Source of the DNA: an uncultured bacterium | Lineage (GTDB): Bacteria; Patescibacteriota; Minisyncoccia; UBA6257; UBA9933 | DNA length: 57,860 nucleotides | Assembly (NCBI GenBank): GCA_913009635.1 | Contig: CAJVXI010000002.1 | Location: 1 to 57,860, forward strand | Reading direction: 5' to 3' | Made by a program: the position numbers and the translations under genes | Notes under the pieces: model-generated | What the model was told of the DNA's origin: nothing | What the model saw: only the letters and a program-made list of their open reading frames with translations | The model's database searches: none | Shown: positions 1 through 57,860 of the stretch, piece by piece | Numbering within the stretch: the stretch's first letter is position 1 | Layout of the letters: each line of letters opens with the position of its first letter

Positions 1-330
1 ACAAAATCAAAGCTTCAGCGTGGTGAAACCCGCTTTCGCTCTGATAAAGTTGGAGCTTCAGCGTGGTGAAACCCGCTTTCGCTCTGATAAAGTTGGAGCT
101 TCAGCGTGGTGAAACCCGCTTTCGCTCCGACAAAGTAGAAGCTTCAGCGTGGTGAAACCCGCTTTCGCTCCTACAAAATCAAAGCTTCAGCGTGGTGAAA
201 CCCGCTTTCGCTCTGATAAAGTTGGAGCTTCAGCGTGGTGAAACCCGCTTTCGCTCTGATAAAGTTGGAGCTTCAGCGTGGTGAAACCCGCTTTCGCTCT
301 GATAAAGTTGGAGCTTTAGCGTGGTGAAAG
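1..330. repeat. 43-bp tandem repeat array: 7 full units plus a degenerate 8th that merges into the 3' flank of tRNA-Asp; continues off the left contig edge
   Basis: Unit agcttcagcgtggtgaaacccgctttcgctctgataaagttgg begins at 11, 54, 97, 140, 183, 226, 269 (312 degenerate). It has a 30-nt conserved core with a GCGUGG-UGAAA-CCCGC hairpin and a 13-nt variable linker. The period is not divisible by 3. Confidence 0.9.
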
Positions 331-404
331 CGGGGACGACCGGACTCGAACCGGCAACCTTCCGCGTGACAGGCGGATGCTCTAACCAATTGAGCTACGT
401 CCCC
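331..404 (-). tRNA. tRNA-Asp (GTC)
   Basis: Reverse complement ggggacgtagctcaattggttagagcatccgcctgtcacgcggaaggttgccggttcgagtccggtcgtccccg folds as a cloverleaf. Anticodon loop is cuGUCac. CCA is not encoded. Confidence 0.93.
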
Positions 405-524
405 ATGCTTATATTAGAATAAATTTTACATTTTTTAAAAAATAAATCAAATCACATTCGTGTTAGTTAATCACAATGTTTAAAAAAACAGCCCCAAGTT
501 TCTTGTGGTTGTTTTAATTGCGGT

Positions 525-983
525 TCATATTATGAATCGTTTTATTAACATAATATTATAAGATTTTGGAAGATTTATTATGGATTGCTCTACTACACCA
601 GAGGCAATTGAACTATTACAGGCGTGGATTATTTTGGAGGCGCCGCTGAAAATAGCAGTATGCCCAATATATAATTTCCTTCCAGGAAAGAGGTCGTGGC
701 GGTAGTGGCCGCGTTCTCCTTCGTAAAATATTATATCTCCAGCCGTAAGTATGTTTAAATCTTTATCGCTGATTTCTTGTCCTGACGCAGCTGCTTGAAG
801 AACACTTGAACGAGGAAGTTCTATGCCAATTTCATTAAATATAAATTGAATAAATGATGAACAATCAAAAGCAGCTGGTTCACCATTATTTTTTTCTTCA
901 AGATAAGCTCCATATTTGTAGGGCTTCCCGATTTGGCTTCTTGCTATTTTTAATAATTTTTCAATTTTTTCTTTTTTATTCAT
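525..983 (-). CDS. NlpC/P60 (C40) family cell-wall peptidase
   Basis: GKPYKYGA motif, catalytic Cys in FDCSSFIQF, His in GHTAIF. Confidence 0.8.
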   Translation of the reverse strand: MNKKEKIEKLLKIARSQIGKPYKYGAYLEEKNNGEPAAFDCSSFIQFIFNEIGIELPRSSVLQAAASGQEISDKDLNILTAGDIIFYEGERGHYRHDLFPGRKLYIGHTAIFSGASKIIHACNSSIASGVVEQSIINLPKSYNIMLIKRFII

Positions 984-1062
984 AATTGTTCTTATAGTAA
1001 GATTTTAATAAAAAAACTCCCCTTTATCAATATGACAAAGGGGATTAATTATCAATGTTGCT

Positions 1063-1806
1063 TTATTTACATAACGTAGCAAGAGCGATCAATTTGCCTC
1101 TCAGTGTTGATGAATTCCACCAATTTCCAGGACAATCAGTTCCTTCTCTAGCTTCGCAATGCCCGATAATATTTTTAATATTTGAATATTGTTTGATGAT
1201 TCTTGCGGCACTTTCAATGGCCGAGAAAGCTGGAGGCGAATTACTATAATCGCCGGCAAAGCATATTGCTATACTTGTACGATTTACAGCTTTATTTCCT
1301 GCATGTAAACCAATTTGATGGTCTTGTAGAAGTCGTTCGCGTGAGCCATCAGGCCTGATAATCCAATGATAATTGTAAAAAATCTGTTTGTTGTTTTTAT
1401 CAAAATGGCCAGAACAAATAGGTTTTCCATAGAAAAGGCGGTGCAAAGAATTATGACATCGGGAATATTCAGCCACATAAACATTTAGAAATCCCATTAC
1501 AGAAAGGTATTCTTTGCTTATCTCTGGTTCGGTCTTTGTGTGGTGAATAACAATATTGGTTATTTCTCTCTCTATTTCTCTTTCGTGAAAAAATGTAGGA
1601 CCTTCTCTATCCAAGGCAATCAAATTATCACAGAGAAGTTCTTTTATGAGGTTGTAGAAGTTTAACCTAAAAAATACGTCTCCGTTAAATTTTTTTAAAT
1701 CAGTTGCAACCGGTTCTTTAATATACCAATCAGGATATTTTAGGGCTTCTTTCCATCCTTCACAATCAATAAATTTAACATATTTAGACAATATTTCATT
1801 AATCAT
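1063..1806 (-). CDS. N-acetylmuramoyl-L-alanine amidase (Amidase_2/PGRP-fold) domain protein
   Basis: IVIHHT, GLHAGN and GHCEAREGTDCPG motifs in the C-terminal half. The N-terminal ~90 aa are unassigned. Confidence 0.65.
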   Translation of the reverse strand: MINEILSKYVKFIDCEGWKEALKYPDWYIKEPVATDLKKFNGDVFFRLNFYNLIKELLCDNLIALDREGPTFFHEREIEREITNIVIHHTKTEPEISKEYLSVMGFLNVYVAEYSRCHNSLHRLFYGKPICSGHFDKNNKQIFYNYHWIIRPDGSRERLLQDHQIGLHAGNKAVNRTSIAICFAGDYSNSPPAFSAIESAARIIKQYSNIKNIIGHCEAREGTDCPGNWWNSSTLRGKLIALATLCK

Positions 1807-1864
1807 AACTCCTCCTTTTTAAATTTTTAATGTGCTATACAAAATCTCATTTCGTTCAATTTTG

Positions 1865-1936
1865 TTGCGGGGGTGGGAATTGAACCCACTACCTCGAGAT
1901 TATGAGCCTCGCGAGCAACCGTTACTCCTCCCCGCG
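1865..1936 (-). tRNA. tRNA-Met (CAT), initiator-like
   Basis: Reverse complement cgcggggaggagtaacggttgctcgcgaggctcataatctcgaggtagtgggttcaattcccacccccgcaa. Anticodon loop is cuCAUaa. The C1/A72 mismatch is typical of bacterial initiator tRNA. Confidence 0.85.
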
Positions 1937-1995
1937 TCTTTATTATATTTACTTTTCTTAAAAAATCAAGTATATTTTATTTATAAAGTGGCGAT

Positions 1996-2067
1996 GCCGG
2001 CGTAGCTCAGTGGCAGAGCGAGAGATTCATAAACTCTAGGCCGCAGGTTCGATCCCTGCCGTCGGCA
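1996..2067 (+). tRNA. tRNA with CAT anticodon (elongator Met or lysidine-modified Ile2)
   Basis: gccggcgtagctcagtggcagagcgagagattcataaactctaggccgcaggttcgatccctgccgtcggca. Acceptor gccggcg/cgtcggc, anticodon loop uuCAUaa. Confidence 0.85.
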
Positions 2068-2086
2068 CTATAATAATTAAATTAAA

Positions 2087-3121
2087 ATGCTAGAGAAAAT
2101 AAAAAAATTCTTCTCAAAAGAGATAAAGGAAATAGGTGATTTAAAAAACTTAGAGCAACTAAGGGTTAAATATCTTGGTCGGAAAAGCGAATTAACCCAA
2201 ATTTTGCGTTCTCTAAAAAATTTTTCAATTGAAAAACGTCGCAAAATCGGTCCACAGGCGCAAAAACTCAAAAAAGAAATTGAAATAATATTAACTAAAA
2301 AACTTAAAGAACTAAAAGCTAAAAACTCAAAACTAAAAGTTGATATAGATATTACAAGGCCGGGTGAAAAAATTAAACTTGGTCATATTCATCCTTTAAC
2401 TAAAATTGAAGAAGAAATTCGCCAAATTTTTCTTTCAATGAATTTCTCGGTTGTTGAGGGGCCGGAAGTGGAAAATGAACATTATAATTTTGACGCTTTA
2501 AATATTCCGCCAAATCATCCAGCAAGAGACATGTGGGACACGTTTTGGCTAAAAACACAGACCAATACGGACTATACACAGATTGATACGGAAGGTCTGT
2601 ATAAGTCCGTGTCCAGTCAGTATAAGTCCATGTTACTGCGGACACATACAAGCCCGGTTCAAATTCGCTATATGGAAACTCATAATCCGCCATTTCAGAT
2701 TATTGTGCCTGGCAGGGTTTTTAGATATGAGGCGATTGATGCTTCTCATGAAATAAATTTCTATCAATTAGAAGGGCTGATAGTCGGGGAAAATGTTTCA
2801 TTGGCAAATTTTAAATCAGTAATAGAGGAATTCTTTAGAAAACTTTTTGGAAATAAAATTGAGTTTCGTTTTCGTCCAAGTTATTTTCCTTTTGTTGAGC
2901 CGGGATTAGAAGTTGATATTAAATTAGGTAAGGATTGGTTGGAGATTATGGGTGCTGGAATGGTCCATAGAAAAGTTTTTGACGCTGTCCGTTATAATCC
3001 GAATGAAGTTCGAGGAATTGCTTTTGGAGTTGGAATAGACCGCTTAGCAATGATAAAATACAACATTCCTGATATTCGTTTGTTTTATAATGGAGATTTG
3101 CGATTTATTAAACAATTCTAA
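2087..3121 (+). CDS. pheS: phenylalanine--tRNA ligase alpha subunit
   Basis: HPARDMWDTFW, LLRTHTSPVQIR, FRPSYFPFVEPG and GAGMVH class II motifs. Carries a 25-codon repeat insertion (see 2555..2629). Confidence 0.95.
   Translation: MLEKIKKFFSKEIKEIGDLKNLEQLRVKYLGRKSELTQILRSLKNFSIEKRRKIGPQAQKLKKEIEIILTKKLKELKAKNSKLKVDIDITRPGEKIKLGHIHPLTKIEEEIRQIFLSMNFSVVEGPEVENEHYNFDALNIPPNHPARDMWDTFWLKTQTNTDYTQIDTEGLYKSVSSQYKSMLLRTHTSPVQIRYMETHNPPFQIIVPGRVFRYEAIDASHEINFYQLEGLIVGENVSLANFKSVIEEFFRKLFGNKIEFRFRPSYFPFVEPGLEVDIKLGKDWLEIMGAGMVHRKVFDAVRYNPNEVRGIAFGVGIDRLAMIKYNIPDIRLFYNGDLRFIKQF
2555..2629 (+). repeat. 75-bp palindromic element, family A copy 1, in frame in pheS (TQTNTDYTQIDTEGLYKSVSSQYKS)
   Basis: acacagaccaatacggactatacacagattgatacggaaggtctgtataagtccgtgtccagtcagtataagtcc. 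About 80-90 percent identical by eye to 4330..4404 and 38856..38930. Sits between conserved DTFW and LLRTHTS. Confidence 0.85.
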
Positions 3122-3123
3122 AT

Positions 3124-5115
3124 ATGCGATTCAGTTATTTTTTAATTAAAAAATTAGCGCCAGTAGTTAAATCAAAAAATGATTTAATTGAAAAACTTAA
3201 TCTTTATTCTTTTGAGGCAGAAGATTTGGGGGGCGATGTGGTTGATATCTCTTTACCACCGAATCGATATTCTGATACGGCATCGCATTTGGGAATTGCC
3301 AAGGAAATTGCCGCGGTTTATGGTAAAAAGTTAAAAGATTTTAAAATAAAAACCATTAAATCTGTTATCAAGCATGGTTTTGCCGTGGAAATTAAAGAAA
3401 AAAAACTTTGTAAAAGAGCGGCGGCTCAATATTTTGAAGGTATAAAAATTGCTACTTCGCCGAAATGGCTGCGCGAAGTTTTAATTTCTTGCGGTTTACG
3501 GCCTATTAATAATTTAATTGATATAACCAATTATGTTACCTTAGAAATAGGTCAGCCACTCCATGCTTTCGACGTGGATAAAATGGAGGGCGAAAAATTA
3601 ATTATACGCCGTGCAAAGTTACAGGAATATTTGGAAACTTTAGATGGGAATAAATTTAATTTAGATAAAGATATTTTGGTTTTAGCTGATGAAAAAGACG
3701 CTTTAGATATAGCTGGAATTAAAGGAGGGAAAAAAGCAGAAATTATAAATAAAACAAAAAAGATTCTCCTAACTGCTTGTAATTTTGATCAGACAGCTAT
3801 TTATCAATCTTCGCGCAAGACCGGCGTGGTAACTGACGCTTCAGTTAGGTTTGCGCATGGTTTAAGCCCAGCATTGGTGGAATTAGGAATTCAAAGAGCA
3901 GGGGAGCTTATTGTTGAGCTTTGCGGTGGCCGGGCTGGAAAAACAACAGATGTCAATTTTTCTAGTTTATCTAAGAAAATAATTAAATTTGACGTTGAAA
4001 GGTTTAATAAATTCATCGGTATTAATCTTGATATTAAAACAGCCGCTGGCTACTTAAAACGGTTAGGGTTTAAAATAACTAAAAACCAAAAACTAAAAAC
4101 TAAAAGCTCGTTTTTCGTAGAGATTCCGCCTTTGCGTCTTGATATAAAAACTTTTGAAGATTTAGCCGAGGAAGTTATTAGATTATATGGCTATAATAAA
4201 TTAAAATCATCTCCGCCTCGTATTTATATAACCCCTTCGGGTTTTGAAGACGAACTTATATTAAAAGATAAAATCAGAAAAGTATTGGTTGGTTTTGGAT
4301 TGGACGAAGTTTATAATTACTCTTTTACATCACAGACTGATACGGACTATACACAGACCGATACGGAAGGTCTGTATAAGTCCGTGTCCAGTCCGTATGG
4401 GTCAGCGTTAGTAGAGTTAGAAAATCCAATCAGTTCGCAGTTTCAATATTTAAGACCATCATTATTGATTAATCTTTTAAAAAATATTAAAGATAATTTT
4501 AGGTTTTTTGATGATATAAAGATTTTTGAAATAGGAAAAACTTTTTTTAAGAATAAAAATGAAGTTAATGAAAAAAGCATGCTAGGAATTGCTATTGGTT
4601 CAAAAAATAAAGAAACGTTTTTTGAATTAAAAGGCGTAATAGAGGAATTATTTAAAAGAATTGGTTTAGTGGATTATCTTATTTTTGAGGAGAAAGGGAT
4701 TTTGTTAATAAAATCAAATAATAAAAAAATAGGTTATTTAAAAAAAGAAGAAGTAGCAGGTAAGCGTTTTTCTGCCTTTACAGAAATTAATTTAGAAGAA
4801 CTTCTTAAGTTAATTGAAGGAGAGCGTGAATATTCGCCGTTATCAAAGCATCCTTCAATTATGCGCGATATTTCAGTTTTAGTTAGTCGAAAAATAAGGA
4901 TTGGGGACATGATACGAATAATTCAAATTTCTGATTTTAAGAACATTAGAGACGTTGATTTAATTGATGAATATGACTTTCCAGATAAAAAAAGCTTCAC
5001 ATTTAGGATTATTTTTCAGGCCGATAATAAAACATTGACTGACAACGAAGTTGATAAAGAGATGAAGAAAATAACTTCTATTTTACAGCGAAAATTCAAC
5101 GCTGAAATACGCTAA
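3124..5115 (+). CDS. pheT: phenylalanine--tRNA ligase beta subunit (short 663-aa form)
   Basis: Starts 2 nt after pheS. B3/B4- and B5-like core (GQPLHAFD, IAGIKGG) and C-terminal anticodon-binding-like domain. Carries family A and KLKTK insertions. Confidence 0.9.
   Translation: MRFSYFLIKKLAPVVKSKNDLIEKLNLYSFEAEDLGGDVVDISLPPNRYSDTASHLGIAKEIAAVYGKKLKDFKIKTIKSVIKHGFAVEIKEKKLCKRAAAQYFEGIKIATSPKWLREVLISCGLRPINNLIDITNYVTLEIGQPLHAFDVDKMEGEKLIIRRAKLQEYLETLDGNKFNLDKDILVLADEKDALDIAGIKGGKKAEIINKTKKILLTACNFDQTAIYQSSRKTGVVTDASVRFAHGLSPALVELGIQRAGELIVELCGGRAGKTTDVNFSSLSKKIIKFDVERFNKFIGINLDIKTAAGYLKRLGFKITKNQKLKTKSSFFVEIPPLRLDIKTFEDLAEEVIRLYGYNKLKSSPPRIYITPSGFEDELILKDKIRKVLVGFGLDEVYNYSFTSQTDTDYTQTDTEGLYKSVSSPYGSALVELENPISSQFQYLRPSLLINLLKNIKDNFRFFDDIKIFEIGKTFFKNKNEVNEKSMLGIAIGSKNKETFFELKGVIEELFKRIGLVDYLIFEEKGILLIKSNNKKIGYLKKEEVAGKRFSAFTEINLEELLKLIEGEREYSPLSKHPSIMRDISVLVSRKIRIGDMIRIIQISDFKNIRDVDLIDEYDFPDKKSFTFRIIFQADNKTLTDNEVDKEMKKITSILQRKFNAEIR
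4075..4107 (+). repeat. A-rich KLKTK element (family B) in frame in pheT
   Basis: ataactaaaaaccaaaaactaaaaactaaaagc is read as ITKNQKLKTKS. The same cta-aaa-act-aaa frame is used in gatB, rnhB and trmD. Confidence 0.6.
4330..4404 (+). repeat. 75-bp palindromic element, family A copy 2, in frame in pheT (SQTDTDYTQTDTEGLYKSVSSPYGS)
   Basis: tcacagactgatacggactatacacagaccgatacggaaggtctgtataagtccgtgtccagtccgtatgggtca. Contains the hairpin acggactatacacagacc / ggtctgtataagtccgt. Confidence 0.85.
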
Positions 5116-5206
5116 AAAGAAGGTTTTCTTAAAACTTTTTTTGTGCCAGCGAAGACACAAAATTTTAAGACATAAGAACGCCTTATTTTTATGTTATTAT
5201 TTAATT

Positions 5207-6214
5207 ATGTTAAATATTAATTATTCACTTAAATCATTAAAGATAATCGTAGAAAAGGTAAAGCCCTCAAAAATTGTTTTAGTAAGTTCAAATAATTTAA
5301 TTCCAAAATTAAATTGGGCTATTACAGAGTTAAAAGAATTAACGCCTGTTGAAATTAAAATTATTCAGGTTCCTGATGGAGAAGTAGCGAAAGAATGGGG
5401 TGTTTTAAAAGAATTACTGAGCGATTTTATTGAAGTAGGGTTAAACAGGAAAAGTATTGTTATAGCTTTGGGGGGCGGCTCAATAACTGATTTAGTTGGT
5501 TTCGCGTCATCAATTTATCAAAGGGGTGTTCCTTATATAAATATTCCCACTACTCTTTTAGCTCAAATTGATAGTTCCATAGGTGGAAAAACAGCTATTA
5601 ATTTTTTGGATTATAAAAATCAAATAGGTTCTTTTTATAATCCAATAGCTATAATCATTGACAGCCGATTTTTAGAAACTCTAACTGAACGGCAAATTAT
5701 TGATGGCTTTGCAGAAATAATTAAGTATGGGCTAATTAAAGACCCGAGCATATTGGAAATTATAAAATCTTGTAATTTGGCTGCTTTAAGAGAAGAATCT
5801 GTTATGGAGGGTTTAATTTCAAAATCAATTAAGGTAAAAGAATATTTTATTGAAAAAGATCCGTATGATTTAAATATTAGACAAATTTTAAATTTTGGTC
5901 ATACAATTGCTCATTCACTTGAGCTTAAATATAATTTAAGCCATGGAGAAGCTGTTTTGATTGGGATGATGGAAGAGCTTAAACTTGGCGAGCAATTAGG
6001 AGAGGCAAGTCCTGAAATAAAAAATTATCTAGGCGTGCTTCTTAAAAATTTAAATATTACTCTAAATAAAAAACAGCTGAAAGTTGATTGGAAATCTATT
6101 TTACACGATAAGAAAATCTCAGGAAAAGAAATTAATTTGCCAGTTGTTAAAAAATTAGGTGAGGCAAAATTGATTAAAGTTAGATTAGATAAACTAATTT
6201 CATTAATTAAATAG
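5207..6214 (+). CDS. 3-dehydroquinate synthase family protein (sugar-phosphate cyclase superfamily)
   Basis: GGGSITDLVGFASSIYQRGVPYINIPTTLLAQIDSSIGGKTAINF, NFGHTIAHSLE and HGEAVLIGM motifs. ATG at 5207 is preferred over the TTG at 5141 used by the ORF track. Confidence 0.75.
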   Translation: MLNINYSLKSLKIIVEKVKPSKIVLVSSNNLIPKLNWAITELKELTPVEIKIIQVPDGEVAKEWGVLKELLSDFIEVGLNRKSIVIALGGGSITDLVGFASSIYQRGVPYINIPTTLLAQIDSSIGGKTAINFLDYKNQIGSFYNPIAIIIDSRFLETLTERQIIDGFAEIIKYGLIKDPSILEIIKSCNLAALREESVMEGLISKSIKVKEYFIEKDPYDLNIRQILNFGHTIAHSLELKYNLSHGEAVLIGMMEELKLGEQLGEASPEIKNYLGVLLKNLNITLNKKQLKVDWKSILHDKKISGKEINLPVVKKLGEAKLIKVRLDKLISLIK

Positions 6215-6220
6215 CAAAAT

Positions 6221-6254
6221 AAACGGCTCACACGTCGTGTGAGCCGTTTATTTT
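6221..6254 (+). terminator. rho-independent terminator after the aroB-like gene
   Basis: 13-bp perfect stem aaacggctcacac / gtgtgagccgttt with loop gtc, followed by attttgg. Confidence 0.75.
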
Positions 6255-6424
6255 GGTGCTTTTTCAACGGCTTAACGCACGTTGAGCCGTTAAGTGGCGT
6301 ATTAACATTTGATGCGGTCGTCTTGAGATGTTAACTATTAATAACATTACTCGCGACACGATAGTGAAGGATGTTAATATGTGGGTTTTTACGCGCTCTA
6401 ACATAATTAAATAAAGAGCTTTTT

Positions 6425-6455
6425 TCAACGGCTAACACGGCGTATTAGCCGTTGA
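6425..6455. repeat. 31-nt hairpin repeat tcaacggctaa-N9-ttagccgttga (second copy at 22796..22826)
   Basis: 11-bp perfect arms. A near-identical copy overlaps the rnhB stop codon. A related AACGGCT/AGCCGTT hairpin lies at 6266..6291. Confidence 0.8.
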
Positions 6456-6545
6456 AATGACTTGCCATGAGCTTGCCGAAGCCTTGTTTTTATGGTTGTT
6501 TTTTGATATAATTAAAGTACCCGAAGAGGGTATTTTATTGTAAAT

Positions 6546-8561
6546 ATGCCTAAAAAATCAGTAAAAAAAGAACAAAAAACCGAGCAAAATAACGCTTCTT
6601 ATAGAGCTAAGGATATTTATGTTTTGGAGGGTTTGGAGCCGGTACGGAAACGACCGGGAATGTATATTGGTACGACTGGAACAGATGGTTTGCATCACTT
6701 AATTTGGGAATGTGTGGATAATTCCATTGATGAAGCAATGGCTGGTTTTGCTAAGAATATTAAAATTGAACTACTTAAAAATAATCGAGTAGCTGTTTCT
6801 GATGATGGGCGTGGAATTCCAGTTGATATTCATCCCCAAACAAAGAAGTCGGCTTTGGAAACCGTAATGACCACCCTTCACGCTGGCGGAAAATTCGGCG
6901 GTGAATCTTATAAAGTTGCAGGCGGTCTTCATGGGGTTGGTGTTTCAGTGGTAAACGCTTTATCAAAATGGCTGAGAGTTGAAGTTTGTCGTGATGGAAA
7001 TCTTTATTCTCAAGAATATGAACGTGGCGAGCCAAAATACAAAGTTAAAAAAGAAGAGAAATGTTCGCAGACCGGAACTAAAGTAATTTTTGATGCTGAT
7101 CCGGAAATTTTCCAAAATATTGAATTCGACAGAAAAAAGATTTTAGACCATTTACGACAGCAGGCCTTTTTGACTAAGGGTATAAAAATCGAGATTATTG
7201 ATGAAAGAGAAGCAGTGCCTTTTTATCATGTTTTTTATTTTGAAGGAGGACTTTTGTCTTTTATTGAATATTTAAACCGTTTTAACAAACCTGTTCAGAA
7301 AGAAATTTTTTATACTCATAAAAATTATATTGATATCGAAGTTGAAAACGCTTTTATTTATAATCATGAAATTGAAAATAAAGAATTAAGTTTTGCTAAT
7401 AATATTTATACTGCGGATGGCGGAATGCACATTACTGGTTTCCGTTCGGCGTTAACAAGAACATTAAATGATTATGCTAGGACTAATAACTATCTTAAAG
7501 AATCGGACGATAATTTAACAGGAGATGACATTAGAGAGGGATTGGTGTCTATAGTTTCAATTAAGCTTAGAGAGCCGCAATTTGAGGGCCAGACTAAGGC
7601 AAGATTAGGTAATCCAGAAGCCCGAACAGCAGTAGAGTCGGTAATTAATGAATCATTAAAAGAATTTTTAGAGAAACATTCTAATGATGCCAGAGCAATT
7701 ATTGAAAAGTGTTTATTGGCAGCCAAGGCCAGAAAAGCCGCTAAAGCAGCTAAAGACACAGTTTTGCGAAAAGGCGTTTTAGAAGGTTTGACTTTGCCAG
7801 GAAAATTAGCGGATTGTTCAAGCCGTGAACCTTCAGAATCAGAATTATTTATAGTTGAGGGTGATAGCGCCGGCGGAAGTTCAAAGATGGCGCGAGATCG
7901 TCGGACTCAAGCAATTTTACCTTTGCGTGGAAAAATTCTCAATGTTGAAAAAGCGCGGATTGATAAGATACTTGCCAATAAAGAAATTCGTTCTTTGGTA
8001 ATTGCTATTGGTACGGCTATTGGTAATGAATTTAATCTTTCAAAACTTCGTTATCATAAAATTATTTTAATGACAGATGCTGATGTTGATGGGTCACACA
8101 TTAGAACATTATTACTTGTTTTATTTTATAGGTATTTTATTTCTGTTATTGAAAACGGCTATCTTTATATTGCTCAACCACCGTTGTATAGAATTCAATC
8201 AGGAAGAGAGATTAGGTATGCTTATACTGAATCTGAAAAACAAAATATAATTTCTGAAATTCAGAAAATCAAAAAAGATAAGAGTTCTAAGGCTAAAGAT
8301 GAAAAAGAGTTGATTAATGAAGATGGAATTGAAAAAATAAAAAAAATCAATATTCAACGCTATAAAGGTCTTGGAGAAATGAATTCTGATCAGCTTTGGG
8401 AAACAACAATGGATCCAGAAAATCGAACATTAAAGATTGTAACTATTGAAAATGCTCAAGAAGCCGATAGAATGTTTGATGTTTTAATGGGTGAACAGGT
8501 TGAACCACGTCGTCATTTTATCCAAAGCAGAGCGACGATGGTTAAAAATCTTGATATATAA
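6546..8561 (+). CDS. gyrB: DNA gyrase subunit B
   Basis: YVLEGLEPVRKRPGMYIGT, LHAGGKFG, EGDSAGGS, PLRGKILNVE and QRYKGLGEMN motifs. Confidence 0.97.
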   Translation: MPKKSVKKEQKTEQNNASYRAKDIYVLEGLEPVRKRPGMYIGTTGTDGLHHLIWECVDNSIDEAMAGFAKNIKIELLKNNRVAVSDDGRGIPVDIHPQTKKSALETVMTTLHAGGKFGGESYKVAGGLHGVGVSVVNALSKWLRVEVCRDGNLYSQEYERGEPKYKVKKEEKCSQTGTKVIFDADPEIFQNIEFDRKKILDHLRQQAFLTKGIKIEIIDEREAVPFYHVFYFEGGLLSFIEYLNRFNKPVQKEIFYTHKNYIDIEVENAFIYNHEIENKELSFANNIYTADGGMHITGFRSALTRTLNDYARTNNYLKESDDNLTGDDIREGLVSIVSIKLREPQFEGQTKARLGNPEARTAVESVINESLKEFLEKHSNDARAIIEKCLLAAKARKAAKAAKDTVLRKGVLEGLTLPGKLADCSSREPSESELFIVEGDSAGGSSKMARDRRTQAILPLRGKILNVEKARIDKILANKEIRSLVIAIGTAIGNEFNLSKLRYHKIILMTDADVDGSHIRTLLLVLFYRYFISVIENGYLYIAQPPLYRIQSGREIRYAYTESEKQNIISEIQKIKKDKSSKAKDEKELINEDGIEKIKKINIQRYKGLGEMNSDQLWETTMDPENRTLKIVTIENAQEADRMFDVLMGEQVEPRRHFIQSRATMVKNLDI

Positions 8562-8634
8562 TCATAACTTGCCAATCTAAATGTTCTATGGTAAATTATT
8601 TTCATTCGCATATAATTAGCAAATACTCAAACTA

Positions 8635-8829
8635 ATGATTAGTATGCTTACTCGCTTAAAATCATATCTTCAAGAATCACGTCAGGAATTTCGTCGGGTT
8701 AATTGGCCAACTCGGAAAGAAACAGCCCGCCTTACTTTAGTTGTGGTTATTTTTTCATTGATTGTAGCAACATTTTTAGGCGCATTGGATTTTTTATTTA
8801 CGTATTTATTAGAGAAATTTTTTATATAA
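8635..8829 (+). CDS. secE: preprotein translocase subunit SecE
   Basis: 64 aa. EFRRVNWPTRKE followed by a single TM helix. Immediately upstream of nusG. Confidence 0.85.
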   Translation: MISMLTRLKSYLQESRQEFRRVNWPTRKETARLTLVVVIFSLIVATFLGALDFLFTYLLEKFFI

Positions 8830-8858
8830 ATTCTAAATTTTAGCTTATTTATTCTTTT

Positions 8859-9455
8859 ATGGTACAAGATTCAGAACAAATTAAAAAAAATAAACCAAAG
8901 ACATCTCATCAATTAAGCGTTAAAAGTGATGGACGTCATTGGTACGCCGTTCATACTTATGCCGGCTATGAAGACGCAGTAACTCGCTATTTAAAGCAAC
9001 GAGTTGACTCATTGGAAATAAATGATAAGATTTTTAATATTATTGTTCCTAAAGAGAAAAAAGTTAAGATAAAAAACGGCAAACGAAAAACAGTTGAAGA
9101 AAAGATTTATCCAGGTTATGTGTTGGTTGATATGCTCATGGACGAAAATTCTTGGTATGTTGTTCGCAATACGCCGAGGGTAACCGGATTTGTCGGCTCT
9201 GATAGCACAGAACCAACACCGCTTTCAAGTGAAGAGGTTGAATCATTAATGATGCGCATGAAAGGAGAAGAACCGAAATTTAAAATTGAATTTAATATAG
9301 GAGAAACTGTTAAAATAATTGATGGACCTTTTAAGGATTATGACGGTAAAATTTCAAGTATTGATGAAGAACATGGCAAAGTTAAAGTTATGGTGCCGAT
9401 TTTCGGCCGGGAAACAGCGGTTGAATTGGACTCATTGCAAATACAGAAAATTTAA
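8859..9455 (+). CDS. nusG: transcription termination/antitermination factor NusG
   Basis: NGN domain WYAVHTYAGYE, KOW motif GETVKIIDGPFKDYDGKI. Confidence 0.93.
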   Translation: MVQDSEQIKKNKPKTSHQLSVKSDGRHWYAVHTYAGYEDAVTRYLKQRVDSLEINDKIFNIIVPKEKKVKIKNGKRKTVEEKIYPGYVLVDMLMDENSWYVVRNTPRVTGFVGSDSTEPTPLSSEEVESLMMRMKGEEPKFKIEFNIGETVKIIDGPFKDYDGKISSIDEEHGKVKVMVPIFGRETAVELDSLQIQKI

Positions 9456-9534
9456 AAAGTATTAAGTATAAAGTATAAAGTATAAAGTATTAAGTATTGT
9501 TTTTGTATTTGATACCTGACATTTGAAATATTCA

Positions 9535-9957
9535 ATGGCAAAAGTAATTAAAACAACATTAAAGCTTCAGATTCCGGCTGGAAAAGCCAATCCAGCTCCT
9601 CCAGTTGGGCCTGCTTTGGGGCAGCACGGAGTTAATATTCAGCAGTTTTGTCAGCAGTTTAATGAGGCCACCAAGGAAATGGGAACAGATATTGTCCCTG
9701 CTGAAATTACGATTTATGAAGATAGAACTTTTGATTTTAAACTAAAAACTCCGCCAGCTTCTGATTTATTGCGAAAAGCGGCTGGAATTGAAAAAGGTTC
9801 AGGCGATCCGTTAAAAAATAAAGTTGGTAAAGTAACTAAAGCGCAAATTAAAGAAATAGCAGAGAAGAAAATGGTTGACTTAAACGCAAATGATATTGAT
9901 GCGGCAATGAAAGTTGTTGAAGGAACAGCCCGTTCAATGGGTATTGAAGTGGAATAA
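9535..9957 (+). CDS. rplK: 50S ribosomal protein L11
   Basis: [38 protein letters not shown] at 9535 is preferred over the TTG at 9523. Confidence 0.95.
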
Positions 9958-9992
9958 TTAGCTTTTAGTTTTAAGCTTTTAGTTTTTTAGTT

Positions 9993-10016
9993 CGGCGGCA
10001 AAAGCCGCCCTTTTTT
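9993..10016 (+). terminator. rho-independent terminator after rplK
   Basis: ggcggc-aaaa-gccgcc stem-loop followed by a T6 run. Preceded by reversed KLKTK-type repeats (agcttttagtttt x2). Confidence 0.8.
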
Positions 10017-10118
10017 GTTGACAAATCAACCATTATTAGATATTGTTCATTTTAGAAGCTTTGATAATTAAATATCAGCTAAAAATAAAAATCTGAAATA
10101 AAGAAATGGAGGTGTTTT

Positions 10119-10913
10119 ATGTTTAAGCCAATAGTGAAGCAAATAATTGTTTCAAGTATAGAGCATGGTTGGTATATGCTTTTGGATTCGATTATAACAG
10201 ACGGAAGAAAGTACAAGATTGAATATGGTAATGAATATCGACTCAGTGGCAAATTTGTTGTTGAAATGCATATACCAGGCGCAAGGCCGCTTGCTCCTAT
10301 TATGCCCGAAGGTTCCGCAATTTTTCCGCCTACAACAGAAGAGAAAATAGAAGAGTACTTCGGAGATCTTATATCTCCTGACAAAAAGCCGAATCAGCAC
10401 TACAGCTATGGCCAGGATCTATCGTGGCAGATTGAAGAGGTAATTAAGTACTTCAAAAAATATGGACACAATACAGCTTGTTGTCAGATGCCGGTAGGAA
10501 GGCCTGAGTCGTTTTTCTTCTATAGCAGAGAGGTTGATTATGATGAAAAGATAATTGTAAAAGACAGAAAAACTGGCGAATTGATCTGGACTAAAGAAAT
10601 TACAAATACATGGAACAAAAATCCCAAAGAAGAGGTTAGTTCCCAATGTTTAAGAAGCGTAGATGTCTGGATTGAAAATAATAAATTACATTTTTGGTGC
10701 TATTTCCGTTCACAGGACGCATGGGGTGCTTTTCCGGAAAACTACGGCGGTCTTCAGCTAGTCAAAGAATACATGGCTGATGTGCTTGCAGTGGAAGACG
10801 GTCCAATGATTGCTTCAGCGAAAGATTTACATGTTTATGATTACGCATGGTTAACTACTTTAATGAGAATTAAAAAAGAAGAGGGCTTTCTCAAAGAAAG
10901 GGGGGTGCTCTAA
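10119..10913 (+). CDS. divergent thymidylate synthase (ThyA)-fold protein
   Basis: CYFRSQDAWGAFPENYGG aligns by eye with ThyA [20 protein letters not shown] (R-S-x-D ... P-x-N). Candidate catalytic Cys in SSQCLRS. Strong RBS aatggaggtg. Confidence 0.6.
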   Translation: MFKPIVKQIIVSSIEHGWYMLLDSIITDGRKYKIEYGNEYRLSGKFVVEMHIPGARPLAPIMPEGSAIFPPTTEEKIEEYFGDLISPDKKPNQHYSYGQDLSWQIEEVIKYFKKYGHNTACCQMPVGRPESFFFYSREVDYDEKIIVKDRKTGELIWTKEITNTWNKNPKEEVSSQCLRSVDVWIENNKLHFWCYFRSQDAWGAFPENYGGLQLVKEYMADVLAVEDGPMIASAKDLHVYDYAWLTTLMRIKKEEGFLKERGVL

Positions 10914-10914
10914 T

Positions 10915-11349
10915 ATGACTAAGAAAAAAAAGAAAGTTGTTAACAGGCGTTTTGCAAGAAAAGGGGAGTATGACAGTGTTTTAAAAACTATTGAAAAACG
11001 CGGTAAATGTCCCTTTTGTCCTGACAATTTTAAGTATCATAAGAATCCAATATTAAAAAAACGTTGCGGATGGTTTGTGACAAAGATAAGCTGGCCGTAT
11101 AAGAACACAAAACACCATTTCATTATCATTAGCGATAAACACAGAGAGAATATTCAAGAGCTTATTGGTAAAGACATGGAAAGTATTTTGTATTTGGCCA
11201 AATGGATTGTTTCCAGATACAAGATAAGAGGCGGCGGATTAGCAATGCGTTTTGGAAACAGTTTGTATACTGGAGCAACTGTTTGTCATATACACGCACA
11301 TCTAATCGTGCCTAAGCGAGGAAAAACAGTGAATTTCCCGATTGGTTGA
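10915..11349 (+). CDS. HIT (histidine triad) family nucleotide hydrolase/transferase
   Basis: CPFCP N-terminal motif and the histidine triad HIHAHLIV. The start is 1 nt after the ThyA-like stop. Confidence 0.75.
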   Translation: MTKKKKKVVNRRFARKGEYDSVLKTIEKRGKCPFCPDNFKYHKNPILKKRCGWFVTKISWPYKNTKHHFIIISDKHRENIQELIGKDMESILYLAKWIVSRYKIRGGGLAMRFGNSLYTGATVCHIHAHLIVPKRGKTVNFPIG

Positions 11350-11361
11350 TGTAAAAAAATA

Positions 11362-11386
11362 CCCCCCTCACTTTACGTGTGGGGGG
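11362..11386. terminator. bidirectional hairpin between convergent genes
   Basis: cccccc-N13-gggggg flanked by A- and T-runs. Confidence 0.6.
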
Positions 11387-11389
11387 CTT

Positions 11390-12217
11390 TTATTTTACTA
11401 AAATAATCTTAATATTCTTTGCTTTCATTATTTCCAAGCCATTAAGAGATGCGTGTCCTTTTTTGAAGTAGCATTTCTTTATTCCGGTCTTTGATAGTTC
11501 TCTGGCGCACATTGGACAAGGAAAATCAGTTGCATACAGAGAGGATCCTTTTAACTTGATTCCTTCTCTTGCAGCTTCGGTGATTATAGACTGTTCAGCA
11601 TGAAGTGAGGTTGCTATGTCGTTATTTTCTCCTGCTTTTACAAAATCACGCGGATCGCCAAAAGTGTACGGTGTATGGTCTGACGGTAGATGATGATTAT
11701 GGTGAGCTCTGAGTATTATATTCCCGTTTTTAACTAGGACAGCTCCAACATTTCTCCACCAGTCAGAACTATGCTTAGCTTCTTCTTCGGTTATTTTAAT
11801 CATTTTACGGTCAAATTTACTGCGTGAAATCGTATCATAACCAACGGGTTTTTTTGTAAGGATATTTTTTTCATCCCAGCGTAGAAATACCGTATCAATA
11901 GTTAACTCCGAACGAGGAAAGTATTTTTTTACAAGATTTAGCGAGATGCTTTCATCAGCGGTAATTATTGGCAGATGCTGTAATTTTTTAACCAAATTAT
12001 TGGTCAGAATTTTAACTTTGTGGAATAACCCGCCGGATTTGATGATTTTTTTTACAATAATAGGATTAATTTGCCGTATCTCTTTTTCTAGAAAAGTGAA
12101 TTCTCGGATTAATTTGGAACCGAGAATATAAAGCGTGTCAGCTTTCTTGTATTTTTCTAAAAATTTGAGGTAGCCGGCATGCAGAACAGGAATGTAAAGA
12201 ATGATTATCTTTTTCAA
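11390..12217 (-). CDS. dCMP deaminase (CMP/dCMP zinc deaminase) fused to an N-terminal nucleotidyltransferase-like domain
   Basis: The C-terminal half has HAEQS and PCPMC zinc motifs. The N-terminal ~120 aa carry a degenerate IPVLHAGY (HxGH-like) motif. Confidence 0.75.
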   Translation of the reverse strand: MKKIIILYIPVLHAGYLKFLEKYKKADTLYILGSKLIREFTFLEKEIRQINPIIVKKIIKSGGLFHKVKILTNNLVKKLQHLPIITADESISLNLVKKYFPRSELTIDTVFLRWDEKNILTKKPVGYDTISRSKFDRKMIKITEEEAKHSSDWWRNVGAVLVKNGNIILRAHHNHHLPSDHTPYTFGDPRDFVKAGENNDIATSLHAEQSIITEAAREGIKLKGSSLYATDFPCPMCARELSKTGIKKCYFKKGHASLNGLEIMKAKNIKIILVK

Positions 12218-12228
12218 TTGCTCCCTCC

Positions 12229-12783
12229 TTATCGCCTGTCAGTTTTAGTCAGCATTTTTTCTAAAGTTTTTTTGACAACGTCTTGAATTGTTCTGGACGT
12301 AGATGTTTCTTCGGCTTGCCTTGGAAGAACAACAAGTTTTTTGCAAAATTGTTTTATTTCCTCCTTTTGTTCTTTCGGGTAGCTGTCTTTAACAGCGATA
12401 AATACATCTGGTTTGATTTTCTTGATAAGCTCATACAGCCATTTTTTATTATTATCAACATCATCAATAAGCGTTACGAAATCAACACACCCTTGATAGC
12501 TGAGCATTTCTACTCGTTCATTTTCCGGAATAATAGGACGCAGTTCTCCTTTATAAATTTTAACTGCTCTGTCGCTATCTACTCCGACTACTAATATATC
12601 CCCGTGCGTTTTAGCTTTTCGTAAGTACCTCACGTGTCCAATATGAAGTAAATCCCAACTGCCTATAGTTACTATGATTCTGTATCCGAGTTCACGCATA
12701 ACATTTGTCACCTTGGTTAATTTTTCAATATCCAAAATGATTTTTTTGTGGTCATTTTTTCCCTTATTGCTGAAATTTTCCAT
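12229..12783 (-). CDS. cytidylyltransferase-like (CTP_transf_like, RfaE-II/TagD type) nucleotidyltransferase
   Basis: GSWDLLHIGHVRYL (GxFDxxHxGH) and RPIIPENERVEMLSYQGCVDFV. Confidence 0.75.
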   Translation of the reverse strand: MENFSNKGKNDHKKIILDIEKLTKVTNVMRELGYRIIVTIGSWDLLHIGHVRYLRKAKTHGDILVVGVDSDRAVKIYKGELRPIIPENERVEMLSYQGCVDFVTLIDDVDNNKKWLYELIKKIKPDVFIAVKDSYPKEQKEEIKQFCKKLVVLPRQAEETSTSRTIQDVVKKTLEKMLTKTDRR

Positions 12784-12935
12784 TTTTTCTCCTTTTCTTT
12801 CTTGTATTTATAATTTTTATTTTTAAAGAACTTATCTATTTTATATAGTAAACGGTGATAAAAGTCAAATAAAATATGGCAAATGCCACCCTTATTTTTT
12901 TTGCGCTCCTGCCTAAAAATTTATATAATTATGGC

Positions 12936-14465
12936 ATGACTTACATTCCTACTATTGGCTTGGAAATCCATACCCATCTCAAAACCCGCACTAAAATGTT
13001 TTGCGGTTGTGACAATGACTTTAACGAAAAGCATCCCAATATTAATGTTTGCCCGATTTGTTTGGGACACCCCGGTACTTTACCGGTTATAAACAAAAAA
13101 GCCGTTGAATCGGTTCTTAAATTAGGATTGGCATTAGGCGGAAATCCGCCGTCTGCGCCTAGTAAGGGAATATCAAAATTTGACCGTAAAAATTATTTTT
13201 ATCCGGATTTACCAAAAGGATACCAGATATCGCAATATGACCAGCCATTAATATCAGGCGGCCAATTAAACGGCATACGGCTTACAAGAATTCATTTAGA
13301 AGAAGACGCTGCGCGGCTTGCGCATCAAACTAAAAACCCCCGCCTGCCATCGCCTGATGGCGAAGTCATTGGCGGGCAGGAAAAACTAAAAACTAAAAGC
13401 TATAGCTTGGTTGACTTTAATCGTGCAGGAGTACCTTTAATGGAATTAGTAACTGAACCAGATATTAAAGACGGCAAAAAAGCAGTTGAATTCGCAAAAG
13501 AACTTCAGCTAGTTTTGCGCTATTTGGAGATTTCTGACGCAGATATGGAGAAAGGGCAAATGAGAATAGAAGCAAATATTAGTGTGTCCAAAGATGGAAA
13601 ATTAGGTACCAAGGTGGAAATAAAAAATCTTAATTCTTTTCGTGCAGCAGGAGAGGCGATTGATTACGAAATTAAAAGGCAGTCAGAGGTTTTAGATAGA
13701 GGTGAACAAGTTGAGCATGAAACTCGTGGCTGGGACGAAAACAAAAAAAATACCGTTAGTCAAAGAAGCAAAGAAAAAGCGCATGATTACCGTTATTTTC
13801 CAGAGCCGGATTTACCGCCTTTGGATTTTAACGAGTCAAACGCCATAGATTTGAGAAAATTAAGAATAGAAATTCCGGAATTACCAGCAAATAAGCGTAA
13901 GAGATTTATAGAAGAATATAGATTATCTTCAGAGCAAGTTGAGGTATTGGTTAGCGAATCGTCAACAGCCCAATATTTTGAAGAATCAGTATCAGAATTA
14001 TTGGAAGAATTACAGAGCGAAAAGAGTGAAAAGAAAAAAATTGAGGCAATGATGTTATTGTTTAATTATCTAACTAGTGATATTAGGGGATTAGCCAATG
14101 AAAAAGGGGTAAGCGTCAAAGATATAAATATTACTCCAGAAAATTTTGCGGATTTAATAGTGTTGATTATCAAAGGAGAGATTACAAGCCGTCTTGCAAA
14201 AGATATTTTAAAAGAAATGTCTTTGACCGGACTTGATCCGTGGCAGATTATTCAAGATAAGGGTTTGGGTCAGATTTCTGACGAGAAAATTATTAAGGAG
14301 ATTATTAAAGAAATTGTAAGCGAAAATCAAAAAGCGGTAGAAGATTATAAAAAGGGTAAAGAAAATGTTTTGCAGTTTCTTTTTGGTCAAGTAATGGGTA
14401 AATTAAAAGGCCAAGCTAACCCCGATGTTTTAAGAAATCTTTTACAAGAGGAATTAAGGAAGTAG
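12936..14465 (+). CDS. gatB: aspartyl/glutamyl-tRNA amidotransferase subunit B
   Basis: PTIGLEIH, CPICLGHPGTLPV, YFYPDLPKGYQISQ and VDFNRAGVPLMELV motifs. ATG at 12936 is preferred. The 3' end overlaps convergent miaA by 50 nt. Confidence 0.93.
   Translation: MTYIPTIGLEIHTHLKTRTKMFCGCDNDFNEKHPNINVCPICLGHPGTLPVINKKAVESVLKLGLALGGNPPSAPSKGISKFDRKNYFYPDLPKGYQISQYDQPLISGGQLNGIRLTRIHLEEDAARLAHQTKNPRLPSPDGEVIGGQEKLKTKSYSLVDFNRAGVPLMELVTEPDIKDGKKAVEFAKELQLVLRYLEISDADMEKGQMRIEANISVSKDGKLGTKVEIKNLNSFRAAGEAIDYEIKRQSEVLDRGEQVEHETRGWDENKKNTVSQRSKEKAHDYRYFPEPDLPPLDFNESNAIDLRKLRIEIPELPANKRKRFIEEYRLSSEQVEVLVSESSTAQYFEESVSELLEELQSEKSEKKKIEAMMLLFNYLTSDIRGLANEKGVSVKDINITPENFADLIVLIIKGEITSRLAKDILKEMSLTGLDPWQIIQDKGLGQISDEKIIKEIIKEIVSENQKAVEDYKKGKENVLQFLFGQVMGKLKGQANPDVLRNLLQEELRK
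13338..13400 (+). repeat. GC-rich palindromic element (family C) plus KLKTK element, in frame in gatB
   Basis: cccgcctgccatcgcctgatggcgaagtcattggcgggcagg followed by aaaaactaaaaactaaaagc. Arms cccgcc/ggcggg and gccatc/gatggc. Translated as NPRLPSPDGEVIGGQEKLKTKS, just before conserved SLVDFNRAG. Confidence 0.75.
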
Positions 14466-15441
14466 GTTTTGTTATCCAGTGAATTTTATTATCGCGCCTA
14501 AACCAAGTCATTTGGCGTTTTGCATATTGCCAGCTTTCTTTTTTGATTAATTCTTTCATTTCATCGTAAGTTATTGAACCACGCAGATAGCGGGAAATAT
14601 AGCGGTATTCCAATCCAAAATCATCTAATCGTTGCCAGTTTACTCTATAGGAAGCCGAAGGATTTCCTTCGGGGCTAAGCACGCTTCCGTCATGCAATTT
14701 TTCAACTTCTTCAACTATTCCTAACTTAATTCGCTTTTCTAATCTTTTGGCAATAAGTTTTTTAAGTTTTTCTGGAGATTTTTTAATACCAATTTTCAGT
14801 ACCGCTAAAGCGGTCGCTGATTTATGCTGATTAACGCGCTGATTTATGCTGATATTATTTTTAAGCTGTGGAACTGGCTGATTTGTTGTTATGCAAATTT
14901 CCAGCGCCCGAATAAGTCGGCGGCGGTTATTTTTATCAATGTTTTTCGCGCGGCGTGGGTCTAATTTTTTGAGTTGTTGAAAAAGTTCTTTGGTAGATTT
15001 TTTTTCCAGTTTTTTTCTTAATTTTGGATTTGGAGGAACTGCTGGCAGGTGATAGTCGTAAATTACGGAATCAATATAAAAACCGGTTCCTCCGCAAATA
15101 ATAGGAATTTTCCCATTATTTAGAATTTGTTTAATCGCTTTTTTGGCTAATTTCTGATATTGAGCAATCGTGAAAGTCCGTTTAGGAGAAGCCACATCAA
15201 TAAGATGATGAGTAATGCCTTGCATTTCTTTTTTGGTAATCTTGCCAGAGCCGATATCCAATCCCTTATAAACTTGACGTGAATCAGCTGAAATAATTTC
15301 ACATCCGTTTATCCCGTATAATTTTTTGGCTTGTTTTGGGCTGAGCCGAAGGGAGATTTTTACCGCTAAATCAGACTTTCCTGAAGCTGTTGGGCCGAGA
15401 ATAACTATGATTTTTGGCAGTATTGACAATTGTTTTGGCAT
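14416..15441 (-). CDS. miaA: tRNA dimethylallyltransferase
   Basis: P-loop GPTASGKS, then SADSRQVYKGLDIGSGK and GGTGFY. Confidence 0.92.
   Translation of the reverse strand: MPKQLSILPKIIVILGPTASGKSDLAVKISLRLSPKQAKKLYGINGCEIISADSRQVYKGLDIGSGKITKKEMQGITHHLIDVASPKRTFTIAQYQKLAKKAIKQILNNGKIPIICGGTGFYIDSVIYDYHLPAVPPNPKLRKKLEKKSTKELFQQLKKLDPRRAKNIDKNNRRRLIRALEICITTNQPVPQLKNNISINQRVNQHKSATALAVLKIGIKKSPEKLKKLIAKRLEKRIKLGIVEEVEKLHDGSVLSPEGNPSASYRVNWQRLDDFGLEYRYISRYLRGSITYDEMKELIKKESWQYAKRQMTWFRRDNKIHWITKPTSLIPLVKDFLKHRG
14650..14688. repeat. nested GC-rich hairpin inside the miaA coding sequence
   Basis: ggaagc ccgaagg-attt-ccttcgg ... gcttcc, translated (minus strand) within DGSVLSPEGNPSASY. Confidence 0.6.
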
Positions 15442-15464
15442 GAATATAATTATAACAAAATTTG

Positions 15465-15908
15465 AGATTTAAGAATCTTAGCGGAGGCAACAAGTGATCT
15501 TTGGAGCTGAAAGGAACTCTTGAAGCTGATGAAGCTGAGATTCTTGATTGGGTGGCGTGTTTAGTAGCCGAAAGGGACGGGTAAGCTAAGGCGAAACAAA
15601 TCTGAAATCCCGAAGAATTATCGTCCGCTTCGGGTCACGTCACCTACCTAAAATTAGCACTTTTACATTTTAAAATTCTGGCTTCTTTACCGAGACCGGG
15701 GCATTAACAAAGACGTTGAAGTTGGCAAGAGATTATTAGATTATTGAGGAATTTTTCTTGTTAATGGAGTCTGTAGGTGTGGATCGCTGCGTTTTCTACA
15801 CCAAAAGCCTAATACGCAGCTTTGGAACTGTTTATGTTAACCAATGGTTGGAGCCAGAACGAATTTTAAAATATGCCGCCTGCGAATCAACGCAGCGCGG
15901 CATTTTTA
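15465..15908 (+). ncRNA. candidate structured non-coding transcript of unknown class
   Basis: GC-rich patches in an AT-rich 830-bp gap. A 12-bp long-range stem aagaatcttagc (15471) / gctgagattctt (15534), cccgaag/cttcggg (15609/15628) and gctgcgt/acgcagc stems. Ends in a strong plus-strand terminator. Confidence 0.3.
15873..15908 (+). terminator. plus-strand rho-independent terminator in the miaA-thrS gap
   Basis: atgccgcctgcg-aatcaa-cgcagcgcggcat (12-bp stem, one bulge) followed by ttttt. Confidence 0.7.
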
Positions 15909-15933
15909 TACTTGTAAATTTCAATAGATTTCA

Positions 15934-15973
15934 AAATGTCAATCAAATGACATATGTCATTTGATTGACATTT
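15934..15973. repeat. 40-bp perfect palindrome
   Basis: aaatgtcaatcaaatgacat|atgtcatttgattgacattt, centred on catatg. Confidence 0.9.
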
Positions 15974-16020
15974 CAAATTAATTAAATAACTAACCAATTA
16001 ATATAGCGTTTCAATACATT

Positions 16021-16102
16021 AGAATGCTTCAATATATTGAAGCGTTCTAATTAAATAGAGCGGGTATTTCCACGCGTGGAAGTACTTCCATGTATGGAAG
16101 TA
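16021..16102. repeat. cluster of three palindromes (28-bp, 14-bp ACGCGT-centred, 9-bp-arm hairpin)
   Basis: agaatgcttcaatatattgaagcgttct, ttccacgcgtggaa, and tacttccat-gt-atggaagta. Homologous to 43425..43462. Confidence 0.85.
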
Positions 16103-16270
16103 TCTGATGTATGTTATATTTTATATTATTATTTTATGTTGTGTTGTATCTTAATTTTATTAATTTTTATTATTAGCGTTATAATCAATTATAGCGCTGT
16201 GGTTGACCATAGCGCTATAAGATACAAAAAGTAGAAAAAAAAGTAGAAAAAAAGAAAAATAAAAGAAGAG

Positions 16271-18121
16271 TTAGATAACTTTATCCTCAATTTCTTTTAA
16301 GATTTTTCCAATAAATTTTTCTAATTTAACAACATTTTGCTTGCCCGCCGAAGCCTTGGCGAAGACGGGCTTGTTGTCTCTTGAGCGGACTGCAATAGTG
16401 TTTGATTTCATTTCTTTTTCGCCGACAATTAAAATATACGGAATTTTTTGAAGTTCAGCTTCACGAATTCTTTTTCCCAAGGTTTCATTATTATTATCAA
16501 TTTCAGCGCGAATATTATTATTTTCCAATTCTTGAAGAACTTTTTTCCCATAATTATCAAATTTTTCTGATATTGGAATTATTATTGTTTGAACAGGGGA
16601 GAGCCAAACTGGCAATGCGCTGGCATAATGCTCAATCAGGATGCCAATAAATCTTTCAAGCGAACCAAGTATTGCTCGATGAATCATAACTGGATTTTGT
16701 TTATTTCCTTTTTTATCAATATAAAAAGCATTAAATCTTTGCGGCATTGAGAAATCAACTTGAATTGTTCCTAATTGCCAATTTCTTCCAATAGCATCTT
16801 TTATATTAAATTCTATTTTTGGTCCGTAAAAAGCGCCTTCTCCTTCTTTTATTCCATAATTTAATTTTTTTTCTTTTAATGCCTTATTTAATGATTCTGT
16901 TGCTTTTTTCCAGGAATCATTGTCGCCAATATATTTTTCCGGCTTAGTTGCTATAAATATTTCATATTCATTAAAACCAAATGCTTTATAAACATCTATA
17001 GCGTAATCAACCATATTAATAATTTCATCATTTAGCTGTTTTGGCGTACAAAATGAATGAGCATCATCTTGAGTAAAAGAGCGGGCTCTAAATAGGCCGT
17101 GAAGCACTCCTGATAATTCATGACGATGTACTAAGCCAAATTCAGCGTATCTAACTGGCAGGTCACGATAAGAATGAAGTTTTTCTTTATAGATAAGAGT
17201 TGTTCCAGGGCAATTCATCGGCTTTACTGCGAATTCCTGGTCATCAATATTTATAAAATACATATCATCTTTGAATTTTTCCCAATGTCCAGAAGTTTCC
17301 CATAATTTTTTATTTAATATAATAGGCGTTTTTACTTCTTTATATCCGCGTTTTTCGTTTTCTTTTCTTATATAGTTTTCAATCTGGCTGTATAAAGTTG
17401 TTCCTTTTGCGTGCCAAAAAGGGAAACCAGGTCCTTCGTCGTGAAATGAGAATAAATTCAGTTCTTTTCCAAGTTTCCTGTGATCTCTTTTTTCCGTTTC
17501 TTCCTGTAATTTTAGATATTTATCCAATTCTTTTTTATTATTAAAAGCTACGCCATAAATTCTGGTAAGCATTTTATTTTTTTCATCGCCTTTCCAATAA
17601 GCGCCGGCAACTCTTGTTAATTTAAAAGCATCTGGATTTATTTCGGAAGTTGACTTCACGTGAGGTCCTTTACACAAGTCAATAAAATCACCGCTTTTAT
17701 AAATAGAAACCGATTTCAATTTTTGGGAAGTCGGACTTCCTTTGGAAGACCGACTTCCTGACGACAATTCTTTAATAAGTTCTAATTTATAGGGTTCATT
17801 TTTAAAACCCTTTTTTGCTTCAACAAAAGAAAGAGATTCTTTTTTGAATTTCAAATTTTGTTTTATTAGTTCGCGTATCCGTTTCTCTAATTTTGGCAAG
17901 TCGTTTTCAGTTAAATTCAATATAAGGACATCCGATGTCCTTATATTATTTTTATTAATATTTGGGACATCGGATGTCCCCATATTAAAGTCAAAGTCGT
18001 AGTAGAACCCATTTTCAATAACAGGTCCCATACCCAATTTAGCTTTTGGAAATTTTTCCAAAACTGCCATTGCCATTAAATGAGAAAGTGAATGCCTAAT
18101 TTTTTCCAGATTATCTTTCAT
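16271..18121 (-). CDS. thrS: threonine--tRNA ligase
   Basis: SHLMAMAV editing-domain motif, class II core FRARSFTQDDAH and GPKIEF, C-terminal anticodon-binding domain. Carries two in-frame palindrome pairs. Confidence 0.95.
   Translation of the reverse strand: MKDNLEKIRHSLSHLMAMAVLEKFPKAKLGMGPVIENGFYYDFDFNMGTSDVPNINKNNIRTSDVLILNLTENDLPKLEKRIRELIKQNLKFKKESLSFVEAKKGFKNEPYKLELIKELSSGSRSSKGSPTSQKLKSVSIYKSGDFIDLCKGPHVKSTSEINPDAFKLTRVAGAYWKGDEKNKMLTRIYGVAFNNKKELDKYLKLQEETEKRDHRKLGKELNLFSFHDEGPGFPFWHAKGTTLYSQIENYIRKENEKRGYKEVKTPIILNKKLWETSGHWEKFKDDMYFINIDDQEFAVKPMNCPGTTLIYKEKLHSYRDLPVRYAEFGLVHRHELSGVLHGLFRARSFTQDDAHSFCTPKQLNDEIINMVDYAIDVYKAFGFNEYEIFIATKPEKYIGDNDSWKKATESLNKALKEKKLNYGIKEGEGAFYGPKIEFNIKDAIGRNWQLGTIQVDFSMPQRFNAFYIDKKGNKQNPVMIHRAILGSLERFIGILIEHYASALPVWLSPVQTIIIPISEKFDNYGKKVLQELENNNIRAEIDNNNETLGKRIREAELQKIPYILIVGEKEMKSNTIAVRSRDNKPVFAKASAGKQNVVKLEKFIGKILKEIEDKVI
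17726..17758. repeat. pair of 15-bp palindromes in frame in thrS
   Basis: ggaagtcggacttcc and ggaagaccgacttcc, 3 nt apart, translated as SGSRSSKGSPTS. Confidence 0.8.
17924..17982. repeat. pair of 19-bp palindromes in frame in thrS
   Basis: aaggacatccgatgtcctt and tgggacatcggatgtccca, with complementary centre bases (inverted copies), 20 nt apart. Translated as GTSDVPNINKNNIRTSDVL. Confidence 0.85.
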
Positions 18122-18467
18122 AAATAATATAATATCATATCTTAACTTAAAATAGAAATATTGCTAATATTGATTTTAATACATAGAAAGGGGGACTTTT
18201 ATGAGAGGTAAATTTGACCGTCGTAGAAGAATAGCCAAGGAGATTTAATTTTTGTATATTCCCCGGAGATTAATAATGAGGGTTTAAAGTTCTCAAGTCC
18301 ATTATAAAAAACTTGATTCCAATTTATTGGTTAATCCGTTAAAATTTGAATCTATGGATAAAAACATGGGGCTGCATATCGGAGAAACCGAGCAGCCCCA
18401 CTTTATTTTCAATATTATTTAATAGTAAACGGGCATCAATTCAATCGATGCCCAGTTTTTTTACTCT

Positions 18468-18502
18468 AACCCTAGTGGCTAGTGGCTAATCACTAGTGGC
18501 TC
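18468..18502. repeat. REP-like stop-rich repeat (CTAGTGGCTA family)
   Basis: aaccctagtggctagtggctaatcactagtggctc, directly downstream of the dnaE stop codon. Confidence 0.8.
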
Positions 18503-18504
18503 GT

Positions 18505-21500
18505 CTATAACTCAACTGCGTGTTCGCAAATCAGTTTCGGTTCATTATTTCGCCAAGACAATCTTCCTTGAACTATTAAAACATTATTTTCTTGCCAAAT
18601 TGCGGGATTTTTTGCCAGAGCGTCCGCAAAAACTATTGTTTCCAAGCTATCATTAAAATCTTCAATGGTTGCAAAAAGCATTGGCTGGCCCAATTTTGTA
18701 AGAATTTTTTGGGTTTTGGAAATAACGCCGGCAATGCGAAATCTGTTTCTTGGGTTGCTTTCTATGTTATTTGTTTCCAGTAATTCTTTGATTGGTTTAA
18801 CTTTGTTTGATTGTATTCTTTTCAGGTGCGCGTTAAGTGGGTGGTCGGAAATATATAGCCCTAATAATTCTTTTTCCCAGGATAATTTTTCTTTATTTGT
18901 GGCTGGTTGCACGTCTTCAAAATTTAATGAACCATTATGATAATTCGCGCCAAAAAGACCGTCTTGGTTAGTGCTTTGTGATTTTCTTAAGTTTTGGCTA
19001 AAAGAAAGAATTTTTTCGATATTTAATAAAAGAGTATTTCTGTCTATTCCAAATGAATCAAATACACCGGTTTTTATCATACTTTCTAAAGATTTTTTAT
19101 TCAGGTCTTTGTGTTGGACTCTGGTAATAAAGTTTGTAAAATCTTCAAATGGACCTCTTCTATGTCGTTCTGTAATAATTGCTTCAACAATGTTAGCACC
19201 AACGTTTTTAATAGCTAACAAACCAAAACGAATCTTTTTGCCTTCTGGTATGAAGTTGTCAAAACTTTTATTTATATCGGGAGGTAATACCTCAATTTTT
19301 GACTTTTTTGATTCGGAAACCAGAAAGGATATTCGTTCAATGTTTCCAGAGTCAGCATTAAGCAAGCTAGTGGTGAATTCAATTGGGTAGTGGGCTTTAA
19401 GGTAGGCGGTTTGATAGCCAATCATTGCATAACAGGCACCATGACTTCTATTGAAGCCATAACGTGAGAAAGGTGGGAACAATTCCCAGATTTCTTTGGC
19501 GATTTTTTTATCAATTCCGTTTTTTAGCATCCCGTCTATTAATTTTTCTTTTTGAGAATCAAGTAATGATTTTATTTTTTTGCCAATAGCTTTACGGAGT
19601 ATATCAGCTTCAGCTAATGTAAATCCGGCTAAATCTACGGCGATTCTCATCATTTGCTCTTGATAAAGTCCAATACCGTAGGTGTTTTTAAGGATGGGTT
19701 CAAGTTTGTGATGCAGATAAACAACTTTTTCTAATTTATGTTTTCTTTTTATGTATTGTGGAATATGCTCCATCGCTCCTGGTCTATAAAGAGAAATCAT
19801 AGATATAATATCTTCAAATTCAGTTGGTTTTAATTGCTTCAGATAATTTCGCATTCCTGATGATTCCAATTGGAATACAGCGGTGGTATCGCCAGCTTGA
19901 AGAAGCTTGAAGGTTTTCTTATCATCAAGGGGGATTTTAGAGATATCAATTTCTTCGTCTTTAATTTCTTTAATTAAACGAATTGTTTTTTCGATAATTG
20001 TTAAGTTTTTTAGACCAAGAAAATCCATTTTTAAAAGACCAAGGTCTTCAACGCTATGCATTTCAAATTGAGTAATAATAATATCTTGGTTTTGAGGAGC
20101 TTTTTGAAGTGGCGTGTATTTCGTAATTGGCTCTTTTGAGATAACTATGCCGCAAGCATGAACAGAAGCATGACGAGCTACGCCTTCTAAATGTTTCGCT
20201 GCATTAAGTATTTTCTTGGCATCAGGATTATTATTATAAAGATCGTTAAGTTCTTTGACGTTTTCAAGCGCGTTGTTTAGTTTTTCGTTAAGAGGAATTA
20301 ATTTGGCCAATTGGTCGCAAAGGTTGTACTGCATTCCTAGGGCTCGGCCAGCATCACGAATCGCTGCTCTCGCAGCCATTGTTCCAAAAGTAATAATTTG
20401 CGCTACGTGATCATCTCCATATTTTTGTCTCACATAGCTCATAACTTCATCGCGCCGAACGTCGGTAAAATCAATATCAATGTCAGGCATAGAAATTCTT
20501 TCGGGGTTTAAGAAACGTTCAAATAATAAGCCGTATTTTAAAGGATCAATATCTGTAACACCTAAAATATAAGAAACTATGCTGCCAGCAGCTGATCCTC
20601 GGCCAGGCCCTACAACAATACCGCGTTCTTTAGCCCAGCTAACAATATCTTGAACAATTAAAAAATAATCAGCAAAACCAGTTTTTTCAATAACGTTTAA
20701 TTCGTAATTTAATCGTTCTTTTATTTGGTTCGTGATTTTCTGGAAGCGTTTATGTAATCTTTTGATTAATAATTCTTTAAGATATTGATTAGCGTTTTTT
20801 CCTTCCGGAAGAGCAAAATTAGGCAAAAGAGTTTTATTAAGTTGTAGTGTTACGTTGCATCGATCCGCAATTTTTACGGTATTTTCAACTGCTCCGGGAA
20901 AGTTTTTAAATAACTCAGTCATTTGTTCTATTGAGCGCATTGAGAAATCATCAGCTTTTAAAGTTATACGGTTATCATCATTTAACGTGTTTCCAGTTTG
21001 AACCGCTAAAAGAATATCCTGATATTCAGCATCTTCGGGTTTGAGGTAATGAATATCCTGTGTCGCAACTAATGGAATGTTATTTTTTTGGGAAATTTTA
21101 GTTAAACCATTATTTATTTTGGAAATATTAGGAACATTGGGATGATGATAAACTTCCAAAAAGAAATTTTCTGGTCCAAATATTTCTTGATACTCTTTTG
21201 CAATTTTTTCTGCTTCTTCAATTCTATCTTTTGCAATTAATTTCGGAATTTCTCCACTTGGGCATCCAGAGAGAGCAATTAGTCCTTCAGAATGTTCGCG
21301 AAGCAAGTCTTTATCAACGCGCGGTTTATAATAAAATCCCTCCAGATTGGCTTTGGTAACTAATTGAATTAAATTCAACCAACCAGTTTGATTTTTAGCT
21401 AATAATGTTAAGTGAGAATATTTATCATCAATACTCACTTCTTTTTTAAAACGAGAACGGGGAGCTACGTAAGTTTCCACCCCCAAGATTGGTTTAAGTT

Positions 21501-21672
21501 CAGCTTTAATAGCTTTTTTATAAAATTCAATCGCGCCATAGAGATTGCCATGGTCGGTTAAAGCCAAGGCATTCATTCCTAATTCTTTGGCATAGGCAAT
21601 TAGGTCGTCAATTTTTGCCAAGCCGTCAAGTAGGGAATAATGGCTATGAGTATGTAGGTGTACAAATTTCAT
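18505..21672 (-). CDS. dnaE: DNA polymerase III alpha subunit
   Basis: PHP domain MKFVHLHTHSHYSLLDG, MPDIDIDF, and a C-terminal OB fold. ATG at 21672 is preferred over the TTG at 21699. Confidence 0.95.
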   Translation of the reverse strand: MKFVHLHTHSHYSLLDGLAKIDDLIAYAKELGMNALALTDHGNLYGAIEFYKKAIKAELKPILGVETYVAPRSRFKKEVSIDDKYSHLTLLAKNQTGWLNLIQLVTKANLEGFYYKPRVDKDLLREHSEGLIALSGCPSGEIPKLIAKDRIEEAEKIAKEYQEIFGPENFFLEVYHHPNVPNISKINNGLTKISQKNNIPLVATQDIHYLKPEDAEYQDILLAVQTGNTLNDDNRITLKADDFSMRSIEQMTELFKNFPGAVENTVKIADRCNVTLQLNKTLLPNFALPEGKNANQYLKELLIKRLHKRFQKITNQIKERLNYELNVIEKTGFADYFLIVQDIVSWAKERGIVVGPGRGSAAGSIVSYILGVTDIDPLKYGLLFERFLNPERISMPDIDIDFTDVRRDEVMSYVRQKYGDDHVAQIITFGTMAARAAIRDAGRALGMQYNLCDQLAKLIPLNEKLNNALENVKELNDLYNNNPDAKKILNAAKHLEGVARHASVHACGIVISKEPITKYTPLQKAPQNQDIIITQFEMHSVEDLGLLKMDFLGLKNLTIIEKTIRLIKEIKDEEIDISKIPLDDKKTFKLLQAGDTTAVFQLESSGMRNYLKQLKPTEFEDIISMISLYRPGAMEHIPQYIKRKHKLEKVVYLHHKLEPILKNTYGIGLYQEQMMRIAVDLAGFTLAEADILRKAIGKKIKSLLDSQKEKLIDGMLKNGIDKKIAKEIWELFPPFSRYGFNRSHGACYAMIGYQTAYLKAHYPIEFTTSLLNADSGNIERISFLVSESKKSKIEVLPPDINKSFDNFIPEGKKIRFGLLAIKNVGANIVEAIITERHRRGPFEDFTNFITRVQHKDLNKKSLESMIKTGVFDSFGIDRNTLLLNIEKILSFSQNLRKSQSTNQDGLFGANYHNGSLNFEDVQPATNKEKLSWEKELLGLYISDHPLNAHLKRIQSNKVKPIKELLETNNIESNPRNRFRIAGVISKTQKILTKLGQPMLFATIEDFNDSLETIVFADALAKNPAIWQENNVLIVQGRLSWRNNEPKLICEHAVEL

Positions 21673-21873
21673 AGGAGTAATCACTAATATACTAATCAAA
21701 GACGAATATACGAATTCATATATTTGTTTAAAATTCGTATATTAATGAACACTCCCATGATTATAATCCCGAAAATACTAAAAAGCAAAAGAGTTTGATC
21801 TTATTAAGTATTCGTGTTAATTTATAAATAGTAGATAAACAATTTAATTATAGATTTCAAAAAAGGAGAAAAG

Positions 21874-22026
21874 ATGAAAGTAAAAATTCCAAGAATTATA
21901 TCGCCGGTAGTTGATCAGATTATGTTTTGGGTAATTCCACTTGGACAGCCGATACTGGCTCTGATTTATATCGGAAAGAAATATTGTAAAAAAATTATTC
22001 AGCTGAATATTGGCAATAAGCAATAA
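21874..22026 (+). CDS. small hydrophobic protein (50 aa), not in the ORF track
   Basis: Strong RBS aaaggagaaaag, then ATG: MKVKIPRIISPVVDQIMFWVIPLGQPILALIYIGKKYCKKIIQLNIGNKQ. Followed by hairpin aggcga-N10-tcgcct and a T-run. Confidence 0.5.
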   Translation: MKVKIPRIISPVVDQIMFWVIPLGQPILALIYIGKKYCKKIIQLNIGNKQ

Positions 22027-22080
22027 AGGCGATCAATATAGGTCGCCTTTTTTATTTAAATAGTATGATAAAATAAATTT

Positions 22081-22806
22081 ATGTTTAAATTAAAAACTAA
22101 AAGCCAAAAATCTCGACGCAGAGTCGGGACTCCGACTAGAACGTCGGAGCTAAAAACTAAATATATTATTGGTATAGATGAGGTTGGCAGGGGACCATTA
22201 GCAGGACCTGTTATCGTGGCTGCCGTGATGACGCCACGGAATTTTCAATTTTCAATTTTCAATTTTCAAAAAAAAATAAAATCTAAACTAAAAGATTCAA
22301 AAAAATTAACTTCTAAGCAAAGAGAAGAATGGAACGGGATTTTAAGAAAAAATTTTGAATGTAGATACGTTTCTATAAATAATAAAGTAATTGATAAAAT
22401 TGGTATTCAGAAAGCAATTAAATTAGCAGTAAGAAAAGTATTATGTAATTTATTACGTAATAAATTACGTAATAAAATTTTTATTTATTTTGACGGCGGA
22501 TTGTATTTGCCGAAATTCCTAAATTCTAAATTCTACCGCGTCCGACATCGCTTTACGAAGTCAAGGCGGGCGGGTATTTTAAATTCTCGTACTATTATAA
22601 AAGGCGATGAAAAAATTTCTGTTATTTCCGCTGCGTCAATTATTGCCAAAGTCGCTCGGGACAGAAAAATGATGCGTTTTCATAAAAAATATCCTAAATA
22701 CAGTTTTGATAAACATAAGGGTTATGGAACAAAACTTCATTACAAGATGATAAAAAAACATAAGATTTCTAAAATCCACCGTCGTTCTTTCCGCCTCAAC
22801 GGCTAA
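22081..22806 (+). CDS. rnhB: ribonuclease HII
   Basis: GIDEVGRGPLAGPV, DSKKLT and SIIAKV motifs. The N-terminal 27 aa and an internal segment are repeat-derived. Confidence 0.9.
   Translation: MFKLKTKSQKSRRRVGTPTRTSELKTKYIIGIDEVGRGPLAGPVIVAAVMTPRNFQFSIFNFQKKIKSKLKDSKKLTSKQREEWNGILRKNFECRYVSINNKVIDKIGIQKAIKLAVRKVLCNLLRNKLRNKIFIYFDGGLYLPKFLNSKFYRVRHRFTKSRRAGILNSRTIIKGDEKISVISAASIIAKVARDRKMMRFHKKYPKYSFDKHKGYGTKLHYKMIKKHKISKIHRRSFRLNG
22087..22162 (+). repeat. composite element (KLKTK - GC hairpin - KLKTK) forming the rnhB N-terminal extension
   Basis: aaattaaaaactaaaagccaaaaa + tctcgacgcagagtcgggactccgactagaacgtcggagc + taaaaactaaat. Conserved RNase HII sequence starts only at IIGIDEVGRG. Confidence 0.7.
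22535..22575 (+). repeat. GC-rich element family C, in frame in rnhB
   Basis: accgcgtccgacatcgctttacgaagtcaaggcgggcgggt is read as YRVRHRFTKSRRAG. About 85 percent identical by eye to 42995..43036. It is read in a different frame from the gatB copy. Confidence 0.8.
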
Positions 22807-22826
22807 CACGCCGTATTAGCCGTTGA
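22796..22826. repeat. second copy of the tcaacggctaa-N9-ttagccgttga hairpin, containing the rnhB stop codon
   Basis: tcaacggctaacacgccgtattagccgttga. The TAA at 22804..22806 lies in the left arm. Confidence 0.8.
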
Positions 22827-22860
22827 CTTTTACATTAAAATTGTAAATAATGAATATAAA

Positions 22861-22996
22861 TAAGCATCAAATCTCAAGCACCAAATAACAGATAAGCACC
22901 AAATTCTATCCGTCAGTTGGCGGACTAAACACGGGTTTCGGTCATTAGAATTTCGGTCATTGAAATTTATTTGTTATTTGGAATTTGTTATTTGGG
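22861..22996. mobile_element. MITE-like palindromic element, copy A (~135 bp)
   Basis: Ends aagcaccaaataacagataagcacc / ggaatttgttatttggg are inverted repeats. The core ctatccgtcagttggcggactaaacacgggtttcggtcatt is shared with copies at 30281 (inverted core) and 46431. Confidence 0.6.
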
Positions 22997-23006
22997 ATTT
23001 TTATCT

Positions 23007-23204
23007 GTGGGCGGAGTACCAGTAAAACATCATACAAAATCTAAGGTTGGCAGACGCCGATCTCATCATGCTCTTAAGTCGGCTGCTCTTTTTGTTTGTT
23101 CTAAGTGTCAGCACCCTATTTTACCGCATCGTTATTGTTCTAAATGTGGATTTTATAAAGGAAAAGCAATAAAAGAACCGAAATTGAAAATAAAGAAAAG
23201 TTAA
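23007..23204 (+). CDS. rpmF: 50S ribosomal protein L32
   Basis: [20 protein letters not shown] and [26 protein letters not shown] at 23007 is proposed because the ORF-track start at 22971 lies inside the MITE-like element. Confidence 0.8.
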
Positions 23205-23212
23205 TTAACCAA

Positions 23213-23632
23213 ATGGCAACTAGACATCTTGCGCGTTCAATAGTTCTTCAGTCCTTTTATGAGTGGGATTTTTATAATCAAAAGGAGGATTTAAACAAGG
23301 TAATTGAACGCAATATTGAAGAATTTGGTCCTGGTATTAATGAGCCAGAATTTGTTTGGAAGATAGTTAAGGGAGTAATAGAGAATTTTGATAATTTGAA
23401 TAAAATTATTGAGAAAGCTGCTCCAGAATGGCCATTAAATCAGATTTCAATAATTGATAGAAATGTTTTACGTATAGGGCTTTATGAATTGCTTTATGCT
23501 GACAAGAAAGAAGTTCCGGAAAAAGTGGCTATTAACGAAGCTATTGAATTGGCAAAAAATTACGGCGGACCCAATTCAGGAAAGTTTATAAACGGCGTAT
23601 TAGGAACAGTATACAGAGAAATGGAAAAGTAA
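23213..23632 (+). CDS. nusB: transcription antitermination factor NusB
   Basis: [41 protein letters not shown]. Confidence 0.9.
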
Positions 23633-23720
23633 TTAGTAATTAGCGAATAGTAACTAGTAACTAGGGAATAAATTTTATTAAACCCTGATTACTAGTTATT
23701 AGTTATTGATTACTTATTTA
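23633..23720. repeat. REP-like inverted repeat variant (AACTAGTAACTAGGG / CCCTGATTACTAGTT)
   Basis: taactagtaactaggg-N16-ccctgattactagtta, between nusB and rnc. Confidence 0.7.
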
Positions 23721-23721
23721 G

Positions 23722-24414
23722 ATGGATTTTTCAAAATTAGAAGAAATAATTGGGCATCAGTTTCAGAATCAAAAACTTTTAAAAGAATCATTAACTCATC
23801 GTTCTTATTTGAACGAGAATCCTTCATGGGGCGTGCCTCATAACGAACGCTTGGAGTTTTTAGGTGATGCGGTTTTAGAATTAGTAGTGTCGGAATATCT
23901 TTTTAAAAAATATCCTGATTATAATGAAGGTCAGCTTACAAGCGTTAGAGCGGCATTGGTTAATTATCAGATGTTGGGAAAATCCGCCAAAAATATGGAA
24001 TTGGATAAGTTTGTTTTACTTTCTCGTGGAGAAGCCAAAGATACCGGAAAAGCAAGAGAAGTAATTTTAGCTAATGCTATTGAATCGCTTATTGGCGCTA
24101 TTTATTTAGACGCAGGTTATTCTATAATCCAATCTTTTATTGAAAAAGTTATTTTATCAAATCTTCAGGATGTCATTGAAAATGGATTATATAGAGATCC
24201 TAAGAGTTTGCTTCAGGAAATTATTCAAGAAAAACTTAAAATCACTCCGAATTATAAAGTTCTAGGCGAAATCGGGCCTGACCATAAAAAGATTTTTAAA
24301 GTCGGTGTATTTTTTGATGACGATTTAGCTGCTGAAGGAGAAGGAGCTTCTAAGCAGGAGGCGGAAGTTGAGGCAGCGAAGAATGCGCTGAAAACATTAG
24401 CCACTAGCGACTAG
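23722..24414 (+). CDS. rnc: ribonuclease III
   Basis: RNase III signature ERLEFLGDAVLE. C-terminal dsRBD (GPDHKKIFKVGV, GASKQEAEVEAAKNAL). Confidence 0.95.
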   Translation: MDFSKLEEIIGHQFQNQKLLKESLTHRSYLNENPSWGVPHNERLEFLGDAVLELVVSEYLFKKYPDYNEGQLTSVRAALVNYQMLGKSAKNMELDKFVLLSRGEAKDTGKAREVILANAIESLIGAIYLDAGYSIIQSFIEKVILSNLQDVIENGLYRDPKSLLQEIIQEKLKITPNYKVLGEIGPDHKKIFKVGVFFDDDLAAEGEGASKQEAEVEAAKNALKTLATSD

Positions 24415-24463
24415 CTACTAGTGATTAGTGTTAAAATAAAATTTCCTAGTGGCTAGTGGCTAA
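24397..24463. repeat. REP-like stop-rich inverted repeat supplying the rnc stop
   Basis: ttagccactagcgactagctactagtgattag ... cctagtggctagtggctaa. Confidence 0.8.
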
Positions 24464-24467
24464 AATT

Positions 24468-26669
24468 ATGTTTTTAAAATCCCTAGAACTTAATGGTTTC
24501 AAATCGTTTGCACAAAAGACAGTTTTGGAATTTCCGGCTGGAATTACCGCTATTGTAGGGCCAAATGGCTCTGGAAAAAGCAACATTATTGATGCTATTC
24601 GCTGGCTTTTGGGAGAGCGTGAGGCAAAGAATTTAAGAGGCGGCAAGGCCGAAGATTTAATTTTTTCAGGCACTTCCAAAAAAGCTAGAACATCAATAGC
24701 TCAAGCAGGCTTATATTTTGATAACAGTAGCGGTTTTTTCCCTTTGGATTTTAATGAAGTTTCAGTAGTGCGTCGCGTGAATAGAGACGGTAATTCGCAA
24801 TATTTTTTAAATAAATCAGAAGTGCGGCTTAAAGACATAGTCGATTTTTTTGCGCGTTCACGTCTTGGCACAAAGGGTTTAACTATTATTAATCAGGGCA
24901 ATAGTGATTTATTTGTTAGGGTCTCACCTGAAGAACGGCAGATAATGATTGAAGAAATATTGGGATTAAGGGAGTATCAAATAAAAAAGACTGAAGCCGT
25001 ACGCAAACTTAAAAATACTGTTATAAATTTAGAAAAAGTTAAGGCAATGATAGGGGAGATTACGCCACATCTAAGAATGTTGAAAAGGCAGACTTCTAAA
25101 TGGGAGAAACGCGCAGAAATAGAAAAAGAATTAAAGGAATTAGAAGATAAATATTTTTCTTTTAAGTTAAGCAAAATCAAAAAATCATTAACTGGTTTTG
25201 ATCCGGAATTAGACAAATTAGAAAAACAAATAATTATCAAACAAAAGGAATTAAATAAATTAGAAGATGAAATTAAAAAACTTGAACCTGAAAATCAAGA
25301 ACAAGAAAATATTAAGTCGATTAAAAGCAAGCAAGATGAATTATTGTCACGGAGTTCGGAAATCCAAAGAGAATTCGGCCGATTAGAGGCGAAAATAGAA
25401 TTATTAAGTTCTTCAAAAAGCGGAGATAAAATTTTTAGTATTAAAGAGACGCTTAATTTAATTAGTGAGATAAGGGAATCGCTTGAAAGCGGATTGGATT
25501 ATTCTGATTTTGAAAAGTTAAGAAAAATAATTGAAGATTTAATTTCTAAAATTGAGAATTTTTTAGAAGGTCATACTGACTTAAAGTTAAAAGAATTAAA
25601 CCCCATTAGAAATTCCATTTCTAATGGGGTAAATGAATTGGAAAAATTAAAAGGAGATTTAACAAAAACCCTTTCTTCAATTAATAATGATTTAGAGCAA
25701 CTAGCAGAATCTGAACAGAAAATTGCTCATAATTTAGAAAGTTTTAATAAAAATTTTCAGCAGGCATTTGAGGCAAAAGAGGCAAAAAAAGAAGAAATTA
25801 ATGAACTTGAAAGTCAAAAAAGCAGGGTTATTTTTGAAAAAGAAAAGTTGAATCTGAAACTGCAGGATTTACAAGATCAAATTCATCAAATTGGGAGGAA
25901 TATTAACGAATTTTGCGTTAGCGATGGCCAATCTTTTGAAGCAGACGAGCTTTTTGAAAATGAAAGAAAAATGTTTAAATTAAGGGCGCATTTGGCAAGT
26001 ATTGGTGAAATTGACGAGTCTTTAATAAAAGAAACAGCTGAAACCGAAACCCATTATAATTTTTTAATTAACCAGTCAGATGACTTGGAAAAAGCATTAA
26101 TTGATTTAAAAAATCTTATAAAGGAATTAAGCGAAAAAATTCATTCTGAATTCAATAGTTCGCTTAAAGTAATAAATGAAGAATTCAATAAATTTTTTCG
26201 TTTAATGTTTGGAGGAGGAAGCGTAAAATTAAAAGTAGAAATGGAAAAGAAGAAAGTAAAAAGCGAAGAAGAAAATTTAGAAAATAGAACTGAAATTAGC
26301 CAAGAGGAAGAAGATGAAGAAATATCAACAGGAGTATGCATTGATTTGAATCTGCCCAAAAAACGTATTACCAGTCTAGATGTTCTTTCTGGTGGAGAAA
26401 AAAGCTTAGTGTCAATCGCGGCTCTTTTCGCTTTAATTTCTGTTAGCCCGCCGCCGTTTTTGGTGCTAGATGAGATTGACGCGGCTTTAGACGAACAGAA
26501 TTCTAAAAGATTTGCCGACCTTATTAAAGAGTTTGCGCATAAGACCCAGTTTATTGTTGTAACTCATAACAGGGCAACAATGGAAGCGGCAGGCGTTCTT
26601 TACGGAGTTACAATAGAAGAAGATGGGTCGTCTAAAATCTTATCTTTGAAATTAGACAATAAATCTTGA
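24468..26669 (+). CDS. smc: SMC-family chromosome segregation ATPase, unusually short (733 aa), no obvious hinge
   Basis: MFLKSLELNGFKSFA, Walker A GPNGSGKSN, signature LSGGEKS, Walker B LVLDEIDAALD, FIVVTHNRATMEAAGVLYGVT. Confidence 0.88.
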   Translation: MFLKSLELNGFKSFAQKTVLEFPAGITAIVGPNGSGKSNIIDAIRWLLGEREAKNLRGGKAEDLIFSGTSKKARTSIAQAGLYFDNSSGFFPLDFNEVSVVRRVNRDGNSQYFLNKSEVRLKDIVDFFARSRLGTKGLTIINQGNSDLFVRVSPEERQIMIEEILGLREYQIKKTEAVRKLKNTVINLEKVKAMIGEITPHLRMLKRQTSKWEKRAEIEKELKELEDKYFSFKLSKIKKSLTGFDPELDKLEKQIIIKQKELNKLEDEIKKLEPENQEQENIKSIKSKQDELLSRSSEIQREFGRLEAKIELLSSSKSGDKIFSIKETLNLISEIRESLESGLDYSDFEKLRKIIEDLISKIENFLEGHTDLKLKELNPIRNSISNGVNELEKLKGDLTKTLSSINNDLEQLAESEQKIAHNLESFNKNFQQAFEAKEAKKEEINELESQKSRVIFEKEKLNLKLQDLQDQIHQIGRNINEFCVSDGQSFEADELFENERKMFKLRAHLASIGEIDESLIKETAETETHYNFLINQSDDLEKALIDLKNLIKELSEKIHSEFNSSLKVINEEFNKFFRLMFGGGSVKLKVEMEKKKVKSEEENLENRTEISQEEEDEEISTGVCIDLNLPKKRITSLDVLSGGEKSLVSIAALFALISVSPPPFLVLDEIDAALDEQNSKRFADLIKEFAHKTQFIVVTHNRATMEAAGVLYGVTIEEDGSSKILSLKLDNKS
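25601..25629. repeat. perfect 13-bp-arm hairpin (family E, CCCCRTTAGA) in frame in smc
   Basis: ccccattagaaat-tcc-atttctaatgggg, translated as NPIRNSISNGV. Confidence 0.85.
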
Positions 26670-26827
26670 TTTTTTAGGGGATTGCTGTATTATATTGATA
26701 TGAAATAAATGTAAAATGTAAAAATCAAAATGACAATGTAAAATTCAAAATGGATTAAAAACGAAGAAAATTTTAACATTTTGATCTGTCATTTTCTATT
26801 TTGATATTTACATTTTGAATTATTATT

Positions 26828-27400
26828 ATGTTAGCAATTAAATTAAGAAGAATAGGCAAAAAACATCAGCCGTCGTTTAGAATGGTGGTTGCTGAGAAGC
26901 ATTCAAAGCTTGGCGGAAAGTTTACGGAAGATCTTGGTTGGTTTAATCCGCAGAGCAAAGAAATTAAATTAAATAAAGAGCGGGTTGAATATTGGATAAA
27001 AAACGGCGCTCAACCAACGGACACTGTCCATAATCTTTTGGTTCGCGCTGAAATAATTAGCGGTCCCAAAAAGTCAGTGCATAAGAAATCTAAAAAGACT
27101 AAAGAAGAAACAAAAGAAGAGGCTGTTCCTGCGGAGACAGTTAAAACAGAAGTAAAAGAGCAAGCTCCTGAAACAGAGAAAAAAGAAGAGGCCAAAGAAG
27201 AGGCCAAAGAAGAACCATCAAAAGAGGAAAAGCCCGTAGATGAAGCTGAAATAAAAGAAGAATCACCAAAAGAAGAATCACCAAAAGAAGAGGTTGATCA
27301 AAAAGAGCAAGAGAAAGAACCTGAATTGCCTAAGGAAGAGCCAAAAGAAGAAATAAAAACTGAAGTAAAATCGGAAGAAAAAGAGAAAAAAGAAGAATAG
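26828..27400 (+). CDS. rpsP: 30S ribosomal protein S16 with a long Lys/Glu-rich C-terminal extension
   Basis: MLAIKLRRIGKKHQPSFRMVVAE. About 100 aa of KEE/PKEE low-complexity tail with 15-bp direct repeats. Confidence 0.9.
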   Translation: MLAIKLRRIGKKHQPSFRMVVAEKHSKLGGKFTEDLGWFNPQSKEIKLNKERVEYWIKNGAQPTDTVHNLLVRAEIISGPKKSVHKKSKKTKEETKEEAVPAETVKTEVKEQAPETEKKEEAKEEAKEEPSKEEKPVDEAEIKEESPKEESPKEEVDQKEQEKEPELPKEEPKEEIKTEVKSEEKEKKEE

Positions 27401-27401
27401 A

Positions 27402-27543
27402 GGTTGACCCCGTTAGAAGTCTTAGATAGAAAAAATTTATATTAAATTTTTTTATTTGGTACTATACAAAACTAATTTCAAGCCATACCTATATATCATT
27501 TTATACTGCGTAGAGTTTAAAGCAGACCTCTAACGGGGTTGAC
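27402..27543. repeat. family E inverted repeats separated by ~100 bp of AT-rich DNA
   Basis: ggttgaccccgttagaagtct (27402) and agacctctaacggggttgac (27524). Confidence 0.75.
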
Positions 27544-27617
27544 ATTTTCTATAAAAAGAGTATAATTTATTATAAGTAAAAAGGTCGGAAAAGATAGAAT
27601 TCAATAAAAAAGTAGAT

Positions 27618-27932
27618 ATGACAGCTATTAAGACAGATCAGGAATTTCTTGAGTTTCTCATTAAATCTATTGTTGATAGCCCAGACGCAGTCAAGGTTGA
27701 ACGCAAAGTAGATGAAATGGGAGTGCTTCTTTCATTGCAAGTTGATTCTAAAGATATGGGTCAAGTGGTTGGAAGAGCAGGCTCTACTGCTAAAGCTATT
27801 AGGTCATTACTCCGAATCGTTGGAATTAAAAACAACGCCAGAGTTACTCTAAAAATTATTGAACCAGAAGGTTCAACTAGGGGAGTTAATAGTGATTCAG
27901 TTGATCAAGTAGTGGAAGACCTTAAGTTATAA
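27618..27932 (+). CDS. KH-domain RNA-binding protein (UPF0109/YlqC-like)
   Basis: FLEFLIKSIVDSPDAVKV and MGQVVGRAGSTAKAIRSLL (GxxG KH motif). Confidence 0.85.
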   Translation: MTAIKTDQEFLEFLIKSIVDSPDAVKVERKVDEMGVLLSLQVDSKDMGQVVGRAGSTAKAIRSLLRIVGIKNNARVTLKIIEPEGSTRGVNSDSVDQVVEDLKL

Positions 27933-27935
27933 AAT

Positions 27936-27963
27936 TTAGCCACTAGCCACCGGTGATTAGGGT
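27936..27963. repeat. REP-like repeat
   Basis: ttagccactagccaccggtgattaggg, downstream of the KH gene. Confidence 0.75.
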
Positions 27964-28084
27964 TAAAACCCGATGGGTTCACCCATTTTAGGGGTTAGTG
28001 AGCGAATAAAATAAAAACTCCGGGCTTGCTCGGAGTTTTTGTTTAGCTTAAAATATAAGGAAGTCCGACCTATTAGTATTGATT

Positions 28085-28168
28085 ATGAAGTTTGATATTA
28101 TCACAATTTTCTGCCAATTTTATTTGAGCGAAGCGAAATTTAAAATTGAGCATCCGCCGAAGTTTTAA
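28085..28168 (+). pseudogene. degenerate duplicate of the trmD 5' end followed by a 77-bp insert
   Basis: atgaagtttgatattatcacaattttc (MKFDIITIF) versus the true start atgaaattcaatattattaccatattc (MKFNIITIF) at 28189. The reading frame closes after 27 codons. Confidence 0.6.
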
Positions 28169-28188
28169 CGAAGGTGGACTACAATATT

Positions 28189-28857
28189 ATGAAATTCAAT
28201 ATTATTACCATATTCCCGCATATCTTTGATTCTTACCTAAATGAATCAATTCTTAAGCGCGCTCAGAAAAAGGGTTTAATTAAAATTAAGATTTATGATT
28301 TACGTAAATTTACCAAAGATAAACACAGGAAGGTGGACGACAAGCCATTTGGAGGGGGACCGGGAATGGTAATTAAAATCGAGCCATTAGTAAAAGCAAT
28401 AAGCTCGATTTTAAAACTAAAAACTAAAAACCAAAAACTAAAAACTAAGATAGTGTTATTTACTCCAGGCGGAAAACAGTTTGACAATGAGACAGCGATT
28501 AATTTAGCAAGAAATTATGATAATTTAATTTTAATAGCTGGTCGTTACGAAGGAATTGATGAACGAATTAAAAAAGTGCTTCATAATTCAGGACTCAAGA
28601 TTCATGAGTTGTCTATAGGTCCTTATGTTTTAACAGGAGGCGAATTACCGGCAATGACCATAATTGACGCGGTTTCCCGTCAGATTAAAGGGGTATTAGG
28701 CAAGAGAGAATCACTTGAAGAAAAGCGATTTGGCATTGGCATGCCAGTTTATACAAGACCGGAAATATTTATTTATAAGGGCAAAAAATACCGAGTGCCG
28801 AAAGTTTTATTGTCTGGGAATCATAAAAAAATAGAGGAATGGCATAGAATAAAGTGA
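28189..28857 (+). CDS. trmD: tRNA (guanine37-N1)-methyltransferase
   Basis: MKFNIITIFPHIF, DDKPFGGGPGMV, GRYEGIDERI, LTGGELPAM. Confidence 0.93.
   Translation: MKFNIITIFPHIFDSYLNESILKRAQKKGLIKIKIYDLRKFTKDKHRKVDDKPFGGGPGMVIKIEPLVKAISSILKLKTKNQKLKTKIVLFTPGGKQFDNETAINLARNYDNLILIAGRYEGIDERIKKVLHNSGLKIHELSIGPYVLTGGELPAMTIIDAVSRQIKGVLGKRESLEEKRFGIGMPVYTRPEIFIYKGKKYRVPKVLLSGNHKKIEEWHRIK
28413..28449 (+). repeat. double KLKTK element (family B) in frame in trmD
   Basis: aaaactaaaaactaaaaaccaaaaactaaaaactaag is read as LKLKTKNQKLKTK. Confidence 0.7.
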
Positions 28858-28885
28858 TTAACTACTAGTGATTAGGGTTTAATGC
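28854..28885. repeat. REP-like repeat supplying the trmD stop
   Basis: gtgattaactactagtgattagggtttaatgc. Confidence 0.7.
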
Positions 28886-28980
28886 GAAATGGTTGCATTT
28901 TTTATTTATTTTATATATACTCTGTTTGTGGGTTAGATTAGTTAATTAATTCAGTAGTTTAATAGCCCAATAATTAAAAC

Positions 28981-29823
28981 ATGGAAGAATTAAACGCAAA
29001 AATAGAAGCAAATACAGAGATAGATGCTGATGAAGATAAAAATAACGCTGTAGTGGATAAGTTAAGCGACGATACGGATGTTGACGCTGACGTTGACGCT
29101 GACGCTGACGCTGATGCTGATGCTAATGTTGGTGCTGACGCTGATTTTGGCATTTTGCGCGAAATGATGGAAGCTGGAGTAATATATGGACATAAAAAAT
29201 CTAAGACTAATCCAAAATTTAAGCAATACATTTACGTCACTAGAAATGGTGTTGAAATTATTGACTTGTCTAAAACCTTATCAGCATTAGATCGGACAGC
29301 CGAATTTTTGAAAAATCTGATTAAGGAAAATAAAAAAGTTCTTTTAGTTGCAATTCAGCCGGCAGCAAAAGAAGCAGTAAATAATTTAGTAAAAGAGTTT
29401 AATTTTTCTTATATAAATGATCATTGGATTGGCGGTTTATTAACTAATTTAAAAGTTTTATCTAAACGCATTGAATATTTTAAGGAAACTCAAAGCAATT
29501 TAGAAAAAGGTAAATTTGAAAAATACACCAAGAAAGAACGTGTAATGATTAGTCGTAACATTGATAGGATGAAAAAGATGTTTATTGGTTTAGAAGATTT
29601 AACACGACTCCCAGATGTTTTATTTGTAATCGATACTTCAATAAAGGGCCATATGACCGCTATTCGTGAAGCAAAAATAATGAAAATTCCAATTATCGGC
29701 ATTATTGACAGCGATGATGATCCAGATTTGATTGATTATATGATTCCAGCTAATGACCATGCAAAAACAAGTATTGAATGGGTGGTAAATAAAATTAAAG
29801 AAAAGCTAGTGGCTAATCACTAG
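28981..29823 (+). CDS. rpsB: 30S ribosomal protein S2 with an acidic repeat N-terminal extension
   Basis: MMEAGVIYGHKKSKTNPKF, DHWIGGLLTN and IIDSDDDPD motifs. The true start is uncertain; a TTG near 29155 is possible. Confidence 0.88.
   Translation: MEELNAKIEANTEIDADEDKNNAVVDKLSDDTDVDADVDADADADADANVGADADFGILREMMEAGVIYGHKKSKTNPKFKQYIYVTRNGVEIIDLSKTLSALDRTAEFLKNLIKENKKVLLVAIQPAAKEAVNNLVKEFNFSYINDHWIGGLLTNLKVLSKRIEYFKETQSNLEKGKFEKYTKKERVMISRNIDRMKKMFIGLEDLTRLPDVLFVIDTSIKGHMTAIREAKIMKIPIIGIIDSDDDPDLIDYMIPANDHAKTSIEWVVNKIKEKLVANH
29071..29146 (+). repeat. GAYGCT hexanucleotide microsatellite (about 12 units)
   Basis: gatacggatgttgacgctgacgttgacgctgacgctgacgctgatgctgatgctaatgttggtgctgacgctgat, encoding DTDVDADVDADADADADANVGADAD. 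Confidence 0.9.
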
Positions 29824-29836
29824 TGGCTAGTGGCTA
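29805..29836. repeat. REP-like stop-rich repeat bridging rpsB stop and tsf start
   Basis: gctagtggctaatcactagtggctagtggcta, with stop codons in all three frames on both strands. Confidence 0.85.
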
Positions 29837-30276
29837 TGTTAAATGATATTCAAAAACTTCGTGAAACAACAGGTGCTGGCGTAATGGAATGCAAAAAGGC
29901 ACTAGGGGAAGCTGGCGACGATTTTGATAAAGCAATTACTATTATTCGCAAAAAGAGTTTAGCTGGCGCCACGAAAAGAGGTGGACGAGCTACAGGAGCC
30001 GGATTATTAGAGTCATATATTCACAATGAACGGGTTGGAGTTTTACTTGAGCTCAGATGTGAAACTGATTTTGTGGCTCGAAATTCATTATTTAGAGAAT
30101 TAGCTCATAATCTGGCAATGCAAATTGCTGCCGTAGGTTCTGAAAACGTTGAAGAATTACTAAAATCGCCTTACATAAAAGACGAATCTTTAATAGTAGA
30201 TGCTTTAATTAAGCAAGCAATCGCTAAGTTGGGAGAGAATATAAAAATTGAGAGGTTTTGCAGGTATGAATTGTAA
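29836..30276 (+). CDS. tsf: elongation factor Ts, very short form (146 aa)
   Basis: UBA-like N-terminus [19 protein letters not shown], then [23 protein letters not shown]. Confidence 0.85.
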
Positions 30277-30280
30277 ATAA

Positions 30281-30411
30281 AATTCCAAGCATCAAGCACC
30301 AAATAACAAATAAGCACAAATGAACAAAATTCCAATAACCAAAACCCGTCGTGTTTAGTCCGCCAGCTGGCGGATAGAATTTGTTTGGGATTTGGAATTT
30401 GTAATTTGGGG
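30281..30411. mobile_element. MITE-like palindromic element, copy B (core inverted relative to copy A)
   Basis: aattccaagcatcaagcaccaaataacaaataagcac ... aaacccgtcgtgtttagtccgccagctggcggatag ... ggaatttgtaatttgggg. Confidence 0.6.
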
Positions 30412-30424
30412 TTTATAAAAATTT

Positions 30425-30793
30425 ATGTACAACTTCATTCTTCAAATTTCTTTAATGGCAAGTTTGGGTATAATGATTTATTTGGTTGCTCGAGGAGTAT
30501 CGCGAGTCAGCGACACTATTGATGAAGGCATTCAAAACAATCATAAAAATGTATTTGATAAATTTGTTGATTTATTGCCTTTAGAAAAAATTGATTTGAT
30601 GATTAGTGAGTATTTTGAAAAGATATTAAGGAAAATAAAATTAGTGTTAATGAAATGGGATAATATAGTTACAAACTATTTAGACAAAATTAAAAAAACA
30701 AACGGTAATGGCAAAAATAATGGAGAGAAAAAACCAAGTTTATTTTCCGAAGATTCAACCTCTAAAGAAGAAGGTAGCTCAAAAACCGATTAA
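30425..30793 (+). CDS. hypothetical single-pass membrane protein
   Basis: N-terminal TM helix ILQISLMASLGIMIYLVA. No recognisable motif. Confidence 0.5.
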   Translation: MYNFILQISLMASLGIMIYLVARGVSRVSDTIDEGIQNNHKNVFDKFVDLLPLEKIDLMISEYFEKILRKIKLVLMKWDNIVTNYLDKIKKTNGNGKNNGEKKPSLFSEDSTSKEEGSSKTD

Positions 30794-30819
30794 CTAATTA
30801 ACTAGTCAACTAAATTCAT

Positions 30820-30901
30820 CCAGGGGTACCGAAGTGGTCAAACGGGGTTGACTGTAAATCAACTGGTTCATCCTTCGCAGGTTCGAATCCTGCCCCCTGG
30901 A
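30820..30901 (+). tRNA. tRNA-Tyr (GTA), long variable arm, C1:G72 first pair
   Basis: ccaggggtaccgaagtggtcaaacggggttgactgtaaatcaactggttcatccttcgcaggttcgaatcctgccccctgga. Anticodon loop cuGUAaa. Confidence 0.9.
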
Positions 30902-30915
30902 CATAAAATATAAAC

Positions 30916-32037
30916 ATGACCAATAAAGAAAAATTTCAATTAGTTTCAAGATTTACAGAAGAAATTTTAACTCCTGATGATTTGGAGGATTTATTGTCAA
31001 AGAATGTAGATTTAAAACACTATATTGGTTTTGAAATTTCAGGGAAAATTCACTTAGGCACTGGCTTGGCATGCATGCAGAAAGTAAAAGATTTTACTGA
31101 TGCGGGAGTTTCGGTTAATATTTTTCTGGCTGATTATCATACATGGCTTAATGACAAATTGGGAGGCGATTTGGAAATGATTAAAAAAACAGCGGTTGGC
31201 TATTTTAGGGAGGGGCTAAGTATTGTTTATAAATGTATTGGCGGAAATCCAAAAGATTTGAATTTTATTTTAGCTTCGGATTTTTACCATAACAACGATA
31301 AATATTGGGAAACAGTTCTTGAGGTTAGCAAGCATATCACTTTATCTAGAATGAAACGAAGTATTACAATTTTAGGCCGCAAAGAAGATGAAGAGGTTGA
31401 TTTTGCCAAATTGATTTATCCTGCAATGCAGGTTGCGGATATTTTCAGCCAACAAATTCATTTAACGCAATCTGGATTAGACCAGAGAAAAGCTCAGGTT
31501 ATTGCTCGTCAGGTTGCTAACAAATTAAAAATATCGCCGCTAATGGTTGATAATCAGATTATTAAACCAGTTGCGGTTCATCACCATCTAATTTTAGGAT
31601 TGGACAAGCCACCGGCATTAACAAGCGAGAATAAACAAGAATTGTGGGAGTCAATGAAAATGAGTAAGTCAAATTCGGATTCCGCTGTTTTTATTCATGA
31701 TTCGGAAGAAGACATAAAGCGTAAGATTAAAAAAGCTTTTTGTCCGGAACGAGAAGTTGAGTTTAATCCGATTATTGATTGGACAGAGCATTTGATTTTT
31801 AACCGAGAAGAAAAAATTATATTAAAAAGAGAAAAAGAACATGGAGGTAATTTAGAAATAAATAGCGTTATTGAACTAAAAGATTTATTTGAAAAAGGTG
31901 AGTTACATCCGGAAGATTTGAAAAATTTTGTTGCCGAGTATCTTATTAAATTACTTGAACCGGCAAGGGAACATTTTAGTAAAGGTAATCCAAAAGAGAT
32001 GCTTCAAAACCTTGAGAAATTAATGGGAAAAGAGTAG
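30916..32037 (+). CDS. tyrS: tyrosine--tRNA ligase, archaeal/eukaryal type
   Basis: YIGFEISGKIHLGTG, LADYHTW, YPAMQVADI, KMSKS, and C-terminal LHPEDLKNFVAEYLIKLLEP. Closely parallels M. jannaschii TyrRS from memory. Confidence 0.85.
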   Translation: MTNKEKFQLVSRFTEEILTPDDLEDLLSKNVDLKHYIGFEISGKIHLGTGLACMQKVKDFTDAGVSVNIFLADYHTWLNDKLGGDLEMIKKTAVGYFREGLSIVYKCIGGNPKDLNFILASDFYHNNDKYWETVLEVSKHITLSRMKRSITILGRKEDEEVDFAKLIYPAMQVADIFSQQIHLTQSGLDQRKAQVIARQVANKLKISPLMVDNQIIKPVAVHHHLILGLDKPPALTSENKQELWESMKMSKSNSDSAVFIHDSEEDIKRKIKKAFCPEREVEFNPIIDWTEHLIFNREEKIILKREKEHGGNLEINSVIELKDLFEKGELHPEDLKNFVAEYLIKLLEPAREHFSKGNPKEMLQNLEKLMGKE

Positions 32038-32050
32038 TATTATTGGGCTT

Positions 32051-32122
32051 GCCGGAGTAGCTCAATGGTAGAGCAACGGTTTTGTAAACCGTAGGTTGGG
32101 GGTTCGATTCCTCTCTCCGGCT
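32051..32122 (+). tRNA. tRNA-Thr (TGT)
   Basis: gccggagtagctcaatggtagagcaacggttttgtaaaccgtaggttgggggttcgattcctctctccggct. Anticodon loop uuUGUaa. Confidence 0.9.
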
Positions 32123-32135
32123 TACAAAATGGTTG

Positions 32136-32207
32136 GCCGATGTAGCTCAGTGGCAGAGCAACTGCATGGTAAGCAGTAGGTCGCCGGTTCAAATCCGGCC
32201 ATCGGCT
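32136..32207 (+). tRNA. tRNA-Thr (GGT)
   Basis: gccgatgtagctcagtggcagagcaactgcatggtaagcagtaggtcgccggttcaaatccggccatcggct. Anticodon loop auGGUaa. Confidence 0.9.
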
Positions 32208-32216
32208 CATAAACAT

Positions 32217-32387
32217 ATGGCGAAATCTAAATTCAGCGAATATTTAATAAGGATGAAATGCTCCGAATGTAAGCGGGTTAATTATTATACGCGAAAAAAC
32301 AAGAAGAAAGTTGAAAGGAAATTGGAATATAAAAAACATTGTAAATGGTGCCGTAAGCATACCGTTCATAAGGAGGGGAAGAAATAA
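32217..32387 (+). CDS. rpmG: 50S ribosomal protein L33
   Basis: MAKSKFSEYLIRMKCSECKRVNYYTRKNKKKVERKLEYKKHCKWCRKHTVHKE. The ORF-track start at 32133 runs through tRNA-Thr. Confidence 0.9.
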   Translation: MAKSKFSEYLIRMKCSECKRVNYYTRKNKKKVERKLEYKKHCKWCRKHTVHKEGKK

Positions 32388-32397
32388 TTTTTTTCTC

Positions 32398-32468
32398 GGG
32401 AGCTTAGTTAAGTGGCATAATAGCGGTCTCCAAAACCGCGGTCGGGGGTTCGATTCCCTCAGCTCCCG
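32398..32468 (+). tRNA. tRNA-Trp (CCA)
   Basis: gggagcttagttaagtggcataatagcggtctccaaaaccgcggtcgggggttcgattccctcagctcccg. Anticodon loop cuCCAaa. Confidence 0.9.
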
Positions 32469-32496
32469 CAGCAGGTTTTTTGGAAATTTACATCGT

Positions 32497-32529
32497 AAGT
32501 CGGAGGACTTAAATTCTCCGACTTTTTTG
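32497..32529 (+). terminator. rho-independent terminator after tRNA-Trp
   Basis: aagtcggag-N10-ctccgactt followed by tttttt. Confidence 0.8.
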
Positions 32530-32543
32530 TATATAATTATTAC

Positions 32544-33200
32544 ATGAATCCTCAATACGAAAATCTTATAAATTCTTTAGTTAGTGACGGTTATTTGAAG
32601 ACGCCTGAAATTATTGACGCGTTTAAGGCAATTGACCGGGCTGATTTTGTTTTAGAAGAGCATAAAAAAGAGGCATACGTAAACGCGGCATTGCCGATTG
32701 GCTCAAACCAGACAATTTCTCAGCCCCTAACTGTAGCTTTTATGTTAGAGATTTTAGCGCCAAAAACTGGGGAAAAAATTCTTGATGTTGGTTCTGGTTC
32801 TGGCTGGAAAACCGCTCTTTTAGCGCAAATAGTGGGAAAACCGCCAAGTGACGGAGGCAAAGTTATTGGAATTGAAAGAATTCCTGAATTAAAAGAAATG
32901 GCAGAAAAGAACATTTCTAAATATAATTTTTTACAGGAAAAAACAGCAGAAGTTATTTTAGGCGATGGCTCTAAAGGTTATGAAGAAGAGGCGCCTTTTG
33001 ATAGAATTATTGTTGGGGCTACTGCTGCCGGAGAAATACCAGAAAAATGGAAAGAACAGTTAAAAATTGGCGGCAGAATTGTAGCGCCCGTAAATAACAG
33101 TATTGTTGTTATTGATAAAATCAGTAAAGATAAATATGAACAAAAAGAACATTTTGGATTTAGTTTTGTGCCCCTTATAGAAGCAGATAAACGCAGATGA
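32544..33200 (+). CDS. pcm: protein-L-isoaspartate O-methyltransferase
   Basis: TISQPLTVAFMLEIL, SAM motif ILDVGSGSGWKTALLA. Confidence 0.9.
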   Translation: MNPQYENLINSLVSDGYLKTPEIIDAFKAIDRADFVLEEHKKEAYVNAALPIGSNQTISQPLTVAFMLEILAPKTGEKILDVGSGSGWKTALLAQIVGKPPSDGGKVIGIERIPELKEMAEKNISKYNFLQEKTAEVILGDGSKGYEEEAPFDRIIVGATAAGEIPEKWKEQLKIGGRIVAPVNNSIVVIDKISKDKYEQKEHFGFSFVPLIEADKRR

Positions 33201-33229
33201 TACGCAGATTAACGCAGATTAGCGAACTA

Positions 33230-33258
33230 TTGACAAGACAAGAGCATAAATATACAAT
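33230..33258 (+). promoter_or_regulatory. sigma70-type promoter for rplJ-rplL
   Basis: TTGACA - 17 nt - TACAAT. Preceded by four phased acgcagat repeats (33187..33222). Confidence 0.6.
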
Positions 33259-33448
33259 TATTATAATAATCCGCAGACAAGAGGCATTCGTCAACCGGCG
33301 AAAAAAGACCTCTCGAGGAACTATTATTAGCCACTAGCCACTAGTGGTTAGTAGATTAGGGGAAATTAGAATGCGGATTAATAATCCGTTTTTATTTTTA
33401 AAAAAATTAACTAGTGGCTAAGCCCTAGTAGCTAATTATTAAACAAAC
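33259..33448 (+). promoter_or_regulatory. possible L10 leader with attenuator
   Basis: taatccgca (33267) can pair with tgcggatta (33372). This competes with the hairpin cggatt-aat-aatccg, which is followed by tttttattttt. Confidence 0.4.
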
Positions 33449-33928
33449 ATGCTTACCAAAAAACAAAAAACAGAACAAATTGAGGAAGGTCAGAATCTTT
33501 TTAAAAAAAGTCATAGTTTGGTTTTTATTGATTTTAGCGGGATAAGCGTTGAAAATATAAATGCTTTGCGTAAAGTTTTAAGGGAAGTTGGTGCTAAGCT
33601 TAAAGTAGTTAAAAAACGATTAATGAGGATTATTTTTGAAAAACATGGGATTGATTTCAATCCAGAACAATTTGAATCGCAGCTTGGAACAATTTTTGCG
33701 GATAAAAACATTTCTGAAATTGCAGGGCCTGTTTATAAATCAAAAATTAAGATTTTAGGAGGTTATGATTTATTAGCTAAAGATTTTATGGACGCTGAGA
33801 AAGTAGAATTTATCGGGAAATTGCCTTCAAAAGAAGTTTTACTTGGTCAATTGGTTGGTATGTTTGCAGCGCCAATTAAAATGTTTATGCGCGTATTAAG
33901 TGAGAAAAGCAAAATGGTCGAGAAATAA
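33449..33928 (+). CDS. rplJ: 50S ribosomal protein L10
   Basis: Position upstream of rplL. VFIDFSGISVENINALRKVLRE. Confidence 0.9.
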   Translation: MLTKKQKTEQIEEGQNLFKKSHSLVFIDFSGISVENINALRKVLREVGAKLKVVKKRLMRIIFEKHGIDFNPEQFESQLGTIFADKNISEIAGPVYKSKIKILGGYDLLAKDFMDAEKVEFIGKLPSKEVLLGQLVGMFAAPIKMFMRVLSEKSKMVEK

Positions 33929-34007
33929 AATATGTGGCCCCGAAGCAATTTTCTTCAAAAATTGACGGGGTGCTCATATTTTTAGATAAATTAAAATTTA
34001 TAAAAAT

Positions 34008-34376
34008 ATGGCAGAAAAATTTAAAGATATAATTGAACAAATTGAGAAATTAACAGTAGTTGAATTAGCTGAATTAATAAAAACTTTGGAAGAAAAATTC
34101 GGCGTTTCAGCTTCAATGCCAGCAGCAGCCGCAGTTGAGGGAGGAGACGCTGGCGTAGAAGAAAAATCAGCTTTTAGCGTTATTCTTAAAGCCGTTGGCG
34201 ATCAGAAGATAAATGTTATAAAAGCCGTTAAAGAAATAACCGGTTTGGGATTAAAAGAGTCAAAGGATATAGTTGATGGAGCTCCAAAGCCAATTAAAGA
34301 AGGAGTTAAAAAGGAAGAAGCTGAAGAATTGAAAAAGAAATTGGAAGAAGTCGGCGCAATAGTGGAATTAGAGTAA
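34008..34376 (+). CDS. rplL: 50S ribosomal protein L7/L12
   Basis: [46 protein letters not shown]. Confidence 0.95.
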
Positions 34377-34410
34377 TCACGAACCATAAATTATACAGCA
34401 TGAAGTAAAA

Positions 34411-34437
34411 GGACGCCTTTAAAAGGGCGTCTTTTTT
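34411..34437 (+). terminator. rho-independent terminator after rplL
   Basis: ggacgccttt-aaaagggcgtc hairpin followed by tttttt. Confidence 0.8.
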
Positions 34438-34471
34438 GTTTATAATTATAAGTATGCCATTAATAATTAAT

Positions 34472-34543
34472 GGGCTCGTAGCTCAGTGGTAGAGCGTTCC
34501 GTTCACATCGGAAAGGTCAGAGGTTCGATCCTTCTCGAGCCCA
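34472..34543 (+). tRNA. tRNA-Val (CAC)
   Basis: gggctcgtagctcagtggtagagcgttccgttcacatcggaaaggtcagaggttcgatccttctcgagccca. Anticodon loop uuCACau. Confidence 0.9.
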
Positions 34544-34603
34544 CATTAAAACAAAAAGCTGGACGGAGAAAAAATTACGTATGAATAATAAAATTATTGA
34601 CAT

Positions 34604-35794
34604 ATGCGCAATAAAGAAATTAAAAATAAATTACTTTTAGAGATTAATAAATTAAAAACTCCCGAAGGTTATTTAATGGCAGGATATCCAAATTATTCCA
34701 CTCTTTTTGGCAGGGATTCTCTTATAAGTTCTTGGCAGATGATTGAAATAGATTCTGAAATTGCAAAAAATACATTGCGGATTTTATCAAAATATCAGGG
34801 AAAAATTATTAATAGTAAATCAGAAGAAGAGCCTGGGAAGATTTTGCATGAATATAGGTTTAAGCGTGAAGAACAGTTAGGTTTGCCGCATTGGAAGTTT
34901 CCATACTTTGGTAGCGTTGATTCTACGCCGCTTTTTATTATTGTAGCGGGGGAGTATTTTAAAAAGACGAATGACAAAGATTTTCTTTTGGAAATCTGGG
35001 ACAATATTGCAGCGGCTCTTAATTGGCTTTTGGTTTACGGCGATTCTGATAAAGATAATTTTATTGAATATGAAATGAAAAATTCTTATGGTCTTTTTCA
35101 TCAGGGTTGGCGAGATGCTTTTGAAGACCATCTTAAAATCATTCCGCCAGTAGCCATCATTGAAGCTCAGAGCTACGCTTACGCCGCTTATAATACTGGA
35201 ATTGAATTATCAGAGCATTTTTCCAAAGATAGTTCTTTGAAGAATTTGTGGACAGAAAAAGCAGAAACATTGCAAAAAGCGTTTCAAAAAGCTTTTTGGT
35301 GGGAAGAGGAATCGTATTATTATCTAGCTCTTGATGGCAGTAAAAATCCAAGGAAAAGCGTTTCTTCTAATTCCGGACATCTTCTTTTATCAGATATTAT
35401 TTCAGAAGAATTTAAGGAAAAATTAGTTAAACGTCTTTTTATGGATGATTTGTTTACGCCTTACGGAATTCGTACGGTTTCTGAGAAAGATCCGGATTTT
35501 GATTACTCAAGTTATCATTTAGGGTCTGTGTGGCCTCACGACAATTGGTTAATTTATTACGGGCTCAGAAAATCTGGATTTCTTAAAGAAGCAAAACAAA
35601 TAAAACAGGCCTTACTATCAGCTTATCAAGAATTAAATTACATACCGGAATTGTTTGCAGTAAAAGATGATAAAATTATTTTTCTTTCTGAGGGCGTCAG
35701 ACATCCTAGAAAAAGGCCAGTAAATATTATTAAACCCAATAAACTTCAAGCTTGGTCTGTCTGCGGTTTATTAAATATGATTTGGGAGGATTAG
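34604..35794 (+). CDS. amylo-alpha-1,6-glucosidase / glycogen debranching enzyme family protein (GDE_C-like)
   Basis: FGRDSLISSWQM, PYFGSVDSTPLF, HQGWRDAFED, YHLGSVWPHDNW. Confidence 0.75.
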   Translation: MRNKEIKNKLLLEINKLKTPEGYLMAGYPNYSTLFGRDSLISSWQMIEIDSEIAKNTLRILSKYQGKIINSKSEEEPGKILHEYRFKREEQLGLPHWKFPYFGSVDSTPLFIIVAGEYFKKTNDKDFLLEIWDNIAAALNWLLVYGDSDKDNFIEYEMKNSYGLFHQGWRDAFEDHLKIIPPVAIIEAQSYAYAAYNTGIELSEHFSKDSSLKNLWTEKAETLQKAFQKAFWWEEESYYYLALDGSKNPRKSVSSNSGHLLLSDIISEEFKEKLVKRLFMDDLFTPYGIRTVSEKDPDFDYSSYHLGSVWPHDNWLIYYGLRKSGFLKEAKQIKQALLSAYQELNYIPELFAVKDDKIIFLSEGVRHPRKRPVNIIKPNKLQAWSVCGLLNMIWED

Positions 35795-35870
35795 GTGAGT
35801 GTTTATAGCGGATTTTTTGGTTATACCAAATATTGAAATAAAAATTAAAAATAAACCATAATATGATAAT

Positions 35871-36549
35871 ATGAGAAATACGCTAAAAATACTTGCTTTG
35901 CCGCTTATTTTTTTCGCTGTTTTTGTATCTTTGTGGCTTATATGGAAAATTTTTCAATTGCCACAAGAACAAGAATTAATTGAAATAGTAAAATACTATT
36001 TCAATCTATACGGATATTGGATGGTTTTTATTAGCGCAATTATTGAAGGAGTATTACTTGTAGGGTGGTATTATCCTGGCAGCTTGGTTATATTCTTGGG
36101 TGTTATTTTTGCAGGAAAGGATTTAACTCAAGTGGTATTAGTAGTAAGTTTAGTTACGGTTGGGCTCTTTTTAGCGCAGTTATTTAACTATGTGTTAGGA
36201 AAATATGGTTGGTATAAACTTTTTTTTGAAATTTGGCTTGAGAGAGCCAATAGAAAATTCGCAAAAGCGTTTTACAAAATACGGGCTTAGCGCAATATTT
36301 TTGAGTTATTGGCAGCCCAATCTTGCAGCGTTAACTTCCACTGCAGCTGGTATTCTGCAATTTTCTTTTAAGAAATTTTGGATTTACTCATTAATTGCAG
36401 TTGTTATTTGGGATATTTTCTGGGGCGTCTTGGTATATTTCATTGGAGAAGCAGCATTAATGGCAGTAGGTATAAGATTTGTTATAGTTTTTATAGTTAT
36501 TTGGATTTTATTTATATTAATATTTAAACCTAAATCTTCAGCAGTTTAG
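35871..36549 (+). pseudogene. DedA-family membrane protein split by a frameshift in a T8 run
   Basis: ORFs 35871..36290 and 36205..36549 together read as one DedA-like protein (GKYGWYKLF / LKFGLREPIENSQKRFTKYGLSAIFLSYW). The frame changes at ttttttttt 36220..36227. Confidence 0.7.
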
Positions 36550-36581
36550 TAAGCCGACGGTTTTTGATAAAATAAAGCGAA

Positions 36582-36699
36582 ATGATAAAAACTATATTTA
36601 CTACAATATTCACGATCGTAAAATTTGTAGTAAATTTATAATGATAAAAACTATATTTACTACAATATTCACGATCGTAAAATTTGTAGTAAATTTATA
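36582..36699. repeat. perfect 59-bp tandem duplication, each unit carrying an 11-bp inverted repeat
   Basis: atgataaaaactatatttactacaatattcacgatcgtaaaatttgtagtaaatttata x2. The IR is atttactacaa-N17-ttgtagtaaat around cgatcg. Confidence 0.9.
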
Positions 36700-36752
36700 T
36701 TGAAGTGCCTACTCGTCTTTTGTTGGAGGCGGTTTTTTGGTAGAATAAATTT

Positions 36753-37319
36753 ATGAAACAAAAAATAGAAAATTTCGCAGAAGAAAAATTAGGCAATGAA
36801 GTTGCGGCTGGGATAGACCATCTTAGAAGGGATTTTAAGATTGCCAAGAAATTAGCAGAGTTGGAGAATATTGATTATGATGAAGAAATTTTACACGCAG
36901 CGTGTTTTTTGCATGATTTATTTGACGAGAGCGAGGAGGAGCATAATATTGTTGCTGCAAGGATTGCGGGAGAGTTTTTGCCAAGTATAGATTTTCCAAG
37001 TGAGAAAATTGAGCAAGTCCAAGAAGCCATAAAAGAGCATCTTCCAAGCGGCAAGCCGAAATCCAAAGAAGCAATTTTATTGCATGACGCGGATTTAATT
37101 GATTTTCTAGGCGCTACTGGAATTGTAAGATTATCTATTGGAGCGTGGGATTGGATGGAAAAATCTTCTCTTAAAGAATTTATTTCTGTATTTGAGAAAT
37201 TTAGAAAAGATTGTTATGAAAACTTAGTTTTGGATAAAAGCAAAGAATTATCAGAGAAGAAGATTAAATTTATGGATTTGGCAATCAAAGAATTAAATGA
37301 GGAGTTAGGAGAAATATAA
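36753..37319 (+). CDS. HD-domain phosphohydrolase
   Basis: AACFLHDL and LLHDADLIDFLGATG. Confidence 0.8.
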   Translation: MKQKIENFAEEKLGNEVAAGIDHLRRDFKIAKKLAELENIDYDEEILHAACFLHDLFDESEEEHNIVAARIAGEFLPSIDFPSEKIEQVQEAIKEHLPSGKPKSKEAILLHDADLIDFLGATGIVRLSIGAWDWMEKSSLKEFISVFEKFRKDCYENLVLDKSKELSEKKIKFMDLAIKELNEELGEI

Positions 37320-37321
37320 AA

Positions 37322-37423
37322 ATGGTTAAAAAATATAATAAATTAATTCGGGATAGGATTTTGGAAGGAGGATTTAAAAAACGGCTATTTCTAATTAAAA
37401 CAGAGAAACAAACGATTAATTGA
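37322..37423 (+). pseudogene. possible remnant of a MazG-like NTP pyrophosphohydrolase (33 codons)
   Basis: MVKKYNKLIRDRILEGG resembles the YNKLVRDKIPE N-terminus of MazG/PRA-PH-like proteins. Truncated by a stop inside the next promoter. Confidence 0.3.
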
Positions 37424-37448
37424 CAAGATAACAAAATAATGTTATCTT
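37420..37448 (+). promoter_or_regulatory. promoter with overlapping 10-bp inverted repeat (operator-like)
   Basis: TTGACA - 17 nt - TATCTT. The IR acaagataac-N8-gttatcttgt spans the -35 to -10 region. Confidence 0.45.
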
Positions 37449-37519
37449 GTTTTTAGTAGTTATTTGAAAATTTCATAGGAGATATTTTATAAAAAATTAA
37501 CAGGAAGGAGGTGATAGTC

Positions 37520-37723
37520 ATGGCTAAGTTTGGTTTTTTAAATAGGAAACTTACAACCGAAGAATGTCTGTGGTTGAAAAAAGATTTACCAAAAGGTAAA
37601 AAGGTGTTTAAGTATGATGGTCATACATACGGAGTTATTGGTTTAACCGGCGTAGCTGTCAGCGATAAAGCTGATAAGATACCTTTTTATGAAGTTCCTA
37701 AAAATTCAGTTAATTGGAATTAA
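37520..37723 (+). CDS. hypothetical small protein (67 aa)
   Basis: Strong RBS aggaaggaggtg 6 nt upstream of the ATG. A terminator follows. Confidence 0.6.
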   Translation: MAKFGFLNRKLTTEECLWLKKDLPKGKKVFKYDGHTYGVIGLTGVAVSDKADKIPFYEVPKNSVNWN

Positions 37724-37776
37724 ATAGAATATCCCAAAGCTAACAACCTGTGGACAAAATAGCAGGCAATTTACAA

Positions 37777-37810
37777 AAAACCCTTTTTAATAAAGGGTTT
37801 TTTATTTTTT
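37777..37810 (+). terminator. rho-independent terminator
   Basis: aaaaccctt-N7-aagggtttt followed by a T-run. Confidence 0.75.
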
Positions 37811-37830
37811 AAAATGATTGTTTTTAATGC

Positions 37831-37920
37831 TTGACTGGATAGGTCTGGTGGGGGAAAATGGATAGTAAGTGGGGAAGTGTGGATAAGTATGGGGATAAGT
37901 ACCCAAAGTGGTGGATAACT
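37831..37920 (+). promoter_or_regulatory. Pmra-like promoter and phased TGG(G/A)(G/T)A box array (MraZ operator candidate)
   Basis: TTGACT at 37831. Boxes tggggg 37849, tggata 37859, tgggga 37870, tggata 37880, tgggga 37890 and tggata 37911 sit at ~10-bp phasing. Confidence 0.6.
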
Positions 37921-37931
37921 TTCAATTAATT

Positions 37932-38363
37932 ATGTTTATAGGTGAATTCAAACACAATTTAGATGCTAAGGGGAGGATTGCTGTTCCAGTGAAATTCAGA
38001 AAGAAGTTAAGTGGTGGAGCGATTATTACACGCGGTTTGGACCATTGTCTTTTTATATTTAGTAATAAGGAGTGGGAAATTTTAGCGCAGAAATTAGTTG
38101 CCTTACCATTAGCACAGGCAAATTCACGGGCATTTGTTCGTTTAATGCTGGCCGGCGCAATGGACGTTGAATTAGACAAACAGGGAAGGATTTTAATTCC
38201 GGATTATTTAAGAGAATACGCAGGATTAAAAAAACAAATAACTGTAGCAGGACTTTATAATAGAATTGAAATTTGGAATAGTGAATCATGGAAAGAATAC
38301 AAAGCAAAGACGGAAAGCGCTTCAGATGAGATAGCGGAGAAGCTTTCTGAGTTAGGGATTTAA
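37932..38363 (+). CDS. mraZ: transcriptional regulator MraZ
   Basis: MFIGEFKHNLDAKGRIAVP and DKQGRILIP (two SpoVT-AbrB repeats). ATG at 37932 is preferred over the GTG at 37908. Confidence 0.92.
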   Translation: MFIGEFKHNLDAKGRIAVPVKFRKKLSGGAIITRGLDHCLFIFSNKEWEILAQKLVALPLAQANSRAFVRLMLAGAMDVELDKQGRILIPDYLREYAGLKKQITVAGLYNRIEIWNSESWKEYKAKTESASDEIAEKLSELGI

Positions 38364-38453
38364 TGTTGTAGTGCTCGAATGTTGTAATGTTTAAATAATT
38401 AGTAGCGGGATGAATCATTACAACAATCAAACATTATAACAGTTTCAACATTA

Positions 38454-39482
38454 ATGCATAAACCCGTTCTTTTAAATGAAACTATAAAAATTCTTGATCC
38501 GAAGCCGGGAGAATTTTTTATTGACGGAACAATTGGCAGTGGGGGACACGCAGTTAAAATTTTTGAGAAAATTATGCCAAACGGCAAATTATTAGGAATA
38601 GATTTAGATGAAAATAATTTGAAAATTGTTAGAGAAAAAATTTTGGCAGGAACTAGTAATCAGGAACTAGTAAATAGGAATAAATTAATTTTAGAACAGG
38701 GCAATTACGCTGACTTGCCGGAAATTTTAAAAAAACACAATTTACCGAAAGCAAGTGGATTAATTCTTGATTTGGGATTTTCTTCAGAGCAGTTGGAGTT
38801 AGGAAAAGGTTTTAGTTTTCAGAAAAATGAATTATTGGATATGCGTTACAACACTTCACAGACCAACACAGACTACACACGGATCAATACGGATGGTCAG
38901 TATAAGTCCGCGTTAAGTCAGTATAAGTCAGAGTTGACGGCGATGGAAGTAATAAATACTTTTAATGAGAAAGATTTGGCAGACATTATTTATAAATACG
39001 GAGAAGAAAGGTATTCACGAAGAATTGCGAAAAAAATTATTGAACAAAGGAAAAGAAAATTAATAAAAACAACTTTTGATTTAGTTGAAGTTATTAAAAA
39101 GTCCGTGCCAAGAAATTATGAAAGAGGACGTATCAGTCCCGCAACAAGAACTTTTCAGGCATTAAGGATTTACGTTAACCATGAATTAGAGAATTTAGAA
39201 AAATTATTAAAAAACATAGATCAAATTATAAAAGGTCGAATCCGCCTACGCGCCTCTTTCGCCGAAGTGGCTGCGAAGGCCGAGCAAGGCTTCGGCGGGC
39301 GAGTAGTAATAATTTCTTTTCACTCTTTAGAAGACCGTATAGTAAAAAATTATTTTAGAGAGTTAAAAAAGGATAAAAAAGCGGAAATTTTAACAAAAAA
39401 ACCAATTAGGGCCACAAATGAGGAGATAAAAAGCAATCATAGAGCAAGATCTGCTAAATTAAGGGGGGTTGTCTTGAAATGA
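38454..39482 (+). CDS. rsmH: 16S rRNA (cytosine1402-N4)-methyltransferase
   Basis: HKPVLLNE, DGTIGSGGH, LDLGFSS, SFHSLEDR. Carries a family A insertion and a GC-rich insertion. Confidence 0.93.
   Translation: MHKPVLLNETIKILDPKPGEFFIDGTIGSGGHAVKIFEKIMPNGKLLGIDLDENNLKIVREKILAGTSNQELVNRNKLILEQGNYADLPEILKKHNLPKASGLILDLGFSSEQLELGKGFSFQKNELLDMRYNTSQTNTDYTRINTDGQYKSALSQYKSELTAMEVINTFNEKDLADIIYKYGEERYSRRIAKKIIEQRKRKLIKTTFDLVEVIKKSVPRNYERGRISPATRTFQALRIYVNHELENLEKLLKNIDQIIKGRIRLRASFAEVAAKAEQGFGGRVVIISFHSLEDRIVKNYFRELKKDKKAEILTKKPIRATNEEIKSNHRARSAKLRGVVLK
38856..38930 (+). repeat. 75-bp palindromic element, family A copy 3, in frame in rsmH (SQTNTDYTRINTDGQYKSALSQYKS)
   Basis: tcacagaccaacacagactacacacggatcaatacggatggtcagtataagtccgcgttaagtcagtataagtca. 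Same orientation and reading frame as the pheS and pheT copies. Confidence 0.85.
39236..39305 (+). repeat. GC-rich palindromic insertion in frame in rsmH
   Basis: ggtcgaatccgcctacgcgcctctttcgccgaagtggctgcgaaggccgagcaaggcttcggcgggcgagta. Arms cgccgaag/cttcggcg. Read as RIRLRASFAEVAAKAEQGFGGR, just before conserved VVIISFHSLEDR. Confidence 0.65.
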
Positions 39483-39517
39483 AAATTAGAAATTAGAAAT
39501 TAGAAATTTTTTAATAT

Positions 39518-39814
39518 ATGACCATTATTCAACCAAATAAAAACAATAATAAGACAAATTTAATTATTTCAGCCTCAGTAGTCATTTTAGTTGTTTCGGC
39601 TGTATGGAGTATTTTTATTTACAATAGAGTAGTTAATTTGCGCCATGAAAATCAGCGCCAAGAAGTTCTTTTCCGTCAGGTAGAAGTTGCTAATGCAGAA
39701 TTAAAGAATAATTTTTATGGAATGACGGATGCAGATGGATTTGAATCAGCGTTGGATAGCCAAAGATTAATTTTGGAAAAAAATCCTAAATACCTAAAAT
39801 TAACATTAAATTAA
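39518..39814 (+). CDS. ftsL: FtsL-like single-pass cell division protein
   Basis: Position between rsmH and ftsI. One TM helix followed by a coiled-coil-like segment. Confidence 0.6.
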   Translation: MTIIQPNKNNNKTNLIISASVVILVVSAVWSIFIYNRVVNLRHENQRQEVLFRQVEVANAELKNNFYGMTDADGFESALDSQRLILEKNPKYLKLTLN

Positions 39815-39875
39815 GGGGCTTTTTGTAAATTTTCGTTGTTGCAGATGAGCTAGAAAATTTATATATAATTGGCAT

Positions 39876-41525
39876 ATGAAATGGCGTTTTATATTTTTAC
39901 TAATTTTCTTTGGGAGTTTGTATACGCTCCTAATTCATAATATATACGATCTTCAGCTGGAAAAGTGGGAATATTATTCCGGTAAAGCTGAGGCTCAGCA
40001 GAGAGCAGGCGGTGAATTAGAGCCAGTCAGGGGCAATATTTATTTTACAGATAAAAATAGTAATTTGATTCCAGCTGTTTTAAATAAAGAATATTCTTCA
40101 ATCTATGCGGTTCCCAAAGAATTTCAAAATAATGACTACGATTATAATAATGACTTTGAAAAATTATCTCAAATCGTTAATATTTCTATTGAAGAATTAG
40201 AAAAGAAACTTAACAAACCAGACGACCTTTATGAATTATTAGTTCAGAAAGCGACTTTTGAACAATTAAGAAAAATAAAAGAACTTAAGCTTAAGGGAAT
40301 TTATATTGAAAAACAACTTCTTAGGTTTTATCCTTTTGGAAATTTAGCTTCTCATGTTTTAGGTTTTATCGGTCCCGCGGATAACGGCGTCAAATTAATC
40401 GGCCATTATGGGATCGAATCTTATTTTAATAAATTATTAACAGGGAAAACAGGAGAGGTTAAAGGCGATACTTTAATAAAGCCGGAAAACGGGGAAAATC
40501 TAGTTTTGACAATAGACAGAAATATTCAAGCTCAAGCTGAAGAAATATTAAATAAACTTATTCAAAAATATGAAGCTGTTGGTGGTACAATAATTGTTCA
40601 AGAGCCGGCTACGGGGAAAATTTTGGCAATGGTGAATTTTCCTAATTTTAATCCGAATAATTATTCATTATCGGAAATTGGAGATTTTATTAATCCGTCA
40701 GTCCAGTTTGTTTATGAGCCTGGCTCAGTTTTTAAAATTTTTACGATGTCCGCTGGAATTGATAGCGGAAAAATTACTCCTGAAACCACTTTTTATGACA
40801 GTGGTTCGGTTACATTAAATAATCGGACAATTCATAACTGGAAATTAAAATCTTTCGGAACTCAAACAATGACTGGCGTTATTGAGAATTCTATCAATAC
40901 TGGTGCTGTTTTTGCTGAACAAAAAACCGGCCACGATATTTTTTATAATTATTTAATTAAATTTGGATTTAACAAGTTAACAAACATTAATTTACCCGGC
41001 GAAGTGGTGGGGAATATCAATAATTTAAAAAACGGCCGTGATATAAATTTCGCAACCGCTTCTTTTGGACATGGCATTTCAATAACGCCCATAGAATTAA
41101 TTAATGCGGTTTCTGCAATTGCCAATAAAGGTATTCTTATGAGGCCATATATTTTAGCGGATAAAATTCCTGAAACAATTCAACAAATTATTACTCGTGG
41201 AACTGCTGGAACAGTTACTAAAATGATAGTTTCGGCTGTTAAAAAAAATGTTGCCGCGGATATTTCCAATTATTCTGTTGCCGGAAAAACCGGAACAGCT
41301 TATATTCCTGATTTTATTAATGGAGGGTACACTGACGACGTAATAAACACTTTTGTCGGTTTTGCTCCTGCTTCAGACGCAAAATTCACAATTTTAATAA
41401 AATTAGATAAACCAGCGGGTGCTCCTTTTGCAGGTCTTACCGTTGCGCCGGCTTTTCGAAGTTTAGCGCAATTTATTTTAAATTATTATAATATAGCACC
41501 GGATGAATTAGGTATTAGTGATTAG
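39876..41525 (+). CDS. ftsI: penicillin-binding protein 2/FtsI-type transpeptidase
   Basis: SxxK in GSVFKIF, SxN in ENSINTG, and KTGTA. Confidence 0.9.
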   Translation: MKWRFIFLLIFFGSLYTLLIHNIYDLQLEKWEYYSGKAEAQQRAGGELEPVRGNIYFTDKNSNLIPAVLNKEYSSIYAVPKEFQNNDYDYNNDFEKLSQIVNISIEELEKKLNKPDDLYELLVQKATFEQLRKIKELKLKGIYIEKQLLRFYPFGNLASHVLGFIGPADNGVKLIGHYGIESYFNKLLTGKTGEVKGDTLIKPENGENLVLTIDRNIQAQAEEILNKLIQKYEAVGGTIIVQEPATGKILAMVNFPNFNPNNYSLSEIGDFINPSVQFVYEPGSVFKIFTMSAGIDSGKITPETTFYDSGSVTLNNRTIHNWKLKSFGTQTMTGVIENSINTGAVFAEQKTGHDIFYNYLIKFGFNKLTNINLPGEVVGNINNLKNGRDINFATASFGHGISITPIELINAVSAIANKGILMRPYILADKIPETIQQIITRGTAGTVTKMIVSAVKKNVAADISNYSVAGKTGTAYIPDFINGGYTDDVINTFVGFAPASDAKFTILIKLDKPAGAPFAGLTVAPAFRSLAQFILNYYNIAPDELGISD

Positions 41526-41546
41526 CCACTAGCCACTAGTGATTAG
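41517..41546. repeat. REP-like repeat supplying the ftsI stop
   Basis: agtgattagccactagccactagtgattag. Confidence 0.8.
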
Positions 41547-41551
41547 AAAAC

Positions 41552-42841
41552 ATGAAAATAAACACACTAAAATATATCCTAAAACAATTAGTCAAGCTAA
41601 TTCTTTGGCGTTATAAGCCGGATATAATCGCTATTACCGGCAGCGTTGGGAAAACTTCTGCCAAAGAAGCGATTTACGCGGTTTTATCCACTTCAGGCAA
41701 GCGTATAAGAAAATCAGGCGGAAATTTAAATAATGAGCTTGGTGTGCCTTTGGCGATTTTGGGGAATTGGTCAGAATCAGAATTAAAATTAGTGAGTTTA
41801 GGCCAACCTGCGGGGACAAAAAAACTAAGAAAGTTATTTTTTTGGTTAAAAGTAGTAATTATTTCATTCGTCCGCGTTATTCTTTTTCCAAAATTTACTT
41901 ATCCAAACATATTAATTTTAGAATATGGAGCTGGAAAGCCAAACGATATTAAAAAACTTTTGGAAATTGCTAAACCTAAAATCGGAGTAATTACGGCTAT
42001 TGGAGATATTCCGGTTCATATTGAATTTTATAGCGGTCCAGAAGCAGTTGTCAGAGAAAAATCAAAATTAATTGAAAATATGTCTGTTAATAATTTTGTA
42101 GTTTTAAATTTTGACGATAAAACAGTAATGGAAGTAGGGGAAAAGACCCGGGCAAAAACAATAACTTTTGGTTTTAACGAAAACGCAAACGTAAAATTAA
42201 CTAATTTTGAGAATTACATTAAAGAAGATGAGTTTATTGGTGCTTGTTTTAAAATTGAGCATAACGGCAATATTGTTCCAGTGGCAATAAAAGGTGTCTT
42301 GGGCAGAAGCCAGGCCTATACTGCTGGCGCGGCAGCTTGCATTGGATTGATTTATGAATTAAATTTAGTGGAGATTTGCGAGGCCTTATCTTCTATCTAT
42401 AAGTCGGCAAAACACAGGATGAATTTACTTATCGGCATCAAGGGCAGTTTGGTGATTGATGACAGTTATAATGCTTCGCCGATTTCAATGAAATCCGCGT
42501 TGGAAACGCTTGATGATATAAAAATAGAAGGCAGTAAAATAGCGGTTTTAGGAGACATGCTGGAATTAGGTGAATATTCGTCAGGAGTTCATAAATCTAT
42601 TGGCAAGTTGGTTTCTGGAATTGTTGATTTTTTGATTACAGTTGGGCCAAACGGTAAAATTATTGCTGAATCCGCTGGTCTTAATGGTTTAGTAAAAGAT
42701 AAAATTTTAAGTTTTGATAATGTTGATGAAGCAGGAAAAGCAGTAAAAAACATTATTAATAAAAATGATATAATACTTGTAAAAGCTTCACGCGGAATAG
42801 GATTAGATAAGGTGGTGGATGAGATAAAAGCAAACTCATAA
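41552..42841 (+). CDS. murF: UDP-N-acetylmuramoyl-tripeptide--D-alanyl-D-alanine ligase
   Basis: ITGSVGKTSAKE P-loop, DDSYNASP, GDMLELG. Confidence 0.9.
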   Translation: MKINTLKYILKQLVKLILWRYKPDIIAITGSVGKTSAKEAIYAVLSTSGKRIRKSGGNLNNELGVPLAILGNWSESELKLVSLGQPAGTKKLRKLFFWLKVVIISFVRVILFPKFTYPNILILEYGAGKPNDIKKLLEIAKPKIGVITAIGDIPVHIEFYSGPEAVVREKSKLIENMSVNNFVVLNFDDKTVMEVGEKTRAKTITFGFNENANVKLTNFENYIKEDEFIGACFKIEHNGNIVPVAIKGVLGRSQAYTAGAAACIGLIYELNLVEICEALSSIYKSAKHRMNLLIGIKGSLVIDDSYNASPISMKSALETLDDIKIEGSKIAVLGDMLELGEYSSGVHKSIGKLVSGIVDFLITVGPNGKIIAESAGLNGLVKDKILSFDNVDEAGKAVKNIINKNDIILVKASRGIGLDKVVDEIKANS

Positions 42842-43072
42842 ATCTTTTCTCGCCAGTGATTTCCACTCAGATAAATTATCCTCATTCGTCGTTAGAAGTA
42901 ACGGAAAATATCGAACTCAACCTCTCCGCCAGCTGGCGGATCGGGATTCAGACAGCGACATTTTCTTATTTCTTTCCTCCTCTTTCGGTAATTTACCGCA
43001 TCCGACTTCGCCTTGACGAAGTTATGGCGGGCGGGTGACTTCGTTCCAATATGCTGGCTACAGAAAAGATTT
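42840..43072. repeat. 233-bp composite element bounded by 17-19-bp inverted repeats; contains a family C copy and a MITE-core fragment
   Basis: Arms aaatcttttctcgccag / ctggctacagaaaagattt. Internal ccgccagctggcgg, and accgcatccgacttcgccttgacgaagttatggcgggcgggt (42995..43036). Confidence 0.7.
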
Positions 43073-43143
43073 ATTCGTTTTTAACTCACTACGAAAAGAT
43101 TTTAGTGTATTGTATACTTGATAAAGAGTTAGGTTTTCTAAAT

Positions 43144-43215
43144 GCCGCTTTCGTCTAGTGGTTAGGACACGACGTTCTCAACGTTGAAACACGGGTTCGA
43201 TTCCCGTAAGCGGCA
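43144..43215 (+). tRNA. tRNA-Glu (CTC)
   Basis: gccgctttcgtctagtggttaggacacgacgttctcaacgttgaaacacgggttcgattcccgtaagcggca. Anticodon loop uuCUCaa. Confidence 0.9.
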
Positions 43216-43356
43216 TATTAATACTTTAATTACTTTTGTATTATTAGTTTTGATGCTGTTACTAAGTTTATATTTAATAATAAATTTAATTTATATGTAG
43301 AATAACATAAACAAAAAAATATTAATCTCAATTTAAGACGTGCTTTTTTATTTATT

Positions 43357-43462
43357 AATCCCTGTTTTAATCCCTGTTTTTAATCAGGGATTTTATTTCG
43401 GCGCTATAACGCGTTATAGCGCTCTATTTGATAGAGTAGGTACTTCCACGCGTGGAAGTACC
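43357..43462. repeat. direct/inverted aatccctg repeats followed by 22-bp and 24-bp perfect ACGCGT-centred palindromes
   Basis: aatccctgtttt x2 plus cagggatt. gcgctataacgcgttatagcgc (43401..43422) and ggtacttccacgcgtggaagtacc (43439..43462). Confidence 0.9.
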
Positions 43463-43549
43463 TGTTGCTTTGATTAATCAATGTAACGACTTGCGATGTC
43501 GTTATTTTAAATTTGCCGTTAAAGATAAAACTTGATAAAATAGCAGTAA

Positions 43550-43888
43550 ATGAAATATATTCTTAGAGACAAATATCTTCGGGTAGTTTTTGGATTAAGT
43601 TTTTTGATTTTAATTCTGATTTCTTGCATTGCGTATATAAAACTCGGCGAAAACACAGCACCGTTAATTCTTCATTTTGATATTTATAAAGGGATTGATT
43701 TCTTGGGTGGAAGAATTGAAGCTTTTGGTATTTTAATTTCATCTTTTGCAATGATTTTAATAAATTTACTTTTAGCAAATTCTTTTTACAATCGTGAAAG
43801 ATTTCTTTCGTATATTTTCGGATTTGTCAGTTTTGGGCTGGTAATCTTGATTTTAATCGGAGTATCTGTTATTATTTCAGTTAACTGA
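43550..43888 (+). CDS. hypothetical membrane protein (3 predicted TM helices)
   Basis: Hydrophobic segments [37 protein letters not shown] and [21 protein letters not shown]. Confidence 0.5.
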
Positions 43889-43994
43889 TAAATGTAATGC
43901 TAATATACTAATTTATGCTAATTATACTAATGGATACGAATTAGTATTTATTCGTATCATTAGTACGCATTCGTATATTGGCATTACGCTTAAT

Positions 43995-44309
43995 ATGAAG
44001 TTTGCTATCATTCAAACCGGAGGTAAGCAATATAAAGTAGCTTCCGGACAAAAAATTAAAGTAGAAAAATTAGACGTTGAAGAAAACGAAAATTTTGTTT
44101 TTGACAAGGTTTTATTAATGGTTGACGGAGATAATGTTAAAATTGGCACTCCTTATATTGAAGGTGCGAAAGTAGAGGCAAAAATCGTAAAACAGGGGAG
44201 AGATAAAAAGAAAATAGTTTTTCGCTATCATTCAAAAACAAGATATATGAAGAAAAAAGGACATCGACAGCATTTTACAGAAGCGGAAATTAAGAAAACT
44301 GAAGCATGA
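43995..44309 (+). CDS. rplU: 50S ribosomal protein L21
   Basis: [32 protein letters not shown]. Confidence 0.93.
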
Positions 44310-44372
44310 ATAATGAATAATGGGTATGTTGAATTTTTTTAAATTCATAATTCTTTATTCGTGATTCATTAT

Positions 44373-45005
44373 TCACGAGCGTCTCTCAAGCGCCTGTCCG
44401 AGAGTTTCTTCATCAGCAAATTCAATTTCACCGCCCGTTGGGATACCGCGTCCCAAACGGGTTATTTTTTTGGCAAAATCTTTGAGTTCTTTTGTGATTA
44501 TCATTGCGTTGAGGTCTCCGTAAGTTGTGGGATTGGTAGCAATAATAATTTCTTCGGCTTTTGTCCCGAGTTCTTTTTTAATAATGTTTTTTAGGTGGTT
44601 TAATCGCAGTTTTTGGGCGCTTTTCATATCTCCGCTTTTTGTTAATTCACCCAAGACCAAATACCTGCCTTTGAATTTTTTAGTTCTTTCAATGGAAATC
44701 AAATCAGTTTCTTTTTCAAGAACCATAAAGATGTTGTTTTGGCGGTTTTTATCTTGGCATATATCACATAGATTTTCTTTGCCTGCCCCGTTAGAGGATT
44801 TTTCTCTAATGGGGCCTGAGTGGACAAAAAAACACATAGAACATATTTTTAAGTATTTTAAATCTGAAATCACTTTAGCTGTTTCTTCAATTTGATTTTT
44901 ACCTTTGTTGATTAAATAAAAAGCCAGCCGGGTGGACTGGCGTAATCCAATAGAGGGAAGCTTGGAGAATATCGCGATGAAATTTTTAATAGGATCCGGT
45001 AACAT
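44373..45005 (-). CDS. recR: recombination protein RecR
   Basis: LPSIGLRQSTRLAFYL HhH motif, C4 zinc finger CSMC...CDIC, Toprim IATNPTTYGD. ATG at 45005 is preferred because the GTG at 45017 lies in a REP-like repeat. Confidence 0.9.
   Translation of the reverse strand: MLPDPIKNFIAIFSKLPSIGLRQSTRLAFYLINKGKNQIEETAKVISDLKYLKICSMCFFVHSGPIREKSSNGAGKENLCDICQDKNRQNNIFMVLEKETDLISIERTKKFKGRYLVLGELTKSGDMKSAQKLRLNHLKNIIKKELGTKAEEIIIATNPTTYGDLNAMIITKELKDFAKKITRLGRGIPTGGEIEFADEETLGQALERRS
44786..44814. repeat. family E hairpin in frame inside the RecR zinc-finger loop
   Basis: ccccgttagagga-ttttt-ctctaatgggg. It lengthens the spacer between the two Cys pairs to 21 aa. Confidence 0.75.
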
Positions 45006-45011
45006 ATGGCG

Positions 45012-45085
45012 AGCCACTAGCCATTAGGGTTTAGCCACTAGGAAATAACACTAATTACTAGTGGCTAGTCGCTAGTGGCTAATTA
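45012..45085. repeat. REP-like stop-rich inverted repeat between recR and dnaB
   Basis: agccactagccattagggtttagccactagg ... ctagtggctagtcgctagtggctaa. Confidence 0.8.
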
Positions 45086-46423
45086 CTAATGTATTTTATC
45101 AATAGGGCGGAAAGTAACTTTTTCCTGGTCAAATTTCAACTTAACGGTTCCTAGTGGTCCGTTGCGGTGTTTGGCAATAATAATTTCCGCTGTGTTTTCT
45201 TCTTCAGGTAAAGGTTCAATTTTATCTCTATCTTTTCTGTAAATAAACATTACAACGTCAGCATCTTGCTCCCAACTTCCTGTTTCGCGAAGATCTGAAA
45301 GTCGAGGTATTTTTATTTCTCTTTGTTCAACTCCGCGGGAAAGCTGTGAGACTGCTAGAACCGGGATGTTAAGTTCTCTGGCTATGGCTTTTAGTCCATG
45401 ACTGATTTCGGTGAATTGTTGAACCATATTTTCTGAACCAGTACGTGGCTGAATTAATTGAACATAATCAACAATTAAAAGGCCTAAACCGTGTTCAGCT
45501 TGCAATCTGCGTGCCATTGAACGCATTTGAATAATATTGGGCGAAGGAGTGTCGTCAATAAAAATAGGTATTTTTGACAGACGGTCCAATGCTTCTTGGA
45601 TCATTTCAAAATCAACTTCGTCCGTAAGTCTGCCAGTTCGTAATCTCCAAAGAGGAACTTGGGCTTCAGCAGAAATTAATCTATCTATTACTTGCTCTCT
45701 GGACATTTCCAAAGAAAAGATACCAACGGGAACTTGTCCTTTTGTGGCCGCGTGGCGGGCAATATCCAAAGTAAGAGTAGTTTTACCAAGTGATGGTCTA
45801 GCTCCCAAAACTATCAAGTCAGAACGTTGAAGCCCGGAAAGATAATGATCAATTTCATTAAATCCAGTTGTAACACCGCGTAAACATTTTTCTCCCTGAT
45901 GAAGCTTTTCTATTCTTTCGTAAGCTTCTTTAAGCTCGTCTTTTACTGGTATAAAATTTTGAGTTCGTGATTTCTGCGCAATGGCAAAAATCTGTTTTTC
46001 AATTTTATCAAGAAGCTCTTCGGTATTATAAGACATATCAAAAGCTTGTTCTGTTATTTTTGCGGAAGTATGAATAAGATCGCGAAGAACCCTTTTGTTT
46101 TTAATTGTTTCAGCATAATGCTGGATATGCGAGGCGGTTGGCACGGAATTTATTAAATCGGTAAGATAGCCAGAGCCACCGATTTCAGAAATTTTCTTTT
46201 TTTCCTTTAGCCGGCTGGTAACGCTTAAAATATCAATTGGCTCATTTTTACTAAAAAGATCTAGAATTATTTCGAAAATTTGGCCGTGGATTGGTTTATA
46301 AAAATCATTAGACGTAATTAAATCAGCCACTTGAATAATGGCATTTTTATCTAGCATTAACGCTCCCAATACAGAACGTTCAGCATCTATGTCTTGTGGA
46401 GGAAGTTTGAGATTTTTATCCAT
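45086..46423 (-). CDS. dnaB: replicative DNA helicase DnaB
   Basis: PPQDIDAERSVLGALML, Walker A GARPSLGKTT, LIVDYVQL. ATG at 46423 is preferred because the ORF-track start at 46501 lies inside the MITE-like element. Confidence 0.93.
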   Translation of the reverse strand: MDKNLKLPPQDIDAERSVLGALMLDKNAIIQVADLITSNDFYKPIHGQIFEIILDLFSKNEPIDILSVTSRLKEKKKISEIGGSGYLTDLINSVPTASHIQHYAETIKNKRVLRDLIHTSAKITEQAFDMSYNTEELLDKIEKQIFAIAQKSRTQNFIPVKDELKEAYERIEKLHQGEKCLRGVTTGFNEIDHYLSGLQRSDLIVLGARPSLGKTTLTLDIARHAATKGQVPVGIFSLEMSREQVIDRLISAEAQVPLWRLRTGRLTDEVDFEMIQEALDRLSKIPIFIDDTPSPNIIQMRSMARRLQAEHGLGLLIVDYVQLIQPRTGSENMVQQFTEISHGLKAIARELNIPVLAVSQLSRGVEQREIKIPRLSDLRETGSWEQDADVVMFIYRKDRDKIEPLPEEENTAEIIIAKHRNGPLGTVKLKFDQEKVTFRPIDKIH

Positions 46424-46430
46424 ACGTGTA

Positions 46431-46580
46431 AATTCCAAGCACCAAGCACCAAATAATGTTCGAATATTCAATGACCAAAATTCAAAACGTGTTTCGGTCA
46501 TTGGAATTTAGAATTTTGAATTTGCCCCTCGGTCCTGAAATTCTCGGGATTGAAGGATTTAGGATTTGGAATTTGTTATT
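46431..46580. mobile_element. MITE-like palindromic element, copy C
   Basis: aattccaagcaccaagcaccaaataa ... acgtgtttcggtcattggaat ... ggatttggaatttgttatttcc. The right end contains the cysS stop codon. Confidence 0.6.
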
Positions 46581-47964
46581 TCCGCAGGACTGTCGATCCT
46601 GCGGCAGTGTCTTCTAATTTATATCCTAATGATTCTATTTTTTTTCTCAAGCTGTCAGCAGGGACAAACTGTTTATTAGCTCTTAATTTCTCTCGCTGTC
46701 CTGCTAAATCCTTTATTTTTTGCGGAATTTTGTCTATTTTATTTTCAGTTTTCTTTATTTTATTCAATCCAAGGCCTAAAACTTTATCAAATTCAAGAAG
46801 TAATTGTTTTTTTGTGGAAGAAGAAATGTTTTTATCTTTAATAACTTTCCAGAAAATCGCCAGGGCTTTTGAAGTATTTAAGTCGTCATTAATAGACGTT
46901 AAGAAATTATTTTCATAGATTTTTATTATTTTGGGATTTTTAACTATTTTTGCCTCGCGATTTATATCTTGAATAAATTCATAAATATTATTCAGAGCGC
47001 TCTGAGCCGCTTTTATGCTTTTCCATGTAAAGTTTAGTTTTGAACGGTAGTGAGATGTTAATATAAGATAACGGAAAGCGAGTGGGCTAAAACTATTTTT
47101 TTCTACGTCTCTAAGAGTATAAATATTACCCAATGATTTTGACATCTTCTGCTCATTAACCAAAAGATGTTCTCCTTCAATCCAATAGTTTACGAATTTT
47201 TTTCCAGTGGTAGCTTCTGATTGCGCAATTTCATTTTCGTGATGGGGGAATAACAAATCAATAGCGCCGGAATGGATGTCAATGGTTCGGCCTTGCTCAC
47301 CACCAAGATGTTTCATGCTCATTGCGGAACATTCAATGTGCCATCCTGGCCTTCCGTTTCCAAAAGGACTTGACCATGATGGTTCTCCCGGTTTTTTAGA
47401 TTTCCACAAAACAAAATCTTGAATATTTTCTTTATTGTATTCATCCGCTTCAATTCTTGCGCCTATTTTTATATTTTTTTTGTTTAAACGAGAAAGTTTT
47501 CCGTAGTTTTTGAATTTGGATATGTCAAAATAAATTGAATTATCTTTACCTTTATAGGCAAAACCTTTTTTCAATAACTTTTTTATTATATTGATTATTT
47601 CTTTTATATGTTTTGTTGCTTTTGGGTATTGCTCAGCTTTTTCAATATTCAATTTTTTGAGGTCTTCAAAGAATATTTTGGTGTATGGTTCTGTAATTTC
47701 ATGGATTTTTTTCTTTTCTTTTTTGGCTTTTCTGATTATTTTGTCTTCTACGTCAGTGATGTTCATTATCTGTTTTACTTTATAGCCGTTATATTTGAGA
47801 GTACGGCGAAGAATATCTTCAAAAATATAGGTTCGTAGATTGCCAATATGGGCATGCCAGTAAACCGTTGGTCCACAGGCATAAAAATTAACCCTGTTTT
47901 TGCGTATTGGCTTAAATGTTTGTTTTTTACGGGTAAGGAAATTGTAGAGTTTGACGGTCTTCAT
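46576..47964 (-). CDS. cysS: cysteine--tRNA ligase
   Basis: HIGH-type HAHIGNLRT, KMSKSLGN, zinc-site CGPTVY. The last 9 codons are encoded by the hairpin ccgcagga-N7-tcctgcgg. Confidence 0.93.
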   Translation of the reverse strand: MKTVKLYNFLTRKKQTFKPIRKNRVNFYACGPTVYWHAHIGNLRTYIFEDILRRTLKYNGYKVKQIMNITDVEDKIIRKAKKEKKKIHEITEPYTKIFFEDLKKLNIEKAEQYPKATKHIKEIINIIKKLLKKGFAYKGKDNSIYFDISKFKNYGKLSRLNKKNIKIGARIEADEYNKENIQDFVLWKSKKPGEPSWSSPFGNGRPGWHIECSAMSMKHLGGEQGRTIDIHSGAIDLLFPHHENEIAQSEATTGKKFVNYWIEGEHLLVNEQKMSKSLGNIYTLRDVEKNSFSPLAFRYLILTSHYRSKLNFTWKSIKAAQSALNNIYEFIQDINREAKIVKNPKIIKIYENNFLTSINDDLNTSKALAIFWKVIKDKNISSSTKKQLLLEFDKVLGLGLNKIKKTENKIDKIPQKIKDLAGQREKLRANKQFVPADSLRKKIESLGYKLEDTAAGSTVLRK

Positions 47965-48009
47965 TATTTTTTAATTCTATTTTATGTTGGGCTTATTTGC
48001 AAATTTTTC

Positions 48010-48037
48010 TTGACACTTAAAAATTTATTCTTATAAT
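48010..48037 (+). promoter_or_regulatory. consensus sigma70-type promoter for grpE-dnaK
   Basis: TTGACA - 16 nt - TATAAT, 9 nt upstream of the grpE ATG. No CIRCE element seen. Confidence 0.65.
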
Positions 48038-48046
48038 GTAATATGT

Positions 48047-48523
48047 ATGACATCAGAACAAAAAGAAGAGAAAAAGGATCCCGCTTCAAAATGCGAGAAA
48101 TACAAAGAGGAAGCAGAGGAGTATTTAGATGGATGGAAACGAGCTAAAGCGGATTTAGCGAATTATAAGAAAGAAGAGGCCAAGCGTTTTATGGAAATGG
48201 TTAAATTTGCCAGCGAGGATTTAATCAGAGAAATGATAGTTATTTTAGACAGCTTTGATTTGGGATTGGCTGCGTTGGAAAAAGACGGAAAAGCCGAAAA
48301 AGGATTGTATTTAATACGCACTCAATTAGAAGACGCTTTAAGAAAAAGAGGACTGGAAAGAGTTATAATTTCAGTTGGACAGCCGTTTGATGCTGCTTTA
48401 CAAGAAGCAATTGCTGAAGTAGAGTCGGACAAATCTAGTGGCATTGTTATTGAAGAAGTGGAACGAGGTTATCTTTTAAACGGAAAACTTATTAGACCAG
48501 CGAGGGTAAAAGTTTCAAAATAA
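48047..48523 (+). CDS. grpE: nucleotide exchange factor GrpE
   Basis: RAKADLANYKKE, DSFDLGL, and the C-terminal beta domain GYLLNGKLIRPARV. Confidence 0.92.
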   Translation: MTSEQKEEKKDPASKCEKYKEEAEEYLDGWKRAKADLANYKKEEAKRFMEMVKFASEDLIREMIVILDSFDLGLAALEKDGKAEKGLYLIRTQLEDALRKRGLERVIISVGQPFDAALQEAIAEVESDKSSGIVIEEVERGYLLNGKLIRPARVKVSK

Positions 48524-48635
48524 AAATAGTTTATAGTTTATAGTTTATAGTTTTTAGTTTCAGTTTTTTAGTTTTCAGTTAAACCATTAACTAATTAACC
48601 AAAACTATTAACTAAAAACCAATAACTTTATTAAT

Positions 48636-50588
48636 ATGGCAAAAATACTTGGTATTGACTTAGGTACAACGAATTCCGCAATGGCGGTTATTGAGGGAGG
48701 GGAGCCAAAGATTTTAGAAAATCATGAAGGCAATCGTACTACTCCTTCAATAGTTTCTATTAGTAAGGCCAATGAACGTTTGGTTGGACTTTTAGCTAAA
48801 CGTCAGTCAGTTGTTAATCCAAAAAACACGATTTCTTCAATCAAGCGTTTAATTGGCAGAAAATTCAGCGATAAGGAAGTTCAGCACGATAAGACTGTTC
48901 TACCTTTTGATTTGCAGGAATCAAAAACCGGAGGAGTGGAAATAAAGATGGGTGATAGGTGGTACAAACCCGAAGAAATTTCAGCAATGATATTGAGTAA
49001 GCTTAAAGCAGATGCCGAAGCAAAATTAGGAGAAAAAATTGAAGAAGTAGTAATAACAGTACCGGCTTATTTTGATGATTCTCAAAGGCAGGCGACCAAG
49101 AACGCTGGTGAAATTGCAGGGTTAAAAGTTCGTAGAATTATCAATGAACCAACCGCAGCTGCTTTGGCTTATGGATTAAACAAACAGAAGAACGAGAAAA
49201 TTGTTATTTATGATTTTGGTGGAGGAACTTTTGATATTTCAGTTTTAGAGGTTGGTGATGACGTTGTTGAAGTGAAATCAACTGGCGGAGACACTCATTT
49301 GGGAGGTGATGATTTTGATAAAAAAATTATTGAGTATTTAGTTGAAGAATATAAAAAACAAGAAGGCATTGATATTGGCAAAGATTCGTTAGCTTTACAA
49401 CGGCTCAAAGAAGGAGTTGAACGCGCAAAGCATGAGCTTTCAGCTACTCCTGAAACAGAAATTAATCTTCCTTATATTTCTTCTGACGCTTCCGGTCCTA
49501 AGCACTTTTTATTAAAATTAAGCAGGGCAAAATTGGAAGAATTAGTCAGAGCTGATATTGATAAATCAATTGAATTGGTTAAGAAAACAGTTTCTGAAGC
49601 TGGTTTAAAAATTTCAGATATTGATGAAATTGTTTTAGTTGGCGGACAGACAAGAATGCCGGCAATTCAGGAAGCGGTAAAAAATCTTTTTAACAAAGAA
49701 CCGCATAAAGGAATTAATCCGGATGAAGTTGTGGCAATGGGCGCTGCTATTCAGGCAGGAATTTTTCAGGGAGACGTTAAAGATGTTTTATTGTTGGATG
49801 TTATTCCATTATCATTTGGCATTGAAACTTTGGGAGGCGTATATACTTCTTTAATTGAGAAAAACACTACTGTTCCGACTGCAAAAACACAAGTTTTTTC
49901 TACGGCTGCTGACAATCAAACTTCTGTTGAGATTCATGTTCTTCAAGGTGAGCGTTCAATGGCTGTTGATAATAAAACTTTAGCAAGATTTATTCTTGGC
50001 GGTATTCCGCCGTCACAAAGAGGTATCCCTCAGGTTGAAGTGACTTTTGATATTGATGCTAACGGAATTCTTAATGTATCGGCAAAAGATAAAGCTACCG
50101 GCAAAAGCCAGTCAGTTAAAATTGAAGCATCTACTCAACTTTCCAAAGAAGAAGTTGAAAAACTAAAGCAAGAATCAGTGATTCATGCCGAAGAAGATAA
50201 AAAGAAGAAAGAGCTTGTTGAGGCGCGCAATCAGGCAGAGCAAATAGTTTACTTAGCTGAAAAGACATTAAAAGATGCTGGTGATAAAGTAACACAAGAC
50301 ATAAAGGATGCTGTTAATAAGAAAATAGAAGTATTAAAATCCGTTAAGGACGGAAATGACATTGAAGCTATAAAGTCAGCCTCTGCTGAACTTTCGGCTG
50401 AGCTTCAAAAAATTGGTCAAACAATGTACGGCCAGCAAGGAGAACAGCAAAACCAGCAACAAAATCCGCAAGAACCTCAAGAACCGCAAAGCGACAAACA
50501 ACAAAACGAAAATCCACAACAAGACGAAAAACAACAAGACGAAAAACAAGGAGACGAAAAACAAGGAGACGAAAATCAAAAATCTTAA
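48636..50588 (+). CDS. dnaK: molecular chaperone DnaK
   Basis: [25 protein letters not shown]. The C-terminal Q/E/K-rich tail contains 15-bp tandem repeats. Confidence 0.97.
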
Positions 50589-50615
50589 ACGAATATCAAG
50601 CAAATTGTTTATTTT

Positions 50616-50650
50616 AAGGGGAAGATTTCTAATCTTCCCTTTATTTTTTA
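50616..50650 (+). terminator. rho-independent terminator after dnaK
   Basis: aaggggaagatt-tct-aatcttcccttt followed by a T-run. Confidence 0.8.
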
Positions 50651-50691
50651 TTTATAGTATATTTAATTTAATAAATTAGAAATTTAAGTAT

Positions 50692-51714
50692 ATGGAATCT
50701 TTACTTGATAAAGTTTCTCTCGATGAAGCTGAAGTTGATAGGTCAAAAATTAAAATTGGTATTTTAGCCGGACTTGGCGTAATTTCGTTTTTCTTGTTCG
50801 GATTTTTTCTAAAGCTGTTTATTCTTGAAAACGCGTCTAATTCTTTTATTTTTTTGAGTGCGGCGGCTGTCGTGTTTTTAATCATTTTTCTTCTACAAAT
50901 ATTATTTATTAAAACTTTATGGCGGGTTAATTTTATAATCTTTTTAGAGGTTATTGGATTAACAGCTGGATTTTACGATAAAATCTCTTTTACATTATTA
51001 ATTACTTCTTTGATTGTCTTTCTTGTTTTAATGTGGGCGAGTTATAATGGACGTCGGGAATTTCATAATATGCTGAAAATGAGATTTTTCCGAATTAGTA
51101 AAATCGTTTTTCCTAAGGCAATTATGGGGTTGGCTTTATTCGCCAGTGTTATTTATTATAGTTTATCTGGACTTGGCGCTTATGCCGAAGACCCTGAACT
51201 TGTCGAAGGGTTTTTTATTCCTCAGTCAACATTCGAAAAAATTATTTCACCGGCAGCTAACATTATTAATAAATTAAATATCTTACCAGAATTTGATTTT
51301 TCTGCGTCAATTGGAGATTTGGTAAAAAATATGGCCCAAGAGCAAATTAACGAAAGTCCGCAGCTTCAAATGTTGCCTGAGGCAGTAAAAGAACAAATGA
51401 TAGTTAAGGCGATAAAAAAAATTGAAATACAAATTTCTGATTTTTTGGGAATGCCAATAAAATCTGAGGCAAAAATTAGCGCTACGCTTTATAATGTTAT
51501 GGTTGATAAATTTTCTGGATTACCAAAAAATATAAAAAGCGCTATTTTAATTGGAATAGCGGTAATTATTTTCCTAACTATTGAAGGAATTGCCTGGCCG
51601 ATTCGTTGGGTAATTGCTGTTTTCGCATGGCTAATTTATGAACTTTTATTAGCGGCTGGATTTGCAAATATTGTTTTAGAGGGCAAAAGTCGGGAACTGA
51701 TTATACTTAAGTAA
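50692..51714 (+). CDS. hypothetical multi-pass membrane protein inside the dnaK-dnaJ locus
   Basis: Several hydrophobic helices. No recognisable motif. Confidence 0.55.
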   Translation: MESLLDKVSLDEAEVDRSKIKIGILAGLGVISFFLFGFFLKLFILENASNSFIFLSAAAVVFLIIFLLQILFIKTLWRVNFIIFLEVIGLTAGFYDKISFTLLITSLIVFLVLMWASYNGRREFHNMLKMRFFRISKIVFPKAIMGLALFASVIYYSLSGLGAYAEDPELVEGFFIPQSTFEKIISPAANIINKLNILPEFDFSASIGDLVKNMAQEQINESPQLQMLPEAVKEQMIVKAIKKIEIQISDFLGMPIKSEAKISATLYNVMVDKFSGLPKNIKSAILIGIAVIIFLTIEGIAWPIRWVIAVFAWLIYELLLAAGFANIVLEGKSRELIILK

Positions 51715-51821
51715 TTAAAGGATTTAGAATATGGTATTTTTCATTTGAGGCGGATTCGTTTTTGGTGGAAGAATTTAGGGAAAGTTAGCAGTTTAAAAAT
51801 TAAAAAAAGGGGGTAAGTACT

Positions 51822-52034
51822 ATGAAAGAGTCAGCTTTATTAGAAAAGGCGTACAATGCGAGTGAATTAACGCCAGTTGATTGCGATTTGCCGGTTTCTG
51901 AACGTAGCGTACACTGTAACGCGCATAGCGTAAATTGTATGTCGTGCACATTTCAACGAGGCGCTGTTCAAGCTAGTGGAGGAGACGAAGGAATAATAGC
52001 AGCTTTTAGTTTTGGAGGGGTTATCTCTTTGTAA
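51822..52034 (+). CDS. small Cys-containing protein (70 aa), function unknown
   Basis: RBS aaagggggtaag, four Cys (CDL...HCNAHSVNCMSC), own terminator. Locally more GC-rich than its neighbours. Confidence 0.45.
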   Translation: MKESALLEKAYNASELTPVDCDLPVSERSVHCNAHSVNCMSCTFQRGAVQASGGDEGIIAAFSFGGVISL

Positions 52035-52043
52035 GCTCGTTCA

Positions 52044-52081
52044 AGCCTGGTATGAATCTATTATACTGGGCTTGTTTTTTT
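52044..52081 (+). terminator. rho-independent terminator
   Basis: agcctggtat-N9-atactgggct (two G-U pairs) followed by tgttttttt. Confidence 0.7.
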
Positions 52082-52109
52082 ATAAAAAAATTGATAAAAT
52101 ATAAAATAT

Positions 52110-53213
52110 ATGGATTATTATAAAATTCTTGGCATTAATAAAAGCGCTTCAGAGAGTGAAATTAAAAAAGCTTATAGGCAGTTAGCTCATAAATATCATC
52201 CCGATAAGAATGAAGGTGATGATAAAAAATTTAAGGAGATTAACGAAGCGTATCAGATTTTATCCAATAAAGAGAAAAGAGCTCAATATGACCGTTTTGG
52301 CAGAGTTTTTTCCGCCGGAGAAAATCCTTTTGGCGGTTTTTCCGCAGGTGGCGCTTCGCCTTTTGGAGGGCAGGGATCAGCATCGGGCTGGGACCCAAGA
52401 ATGTTTGATGGTTCGGATTTAGGCGACATATTTGATGTTTTTTTTGAAGGTTTAGGATTTAAATCAAAGCGTCGTACTTATCAACGGGGCTCTGATATTG
52501 AAATGATTCAGGAAATTGATTTAGAAGACGCGTTTAACGGCACTGAAAAAAATATTAAATATAAAGTTGCTGTTCGTTGTCAGAAATGTAATGGTTTGGG
52601 CTATGATGAAAAATCTAAATTTAATCAGTGTTTAAACTGTAATGGACAAGGTGAGATAAAAGAAATGCGTAATACTTTTTTCGGAAGTTTTGTTCAGGTT
52701 AGAAAATGTAATAAATGTTTCGGCAACGGTCAGATTCCGGATAAGGTTTGCGATAATTGTCGCGGCATTGGGAAAATTAATGGAGAAAAGCGCGTAAATT
52801 TAAAAATTCTTAAAGGCATTGGAGATGGTCAAATTATTAAAATCAAAGGAGCCGGCGAATTCGGCGAAAGAGGAGTTGGTGAAGGAGATTTATACGTAAG
52901 GATAAGAATAAAGCCGCATCCTGTTTTTGAACGTCGTGACAATAATCTCCATATTAAAAAAGAAATAAATATTATTGATGTTTTATTGGGAAAGAAAATA
53001 GAAATTCCAACAATTTCCGGTACTAAAATTAAGTTTGAGATTCCAGCTGGATTTGATTTAAAGCAAGATTTAATAATTCATGGATATGGAATGTCTAGTT
53101 TTAATGGTTTTGGTCGTGGTAATTTAATCGTGGAATTTAAAATTAGAACTCCGAAGAAGCTTAGCGGCAAAGCAAAGAAAATTTTAGAAGAGTTAGATGA
53201 AGAAATGAAATAA
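52110..53213 (+). CDS. dnaJ: molecular chaperone DnaJ
   Basis: J domain [32 protein letters not shown], a G/F region, and four CxxCxGxG zinc repeats. Confidence 0.96.
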
Positions 53214-53246
53214 TAAAAAATTAAATGCGTTTGCGGCAACGCGATT

Positions 53247-53276
53247 AAAATCCGACCAAAGTGGTCGGATTTTTTA
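53247..53276. terminator. bidirectional terminator between dnaJ and rarA
   Basis: aaaatccgacc-aaagt-ggtcggatttt. Confidence 0.8.
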
Positions 53277-53281
53277 TTTGG

Positions 53282-54412
53282 TTATTTCTTTAAATATTTT
53301 TTACTTTTTAATTTGTCCGGCAGATAGGATTCTTTGGAGTATTTTTCATATCCTTTGCCGTAGTTTAATTCTTTCATCAGTTTTGTTTCCGGATTTCGCA
53401 GATTTAAGGGGACAGGCAAGTTCCCGAATTTTTTTACGTCTGCCATTGCTTCCATGTAGGCCTCGTAGGCGCTTCTGTCTTTTTTGCACTGGCATAAATA
53501 AGTTACTCCGTGCGCCAAATTAATGCCGCATTCAGGCAATCCGATTGTTTCCACTGCTCTAAAAACATCATTTGCCACTACTAAGGCTGTTGGTTTAGCC
53601 AAGCCAATATCTTCCGAAGCGAAAACAACCATTCTTCTGGCTATAAATTTTGGGTCTTCTCCCGCGTCAATCATCCGCGCTAAATAATATAAAGCAGCGT
53701 CCGGCTGGCTGGCTCTCATACTTTTAATAAAAGCAGAAATAGTGTTGTAATGTTCCTCTCCAGCTTTGTCGTATCTTAAAAATTTTGACTGAAGAGCGTT
53801 TTTTAAATTCTCTATCGTGATTTTTTTGTAGAGTTTGTTCGTATCTTCCAGTATGGTTATTGCCTGTCTAGCATCGCCGTTAGCCATACTAATCAGCCAA
53901 TCTTCCGCTTTTTTATCCATTTTCAATCCAGTTCTTTTAATAATAGCTTTCATATTTTCTTCTGAAAGTTCATTTAAAACAAAAACTCGGCAGCGTGAAA
54001 GTAAAGCTGATATAATTTCAAAACTCGGATTTTCTGTTGTGGCTCCAATTAAAATCATTTCTCCTCTCTCAACGTAGGGGAGCAGAAAGTCCTGCTGTGA
54101 TTTGTTAAAGCGATGGATTTCGTCCAAAAATAAAACTTTAGGAATGCCTCCTGAATCTTCATCTAATATTTTTCTAATATCCGCCTTTCCGGCTGAAACA
54201 GCGGATAATTCGTAAATTTTCGCGTTCAAACTGTTGGCGTATATTTTAGCCAAAGTTGTTTTTCCGCTTCCCGGCGGTCCCCAAAAAATAAAAGAAAACA
54301 AATGTTTTTGTTTTATGGCGATATTAAAGGGTTTTCTTTCGCCAACAAGATGTTCTTGTCCGATAAATTCTTTCAGGGTTTTAGGTCTGATTTTTGACGC
54401 TAATGGTTCCAT
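53282..54412 (-). CDS. rarA: replication-associated recombination protein A (RarA/MgsA AAA+ ATPase)
   Basis: RPKTLKEFIGQEHLVG, Walker A GPPGSGKTT, LFLDEIHRFNKSQQD, ARRMVVFASEDIG. Confidence 0.92.
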   Translation of the reverse strand: MEPLASKIRPKTLKEFIGQEHLVGERKPFNIAIKQKHLFSFIFWGPPGSGKTTLAKIYANSLNAKIYELSAVSAGKADIRKILDEDSGGIPKVLFLDEIHRFNKSQQDFLLPYVERGEMILIGATTENPSFEIISALLSRCRVFVLNELSEENMKAIIKRTGLKMDKKAEDWLISMANGDARQAITILEDTNKLYKKITIENLKNALQSKFLRYDKAGEEHYNTISAFIKSMRASQPDAALYYLARMIDAGEDPKFIARRMVVFASEDIGLAKPTALVVANDVFRAVETIGLPECGINLAHGVTYLCQCKKDRSAYEAYMEAMADVKKFGNLPVPLNLRNPETKLMKELNYGKGYEKYSKESYLPDKLKSKKYLKK

Positions 54413-54431
54413 ATAGCCATATTATACCAAA

Positions 54432-54465
54432 AAATAAACGGTTCACATATATGAACCGTTTATTT
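54432..54465. terminator. bidirectional hairpin terminator
   Basis: aaataaacggttca-catatatg-tgaaccgtttattt type palindrome flanked by A/T runs. Confidence 0.7.
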
Positions 54466-54535
54466 TATTATAAGCTCCGAACTCTGAACGAAATCCGAAC
54501 TTTTTTTAAGGAAAATCTGGACTCTGAATTTTGAT

Positions 54536-54768
54536 GCCCCGCCGCCGCTCGCTGACGCTCAGCTGCCAAGCAGAAAAGTTTTCTTTACATTTTTTGATTT
54601 CGCGCGTCCCTAAAAATTTTCTCAATTAAGGAAAAGAAAACTTTTCTGCTTGGCTATGTTCTGACGAACAGGCGGCGGGGCTTTCACATTCGGACGGCTC
54701 GGCATTCCTCCCCCAGACCCCCTCCTTCCGCCGAGCCCTCGCTTGGGATAGCGAATTTTGGCGGGGCT
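54536..54768 (-). other. GC-rich nested inverted-repeat region in the 3' tail of the TIR operon (candidate structured RNA)
   Basis: Outer arms gccccgccgcc/ggcggcggggc, inner 19-bp perfect arms gccaagcagaaaagttttc/gaaaacttttctgcttggc, side hairpins gctga-cgc-tcagc and gttc-tgac-gaac. A second hairpin ggctcggc/gccgagcc has a 26-nt C-rich loop. Direct repeat ggcggggct. Confidence 0.5.
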
Positions 54769-54801
54769 ATAAAATCAAGTATAGAAAGCAATTTATAGAT
54801 T

Positions 54802-55095
54802 TTATACCAACCTCTTTTTTCCTTTGTATAATTTCATCTTACGTTTTTTACCATACTGCAAAGCGGGACCAGTAAAGCCGCTTTTACTGATGAATTTTGT
54901 TACACCTTTTCTACGTGCTTTTACAACTTCGGGTCGTGGAACAGGCCTTTGCCAACTTTTCATTTCTAATTTCTGATTACCTTTCTTTGCGTCAGGATTG
55001 CCTGGGCCACCAATACGCTTTGCTCCATGATCTCTTGCTTTTTTCTTTTCGTAGGATGTACCCCGCTTTTGAGGATATCCTTTTTTATTCTTCAT
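54802..55095 (-). CDS. small basic PD-(D/E)xK-like nuclease (Hjc/VRR-NUC-like), 97 aa
   Basis: RGTSYEKKK ... GGPGNPDAKKGNQKLEMKSW matches the E ... PD ... E-x-K pattern. ATG at 55095 is preferred over the TTG at 55179. Confidence 0.45.
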   Translation of the reverse strand: MKNKKGYPQKRGTSYEKKKARDHGAKRIGGPGNPDAKKGNQKLEMKSWQRPVPRPEVVKARRKGVTKFISKSGFTGPALQYGKKRKMKLYKGKKRLV

Positions 55096-55124
55096 AGTTT
55101 TAATTATATCTATATTATTATTAA

Positions 55125-55751
55125 TTATTTTTGGTAATGCATAAAAAGAGTGTAAAGAACGATTGAAACCAAAATACAAAGTGCGATTATGGTATTAAGT
55201 ATAAGGAAAACAGAAACCGCGGAAAAAGAGTTCATCCATTCACTTATAATTTTTACTAAAACAACGACTGCCAAAAGAGAGGGAAATATAACCATATATA
55301 ATATCCATATCCAATCTGAAAATTTTGGATACTTTTTCAGATAAGATTTACCCTCTCTTGTGAAAGTTATTCCATCGTCAAATTTGCTATGTAGCTCTTT
55401 TTCTAGACGGTGGATATATGTATATTGTCGCTCAATATAAACGACTACTTGTGTATATCGTACTATTGTAACCAATAACGCAAACCAAATGATACTACCA
55501 AGAAAACTTCCATTAACACTTACTGATAACCCTAACTTCTGCGCGGATATTTGAGAAAACGTTGTTATGGCATCCGCGGGCCAAAACGTATACAACGCCA
55601 CAAATGCCAACACCAAAAGAATTAAAGCCGTTAACTTATCGCGAAGACTAATTGACTCTTTTATGTTCGCAAAAGTGTCGTTGTAATGTTTATGCAAGGC
55701 AATAAATTTTGTATCAGTGGATACGTCTGTCATATTAGTTTTTAGGGGCAC
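55125..55751 (-). CDS. 4-TM membrane protein, candidate effector of the TIR module
   Basis: Four hydrophobic helices (aa ~40-58, 83-105, 145-170, 177-203). The GTG start overlaps the TIR gene by 17 nt; the alternative ATG at 55733 abuts its stop. Confidence 0.6.
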   Translation of the reverse strand: MPLKTNMTDVSTDTKFIALHKHYNDTFANIKESISLRDKLTALILLVLAFVALYTFWPADAITTFSQISAQKLGLSVSVNGSFLGSIIWFALLVTIVRYTQVVVYIERQYTYIHRLEKELHSKFDDGITFTREGKSYLKKYPKFSDWIWILYMVIFPSLLAVVVLVKIISEWMNSFSAVSVFLILNTIIALCILVSIVLYTLFMHYQK

Positions 55752-56172
55752 GATCTAAAACATCAATGATGTTATCTTCGGTATATCCTTCAACGATGGA
55801 GTACTTGCCCTCGAAAATTTCTTTTGGGAGTGAATAACTCTTTTCAAGTCGTACCGCGGCAAGTCTATTTCCATCTTCAATGCTTTTAGCTACCTCGAAG
55901 TTAATCCAATTTCGGTATCCAATTAACTCGTGGTCTTTATGTTGTTTATTTGTCTCTTTACCAACAATTATTAGAGTATGTGTTGCTTCGCGGATTTTTT
56001 TCCTAAGCCCCGCTTTAATTGAACCAATATTTTCGCTATTGATTTCAGTAGGAGTTTTATCGCTAAAAACAAAATCAAATTCGTCATTAGCATCCCACGC
56101 TTCCAATAAATACTTGTAATGTTTATCGTTCTCGTAGTCAAAACTCACGAAAACTTTCTTTTTATCTGCCAT
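55735..56172 (-). CDS. ThsB-like TIR-domain protein (DUF1863/MTH538 TIR-like type)
   Basis: KKVFVSFDYENDKHYKYLLEAW, SIKAGLRKKIREATHTLIIVGKETN, and NWINFEVAKSIE with a candidate catalytic Glu. Confidence 0.7.
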   Translation of the reverse strand: MADKKKVFVSFDYENDKHYKYLLEAWDANDEFDFVFSDKTPTEINSENIGSIKAGLRKKIREATHTLIIVGKETNKQHKDHELIGYRNWINFEVAKSIEDGNRLAAVRLEKSYSLPKEIFEGKYSIVEGYTEDNIIDVLDRAPKN

Positions 56173-56338
56173 AGCTTTTAATAGTTAATTAATAATTATC
56201 CTATCGACGTCATGGTTTAGAAAACCATCAGGATGCCTTAATTTTACAGCAATTTGATTACTCTTGTCAACTCGTCAAGTGTTAATGCCCTGTGGATAAC
56301 TTTTTGCGTTTTCTTGACAGGTGTCTTATAATAAAAAT

Positions 56339-56965
56339 ATGCACAGCATTCAAGAAAAATTAATAAAACTAATCAATAGTAAAAACATAGACAATCTTAC
56401 TCTCCGACAAATTGGAGAACTGATAGGAGAAAATCTGCCTCAAAAAATAAAACATCATCTTTCTCAACTTGAATGCAAAGGGTTTATTTTAATTGATAAA
56501 AAAAATAAAAAGATCAGCCGAATTAATAATCAAAGAGGGATCGGTGAACTCTTTGTTTCCATACCGATCGTCGGTTCTGCCAATTGTGGGCCAGCAAATA
56601 TTTACGCAGATGAAAATATTACCGGACACCTTAAAGTATCTAAAAAACTTGTTCCTCGTGGGAAAAAATTATTTATCCTACGAGCTGAAGGAAATTCCAT
56701 GAACAAAGCTAATATTAAAAATGGTAAAAGTATTGAAGACGGAGATTTTGTAATCGTTGATGCCGATCAAATAAGCCCTGAATCTGGCCAATATGTCGTC
56801 TCTGTGATTGATGGAATGGCGAATATTAAGAAATTTATTTTAGACAGAGAAAATAAAAGAGTAATTCTTAAATCCGAATCAACACAGGATTACCTCCCCA
56901 TATTCATTCATGAAGACGATCAATACAAAGTTAGCGGAAGAGTTATTGACGTAATTAAAAAGTAG
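56339..56965 (+). CDS. LexA/CI-like repressor (wHTH + S24 peptidase)
   Basis: N-terminal LTLRQIGELIG HTH. S24 catalytic Ser in EGNSM and Lys in ANIKKF. ATG at 56339 is preferred over the GTG at 56321. Confidence 0.75.
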   Translation: MHSIQEKLIKLINSKNIDNLTLRQIGELIGENLPQKIKHHLSQLECKGFILIDKKNKKISRINNQRGIGELFVSIPIVGSANCGPANIYADENITGHLKVSKKLVPRGKKLFILRAEGNSMNKANIKNGKSIEDGDFVIVDADQISPESGQYVVSVIDGMANIKKFILDRENKRVILKSESTQDYLPIFIHEDDQYKVSGRVIDVIKK

Positions 56966-56995
56966 ATATAATTTTGTTATAATAAAAGTAATATT

Positions 56996-57757
56996 ATGGG
57001 TAGTTTATCAATACAACAAAAAATAAAAAAATCTAGAAAATCAAATCTAGACGATTTACCATTGAATGAGATTTTACATGGCGACGCGGTGGAAATGTTA
57101 AAAACTTTACCGAGTAATTCTATTGACCTTATTGTAACATCCCCCCCTTACGATGAAGTACGAAATTATAATGGTAATTATAATTTTGATCTTCATGCCA
57201 CAGGAGAACAAATAAAACGCGTCCTAAAAGATGGCGGTATAGCAGTGATGGTAATTCAAGATCAGACAAAAAATTTTGCAAAGACTCTTACATCGTTTAG
57301 AACAATTGTCGATTGGGTAGATAAAATTGGGCTACGCCTCTTTGAAACGGTTATTTATAGAAAACATGGCACAGAAGGAGCTTGGTGGAAACATAGATTT
57401 AGAGTTGACCACGAATATATACCAATTTTCCTCAATGGAGATAGACCACAATATTTTAATAAAGAATCACTAAAGATTCCTTCAAAACATGGAGGAAAAA
57501 TTATGACTGGAAGTGGAAATAGAAGAACAGATGGCTCCACAACAAAAACTGTAACTCGGCCTATCAACCTAATGAAATGCAGGGGTACTGTTTGGAATTA
57601 CTTAATGGCCGGAGACAAGGACCCCTTAAAAAGACAACATCCTGCTGTGTTCCCCGACCAAATTCCTTATGATTTTATTCAATGCTTTTGTCCACCAGGA
57701 GGCGTTGTTCTTGACCCCTTTGGCGGCTGCGGATCCACTGCTGTAGCAGCAAAGCAA
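56996..57757 (+). CDS. beta-class N4-cytosine/N6-adenine DNA methyltransferase, 3' end lost to adapter sequence
   Basis: Motif IV DLIVTSPPYD comes before motif I VLDPFGGCGSTAVAA. The ORF-track C-terminus DRKSTRLNSSHIPLSRMPSSA is translated adapter. Confidence 0.8.
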
Positions 57758-57860
57758 GATCGGAAGAGCACACGTCTGAACTCCAGTCACATTCCTTTAT
57801 CTCGTATGCCGTCTTCTGCTTGAAAAAAAAAAAAAAAACAACAGTAATCTCAATATTATT
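57757..57860. other. Illumina TruSeq indexed adapter read-through plus poly-A and junk (assembly artefact)
   Basis: agatcggaagagcacacgtctgaactccagtcac-attccttt-atctcgtatgccgtcttctgcttg followed by A16. Confidence 0.97.

What the first reader, a model, noticed from the sequence alone, without database searches (positions are those of the whole stretch)
2555..2629. 75-bp palindromic repeat (family A) inserted in frame in three unrelated essential genes; pheS copy
The same ~75-nt sequence, about 80-90 percent identical by eye, occurs in pheS, pheT (4330..4404) and rsmH (38856..38930). All three copies share the same orientation and reading frame and add exactly 25 codons: (T/S)QT(N/D)TDYT.(I/T)(D/N)T(E/D)G.YKS..S.Y.S. 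Each is wedged between conserved motifs; in pheS it sits between DTFW and LLRTHTSPVQIR. The element is built from two ~15-nt direct half-repeats (acagaYYRatacgga) and their approximate complements (ctgtataagtcc, cagtataagtcc), so it can form an imperfect hairpin. This mirrors Rickettsia palindromic elements, which insert in frame into protein genes. I am not aware of this being described for CPR-like bacteria.
Basis: partly seen in the sequence, partly recalled or inferred. Interest (0 to 1): 0.8.

Follow-up and report, generated by a model that had tools for sequence, protein, structure and literature searches.

The report
In-frame palindromic repeats in essential genes
A hairpin-forming DNA repeat of about 75-80 bases sits, always in the same reading frame, inside surface loops of three unrelated essential enzymes of an uncultivated ultra-small (CPR/Patescibacteria) bacterium, and related copies occur in at least five other proteins of its relatives; this is an independent counterpart of the 'selfish DNA inside protein genes' known mainly from Rickettsia.

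Summary
Three copies of a 75-nt imperfect palindrome (78-92% identical) lie in pheS, pheT and rsmH, on the sense strand and in one frame. Further independent assemblies carry the same junctions (three for pheS/pheT, one for rsmH).

Homologues outside this clade lack the segments. AlphaFold gives low confidence exactly at the inserts. The peptide varies as if neutral, the codons are rare for the host, GC is 44-49% against 34%, and the hairpin shows no covariation.

Related copies, all in the same frame, occur in relatives: in PheS, PheT and RsmH at the same sites, and in RecG, LigA, an FtsQ-like protein, a LepA-like GTPase and a ROK kinase. Copy similarity follows neither genome phylogeny nor insertion site.

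The host loops are insertion hot-spots across Paceibacteria. They also hold other hairpins and tandem repeats. Two close relatives differ by in-frame hairpin indels of 63 and 39 nt.

Best reading: a non-autonomous palindromic repeat family analogous to, but not a member of, Rickettsia palindromic elements. Copies persist only as translated, disordered loop insertions. How it moves is unknown: I found no target-site duplication, and the window encodes no transposase. I found no report of this in CPR bacteria.

The parts
2555..2629 (+). Family-A palindromic element, pheS copy. This is the 75-nt core; the palindrome extends to about 2633. It encodes TQTNTDYTQIDTEGLYKSVSSQYKS between DTFWLK and MLLRTHTSP.
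   Evidence: RNA fold z -5.0 sense, -5.5 antisense; absent in P. aeruginosa/E. coli-type PheS; pLDDT below 50 over residues 149-184.
4330..4404 (+). Family-A element, pheT copy. It encodes SQTDTDYTQTDTEGLYKSVSSPYGS between YNYSFT and ALVELENPIS. It has the best-preserved hairpin of the three.
   Evidence: -37.6 kcal/mol, z -6.0; same site in P0121, whose PheT is 53% identical; displaces about 12 native residues that L005, L092 and L093 retain.
38856..38930 (+). Family-A element, rsmH copy. It encodes SQTNTDYTRINTDGQYKSALSQYKS between LDMRYNT and ELTAMEVIN. It is the most decayed hairpin of the three.
   Evidence: z -2.1 sense, -4.1 antisense; T. maritima RsmH goes from residue 133 to 135 across the site; pLDDT below 50 at residues 136-158 in a model with mean pLDDT 86.
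2087..3121 (+). Host gene pheS (phenylalanyl-tRNA synthetase alpha subunit).
3124..5115 (+). Host gene pheT (phenylalanyl-tRNA synthetase beta subunit).
38454..39482 (+). Host gene rsmH (16S rRNA m4C1402 methyltransferase).

Best explanation
Family A is a short, non-autonomous palindromic repeat of about 75-81 nt. It is built from four forward and three to four inverted units of about 10.5 nt (core AYACRGAY). It belongs to a superfamily of such elements spread through Paceibacteria (CPR/Patescibacteria).

Copies arise by some copy-and-paste or recombinational process that has not been identified. Because these genomes are almost wholly coding and essential, the only copies that persist are those that add a multiple of three bases, lie on the sense strand in the one stop-free hydrophilic frame (T/Q/D/N/Y/K/S-rich), and fall in permissive surface loops. 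There they are transcribed and translated with the host protein as a disordered loop of about 25 aa that the enzyme tolerates. The palindrome is then free to decay, and the site can later lose, expand or re-acquire inserts.

Shown: repetition, palindromy, frame and orientation bias, absence from non-clade orthologues, presence in at least 8 different host proteins across several genomes, a neutral-looking peptide, foreign composition, low structural confidence at the inserts, and turnover of in-frame hairpins between close relatives.

Inferred: mobility of family A itself, translation of the insert, and selfishness (no benefit to the host).
For: - Repetition well above chance, and palindromy (85.6% of cells pair, against 10-32% in the slid controls).
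- Not an assembly artefact. For pheS/pheT, element plus 40-nt flanks are identical in three further assemblies that are 99.7-99.9% identical overall. For rsmH, one further assembly carries the element intact.
- Inserted relative to orthologues.
- Other copies were found by nucleotide search on both strands, and all are sense-strand and in the same frame: L004 PheS (E 1e-13), L005 recG (75 nt, E 3e-14) and ligA, L087 FtsQ-like (E 1e-19), L090 and L091 rsmH (E 3e-14 and 8e-18). That makes six distinct gene sites in one of six possible states, giving (1/6)^5 = 1e-4, or (1/3)^5 = 4e-3 if only the stop-free states are counted.
- A peptide-profile search of 1.8 billion representatives adds PheT P0121 (same site), a LepA-like protein P0122 and a ROK kinase P0123.
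- The peptide is unconstrained. Variable columns number 11/14/14 at codon positions 1/2/3, and codon differences are 103 synonymous to 312 nonsynonymous.
- Composition is foreign: GC 44-49% against 34%, AAG 100% against 16%, TCC 46% against 10%.
- No covariation; changes mostly break pairs.
- AlphaFold gives low confidence only at the inserts.
- Copy relationships ignore genome and site. The window and L090 rsmH genes are 83-87% identical, but their orthologous elements are about 69-77% identical depending on the alignment. The window's own copies are 78-92% alike, and W_pheS against L087 ftsQ is 84%.
- Turnover is shown directly. Between the window and L090 the intragenic indels of 12 nt or more are 63, 39 and 12 nt, all multiples of 3, and the two long ones are hairpins of -26 kcal/mol.
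- Hot-spot behaviour across 120 PheS and 117 RsmH relatives.
Against: - No mobilising enzyme was found. The 58-kb window encodes only housekeeping genes plus a TIR protein, an S24 peptidase and a methylase, and the rest of the genome could not be read.
- There is no target-site duplication and no empty-versus-filled site pair for family A itself, so transposition is inferred, not seen.
- Related copies at identical sites in distant relatives (PheT 53% identical; RsmH 75% identical) could equally be old vertical inheritance.
- Unit cores are strongly conserved between distant genomes, and the 10.5-nt periodicity could point to a protein-binding function.
- Only three copies could be examined in this genome.
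- No intergenic copy was seen, although that is expected where coding density is about 90%.
- Translation was not demonstrated.
Confidence: 0.7

Rival explanations
1. These are old loop insertions inherited vertically at each site. Their within-genome similarity comes from concerted evolution, meaning RecA-mediated gene conversion between dispersed or neighbouring copies, and not from transposition.
For: - Related elements occupy exactly the same sites in relatives: PheS in L004, PheT in P0121, RsmH in P0125, P0127 and P0140.
- The two most similar window copies (92%) are only 1.7 kb apart, in adjacent genes.
- The window's rsmH copy is closer to the window's pheS copy (84%) than to the orthologous L090 copy (about 69-77%, depending on the alignment), although the genes are 83-87% identical.
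Against: - Gene conversion cannot create the first copy in each of at least 8 unrelated host genes.
- In L005, three elements in one genome are divergent subfamilies (67-73%), so homogenisation is not general.
- L005 PheT lacks the element at the window's site.
- This process may well act alongside insertion; it does not replace it.
Confidence: 0.15
2. The element is a functional nucleic-acid signal. Either it is an mRNA hairpin acting as a translational pause, a stability element or an RNase III site, or it is a DNA array of 8-mer sites on one face of the helix for a binding protein. On this reading the peptide is a by-product.
For: - Strong predicted hairpins.
- Units are spaced 10-11 nt apart, about one helical turn.
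- Unit cores are invariant across copies from distant genomes, and non-orthologous copies are 78-84% identical.
- RNase III is encoded in the window.
Against: - No covariation: one double change in 27 pairs, and shuffles do at least as well. Variation mostly breaks pairs. The rsmH copy folds at only z = -2.1 on the mRNA strand.
- No terminator-like tail at any copy.
- The 8-mer is not enriched outside the elements: 4 occurrences against about 6 expected.
- Host genes are unrelated in function, and the same loops hold quite different sequences in relatives, including a non-hairpin tandem repeat.
Confidence: 0.08
3. The 25-aa peptide is an adaptive protein module, for example a shared interaction or localisation loop added to several enzymes.
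For: The same peptide frame appears in every copy. It is hydrophilic and rich in Tyr, Thr and Ser.
Against: - The substitution pattern looks neutral.
- Codon use is rare for the host.
- pLDDT is below 50.
- Close relatives carry unrelated sequences, or none, at the same sites.
Confidence: 0.04
4. The element is removed before or after translation (intron-like or intein-like), or it is an assembly artefact.
For: The hairpin base coincides with the insert boundaries. CPR bacteria are known, from my own knowledge, to carry insertions in their rRNA genes.
Against: - At 75 nt it is far too small for a group I or II intron, and 25 aa is too small for an intein.
- Rfam finds nothing there.
- The internal loops are symmetric, not bulge-helix-bulge.
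- The strict multiple-of-3 length and stop-free sense frame would not be needed if the segment were excised.
- Independent assemblies agree: three for pheS/pheT and one for rsmH.
Confidence: 0.03

Closest known systems
Rickettsia palindromic elements (RPE-1 to RPE-10; Ogata et al. 2000, as summarised in PMC10969869 and PMC1779305)
   Same: Both are dispersed palindromic repeats in several subfamilies. Both insert in frame into unrelated housekeeping genes of a reduced-genome bacterium, encode a conserved peptide frame, and are tolerated at positions compatible with the fold. Orthologous insertions are shared between species. PheT is a host in both: all Rickettsia carry an RPE-7 insert of 63-84 bp in PheT.
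   Different: The phylum is different (Patescibacteria/Paceibacteria, not Alphaproteobacteria). The element is shorter (75-81 nt against 100-150 bp). Its arms are built from units with about 10.5-nt periodicity. No intergenic copies have been seen so far. The host loops are clade-wide hot-spots that also hold unrelated hairpins and tandem repeats. Sequence homology to RPEs could not be tested, and I assume there is none.
MITEs with intragenic in-frame copies (ERIC/IRU, Coxiella QMITE1, Anabaena MITEs, pneumococcal BOX; review PMC10969869)
   Same: Small, non-autonomous, capable of forming a hairpin, and occasionally fused in frame to host ORFs.
   Different: No target-site duplication was found and no parent IS or transposase was seen. 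The whole element is a palindrome, not two terminal inverted repeats flanking a core. All known copies are intragenic.
REP/BIME elements mobilised by RAYT transposases (PMC3733652)
   Same: Short palindromic repeats that proliferate within a genome without coding capacity of their own.
   Different: REPs are 20-40 bp, extragenic, and carry a GTAG or CGTC tag. Family A is 75 nt or longer, intragenic, begins ACAC, and contains neither tetranucleotide. Whether a RAYT gene is present elsewhere in the genome is unknown.
[quoted passage not shown]
   Same: A coding unit of 25 residues whose DNA has dyad symmetry. PARCELs are thought to move within and between genomes.
   Different: PARCELs are tandem arrays of amphipathic repeats in ORFs of unknown function, often membrane-targeted. 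Family A is a single hydrophilic unit inside conserved enzymes.

Membership tests
Rickettsia palindromic elements (RPE) | Interspersed repeat family with palindromic sequence | tested here: met
   Three copies in the window and related copies in other genomes. 85.6% of cells pair in the palindrome register.
Rickettsia palindromic elements (RPE) | In-frame insertion in unrelated protein-coding genes, translated with the host | tested here: inconclusive
   The in-frame, stop-free sense-strand position is shown for every copy. Translation itself cannot be tested with these tools.
Rickettsia palindromic elements (RPE) | Length 100-150 bp; abundant in both intergenic and coding regions (PMC1779305) | tested here: not met
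   The core is 75 nt and the palindrome about 79-81 nt. All copies found are intragenic, though only about 100 kb of relevant sequence was available.
Rickettsia palindromic elements (RPE) | Sequence homology to RPE-1..10 HMMs; Rickettsiales host | not testable with these tools
   No RPE models or Rickettsia genomes are on hand. The host is Patescibacteria: the closest named relatives are Paceibacterota, Wolfebacteria and Jorgensenbacteria.
MITE | Target-site duplication flanking the element | tested here: not met
   No direct repeat abuts the boundaries in any of 8 copies. The boundaries are uncertain by about 3 nt.
MITE | Terminal inverted repeats | tested here: met
   The whole element is an imperfect inverted repeat, ACAC...RYGT.
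MITE | Derivation from, or mobilisation by, an autonomous IS in the genome | tested here: inconclusive
   No transposase in the window or in the called genes of the fetched flanks.
REP/RAYT | 20-40 bp extragenic palindrome with a GTAG or CGTC head (PMC3733652) | tested here: not met
   75 nt or longer and intragenic. There is no GTAG or CGTC in any window copy (sequences).
PARCEL | Tandem arrays of a 25-residue amphipathic motif in ORFs without assigned function (PMC2996958) | tested here: not met
   A single unit, hydrophilic, inside PheS, PheT and RsmH.
Self-splicing intron / intein | Catalytic RNA fold, or intein splicing motifs and size | tested here: not met
   No Rfam family at the sites. 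The segment is 75 nt / 25 aa with no Cys/Ser...His-Asn intein ends.

The most novel reading that the evidence does not exclude
Paceibacteria, and perhaps CPR bacteria more widely, may sustain a continuing, clade-wide flux of in-frame hairpin and short-repeat cassettes at a few hot-spot loops of essential proteins. Sites would be re-occupied repeatedly and cassettes exchanged between genomes. That would imply a dedicated hairpin-targeting mobilisation or recombination mechanism that is not yet known. It could also imply a use for the cassettes, such as tuning of essential-gene expression at the RNA level or diversification of protein surfaces. Family A would be one lineage of that system.
Probability: 0.3. 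Interest if true: 0.85.

Novelty: new variant of a known kind. Interest (0 to 1): 0.68.

Why it matters
In-frame selfish palindromes have been treated as close to a peculiarity of Rickettsia. The 2024 MITE review only speculates that similar processes occur elsewhere.

An independent family in Patescibacteria points to convergent behaviour in two very different reduced-genome lineages. It extends to the same host gene, PheT. It suggests that where intergenic space is scarce, protein loops become the refuge for repeat DNA.

The finding also has practical consequences:
- It explains much of the length heterogeneity of conserved CPR proteins.
- It marks sites that mislead alignments and phylogenies.
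- It identifies permissive loops in PheRS and RsmH.
- It gives testable handles, namely the tryptic peptide TQTNTDYTQIDTEGLYK and filled/empty alleles, for asking how new peptide segments enter essential proteins.

Tried and rejected
- Searching the concatenated 25-aa peptides through the word-indexed protein search found nothing. The HMMER search without a word index worked instead.
- The exact core pattern ATACGGAWGGTCWGTATAAGTCCG is absent from the GTDB species representatives and from the JGI metagenomes. A looser pattern found 3 JGI contigs, of which two were the L005 recG locus again and one was new.
- The search for related loci with the PheS alignment on genome contigs returned mostly non-CPR genomes, because the back-translated motifs are universal. 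I reused those loci as a negative control.
- Two scans of viral contigs were negative.
- RNAalifold chose a shifted register because the arms are internally repetitive. I scored the full palindrome register explicitly.
- The search for target-site duplications was negative.
- A weak HMM hit in the L090 PBP gene is only a left-arm-like stretch with no length difference from the window. It may be a decayed remnant, and I did not use it as evidence.
- An NJ tree of PheS is too star-like to settle vertical inheritance against recurrent gain of insert types.
- I could not walk along the 109-kb contig beyond the window, because only window-encoded proteins can be looked up.
Full report
**1. The observation**

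The repeat finder groups them as one family of 80 nt, at 88% and 81% ungapped identity to the pheS copy (family D5). blastn gives 92.6% over 68 nt for pheS against pheT, and 84.9% over 73 nt for pheS against rsmH.

An nhmmer profile of the three copies finds nothing else in the window (next best E = 3.1). It does hit each copy's own reverse complement (E 2e-11 to 2e-7), which shows the sequence is palindromic. A profile built from eight copies gives no hit better than E = 5.4 in 1.3 Mb of DNA from 80 other bacterial genomes.

All copies lie on the sense strand in host frame 0. That frame is the only one of the six that is open in all three copies. Frame +1 (HRPIRTIHRLIRKVCISPCPV...) and frame -2 (TYTDWTRTYTDLPY...) are each open in two of the three.

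As RNA, the 86-nt windows fold at -28.1, -37.6 and -18.2 kcal/mol on the sense strand (z -5.0, -6.0, -2.1). On the antisense strand they fold at -32.7, -38.8 and -28.4 kcal/mol (z -5.5, -5.7, -4.1).

The anatomy can be refined. The left arm holds four AYACRGAY units spaced 10, 11 and 10 nt apart, and the right arm holds their complements spaced 10 and 11 nt apart. This equals 2+2 units of 21 nt, or 7 codons each. The 3' flank always begins RYGT, which is complementary to the 5' ACAC, so the palindrome is about 79-81 nt long.

**2. Not an artefact**

The window's PheS protein is encoded on three further contigs from independent assemblies: ENA ERZ1742238 (a 109.5-kb SPAdes contig), ERZ909563 and ERZ909565 (marine metagenome PRJDB5792, MEGAHIT). 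These are 99.7-99.9% identical to the window. The pheS and pheT elements with 40-nt flanks match exactly in all three. A truncated RsmH from yet another assembly (P0126) carries the rsmH element intact.

**3. The segments are insertions**

PheS chains of the P. aeruginosa/E. coli type align up to DTFYF and resume at MLLRTHTSP, with 1-2 residues where the window has about 25. T. thermophilus PheS has a 16-residue loop there. T. maritima RsmH passes from residue 133 to 135 across the site.

In 60 non-CPR PheS genes the loop is 6 residues in 39 cases and 13 in 9 cases.

In PheT, relatives without the element (L005, L092, L093) carry a native stretch of about 13-16 residues between YSF and LVELENP. 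The element largely replaces this stretch in the window and in P0121, so the net gain is only about 13-15 aa.

AlphaFold models built with deep alignments place the inserts in low-confidence coil:
- PheS: mean pLDDT 77.8, with pLDDT below 50 over residues 149-184.
- RsmH: mean pLDDT 86.3 and pTM 0.85. The only segments below 50 are residues 136-145 and 148-158 (family A) and 276-278, at the end of a second, unrelated insert.

**4. The family is wider than this genome**

The organism is a member of Paceibacteria. Its nearest named relatives are Paceibacterota, Wolfebacteria and Jorgensenbacteria MAGs.

Nucleotide searches on both strands found family-A copies in other organisms:

| Locus | Host gene | Site | E-value |
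|---|---|---|---|
| L004 | pheS | same as window | 1e-13 |
| L005 | recG | 75 nt, TQTKTDYTQTKTEIPYESVLSPRKS | 3e-14 |
| L005 | ligA | more divergent copy | 9e-5 |
| L087 | FtsQ-like gene | new site | 1e-19 |
| L090 | rsmH | same as window | 3e-14 |
| L091 | rsmH | same as window | 8e-18 |

A profile of the three window peptides, searched with HMMER against 1.84 billion representative proteins, gave three hits:
- PheT P0121, which is 53% identical to the window's PheT and carries the element at the same site.
- A LepA-like GTPase, P0122.
- A ROK-type kinase, P0123.

Every copy is on the sense strand and reads in the same frame (T-Q/R-T-x-x-D-x-T ... Y/R-K/E-S). For the six distinct gene sites found by nucleotide search alone, the chance of sharing one of six frame and orientation states is about 1e-4. 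It is about 4e-3 if only the three stop-free states are allowed.

**5. What constrains the sequence**

Across eight aligned copies, 85.6% of cells in the full palindrome register form standard pairs, against 10-32% when the partner is slid by 1-3 columns. Only one pair shows a double change, and column shuffles do at least as well. The hairpin is therefore an inherited property that is decaying, not a structure kept by compensatory evolution.

Variation is flat over codon positions, with 11, 14 and 14 variable columns of 25 each. Codon differences are 103 synonymous to 312 nonsynonymous, which is about the neutral ratio. The peptide is therefore not under detectable purifying selection beyond staying open and in frame.

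The elements are 44-49% GC in a 34% GC genome. They use codons that are rare in the host genes: AAG 100% against 16%, CAG 100% against 36%, TCC 46% against 10%, ACG 36% against 10%.

No copy is followed by a terminator-like tail. The 8-mer unit is not enriched outside the elements: 13 of its 17 occurrences are inside them, and 4 are outside against about 6 expected. Rfam finds only tRNAs in the window.

**6. Evidence on mobility and turnover**

The window and L090 rsmH genes are 83-87% identical in nucleotides. Their orthologous family-A copies are only about 69-77% identical, depending on how they are aligned. The window's own copies are 78-92% alike, and the window's pheS copy is 84% identical to the ftsQ copy of an unrelated metagenome contig.

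In L005, the three elements in recG, ligA and pheS are different subfamilies, 67-73% alike over partial lengths. The recG copy is closer to the window's copies (77-80%) than to its own genome-mates.

Copy relationships therefore follow neither the genome tree nor the insertion site. This is expected for several proliferating subfamilies, possibly with some gene conversion, and resembles the RPE-1 to RPE-10 situation.

I could not find an empty/filled site pair for family A itself. A global alignment of 5.4 kb of synteny between the window and L090 (81% identity) does show such turnover for other hairpins:
- The three intragenic indels of 12 nt or more are 63, 39 and 12 nt, all multiples of three.
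- The two long ones are GC-rich hairpins of -26 kcal/mol with CCGCC...GGCGG ends.
- The 63-nt one, in the window's rsmH, is bounded by an imperfect 6-nt direct repeat (GGTCGA / GGGCGA).
- The intergenic indels are 87, 91, 33, 52, 101 and 40 nt, and four of the six are not multiples of three.

**7. The host loops are clade-wide hot-spots**

Among 120 PheS relatives that are 61-74% identical to the window's, the DTFW...LLRTHTSP loop ranges from 5 to 44 residues. 74 of them carry at least 8 extra residues there. It is the single dominant length-variable site in the protein.

Among 117 RsmH relatives, the family-A site is basal (17-19 residues between anchors) in 53 and expanded in the rest. Two further sites are recurrently expanded, and many other sites are expanded in single sequences only.

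The occupants are heterogeneous:
- Peptides like family A (T.T.AD.T...RKSA).
- A GC-rich double hairpin in L093 (-35 kcal/mol, z -6).
- A pure tandem heptanucleotide repeat (GAAATCC x4) in L092, which is not a hairpin.
- A nested insert: P0020 differs from P0026 by 10 extra residues at the hairpin tip.

Insert type is patchy on the weakly resolved PheS tree.

This pattern fits frequent insertion or expansion filtered by selection for permissive sites. It argues against a dedicated site-specific system but does not exclude one.

**8. The mechanism I commit to**

Family A is a non-autonomous palindromic repeat that behaves like a Rickettsia palindromic element. Copies are generated by an unidentified copy-paste or recombination process. 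They survive only as in-frame, sense-strand, hydrophilic loop insertions in a genome with almost no non-coding room. They are then translated as disordered passengers and decay (confidence 0.7).

The window encodes no transposase, and I found no target-site duplication. For those reasons I file it as neither a MITE nor a REP. It also fails the RPE definition on length, host lineage and, so far, intergenic copies, so it is an analogue of RPEs and not a member.

The rivals are these:
- Concerted evolution of old inserts (0.15). This probably contributes.
- A functional RNA or DNA signal (0.08). Supported only by the helical-turn periodicity and the conserved unit cores.
- An adaptive peptide module (0.04).
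- Excision or artefact (0.03).

**9. Novelty**

Full-text searches combining CPR, Patescibacteria, Parcubacteria or Paceibacteria with palindromic, MITE, in-frame or hairpin terms found no description of this. The searchable library omits many subscription-journal papers.

The 2024 MITE review presents RPEs as the exceptional case and only conjectures that similar processes occur elsewhere. Rickettsia PheT itself carries an RPE-7 insert of 63-84 bp, which makes the parallel with the pheT copy here striking.

I rate this a new variant of a known kind, with interest 0.68.

Noticed in passing
window 39237-39299 (rsmH), 13326-13400 (gatB), 54728-54764 and about 42996-43035 (intergenic); L090 5753-5791 (Mur ligase): There is a second family of GC-rich hairpins with CCGCC...GGCGG ends. 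In rsmH it forms a 63-nt in-frame insert (peptide RIRLRASFAEVAAKAEQGFGG) that the close relative L090 lacks, bounded by an imperfect 6-nt direct repeat. L090 has a 39-nt in-frame one in its Mur ligase gene that the window lacks. The pattern CCGCC-N8-38-GGCGG occurs 3 times in the window, against 0.19 expected. This looks like the family that is currently active in this lineage.
   Followed up: partly
window 17895-18005 and 17665-17775 (ThrRS, ORF 16271-18121, minus strand); 44725-44835 (recR): There are further unrelated in-frame hairpins in essential genes. ThrRS carries a -42 kcal/mol hairpin (GGGACATCCGATGTCCC ... GGACATCGGATGTCC; peptide MGTSDVPNINKNNIRTSDVLI) and a second hairpin (GGAAGTCGGTCTTCC/GGAAGTCCGACTTCC). 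RecR carries a hairpin inside its zinc-finger loop.
   Followed up: partly
window 2310-2348 (pheS), 4077-4115 (pheT), 28415-28453 (trmD), flanks of the gatB hairpin at 13330 and 13385: The short-period A-rich repeat AACTAAAAnCTAAAAAC recurs inside coding regions, where it is translated as K/L/N/T-rich loops. Its complement occurs intergenically at 48522-48580. It may be another repeat type encoding loops.
   Followed up: no
window 22850-23004 and 30266-30427; L090 3167-3337 and 5256-5397: An intergenic repeat family (AAATTCCAAGCACCAAGCACCAAATAA and its complement, about 70-150 nt) is shared by the window and its close relative L090 but sits at different, non-syntenic intergenic positions. This suggests the family is mobile. 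Other intergenic hairpins in the window are built from TAGCCAC heptamers (for example 24396-24433, 41507-41546 and 45046-45090).
   Followed up: partly
L092 2316-2378 (PheS of GCA_964362385.1): The PheS hot-spot loop of this relative is encoded by a GAAATCC heptanucleotide tandem repeat (x4). Changes of copy number that are not multiples of three would frameshift an essential gene.
   Followed up: no
window 1-372: A 43-nt tandem repeat array lies at the window start and overlaps tRNA-Asp (330-404, minus strand). Window bases 1-236 do not align with the otherwise 99.7% identical contig L001, so this end is either variable or an assembly artefact.
   Followed up: partly
window 36581-36698: A perfect 59-nt tandem duplication that itself contains a 46-nt inverted repeat, in the intergenic region upstream of an HD-domain protein gene.
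   Followed up: no
window 55735-56172 (minus strand), 56321-56965, 56996-57823: A ThsB-like TIR-domain protein lies next to an S24 (LexA-like) peptidase and an N6/N4 DNA methylase. This may be a small defence island.
   Followed up: no
L001 2295-3206; P0122 N-terminus; L005 13273-15927 (recG): Just upstream of the window there is a protein of the 23S_rRNA_IVP/bAvd family. In relatives, PD-(D/E)XK (PF13366) domains are embedded in RecG and fused to a LepA-like protein. These are larger domain insertions in housekeeping genes of the same clade.
   Followed up: no
L090 3880-3925 against window about 40110-40160 (PBP gene): L090 encodes ETQTNADLTRTYAEN, which resembles the family-A left arm at the nucleotide level. 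The window has the AT-rich EFQNNDYDYNNDFEK at the same place, of identical length. This may be a decayed half-element on its way to becoming an ordinary loop.
   Followed up: partly

What the first reader, a model, noticed from the sequence alone, without database searches (positions are those of the whole stretch)
10119..12783. Foreign-looking pyrimidine deoxynucleotide cluster inserted between rplK and gatB
There are four genes in two convergent pairs. They have strong SD sites and visibly higher GC than their neighbours. (1) A very divergent ThyA-fold protein has the R-S-x-D ... P-x-N block; the Asn aligns by eye with E. coli N177, the uracil-versus-cytosine determinant, and there is a candidate catalytic Cys. 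(2) A translationally coupled HIT protein. (3) A dCMP deaminase fused to a degenerate HxGH nucleotidyltransferase-like domain. (4) A TagD/RfaE-II-like cytidylyltransferase. dCMP to dUMP to dTMP is the simple reading. However, HIT plus two nucleotidyltransferase folds around a ThyA-like enzyme also resembles nucleotide or base hypermodification cassettes. The cluster sits exactly where rplA is expected.
Basis: partly seen in the sequence, partly recalled or inferred. Interest (0 to 1): 0.6.

Follow-up and report, generated by a model that had tools for sequence, protein, structure and literature searches.

The report
Ancestral thymidylate cluster with odd partners
These four genes are not a foreign insert but this bacterial group's usual gene set for making the DNA letter T, here built around an archaeal-type enzyme and two conserved helper enzymes whose jobs are still unknown.

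Summary
The four ORFs, their two convergent pairs, their SD sites and their domains are real. "Foreign" and "inserted" are not supported. GC is 0.369 against a genome mean of 0.342 (z = 1.1). The order gyrB-nusG-rplK-[TS]-HIT-DCD-NT-gatB-miaA recurs across many families of the class. A ThyA-DHFR-HIT / DCD-NT cassette recurs in other classes of the phylum. rplA is absent from this genome and from 129 of 151 sampled class genomes, so the cluster abuts rplK.

Most likely this is the lineage's thymidylate cluster (dCMP to dUMP to dTMP). The ThyA-like protein is an archaeal-type member of the ThyA superfamily and the only thymidylate synthase candidate in the genome. It sits where relatives carry canonical ThyA plus DHFR. 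HIT, the nucleotidyltransferase (NT) and the degenerate cytidylyltransferase-fold domain on the deaminase form a conserved trio tied to thymidylate enzymes by adjacency and fusions (DHFR-HIT, HIT-ThyA, deaminase-ThyA-like). Their chemistry is unknown. My guess is that they supply or gate dCMP.

Unexplained: no DHFR in 10 of 10 genomes with this TS type, no thymidylate kinase here, and the closest solved fold is a flavin-dependent dCMP hydroxylase. A modified-base reading is unlikely but not excluded.

The parts
9994..10046 (+). Terminator-like hairpin after rplK (9994-10009 plus T-run), then a promoter-like site (TTGACA-17-TATTGT, 10018-10046) upstream of the ThyA-like gene
   Evidence: The total number of such sites in the region is no more than shuffles give, so only their placement is suggestive.
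10119..10913 (+). Archaeal-type ThyA-superfamily protein, 264 aa; the sole thymidylate synthase candidate in the genome
   Evidence: PF00303 26.6 bits. TIGR03283 88.6 bits over residues 9-245, below the cut-off of 174.55. AF2 model pLDDT 90.1. TS fold. Forms a clade with Patescibacteria and Desulfobacterota long forms inside the archaeal-type family, apart from canonical ThyA. It is the only PF00303 hit in the genome, and there is no ThyX.
10915..11349 (+). HIT protein, 144 aa, nearest the Hint branch, with CPFC and HIHAHLI motifs; starts one base after the ThyA-like stop
   Evidence: C32, C35, H125 and H127 are invariant in 19 orthologues. Orthologues are fused to DHFR or to ThyA.
11364..11386 (.). 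GC-rich hairpin between the convergent HIT and deaminase genes; likely a shared terminator
   Evidence: sequence printed.
11390..11812 (-). dCMP deaminase domain (residues about 136-275) with HAE and PCxxC zinc motifs
   Evidence: PF00383 62.1 bits. Z 18.2, 17.4, 17.2 and 17.0 to dCMP deaminases 4p9c, 2hvv, 7fh4 and 1vq2. H206, E208, C234 and C237 are invariant.
11813..12217 (-). N-terminal degenerate cytidylyltransferase-fold domain of the deaminase (residues 1 to about 135; HxGH has become HAGY; TTG start)
   Evidence: Fold matches Z 8.0-8.5 over residues 1-112. Weak PF01467 hit (E 0.0081) on an orthologue's N-domain. In the database search this domain was found fused to the deaminase in 17 of 19 hits; the other 2 carry no Pfam call.
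12229..12783 (-). RfaE-II/TagD-type HIGH nucleotidyltransferase, 184 aa, with intact HIGH motif; followed closely by the deaminase gene, which has its own SD
   Evidence: PF01467 66.4 bits. TIGR02199 101.8 bits, below the cut-off of 181.5. PDB sequence hits 3elb and 5x9q. T39, G41, D44, H47, G49 and H50 are invariant in 14 orthologues.

Best explanation
The region is this lineage's own thymidylate-synthesis cluster, at its ancestral place between nusG-rplK(-rplA) and gatB. It now touches rplK because the lineage has lost rplA.

Supported by homology and context: the deaminase turns dCMP into dUMP. The archaeal-type ThyA-superfamily enzyme methylates dUMP to dTMP, using methylene-tetrahydrofolate supplied by the genome's SHMT and FolD. 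In this genome and a few relatives that enzyme has replaced, in situ, the canonical ThyA+DHFR pair that most relatives carry in the same slot.

Inferred: HIT, the intact nucleotidyltransferase (NT) and the degenerate cytidylyltransferase-fold domain on the deaminase are one conserved accessory module of this pathway. They travel together across the phylum and are linked to DHFR, ThyA and the deaminase by gene fusions.

My proposal for the mechanism has about 25% odds. NT consumes dCTP (or CTP) to make a (d)CMP-phospho-X conjugate plus pyrophosphate. HIT hydrolyses that conjugate to the monophosphate. The pseudo-transferase domain binds a cytosine nucleotide and so gates or docks the deaminase. 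The net effect is dCTP to dCMP, feeding dUMP production in a genome where no dCTP deaminase/dUTPase family was found and the only cytidylate-kinase hit is sub-threshold and falls on adenylate kinase. How the folate is recycled without DHFR, and how dTMP is phosphorylated without Tmk, is not explained.
For: Synteny. In 20 loci (19 relatives plus the window), HIT is present in 20, the extended deaminase in 19, NT in 18, nusG in 16, rplK in 13, gatB in 11 and miaA in 9, in a conserved order.

The TS slot. It holds canonical ThyA in 12 loci, the archaeal-type ThyA-like gene in 4, and an MtrA+TS+PterinBD fusion in 3. DHFR, Tmk (4 loci), SHMT (3) and FolD (2) lie in the same clusters.

The trio. 19 of the 20 class genomes with a specific HIT orthologue have NT and the extended deaminase within 1.5 kb. 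All 19 genomes carrying the whole trio also carry a PF00303 TS gene. The twentieth, G017, has only a DHFR-HIT fusion beside a Thy1-like ORF.

Other classes of the phylum. Of 14 genomes with a specific HIT, 14 have canonical ThyA beside it, 13 have DHFR, 14 have a deaminase hit (one of them very weak) and 9 have NT within 1.5 kb.

Fusions. 44 of 44 aligned long HIT relatives carry DHFR_1. Two more DHFR-HIT proteins and one HIT-ThyA fusion were found. P0071 is a deaminase+ThyA-like fusion. The Atlas lists a 370-aa PF01467+PF00383 cluster (a lead only).

Own genome. The only PF00303 hit is this gene. There is no ThyX and no TK. SHMT and FolD are present. No dUTPase/Dcd family was found. The only Cmk hit is sub-threshold and is Adk.

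Residues and families. The catalytic Cys, RSxD, Asn177-equivalent and DxHxY are present. The best phage and NCBI families are thymidylate synthase.
Against: No DHFR_1 or RibD_C reductase was found in this genome. None was found in any of the 10 class genomes with the archaeal-type enzyme, against 43 of 47 genomes with canonical ThyA. A classical ThyA would drain tetrahydrofolate.

No Tmk was found by three methods.

The model is structurally closest to flavin-dependent dCMP hydroxylase AfhB (9iqu: Z 21.8, 206 residues aligned, 2.5 A) and to MilA (5jnh: Z 19.5). The best canonical TS scores Z 17.8.

The residue three before the catalytic Cys is Ser. In ThyA it is a water-excluding Leu (criterion from PMC13326640, passages read). 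The alignment has a gap at that spot.

The window protein is below the TIGR03283 cut-off.

For the NT/HIT mechanism there is no direct evidence. NT's best family is an ATP-using adenylyltransferase. HIT sits nearest Hint phosphoramidases, whose physiological substrates are themselves unclear.
Confidence: 0.7

Rival explanations
1. Modified-base pathway. The ThyA-like enzyme is a dUMP hydroxymethylase or hydroxylase, not a methylase, so the DNA carries a thymine analogue. NT and HIT activate or process the unusual nucleotide.
For: No DHFR in 10 of 10 genomes with this enzyme type; a hydroxymethylase returns THF, not DHF. No Tmk in 6 of 6 long-form genomes. The closest solved folds are AfhB and MilA, not ThyA. 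The only phage matches (2 records, 28.9% identity, E 4e-4) are annotated deoxyuridylate hydroxymethyltransferase. Ser, not Leu, stands three residues before the catalytic Cys.
Against: The gene sits in the slot where relatives have canonical ThyA+DHFR. The same trio accompanies canonical ThyA in 12 class genomes and 14 genomes of other classes. It is the only TS candidate, and there is no TK, so no other dTMP source is seen. Asp is kept at the D169 position and Asn at N177, whereas the flavin hydroxylases carry D169N. The best profile families are thymidylate synthase. No glycosyl- or other base-decorating genes are adjacent. Tmk is also missing from 9 of 12 trio genomes that have canonical ThyA, so loss of Tmk is not specific to this enzyme.
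Confidence: 0.08
2. The ThyA-like enzyme is a true thymidylate synthase that does not oxidise folate. It takes reducing equivalents from a flavin or another donor, as ThyX does, so DHFR is dispensable.
For: The 0 of 10 against 43 of 47 DHFR pattern. No RibD_C-type reductase either. SHMT and FolD are present, so methylene-THF is available. A flavin-binding branch of the TS fold exists and is the closest solved structure (PMC13326640 passages).
Against: No flavin-binding motif was tested. The higher Z to AfhB may only reflect the shared compact size. An unrecognised DHF reductase, such as a short-chain dehydrogenase, was not searched for. Asp at the D169 position is the folate-type signature by the criterion of PMC13326640.
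Confidence: 0.2
3. NT plus HIT bypass thymidylate kinase. NT joins AMP to dTMP. HIT then transfers the thymidylyl group to phosphate or pyrophosphate, giving dTDP or dTTP.
For: In the class sample, 16 of 20 genomes with the specific HIT lack a PF02223 hit, against 33 of 181 others. Among canonical-ThyA genomes, 9 of 12 with the trio lack Tmk against 2 of 35 without it. G018 has a Tmk homologue in the cluster that falls below both Tmk cut-offs and shows no GxxGxGK motif in its printed N-terminus. The window genome has no Tmk.
Against: In other classes, 10 of 14 trio genomes do have a Tmk hit, and in G247 and G271 it lies beside the cluster. Ten genomes that are TS-positive, Tmk-negative and trio-negative exist. 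Kin are not independent. An uncharacterised AAA_33/zeta-like P-loop kinase (G000:C12:29332-29841) could be the missing kinase.
Confidence: 0.08
4. The four genes are a recently acquired foreign island, or an anti-phage dCTP-deaminase system.
For: GC3 and codon distance sit at the 84th-98th percentiles. The deaminase gives local hits to anti-phage dCTP deaminase models (NF041025; PDLC02373). The ThyA-like family also occurs in DPANN archaea, Chloroflexota and Desulfobacterota, so that one gene may descend from an old transfer.
Against: Conserved synteny across families and classes. GC z = 1.1. The defence-model hits cover only the zinc motif, residues 201-251. The neighbours are folate and thymidylate enzymes.
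Confidence: 0.03

Closest known systems
Classical dCMP-deaminase route to dTMP (ComEB/Cd + ThyA/Td + FolA/Frd, as in Gram-positive bacteria and T-even phages)
   Same: The same three chemistries are encoded together in relatives: deaminase, ThyA and DHFR, with SHMT, FolD and Tmk nearby. Phage td-frd adjacency is seen in RB69.
   Different: Here ThyA+DHFR are replaced by an archaeal-type enzyme with no DHFR in the genome. The deaminase carries an extra pseudo-cytidylyltransferase domain. Two further enzymes (HIT and NT) are constant members. I found no description of this in my searches.
Methanogen-type thymidylate synthase (NCBIfam TIGR03283)
   Same: This is the best full-length family match (residues 9-245 on profile positions 3-199 of 201, E 3.9e-25). 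The window protein nests inside a clade with DPANN and Thermoplasmata short forms (100/99 support).
   Different: It scores 88.6 bits against a cut-off of 174.55. It carries about 45 extra residues (about 131-175) that restore the ThyA-like R/K-x-I-x-N-x-W-N segment missing from the short forms.
Flavin-dependent dCMP hydroxylase AfhB / RB69 gp48, and CMP hydroxymethylase MilA (TS-fold enzymes)
   Same: These are the closest solved structures: Z 21.8, 21.4 and 19.5.
   Different: Those enzymes carry Asp at the N177 position (cytosine substrates), and the hydroxylases carry D169N (PMC13326640). The window protein has Asn and Asp respectively. Sequence identity is 13-16%.
Hint-branch HIT proteins (for example 3oj7, 5uvm)
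   Same: The HIT profile matches them best (E 2.2e-8 and 1.3e-7), with CxFC and HxHxH aligned.
   Different: The window protein is below the Pfam HIT cut-off. RxG replaces the usual NxG, and GATV replaces GQTV. A third of the closest representative relatives are fused to DHFR.
HldC/RfaE domain II and TagD/ECT cytidylyltransferases; ECT's tandem active plus degenerate transferase domains (the ECT architecture is recalled, not tested)
   Same: NT has the HIGH motif and family-wide invariant residues. An active transferase encoded next to a degenerate copy resembles ECT's two-domain layout.
   Different: There are no heptose or teichoic-acid genes around. The degenerate copy is fused to a dCMP deaminase. 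NT is below the equivalog cut-offs for RfaE-II (101.8 against 181.5) and TagD (38.9 against 165.4).

Membership tests
Thymidylate synthase ThyA superfamily (PF00303, TS fold) | Profile score over the curated cut-off | tested here: met
   26.6 bits against 24.3, but only residues 159-243 on profile positions 127-214.
Thymidylate synthase ThyA superfamily (PF00303, TS fold) | Catalytic Cys, RSxD, Asn at the uracil/cytosine determinant, DxHxY | tested here: met
   C177, R197-S198-Q-D200, N208 and D237-L-H-V-Y align to these motifs in solved TS sequences. C177, R197, S198 and N208 are invariant in 24 relatives.
Thymidylate synthase ThyA superfamily (PF00303, TS fold) | TS fold | tested here: met
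   AF2 pLDDT 90.1. Foldseek probability 1.00 to many TS structures. VIA Z 17-17.8 to ThyA and 21.8 to AfhB.
Thymidylate synthase ThyA superfamily (PF00303, TS fold) | Water-excluding hydrophobic residue at the E. coli L143 position (separates methylases from hydroxymethylases) | tested here: inconclusive
   Ser stands three residues before the Cys. The HMM alignment places a gap exactly there. The criterion comes from PMC13326640.
Thymidylate synthase ThyA superfamily (PF00303, TS fold) | Functional coupling with a dihydrofolate reductase | tested here: not met
   No DHFR_1 or RibD_C in a genome that is 98% complete. 0 of 10 genomes with this enzyme type have DHFR. Other reductase families were not searched.
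Methanogen-type thymidylate synthase (TIGR03283 equivalog) | Score over the equivalog cut-off | tested here: not met
   88.6 bits against 174.55.
HIT superfamily (PF01230) | Histidine triad HxHxHxx and profile score | tested here: inconclusive
   The motif HIHAHLI is present, and H125/H127 are invariant. The window protein scores 19.7 bits, below 21.5. Orthologues pass (36.5 bits). The family profile hits Hint structures at E 2.2e-8.
dCMP deaminase (PF00383; ComEB TIGR02571) | HAE and PCxxC zinc site, deaminase fold nearest dCMP deaminases | tested here: met
   62.1 bits against 25. The motifs are invariant. Z 17-18.2 to four dCMP deaminases. The ComEB equivalog cut-off is not reached (39.7 against 219.45).
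Cytidylyltransferase-like HIGH nucleotidyltransferases (PF01467): the NT gene | HxGH motif and profile score | tested here: met
   66.4 bits against 21. H47-I-G-H50 is invariant in 14 orthologues.
RfaE domain II heptose-1-phosphate adenylyltransferase (TIGR02199) | Equivalog cut-off | tested here: not met
   101.8 bits against 181.5.
Cytidylyltransferase-like fold: the deaminase N-domain | Fold and catalytic HxGH | tested here: not met
   The fold is matched at Z 8.0-8.5 over residues 1-112. The motif is HAGY here and TLNQRH in divergent orthologues. So it is a fold relative, not an active member.
Phage-type pyrimidine hypermodification cassette | TS homologue with N177D, D169N or an acidic L143 equivalent, plus base-decorating enzymes nearby | tested here: not met
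   Asn and Asp are kept. The neighbours are rplK and gatB. No phage match for HIT.
Anti-phage dCTP deaminase (NF041025 / PDLC02373) | Full-length match including the N-terminal kinase-like part | tested here: not met
   Only residues 201-251 match.

The most novel reading that the evidence does not exclude
The archaeal-type ThyA-like enzyme of these Patescibacteria does not make ordinary dTMP by the classical route. In the boldest form, it hydroxymethylates or hydroxylates dUMP, so a free-living cellular lineage would carry a thymine analogue throughout its chromosome. HIT and NT would handle the unusual nucleotide in place of DHFR and Tmk. A milder form, at about 20%, is that it is a ThyA-fold thymidylate synthase that spares folate by using another reductant.
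Probability: 0.08. Interest if true: 0.9.

Novelty: new variant of a known kind. Interest (0 to 1): 0.55.

Why it matters
Thymidylate synthesis is one of the best-mapped pathways in biology. Yet here a whole phylum of reduced-genome bacteria keeps three extra parts welded to it: a Hint-like HIT protein, an intact HIGH nucleotidyltransferase, and a pseudo-transferase domain on dCMP deaminase. The HIT protein is fused to DHFR in at least 46 of the 150 closest representative clusters. That points to an unrecognised step or control in making dTMP. It could also give a Hint-type HIT protein a concrete physiological substrate.

The window's version also bears on an old question: how ThyA-type enzymes work without FolA. 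Ten of ten sampled genomes with this enzyme type lack DHFR, against 4 of 47 with canonical ThyA. The enzyme is small and could be expressed and assayed directly.

Tried and rejected
Foreign island. Rejected on synteny and on composition (z = 1.1).

Defence system. Rejected. The padloc and NCBIfam hits cover only the zinc motif.

Physical NT to pseudo-transferase-domain pairing. Complex prediction gave 'no answer' (score 0.00, controls not run). It counts neither for nor against.

The search for homologous proteins with the HIT alignment and lengths 'longer' found nothing, because it searched only 367-2000 aa and so missed the ~330-aa fusions. The fusions were then found with the search of protein representatives.

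The deaminase N-domain searched alone found 19 proteins. 17 of them carry the deaminase domain and the other 2 have no Pfam call. No new architecture appeared.

HIT against phage records: no match. The ThyA-like protein against phages: only 2 weak matches.

'The trio replaces Tmk'. This looked strong inside the class (16 of 20 against 33 of 181). It weakened when 10 of 14 trio genomes in other classes proved to have Tmk, and when a spare P-loop kinase was found in the genome.

Tree caveats. There are long branches. The RB69 row I labelled as hydroxymethylase-like is gp48, a 5-hydroxy-dCMP synthase according to PMC13326640. The root was placed on canonical ThyA by choice. The rows were a hand-picked 36: 19 of the 120 listed homologues, 8 of the 80 loci, 2 fusion domains, 4 canonical CPR ThyA and 3 phage proteins.

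Literature. These searches found no description of this cassette or of DHFR-HIT fusions: 'thymidylate synthase / Candidate Phyla Radiation / dCMP deaminase'; 'histidine triad / dihydrofolate reductase / fusion / thymidylate'; 'thymidylate kinase / Patescibacteria / absent'; 'DUF4346 / MtrA / thymidylate synthase'. These are full-text searches of an open-access subset only.

Papers seen. PMC13326640: passages found by term search. Its supplementary figures were not seen and may bear on the flavin claim. PMC9931769: two passages. bioRxiv 10.1101/2022.01.07.475337: start of the abstract in a search listing only.

Limits. The RNR class and its substrate level (NDP or NTP) were not determined. PyrH, Gmk and alternative DHF reductases were not searched. 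The classification of TS types in the class sample rests on E-value, profile coverage and ORF length read.

Full report
WHAT IS THERE

The window is contig C2 of a 713-kb genome that is 98% complete, 34.3% GC, and of Patescibacteria type (named relatives). Four ORFs lie between rplK (9523-9957) and gatB (12876-14465):
- a ThyA-like protein, 10119-10913 (+);
- a HIT protein, 10915-11349 (+);
- an extended deaminase, 11390-12217 (-);
- a nucleotidyltransferase (NT), 12229-12783 (-).

Each has an SD-like site. One base separates the ThyA-like stop from the HIT start. The deaminase starts at a TTG, 11 bases after the NT stop. A terminator-like hairpin and a promoter-like site follow rplK, and a GC hairpin sits between the convergent pairs. 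The total number of such sites is no more than chance gives.

DOMAINS

- ThyA-like protein. It passes PF00303 narrowly and partially (26.6 bits). Over its full length it is best matched by the methanogen-type TS model TIGR03283, but below the cut-off (88.6 against 174.55).
- HIT. It is just under the Pfam cut-off, but it has CPFC and HIHAHLI. Its family profile matches Hint-branch structures.
- Deaminase C-half. This is a dCMP deaminase by sequence and by fold (Z 17-18.2).
- Deaminase N-half (residues 1-112). It has the cytidylyltransferase fold (Z 8.0-8.5 to TagD, HldC, Fom1 and others), with the catalytic HxGH degraded to HAGY.
- NT. It is an intact HIGH nucleotidyltransferase, closest to RfaE-II/HldC and to ECT/TagD, and under every equivalog cut-off.

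NOT FOREIGN

Cluster GC is 0.3685. Windows of the same size across the genome average 0.342 with sd 0.024, and 12.4% are as high or higher. rplK, gatB and miaA are equally GC-rich.

I took the 19 other genomes of the same class (from a 201-genome sample) that carry a specific HIT orthologue and fetched about 9 kb on each side of it. The order gyrB-nusG-rplK-[TS]-HIT-deaminase-NT-gatB-miaA recurs across many families.

The TS position varies:
- canonical ThyA in 12 loci;
- the archaeal-type ThyA-like gene in 4 loci, including the window;
- a 482-491-aa MtrA+TS+PterinBD(DUF4346) fusion in 3 loci.

DHFR lies beside HIT or is fused to it. Tmk, SHMT, FolD and Nudix genes join the cluster in some genomes. 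In L117 the whole folate/thymidylate set lies between rplK and gatB.

In 14 genomes of other classes of the phylum the cassette is ThyA-DHFR-HIT facing deaminase-NT.

rplA is absent from this genome and was found in only 22 of 151 sampled class genomes. Loss of L1 in this radiation is already in print (abstract of bioRxiv 10.1101/2022.01.07.475337, seen in a listing). In a relative that keeps rplA (G033), the cluster lies downstream of nusG and rplA. So the cluster touches rplK because rplA was lost, not because something was inserted.

THE TS-LIKE ENZYME

Its family is large.

In a 36-row maximum-likelihood tree:
- the Patescibacteria long forms are one clade (100/99);
- they are sister to Desulfobacterota long forms (99/98);
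- both sit inside the short archaeal-type family (100/99);
- canonical ThyA is apart (100/100).

So the protein does not cluster with canonical thymidylate synthases.

It keeps the catalytic Cys, RSxD, the Asn that selects uracil, and DxHxY. Its roughly 45 extra residues, relative to the short forms, restore the canonical R/K-x-I-x-N-x-WN segment.

It is the genome's only TS candidate. There is no ThyX, no second PF00303 hit and no thymidine kinase. SHMT and FolD are present. Together with its in-situ replacement of ThyA, this makes thymidylate synthase the most likely function.

THREE FACTS THAT DO NOT FIT A TEXTBOOK ThyA

1. No DHFR_1 and no RibD_C reductase was found in this genome. In the class sample the DHFR pattern by TS type is:
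   - canonical ThyA: 43 of 47 genomes have DHFR;
   - archaeal-type enzyme: 0 of 10;
   - MtrA-TS fusion: 1 of 19.

2. By VIA Z-score the model is closer to the flavin-dependent dCMP hydroxylase AfhB (Z 21.8 and 21.4) and to MilA (Z 19.5) than to any ThyA (Z 17.8 or less). Part of this may be shared compact size.

3. The residue three before the Cys is Ser, where ThyA has a water-excluding Leu. The alignment is gapped there (criteria from PMC13326640).

By that paper's other markers the window protein looks like a folate-type, uracil-specific enzyme (Asp at D169, Asn at N177).

THE TRIO

HIT, NT and the extended deaminase behave as a unit. 19 of 20 class genomes with the specific HIT have the other two within 1.5 kb. 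NT is always immediately upstream of the deaminase, on the same strand. All 19 trio genomes have a PF00303 TS. G017 has only a DHFR-HIT fusion, next to a Thy1-like ORF.

Fusions tie every part to the pathway:
- A profile search of 1.84 billion representatives gave 2840 HIT relatives.
- Of the best 150, 52 are 270 aa or longer.
- I aligned 44 of those 52, and all 44 carry DHFR_1.
- Of the other 8, two are DHFR-HIT, one is HIT+canonical ThyA, and five look like tandem or unassigned forms.
- A deaminase+ThyA-like fusion (P0071) and an Atlas cluster of transferase+deaminase proteins (a lead only) complete the picture.

Genomes with the ThyA-like gene but without the trio carry a plain short deaminase just upstream instead. 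So the trio is an add-on to the deaminase step.

WHAT THE TRIO DOES

This is inference. HIGH transferases join an NMP to a phosphate ester and release pyrophosphate. Hint/Fhit-type HIT enzymes cleave NMP-X to NMP. In series they convert an NTP to an NMP.

This genome shows no dCTP deaminase/dUTPase family. Its only cytidylate-kinase hit is sub-threshold and falls on the adk gene. So a route from dCTP to the deaminase's substrate, dCMP, is missing. The cytosine theme fits that reading: a cytidylyltransferase family, a pseudo-cytidylyltransferase domain, and a dCMP deaminase. I put this at about 25%.

I also considered a Tmk bypass. Within the class, 16 of 20 HIT genomes lack Tmk, against 33 of 181 others. 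One cluster (G018) holds a Tmk homologue that falls below both Tmk cut-offs. However:
- in other classes 10 of 14 trio genomes have Tmk;
- ten genomes lack both Tmk and the trio yet have a TS;
- the genome holds an uncharacterised AAA_33-type kinase.

The complex prediction for NT with the pseudo-domain gave no verdict.

VERDICT

The 'foreign insertion' framing is wrong. The simple pathway reading is right. The unusual parts are conserved and undescribed rather than exotic imports.

The finding is a new variant of a known kind. It carries two testable puzzles: a ThyA-type enzyme without DHFR, and a HIT/transferase pair wired into thymidylate synthesis.

Noticed in passing
L117:6642-8087(-), L118:11737-13209(+), L116:3-1109(-); about 19 of 201 class genomes: Proteins of 467-564 aa that fuse an MtrA-like domain, a TS domain and a PterinBD-DUF4346 domain. 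They sit in the thymidylate cluster in place of ThyA. Only 1 of the 19 genomes has DHFR. A literature search found nothing on them. They may be a different way of handling the pterin or methyl donor.
   Followed up: partly
P0102-P0110; L022 and L023 (Desulfacinum infernum and D. hydrothermale), 6001-6732: Desulfobacterota long-form relatives read RSWN instead of RSxD. This is the D169N change that PMC13326640 uses as the signature of flavin hydroxylases. They keep Asn at the N177 position and have lost DxHxY (KLGLAE). They occur in cultured strains, so they could be tested.
   Followed up: no
whole genome G000; window 9523-10118: No ribosomal protein L1 gene was found in this 98%-complete genome. 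It was found in only 22 of 151 sampled genomes of the class. This is a known trait of the radiation.
   Followed up: yes
G000 (whole genome); G000:C12:29332-29841(-): No thymidylate kinase was found by Pfam model, protein search or tblastn, although a TS is present. Adk and Ndk are present. A 170-aa AAA_33/zeta-toxin-like P-loop kinase of unknown specificity is a candidate substitute.
   Followed up: partly
L120:7383-7979(+) (genome G018): A Tmk homologue sits inside the thymidylate cluster. It scores below both Tmk cut-offs (PF02223 24.2 against 27; TIGR00041 33.6 against 83.25), and its printed N-terminus shows no GxxGxGK motif.
   Followed up: partly
L127:7079-8788(+) (genome G017): A 570-aa ORF with a weak Thy1/ThyX match (E 3.9e-10) lies next to a DHFR-HIT fusion. 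This genome has no PF00303 hit. DHFR beside a ThyX-type enzyme is unexpected.
   Followed up: no
G000 (whole genome): No dUTPase/dCTP-deaminase family (PF00692) and no class III RNR were found. One 875-aa PF02867 ribonucleotide reductase lies at C1:19926-21416. How dUTP is kept out of the DNA is unclear.
   Followed up: no
window 14416-14465: The convergent gatB and miaA ORFs overlap by 50 bases at their 3' ends. The longest gatB ORF also begins about 20 codons upstream of the conserved MTYIPTIGLE start.
   Followed up: no
Atlas cluster, 370 aa, commonest in Saccharimonadota: A cluster of 52 proteins carries PF01467 (100% of members) plus PF00383 (98%). This would be an intact transferase fused to the deaminase. 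It is a lead from the Atlas only; no alignment was seen.
   Followed up: no

What the first reader, a model, noticed from the sequence alone, without database searches (positions are those of the whole stretch)
54802..56172. TIR (ThsB-like) + 4-TM protein + small PD-(D/E)xK protein operon: candidate Thoeris-like defence module without a ThsA
Three co-directional, tightly packed minus-strand genes. Gene 1 (145 aa) shows the ThsB/DUF1863 TIR-like pattern: VFVSFDYENDKHYK, IKAGLRKKIREATHTLIIVGKET, and WINFEVAKS with a candidate catalytic Glu. Gene 2 (208 aa) overlaps or abuts gene 1 and has four predicted TM helices and no recognisable sensor domain. Gene 3 (97 aa, very basic) has an E ... G-x-PD ... 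E-x-K pattern like Hjc/VRR-NUC nucleases. No SIR2, Macro or SLOG ThsA-type partner is present. In known systems a TIR protein makes a nucleotide signal that activates an effector. Here the only effector candidates are a bare 4-TM protein and a mini-nuclease, a combination I do not recognise as a described type. Its location in a reduced CPR-like genome adds interest.
Basis: partly seen in the sequence, partly recalled or inferred. Interest (0 to 1): 0.85.

Follow-up and report, generated by a model that had tools for sequence, protein, structure and literature searches.

The report
TIR plus four-helix membrane defence pair
A small TIR enzyme gene and an adjacent four-helix membrane-protein gene form a widespread, probably Thoeris-type anti-phage pair that a 2025 survey predicted but nobody has tested; the third small gene is only a neighbour.

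Summary
The three minus-strand genes are real. Gene 1 is a ThsB-type TIR protein (PF08937, 47 bits) and keeps the catalytic Glu (E93). Gene 2 is a roughly 200-aa four-helix membrane protein from a large family with no name: 826 representatives, and no match in Pfam, PADLOC, NCBIfam, PHROGs or PDB. The two genes sit 14 nt overlapping to 20 nt apart in all but one distinct locus, across many bacterial phyla, one archaeon and three viral contigs. Where the ThsB-type TIR is missing, a TIR of another Pfam family lies next to the membrane gene. Yirmiya et al. (bioRxiv, Dec 2025) list this pairing as a predicted but untested Thoeris type ("4TM"). The window TIR is 54-65% identical to 13 of the 17 listed TIRs compared. 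So this is a new member of a predicted kind, not a new kind. Gene 3 (97 aa, pI 11.1, conserved E/D/ExK, weak Mrr_cat signal) is not part of the system. It is missing from almost all TIR-4TM loci and occurs at the end of unrelated defence clusters. By-catch: the island holding these genes is bracketed by inverted copies of a roughly 300-nt GC-rich structured repeat. The same repeat brackets variable, defence-rich cargo in many metagenome contigs. It has no Rfam match.

The parts
55735..56172 (-). thsB-like gene: 145-aa stand-alone TIR protein, candidate catalytic Glu E93 (NFEVAKS)
   Evidence: Pfam PF08937 ThsB_TIR scores 47.3 bits against a cutoff of 21.2. PADLOC ThsB1 gives 1.2e-14. E93 is 100% conserved in 34 non-redundant 4TM-linked TIRs and aligns with the Glu of the B. 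cereus ThsB motif RYEIMKS and of type VII and X TIRs. Identity to 13 of the 17 '4TM' TIRs compared from Yirmiya et al. Table S1 is 54-65%, and 40-51% to the other four.
55125..55733 (-). Gene for the 202-aa four-helix membrane protein, the candidate Thoeris effector ('4TM'). An alternative GTG start lies at 55751.
   Evidence: 61 close clusters. A profile search finds 826 representatives at E<=1e-3, nearly all about 200 aa. No Pfam, PADLOC, NCBIfam or PHROGs family matches. The AF2 model is all-helical with pLDDT 75. Foldseek against PDB gives nothing below E=1. Conserved residues H16, Y17, R31, Y93, Q95, E101, R102, Q103, Y104, Y106, E111, R126, E127, Y131, Y135, P136 fall in the K/R-rich segments. 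A TIR gene lies immediately upstream in nearly all loci.
54802..55095 (-). g3: 97-aa very basic protein, probably a minimal Mrr_cat-like PD-(D/E)xK domain. It may be co-transcribed with the pair but is not a conserved component of it.
   Evidence: E16, D35, E44 and K46 are invariant. 18 of 25 homologues give weak Mrr_cat hits, best E 4e-4, all sub-threshold. AF2 pLDDT is 85 with an alpha-beta-beta-beta-alpha-beta-alpha-beta order. Foldseek against PDB finds no significant match and no nuclease. It occurs without TIR-4TM in L048, L049/50, L053-55 and L056/57.
56241..56270 (-). Promoter-like site about 70 nt upstream of the TIR start, in the intergenic region shared with the divergent LexA-like gene
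   Evidence: TTGACA-18 nt-TAAAAT, 11 of 12 matches. This is a consensus match only.
56321..56965 (+). Divergent LexA-like S24 repressor gene. It recurs next to the module in some CPR loci but is not a general neighbour.
   Evidence: Peptidase_S24 at 3.3e-19 plus a weak LexA_DNA_bind hit. TIGR00498 lexA scores 81.6 bits, below its cutoff. An S24 gene lies co-directionally upstream of TIR-4TM in L001-3 and L013. It is absent within 4 kb in most other loci.
56996..57756 (+). N4/N6 DNA methyltransferase gene, cut short in the window by adapter sequence. It belongs to a neighbouring restriction-modification-like cluster in the same island.
   Evidence: N6_N4_Mtase at 5.5e-25. The full 284-aa gene, plus an HTH_3 gene of the kind that serves as controller in R-M systems and a 338-aa ORF, are seen in L015, the same sequence from another assembly.
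54484..54776 (-). GC-rich structured repeat directly downstream of g3. It is the right-hand copy of the inverted repeat that brackets the island.
   Evidence: Nested hairpins. A 152-nt inverted repeat, 95% complementary, lies at both ends of L015. The same motif occurs in at least 120 metagenome contigs, always as a '-' copy on the left and a '+' copy on the right when two are present. The 5' hairpin has compensatory changes in 11 of 14 pairs. No Rfam match.
54431..54466 (.). Perfect 18+18-nt palindrome followed by a T-run, just upstream of the RarA/MgsA gene. It is terminator-like.
   Evidence: Inverted repeat I3, 94% complementary with 0 nt between the arms; sequence read.
57757..57860 (.). 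Illumina TruSeq adapter read-through plus a poly-A run. This is not biological sequence.
   Evidence: The sequence AGATCGGAAGAGCACACGTCTGAACTCCAGTCAC...ATCTCGTATGCCGTCTTCTGCTTG is present. The window matches L015 at 100% only up to 57756.

Best explanation
Genes 1 and 2 form a two-gene Thoeris-type abortive-infection module. The ThsB-like TIR protein is the sensor and signal synthase. On phage infection it converts NAD+ into a nucleotide second messenger. That messenger is most plausibly a cyclic ADP-ribose isomer, because validated type VII TIRs that make canonical cADPR belong to the same TIR cluster. The 4TM protein is the effector. It binds the signal on its cytoplasmic face, which is formed by the N-terminal helix, the extension of the second membrane helix and the loop before the third, and which carries the invariant H16/Y17, R31, Y93/Q95, ERQY(101-104), Y106, E111, R126/E127 and Y131/Y135. 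It then oligomerises or opens and breaches the membrane, stopping the infected cell.

**Shown here:** TIR family membership and the catalytic Glu; tight, phylum-spanning operon linkage; swapping between TIR families next to the same membrane family; defence-island and mobile-element contexts.

**Inferred:** the enzymatic product, ligand binding, membrane disruption and the phage trigger.

Gene 3 and the LexA-like gene are neighbours within the same island, not parts of the system.
For: - **TIR identity:** PF08937 at 47 bits and PADLOC ThsB1 at 1e-14. E93 is invariant and aligns to the Glu of the conserved RYEIMKS motif of B. cereus ThsB; that this Glu is catalytic rests on my own knowledge.
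- **Linkage in GTDB genomes:** of 33 loci found through the 4TM profile, 26 have a ThsB-type TIR upstream on the same strand. L022 (with its near-identical relative L023, not scanned separately) has a CAP12-PCTIR TIR downstream, and L025 has a TIR_2 protein downstream. Two more loci are cut by contig ends and one is a fragment.
- **Spacing:** the TIR stop lies between 14 nt overlapping and 20 nt before the 4TM start in all but one distinct locus.
- **Viral contigs:** all 3 loci with a 4TM relative also have the TIR upstream.
- **Defence or mobile context:** HinP1I R-M plus Vsr (L004), HpaII R-M (L013), HNH and DndD-like genes (L010), type I R-M (L025, L042), integrases (L009, L014).
- **Literature:** Yirmiya et al. 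2025 list about 32 TIRs with a '4TM' partner as a predicted Thoeris type, in TIR cluster 2727267812. That cluster also holds type VII (SLATT) system TIRs chosen for testing; the paper reports that three TIRs paired with SLATT effectors make cADPR.
- **Link to the paper's class:** the window TIR is 54-65% identical to 13 of the 17 listed TIRs compared. P0168, which is 90-92% identical to two listed TIRs, is followed in L014 by a homologue of window gene 2 (36% identity, E 5e-40).
- **Several TIRs per effector:** some Table S1 contigs carry two '4TM' TIRs two genes apart, as in other Thoeris systems where several ThsB serve one effector.
- **Sensor surface:** conserved polar residues of the 4TM protein fall in the K/R-rich, so presumably cytoplasmic, segments.
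Against: - No experiment exists for this configuration. The paper did not select '4TM' for testing.
- The 4TM protein has no recognisable nucleotide-binding domain and no structural homologue.
- The monomer model is only moderate (pLDDT 75) and weakest in the loop I propose as the sensor (residues 126-132 below 50).
- The identity of the signal is extrapolated from TIRs only 32-36% identical.
- In L022 the partner is a CAP12/Pycsar-type TIR, a family usually read as an NADase effector. That fits a reversed division of labour equally well.
Confidence: 0.65

Rival explanations
1. Reversed roles. The 4TM protein is a membrane sensor, for example of phage DNA injection or envelope stress, and it activates the small TIR protein. 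The TIR is then the effector and depletes NAD+.
For: The TIR protein is minimal at 145 aa, with no extra sensing domain. The 4TM protein sits where infection begins. In L022 the partner is a CAP12/Pycsar-effector-type TIR. TIR NADase effectors are known in CBASS, Pycsar and pAgo systems.
Against: The TIR belongs to the ThsB family and to a cluster that includes signal-producing TIRs. Conservation in the 4TM protein is mostly on the cytoplasmic side, and the predicted outside loops are short and variable. Several TIRs per single 4TM gene in some contigs fits many sensors feeding one effector.
Confidence: 0.17
2. One reading: a three-gene system in which the small PD-(D/E)xK protein (g3) is a second, or the real, effector activated by the TIR signal.
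For: g3 is co-directional and 29 nt downstream of gene 2, with no terminator-like site between them on their strand. The same TIR-4TM-g3 order recurs in L004/L005. The catalytic-type residues E16, D35, E44 and K46 are invariant.
Against: g3 is absent from all other TIR-4TM loci examined; only L004, L005 and the window's own contig L015 have it. Its family is confined to CPR, with 42 clusters, while TIR-4TM spans many phyla. g3 follows unrelated clusters: DUF2130, MmeI-like R-M, and an AAA_15/SMC-like ATPase. The third gene after TIR-4TM varies: a Zn_ribbon_DnaG protein in L001-3 and a 245-aa unknown in L006-8.
Confidence: 0.05
3. Not a defence system. A TIR-like (nucleoside 2-deoxyribosyltransferase-fold) enzyme and a small membrane transporter or anchor act in nucleotide or NAD salvage, which would be useful to an auxotrophic CPR cell.
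For: CPR bacteria depend on scavenged nucleotides (established knowledge). The 4TM protein has no known function.
Against: The distribution is patchy and cuts across phyla, in R-M/Dnd neighbourhoods, next to integrases and on viral contigs. The TIR cluster was found enriched next to defence genes by Yirmiya et al.. Partner TIRs of three different families are hard to fit to one metabolic reaction.
Confidence: 0.06

Closest known systems
Predicted '4TM' Thoeris configuration (Yirmiya, ... Sorek, bioRxiv 10.64898/2025.12.03.692087, Table S1 and Fig. 1C)
   Same: The TIR belongs to the same subfamily, at 54-65% identity to 13 of the 17 listed TIRs compared. The same membrane-protein family lies next to a TIR that is 90-92% identical to listed ones. 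The layout is the same two-gene operon.
   Different: The paper gives only TIR sequences and the label '4TM'. It provides no effector sequences and no description in the text, and it did not test this configuration. The window copy is a CPR member carried in an inverted-repeat-bracketed island, with g3 as an extra downstream gene.
Type VII Thoeris (ThsB + ThsH SLATT effector; signal canonical cADPR)
   Same: The TIRs fall in the same cluster, 2727267812. Both have a small membrane-spanning effector with no enzymatic domain. The proposed logic is the same: the signal binds a cytoplasmic pocket and drives a membrane-breaching oligomer.
   Different: The 4TM protein is not a SLATT protein. None of the 27 members hits a SLATT or DUF4231 model, and hhalign against a bona fide DUF4231/SLATT_1 partner gives probability 1.1%. 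The window TIR is only 32-36% identical to type VII TIRs and carries a clade-specific 10-residue insertion before the NW..E motif. The gene order is TIR first.
Type V Thoeris (ThsF, DUF2270, three TM helices; 3'cADPR) and type II Thoeris (Macro plus TM effector; His-ADPR)
   Same: A TIR signal synthase is paired with a membrane effector thought to kill by membrane damage.
   Different: There is no PF10028 or Macro match. The protein has four rather than three or two membrane helices. The signal is unknown.
Bare transmembrane effectors of CBASS and Pycsar (S-4TM, S-2TMbeta, PycTM)
   Same: These are small multi-pass membrane proteins that serve as effectors of nucleotide-signalling defence without a separate sensor domain. 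The analogy rests on established knowledge; DefenseFinder labels for them appear.
   Different: They have a different signal synthase (CD-NTase or cyclase rather than TIR). Eight diverse 4TM members match no PADLOC-DB model.

Membership tests
Thoeris (TIR-signalling defence, generic) | A ThsB-type TIR-domain protein | tested here: met
   PF08937 scores 47.3 bits against a cutoff of 21.2. PADLOC ThsB1 gives 1.2e-14.
Thoeris (TIR-signalling defence, generic) | Conserved catalytic glutamate in the TIR | tested here: met
   E93 is invariant in 34 4TM-linked TIRs. It aligns with the Glu of the B. cereus ThsB motif RYEIMKS and of type VII and X TIRs.
Thoeris (TIR-signalling defence, generic) | A conserved operonic partner gene (effector) next to the TIR gene | tested here: met
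   26 of 33 GTDB loci have a ThsB-type TIR upstream, and L022 and L025 have a TIR of another Pfam family downstream (L023 resembles L022 but was not scanned). All 3 viral loci also have the TIR. The gap runs from 14 nt overlap to 20 nt.
Thoeris (TIR-signalling defence, generic) | Phage-triggered NAD-derived signal that activates the effector; protection from phage | not testable with these tools
   Needs expression, phage challenge and LC-MS.
Predicted '4TM' Thoeris type (Yirmiya et al. 2025) | TIR of cluster 2727267812 with a '4TM' neighbour | tested here: met
   54-65% identity to 13 of the 17 listed TIRs compared. The neighbour of P0168, a TIR 90-92% identical to listed ones, is homologous to window gene 2 at E 5e-40. 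The link is indirect because the paper gives no effector sequences.
Type I Thoeris | ThsA with SIR2 and SLOG domains | tested here: not met
   None of the six genes scanned between 53282 and 57823 has a SIR2 or SLOG hit.
Type II Thoeris | Effector with a Macro domain plus TM helices | tested here: not met
   No Macro hit in gene 2 or in 27 homologues.
Type VII Thoeris | Effector with a SLATT/DUF4231 domain | tested here: not met
   No SLATT hit at E<=1 in 27 members. hhalign against a DUF4231/SLATT_1 protein gives probability 1.1%.
Type V Thoeris | Effector of family DUF2270 (PF10028) | tested here: not met
   No PF10028 hit.
PD-(D/E)xK / Mrr_cat nucleases (gene 3) | Conserved E ... D ... (D/E)xK catalytic residues | tested here: met
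   E16, D35, E44 and K46 are invariant in 25 homologues.
PD-(D/E)xK / Mrr_cat nucleases (gene 3) | Profile match above the family threshold | tested here: not met
   Mrr_cat scores 15.7-16.1 bits against a cutoff of 21. 18 of 25 members hit weakly, best E 4e-4. No PDB sequence hit.
PD-(D/E)xK / Mrr_cat nucleases (gene 3) | Restriction-endonuclease-like alpha-beta-beta-beta-alpha-beta fold | tested here: inconclusive
   The AF2 model (pLDDT 85) has the right order of elements. Foldseek against PDB gives nothing below E=0.18 and no nuclease among the top hits.

The most novel reading that the evidence does not exclude
The 4TM family may be a new kind of ligand-gated membrane effector whose nucleotide sensor is built from only a helix and a loop. 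In this genome it also rides as cargo in a class of element I could not find described: gene cassettes of 1.7-11 kb, rich in defence genes, bracketed by outward-facing inverted copies of a conserved, covarying GC-rich structured repeat of about 300 nt. These cassettes often lie next to a tRNA gene and a large serine recombinase gene. The arrangement could be a cassette-exchange or inversion platform that shuttles defence genes among small-genome bacteria.
Probability: 0.25. Interest if true: 0.75.

Novelty: new member of a known kind. Interest (0 to 1): 0.4.

Why it matters
If this is a Thoeris-type pair, it shows TIR signalling immunity in ultra-small CPR bacteria. It also puts sequences, conserved residues, topology and distribution to an effector family that the literature so far names only as '4TM'.

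The family is large: 826 representatives at 50% identity clustering. It has no Pfam entry and no structural relative. That makes it a good target for working out how a roughly 200-aa membrane protein can both read a nucleotide signal and kill the cell.

The analysis also removes a false lead, the mini-nuclease as a system component. Separately, it flags a structured repeat that brackets defence cargo and deserves its own study.

Tried and rejected
- **Family searches for the 4TM protein:** Pfam, PADLOC, NCBIfam and PHROGs gave nothing real for the window protein or for up to 27 relatives.
- **Structure search for the 4TM model:** Foldseek against PDB returned only generic helical hits with E>1.
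- **SLATT relationship:** rejected by hhalign, probability 1.1%.
- **Plasmid and phage records:** tblastn of the 4TM protein found no match.
- **g3 as a nuclease:** a PDB profile search found nothing, and Foldseek found nothing significant. The nuclease call therefore rests on motif conservation and weak Mrr_cat hits only.
- **A LexA operator in the 56173-56320 intergenic region:** I found only weak short inverted repeats and make no claim.
- **Rfam for the GC-rich region:** only sub-threshold hairpin-type hits, to miRNA families and two enterobacterial sRNAs, and nothing at gathering thresholds in 14 loci.
- **The conserved 2-kb flank of the repeat as rRNA:** rejected. It is a tRNA gene plus a large serine recombinase gene.
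- **First metagenome pattern:** it was mis-specified and found nothing.
- **Catalytic Glu citation:** Ka et al. 2020 does not mention ThsB E85. The statement that this Glu is catalytic rests on my own knowledge of later work plus the motif alignment.
- **S24 repressor as a system component:** rejected, because it is absent from most loci.
Full report
**Observation**

The window carries three co-directional minus-strand ORFs at 55735-56172 (145 aa), 55125-55751 (208 aa from a GTG) and 54802-55179 (125 aa from a TTG). The DNA and the homologue alignments favour shorter forms of the last two. Gene 2 most likely starts at the ATG at 55733, giving 202 aa, one base after the stop of gene 1. Gene 3 most likely starts at the ATG at 55095, giving 97 aa. 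A strong promoter-like site (TTGACA-18-TAAAAT, 56270-56241) lies upstream of gene 1. No terminator-like site separates the genes on their own strand. The flanking genes are a RarA/MgsA ATPase gene on one side and, on the other, a divergent LexA-like S24 repressor gene followed by an N4/N6 DNA methyltransferase gene.

**Gene 1 is a ThsB-type TIR**

It matches Pfam PF08937 (ThsB_TIR) at 47.3 bits against a cutoff of 21.2. It also matches several PADLOC ThsB models, the best at 1.2e-14. I aligned 34 non-redundant TIRs that sit next to a gene 2 homologue. In that alignment E93 (NFEVAKS) is invariant. It lines up with the Glu of the conserved RYEIMKS motif of B. cereus ThsB and with the equivalent Glu of type VII and type X Thoeris TIRs. 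That this Glu is the catalytic residue is my own knowledge; Ka et al. 2020 does not mention it. This clade also has a specific insertion of about 10 residues (NKQHKDHELIGY) before the NW..E motif.

**Gene 2 belongs to a large unnamed membrane-protein family**

- A word-indexed search found 61 clusters at 40-100% identity, all from CPR-type metagenomes.
- A profile search of 1.84 billion representatives found 826 proteins at E<=1e-3 and 610 at E<=1e-10. Nearly all are stand-alone and about 200 aa.
- No member matches any Pfam, PADLOC, NCBIfam or PHROGs family.
- The AlphaFold2 model (pLDDT 75, pTM 0.62) is all-helical. A long N-terminal helix runs into the first membrane helix, the second membrane helix has a long extension, and a short loop helix precedes two more membrane helices.
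- Foldseek against PDB finds nothing below E=1.

Hydropathy gives four membrane segments. The N-terminus and the loop at residues 98-140 hold 14 of the 16 K/R residues that lie in the five non-membrane segments I counted, which argues that both face the cytoplasm. Across 36 sequences from many phyla, the invariant or near-invariant residues are mostly polar: H16, Y17, R31, Y93, Q95, E101, R102, Q103, Y104, Y106, E111, R126, E127, Y131, Y135 and P136. They sit in or beside those two segments. So the protein lacks a known sensor domain, but it has a conserved cytoplasmic surface.

**The TIR-4TM linkage is the core finding**

- Distant gene 2 homologues (44-50% identity) still follow a ThsB_TIR gene.
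- TIR relatives at 57-61% identity in Bacillus marasmi, Lutibacter, a 5.5-Mb Poribacteria genome and another metagenome contig (L014) are followed by proteins homologous to gene 2 at E from 2e-25 to 2e-50. The 77%-identical TIR in a contig binned as Bacteroidales (L013) has a partner at E 2e-62.
- A scan of one genome per GTDB species with the 4TM profile gave 33 loci. They come from Patescibacteria, Planctomycetales, Bacillaceae, Chloroflexota, Saccharibacteria, Gammaproteobacteria, Desulfobulbaceae, Oscillospiraceae, Poribacteria, Prevotella, Treponema, a Methanotrichaceae archaeon and others.
- 26 of the 33 have the ThsB-type TIR directly upstream on the same strand.
- The gap between the TIR stop and the 4TM start runs from a 14-nt overlap to 20 nt in all but one distinct locus.
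- Of the seven exceptions, L022 has a CAP12-PCTIR-type TIR protein immediately downstream, and L023 is a near-identical Neobacillus relative I did not scan separately. L025 has a TIR_2 protein immediately downstream. Two more loci are cut by contig ends and one is a fragment.
- All three viral-contig loci with a 4TM relative also have the TIR upstream.

One membrane family paired with three different TIR families is the pattern expected of a signal producer and its effector.

The neighbourhoods point to defence or mobility:
- HinP1I R-M plus Vsr (L004)
- HpaII R-M (L013)
- HNH and DndD-like genes (L010)
- type I R-M (L025, L042)
- integrases (L009, L014)

**Comparison with the literature**

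Yirmiya et al. (bioRxiv 10.64898/2025.12.03.692087, Dec 2025) scanned defence islands for TIR systems. They annotated 29 putative Thoeris types and validated types V to XI. Their Table S1 lists about 32 TIRs whose putative effector is labelled '4TM'. All are in TIR cluster 2727267812, and none was selected for experiments. The label does not appear in the main text.

- The window TIR is 54-65% identical to 13 of the 17 listed TIRs I compared, and 40-51% to the other four.
- P0168, one of my TIR hits, is 90-92% identical to two listed '4TM' TIRs. Its downstream neighbour in L014 is a homologue of window gene 2 (36% identity, E 5e-40). So the paper's '4TM' class and this family are the same thing.
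- The same TIR cluster holds TIRs of type VII (SLATT effector) systems that were chosen for testing; the paper reports that three TIRs associated with SLATT effectors make canonical cADPR. They are 32-36% identical to the window TIR.
- The 4TM protein is nevertheless not a SLATT protein. No SLATT or DUF4231 hit appears in 27 members. hhalign against a genuine DUF4231/SLATT_1 partner from a Staphylococcus plasmid gives probability 1.1%.
- It is also not DUF2270 (type V) and not Macro-TM (type II).

**Gene 3 is a neighbour, not a component**

- Its family is small (42 clusters), confined to CPR and highly conserved, at 57% identity or more.
- E16, D35, E44 and K46 are invariant.
- 18 of 25 members hit Mrr_cat weakly, best E 4e-4 and always below threshold.
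- The AF2 model (pLDDT 85) has an alpha-beta-beta-beta-alpha-beta-alpha-beta order, which fits a PD-(D/E)xK core.
- Foldseek and a PDB profile search give nothing significant. The nuclease assignment is therefore probable, not shown.
- Among all TIR-4TM loci examined, g3 is present only in L004, L005 and the window's own contig L015.
- g3 also occurs at the 3' end of a DUF2130 gene next to LexA and a Dam-type methylase (L048), next to LexA, Vsr and a C5 methylase (L049/50), after an MmeI-like R-M cluster (L053-55), and after an AAA_15/SMC-like ATPase cluster (L056/57).
- The third gene after TIR-4TM differs elsewhere: a Zn_ribbon_DnaG protein in L001-3 and a 245-aa unknown protein in L006-8.
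- An S24 repressor gene lies upstream in some CPR loci (L001-3, L013) but not in general.

**Mechanism**

The best-supported reading (confidence about 0.65) is a two-gene Thoeris-type module. The TIR senses infection and makes an NAD-derived signal, possibly a cADPR isomer. The 4TM protein binds the signal on its conserved cytoplasmic face and breaches the membrane. This matches what has been proposed for the ThsF, ThsH and Macro-TM effectors. Family membership, linkage and context are shown here. The chemistry and the membrane action are inferred.

The main rival (about 0.17) reverses the roles, with a membrane sensor and an NADase TIR. A three-gene system that includes g3 (about 0.05) and a non-defence salvage role (about 0.06) are unlikely, for the reasons given in the Rival explanations section.

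**What surrounds it (by-catch)**

*Adapter contamination.* The last 104 bases of the window (57757-57860) are Illumina TruSeq adapter plus a poly-A run, which truncates the methylase gene.

*The island.* The same sequence from another assembly (L015, 4,760 bp) shows the full island. An HTH_3 gene of the kind that serves as controller in R-M systems and a 338-aa ORF converge on the methylase gene. LexA and then TIR-4TM-g3 follow. The whole unit is bounded by 152-nt inverted repeats that are 95% complementary. The window copy of this repeat is the GC-rich, hairpin-rich stretch just downstream of g3 (about 54484-54776). In L004 the island (HTH, C5 methylase, HinP1I, Vsr, TIR, 4TM, g3) is bounded by perfect 34-nt inverted repeats beside a tRNA gene. 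A homologous GC-rich element follows g3 there too.

*The repeat family.*
- In all 18 contigs with two copies, the left copy is on the minus strand and the right copy on the plus strand. They lie 1.7-11.3 kb apart.
- In nearly every contig the genes between the copies run in one direction; three contigs carry a small opposite-strand ORF.
- The cargo is rich in defence functions: N6_N4 methylases (9 of 74 ORFs), ResIII, Eco57I/MmeI, AAA_15 with OLD-TOPRIM, ThsB_TIR, PLD, SNF2, Tsp45I and DruA. It also includes metabolic genes.
- Several left flanks carry a tRNA gene, a large serine recombinase gene, or both. Others hold an IS110 transposase gene or unrelated genes.
- One inverted-repeat-cargo unit is 99.96% identical over 6.7 kb in two contigs with different outer flanks. 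Flanks that are 85-92% identical carry different cargo.
- 58 non-identical copies align over about 330 nt.
- The 5' hairpin has an invariant G-rich loop and compensatory changes in 11 of 14 stem pairs.
- Nothing in Rfam 15 matches.

I did not work out what this element is. I could not settle whether it is a structured RNA, a recombination site or a transposon end. I flag it for separate study.

**Verdict**

The TIR-4TM pair is a new CPR member of a Thoeris configuration that has been predicted but not tested. The mini-nuclease is a bystander. Interest is moderate (0.4). A specialist would not be surprised by the pairing. The effector family, however, is large, uncharacterised and now well delimited, and the bracketing structured repeat may be the more novel thing in this region.

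Noticed in passing
window 57757-57860: Illumina TruSeq adapter read-through plus poly-A at the contig end. It creates the false methylase C-terminus ...KSTRLNSSHIPLSRMPSSA. The true 284-aa gene is in L015 at 1517-2371 (minus strand).
   Followed up: yes
window 54484-54776 (minus strand); L015 2-153 and 4608-4759; L004 2952-2985 and 6950-7299; L058-L137: A GC-rich structured repeat of about 300 nt with an invariant G-rich loop (GGAAGGGGGTCTGGGGGAAGGAA) and covarying stems. Outward-facing inverted copies bracket the island that holds TIR-4TM-g3. In at least 18 metagenome contigs they bracket 1.7-11 kb of variable, defence-rich cargo in which nearly all genes run one way. There is no Rfam match.
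   Followed up: partly
L065 52-1615, L083 40-1605, L113 53-1681, L066 522-1463: Just outside the left repeat copy, several contigs carry a tRNA gene and a large serine recombinase gene (Resolvase+Recombinase+Zn_ribbon_recom, 509-521 aa). L066 has an IS110-family transposase gene there instead. In L065 and L137 the recombinase gene itself appears flanked by about 148-nt inverted repeats.
   Followed up: partly
L048 4001-4294, L049 4001-4294, L053 4001-4300, L056 4001-4297, L110 9663-9926: The 97-aa basic Mrr_cat-like protein (g3) recurs as the last gene of unrelated defence-like clusters in CPR contigs: DUF2130, MmeI-like R-M, and an AAA_15/SMC-like ATPase. The downstream flanks are not syntenic. 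In L110 it again abuts a copy of the GC-rich repeat.
   Followed up: partly
L015 285-1525 (beyond the window's right end): An HTH_3 gene (73 aa), of the kind that serves as controller in R-M systems, and a 338-aa ORF with no Pfam match converge on the methylase gene. This looks like a C-R-M restriction-modification system sharing the island with TIR-4TM.
   Followed up: partly
L001 3588-6027: In another CPR contig an S24 repressor gene, a 70-aa DUF3892-like gene, TIR, 4TM and a Zn_ribbon_DnaG gene sit as a block inside the ribosomal-protein operon, between the S8 and L5 genes.
   Followed up: no
L022 3995-5667; L025 4001-5705: In Bacillaceae (L022) and a Chloroflexia genome (L025) the 4TM gene comes first and is followed by a longer TIR protein of another family (CAP12-PCTIR_TIR or TIR_2) with an uncharacterised C-terminal region of about 200 aa. 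L023 (Neobacillus) resembles L022 but was not examined.
   Followed up: partly
P0190: A 2,229-aa protein matches the 4TM profile in 42 separate stretches, all at profile positions 89-116 (the VRYTQ..YIERQY segment). It may be a repeat protein built from that motif, or a compositional artefact.
   Followed up: no
window 54431-54466: A perfect 18+18-nt palindrome followed by a T-run, immediately upstream of the RarA/MgsA start. It probably terminates transcription coming from the island.
   Followed up: no
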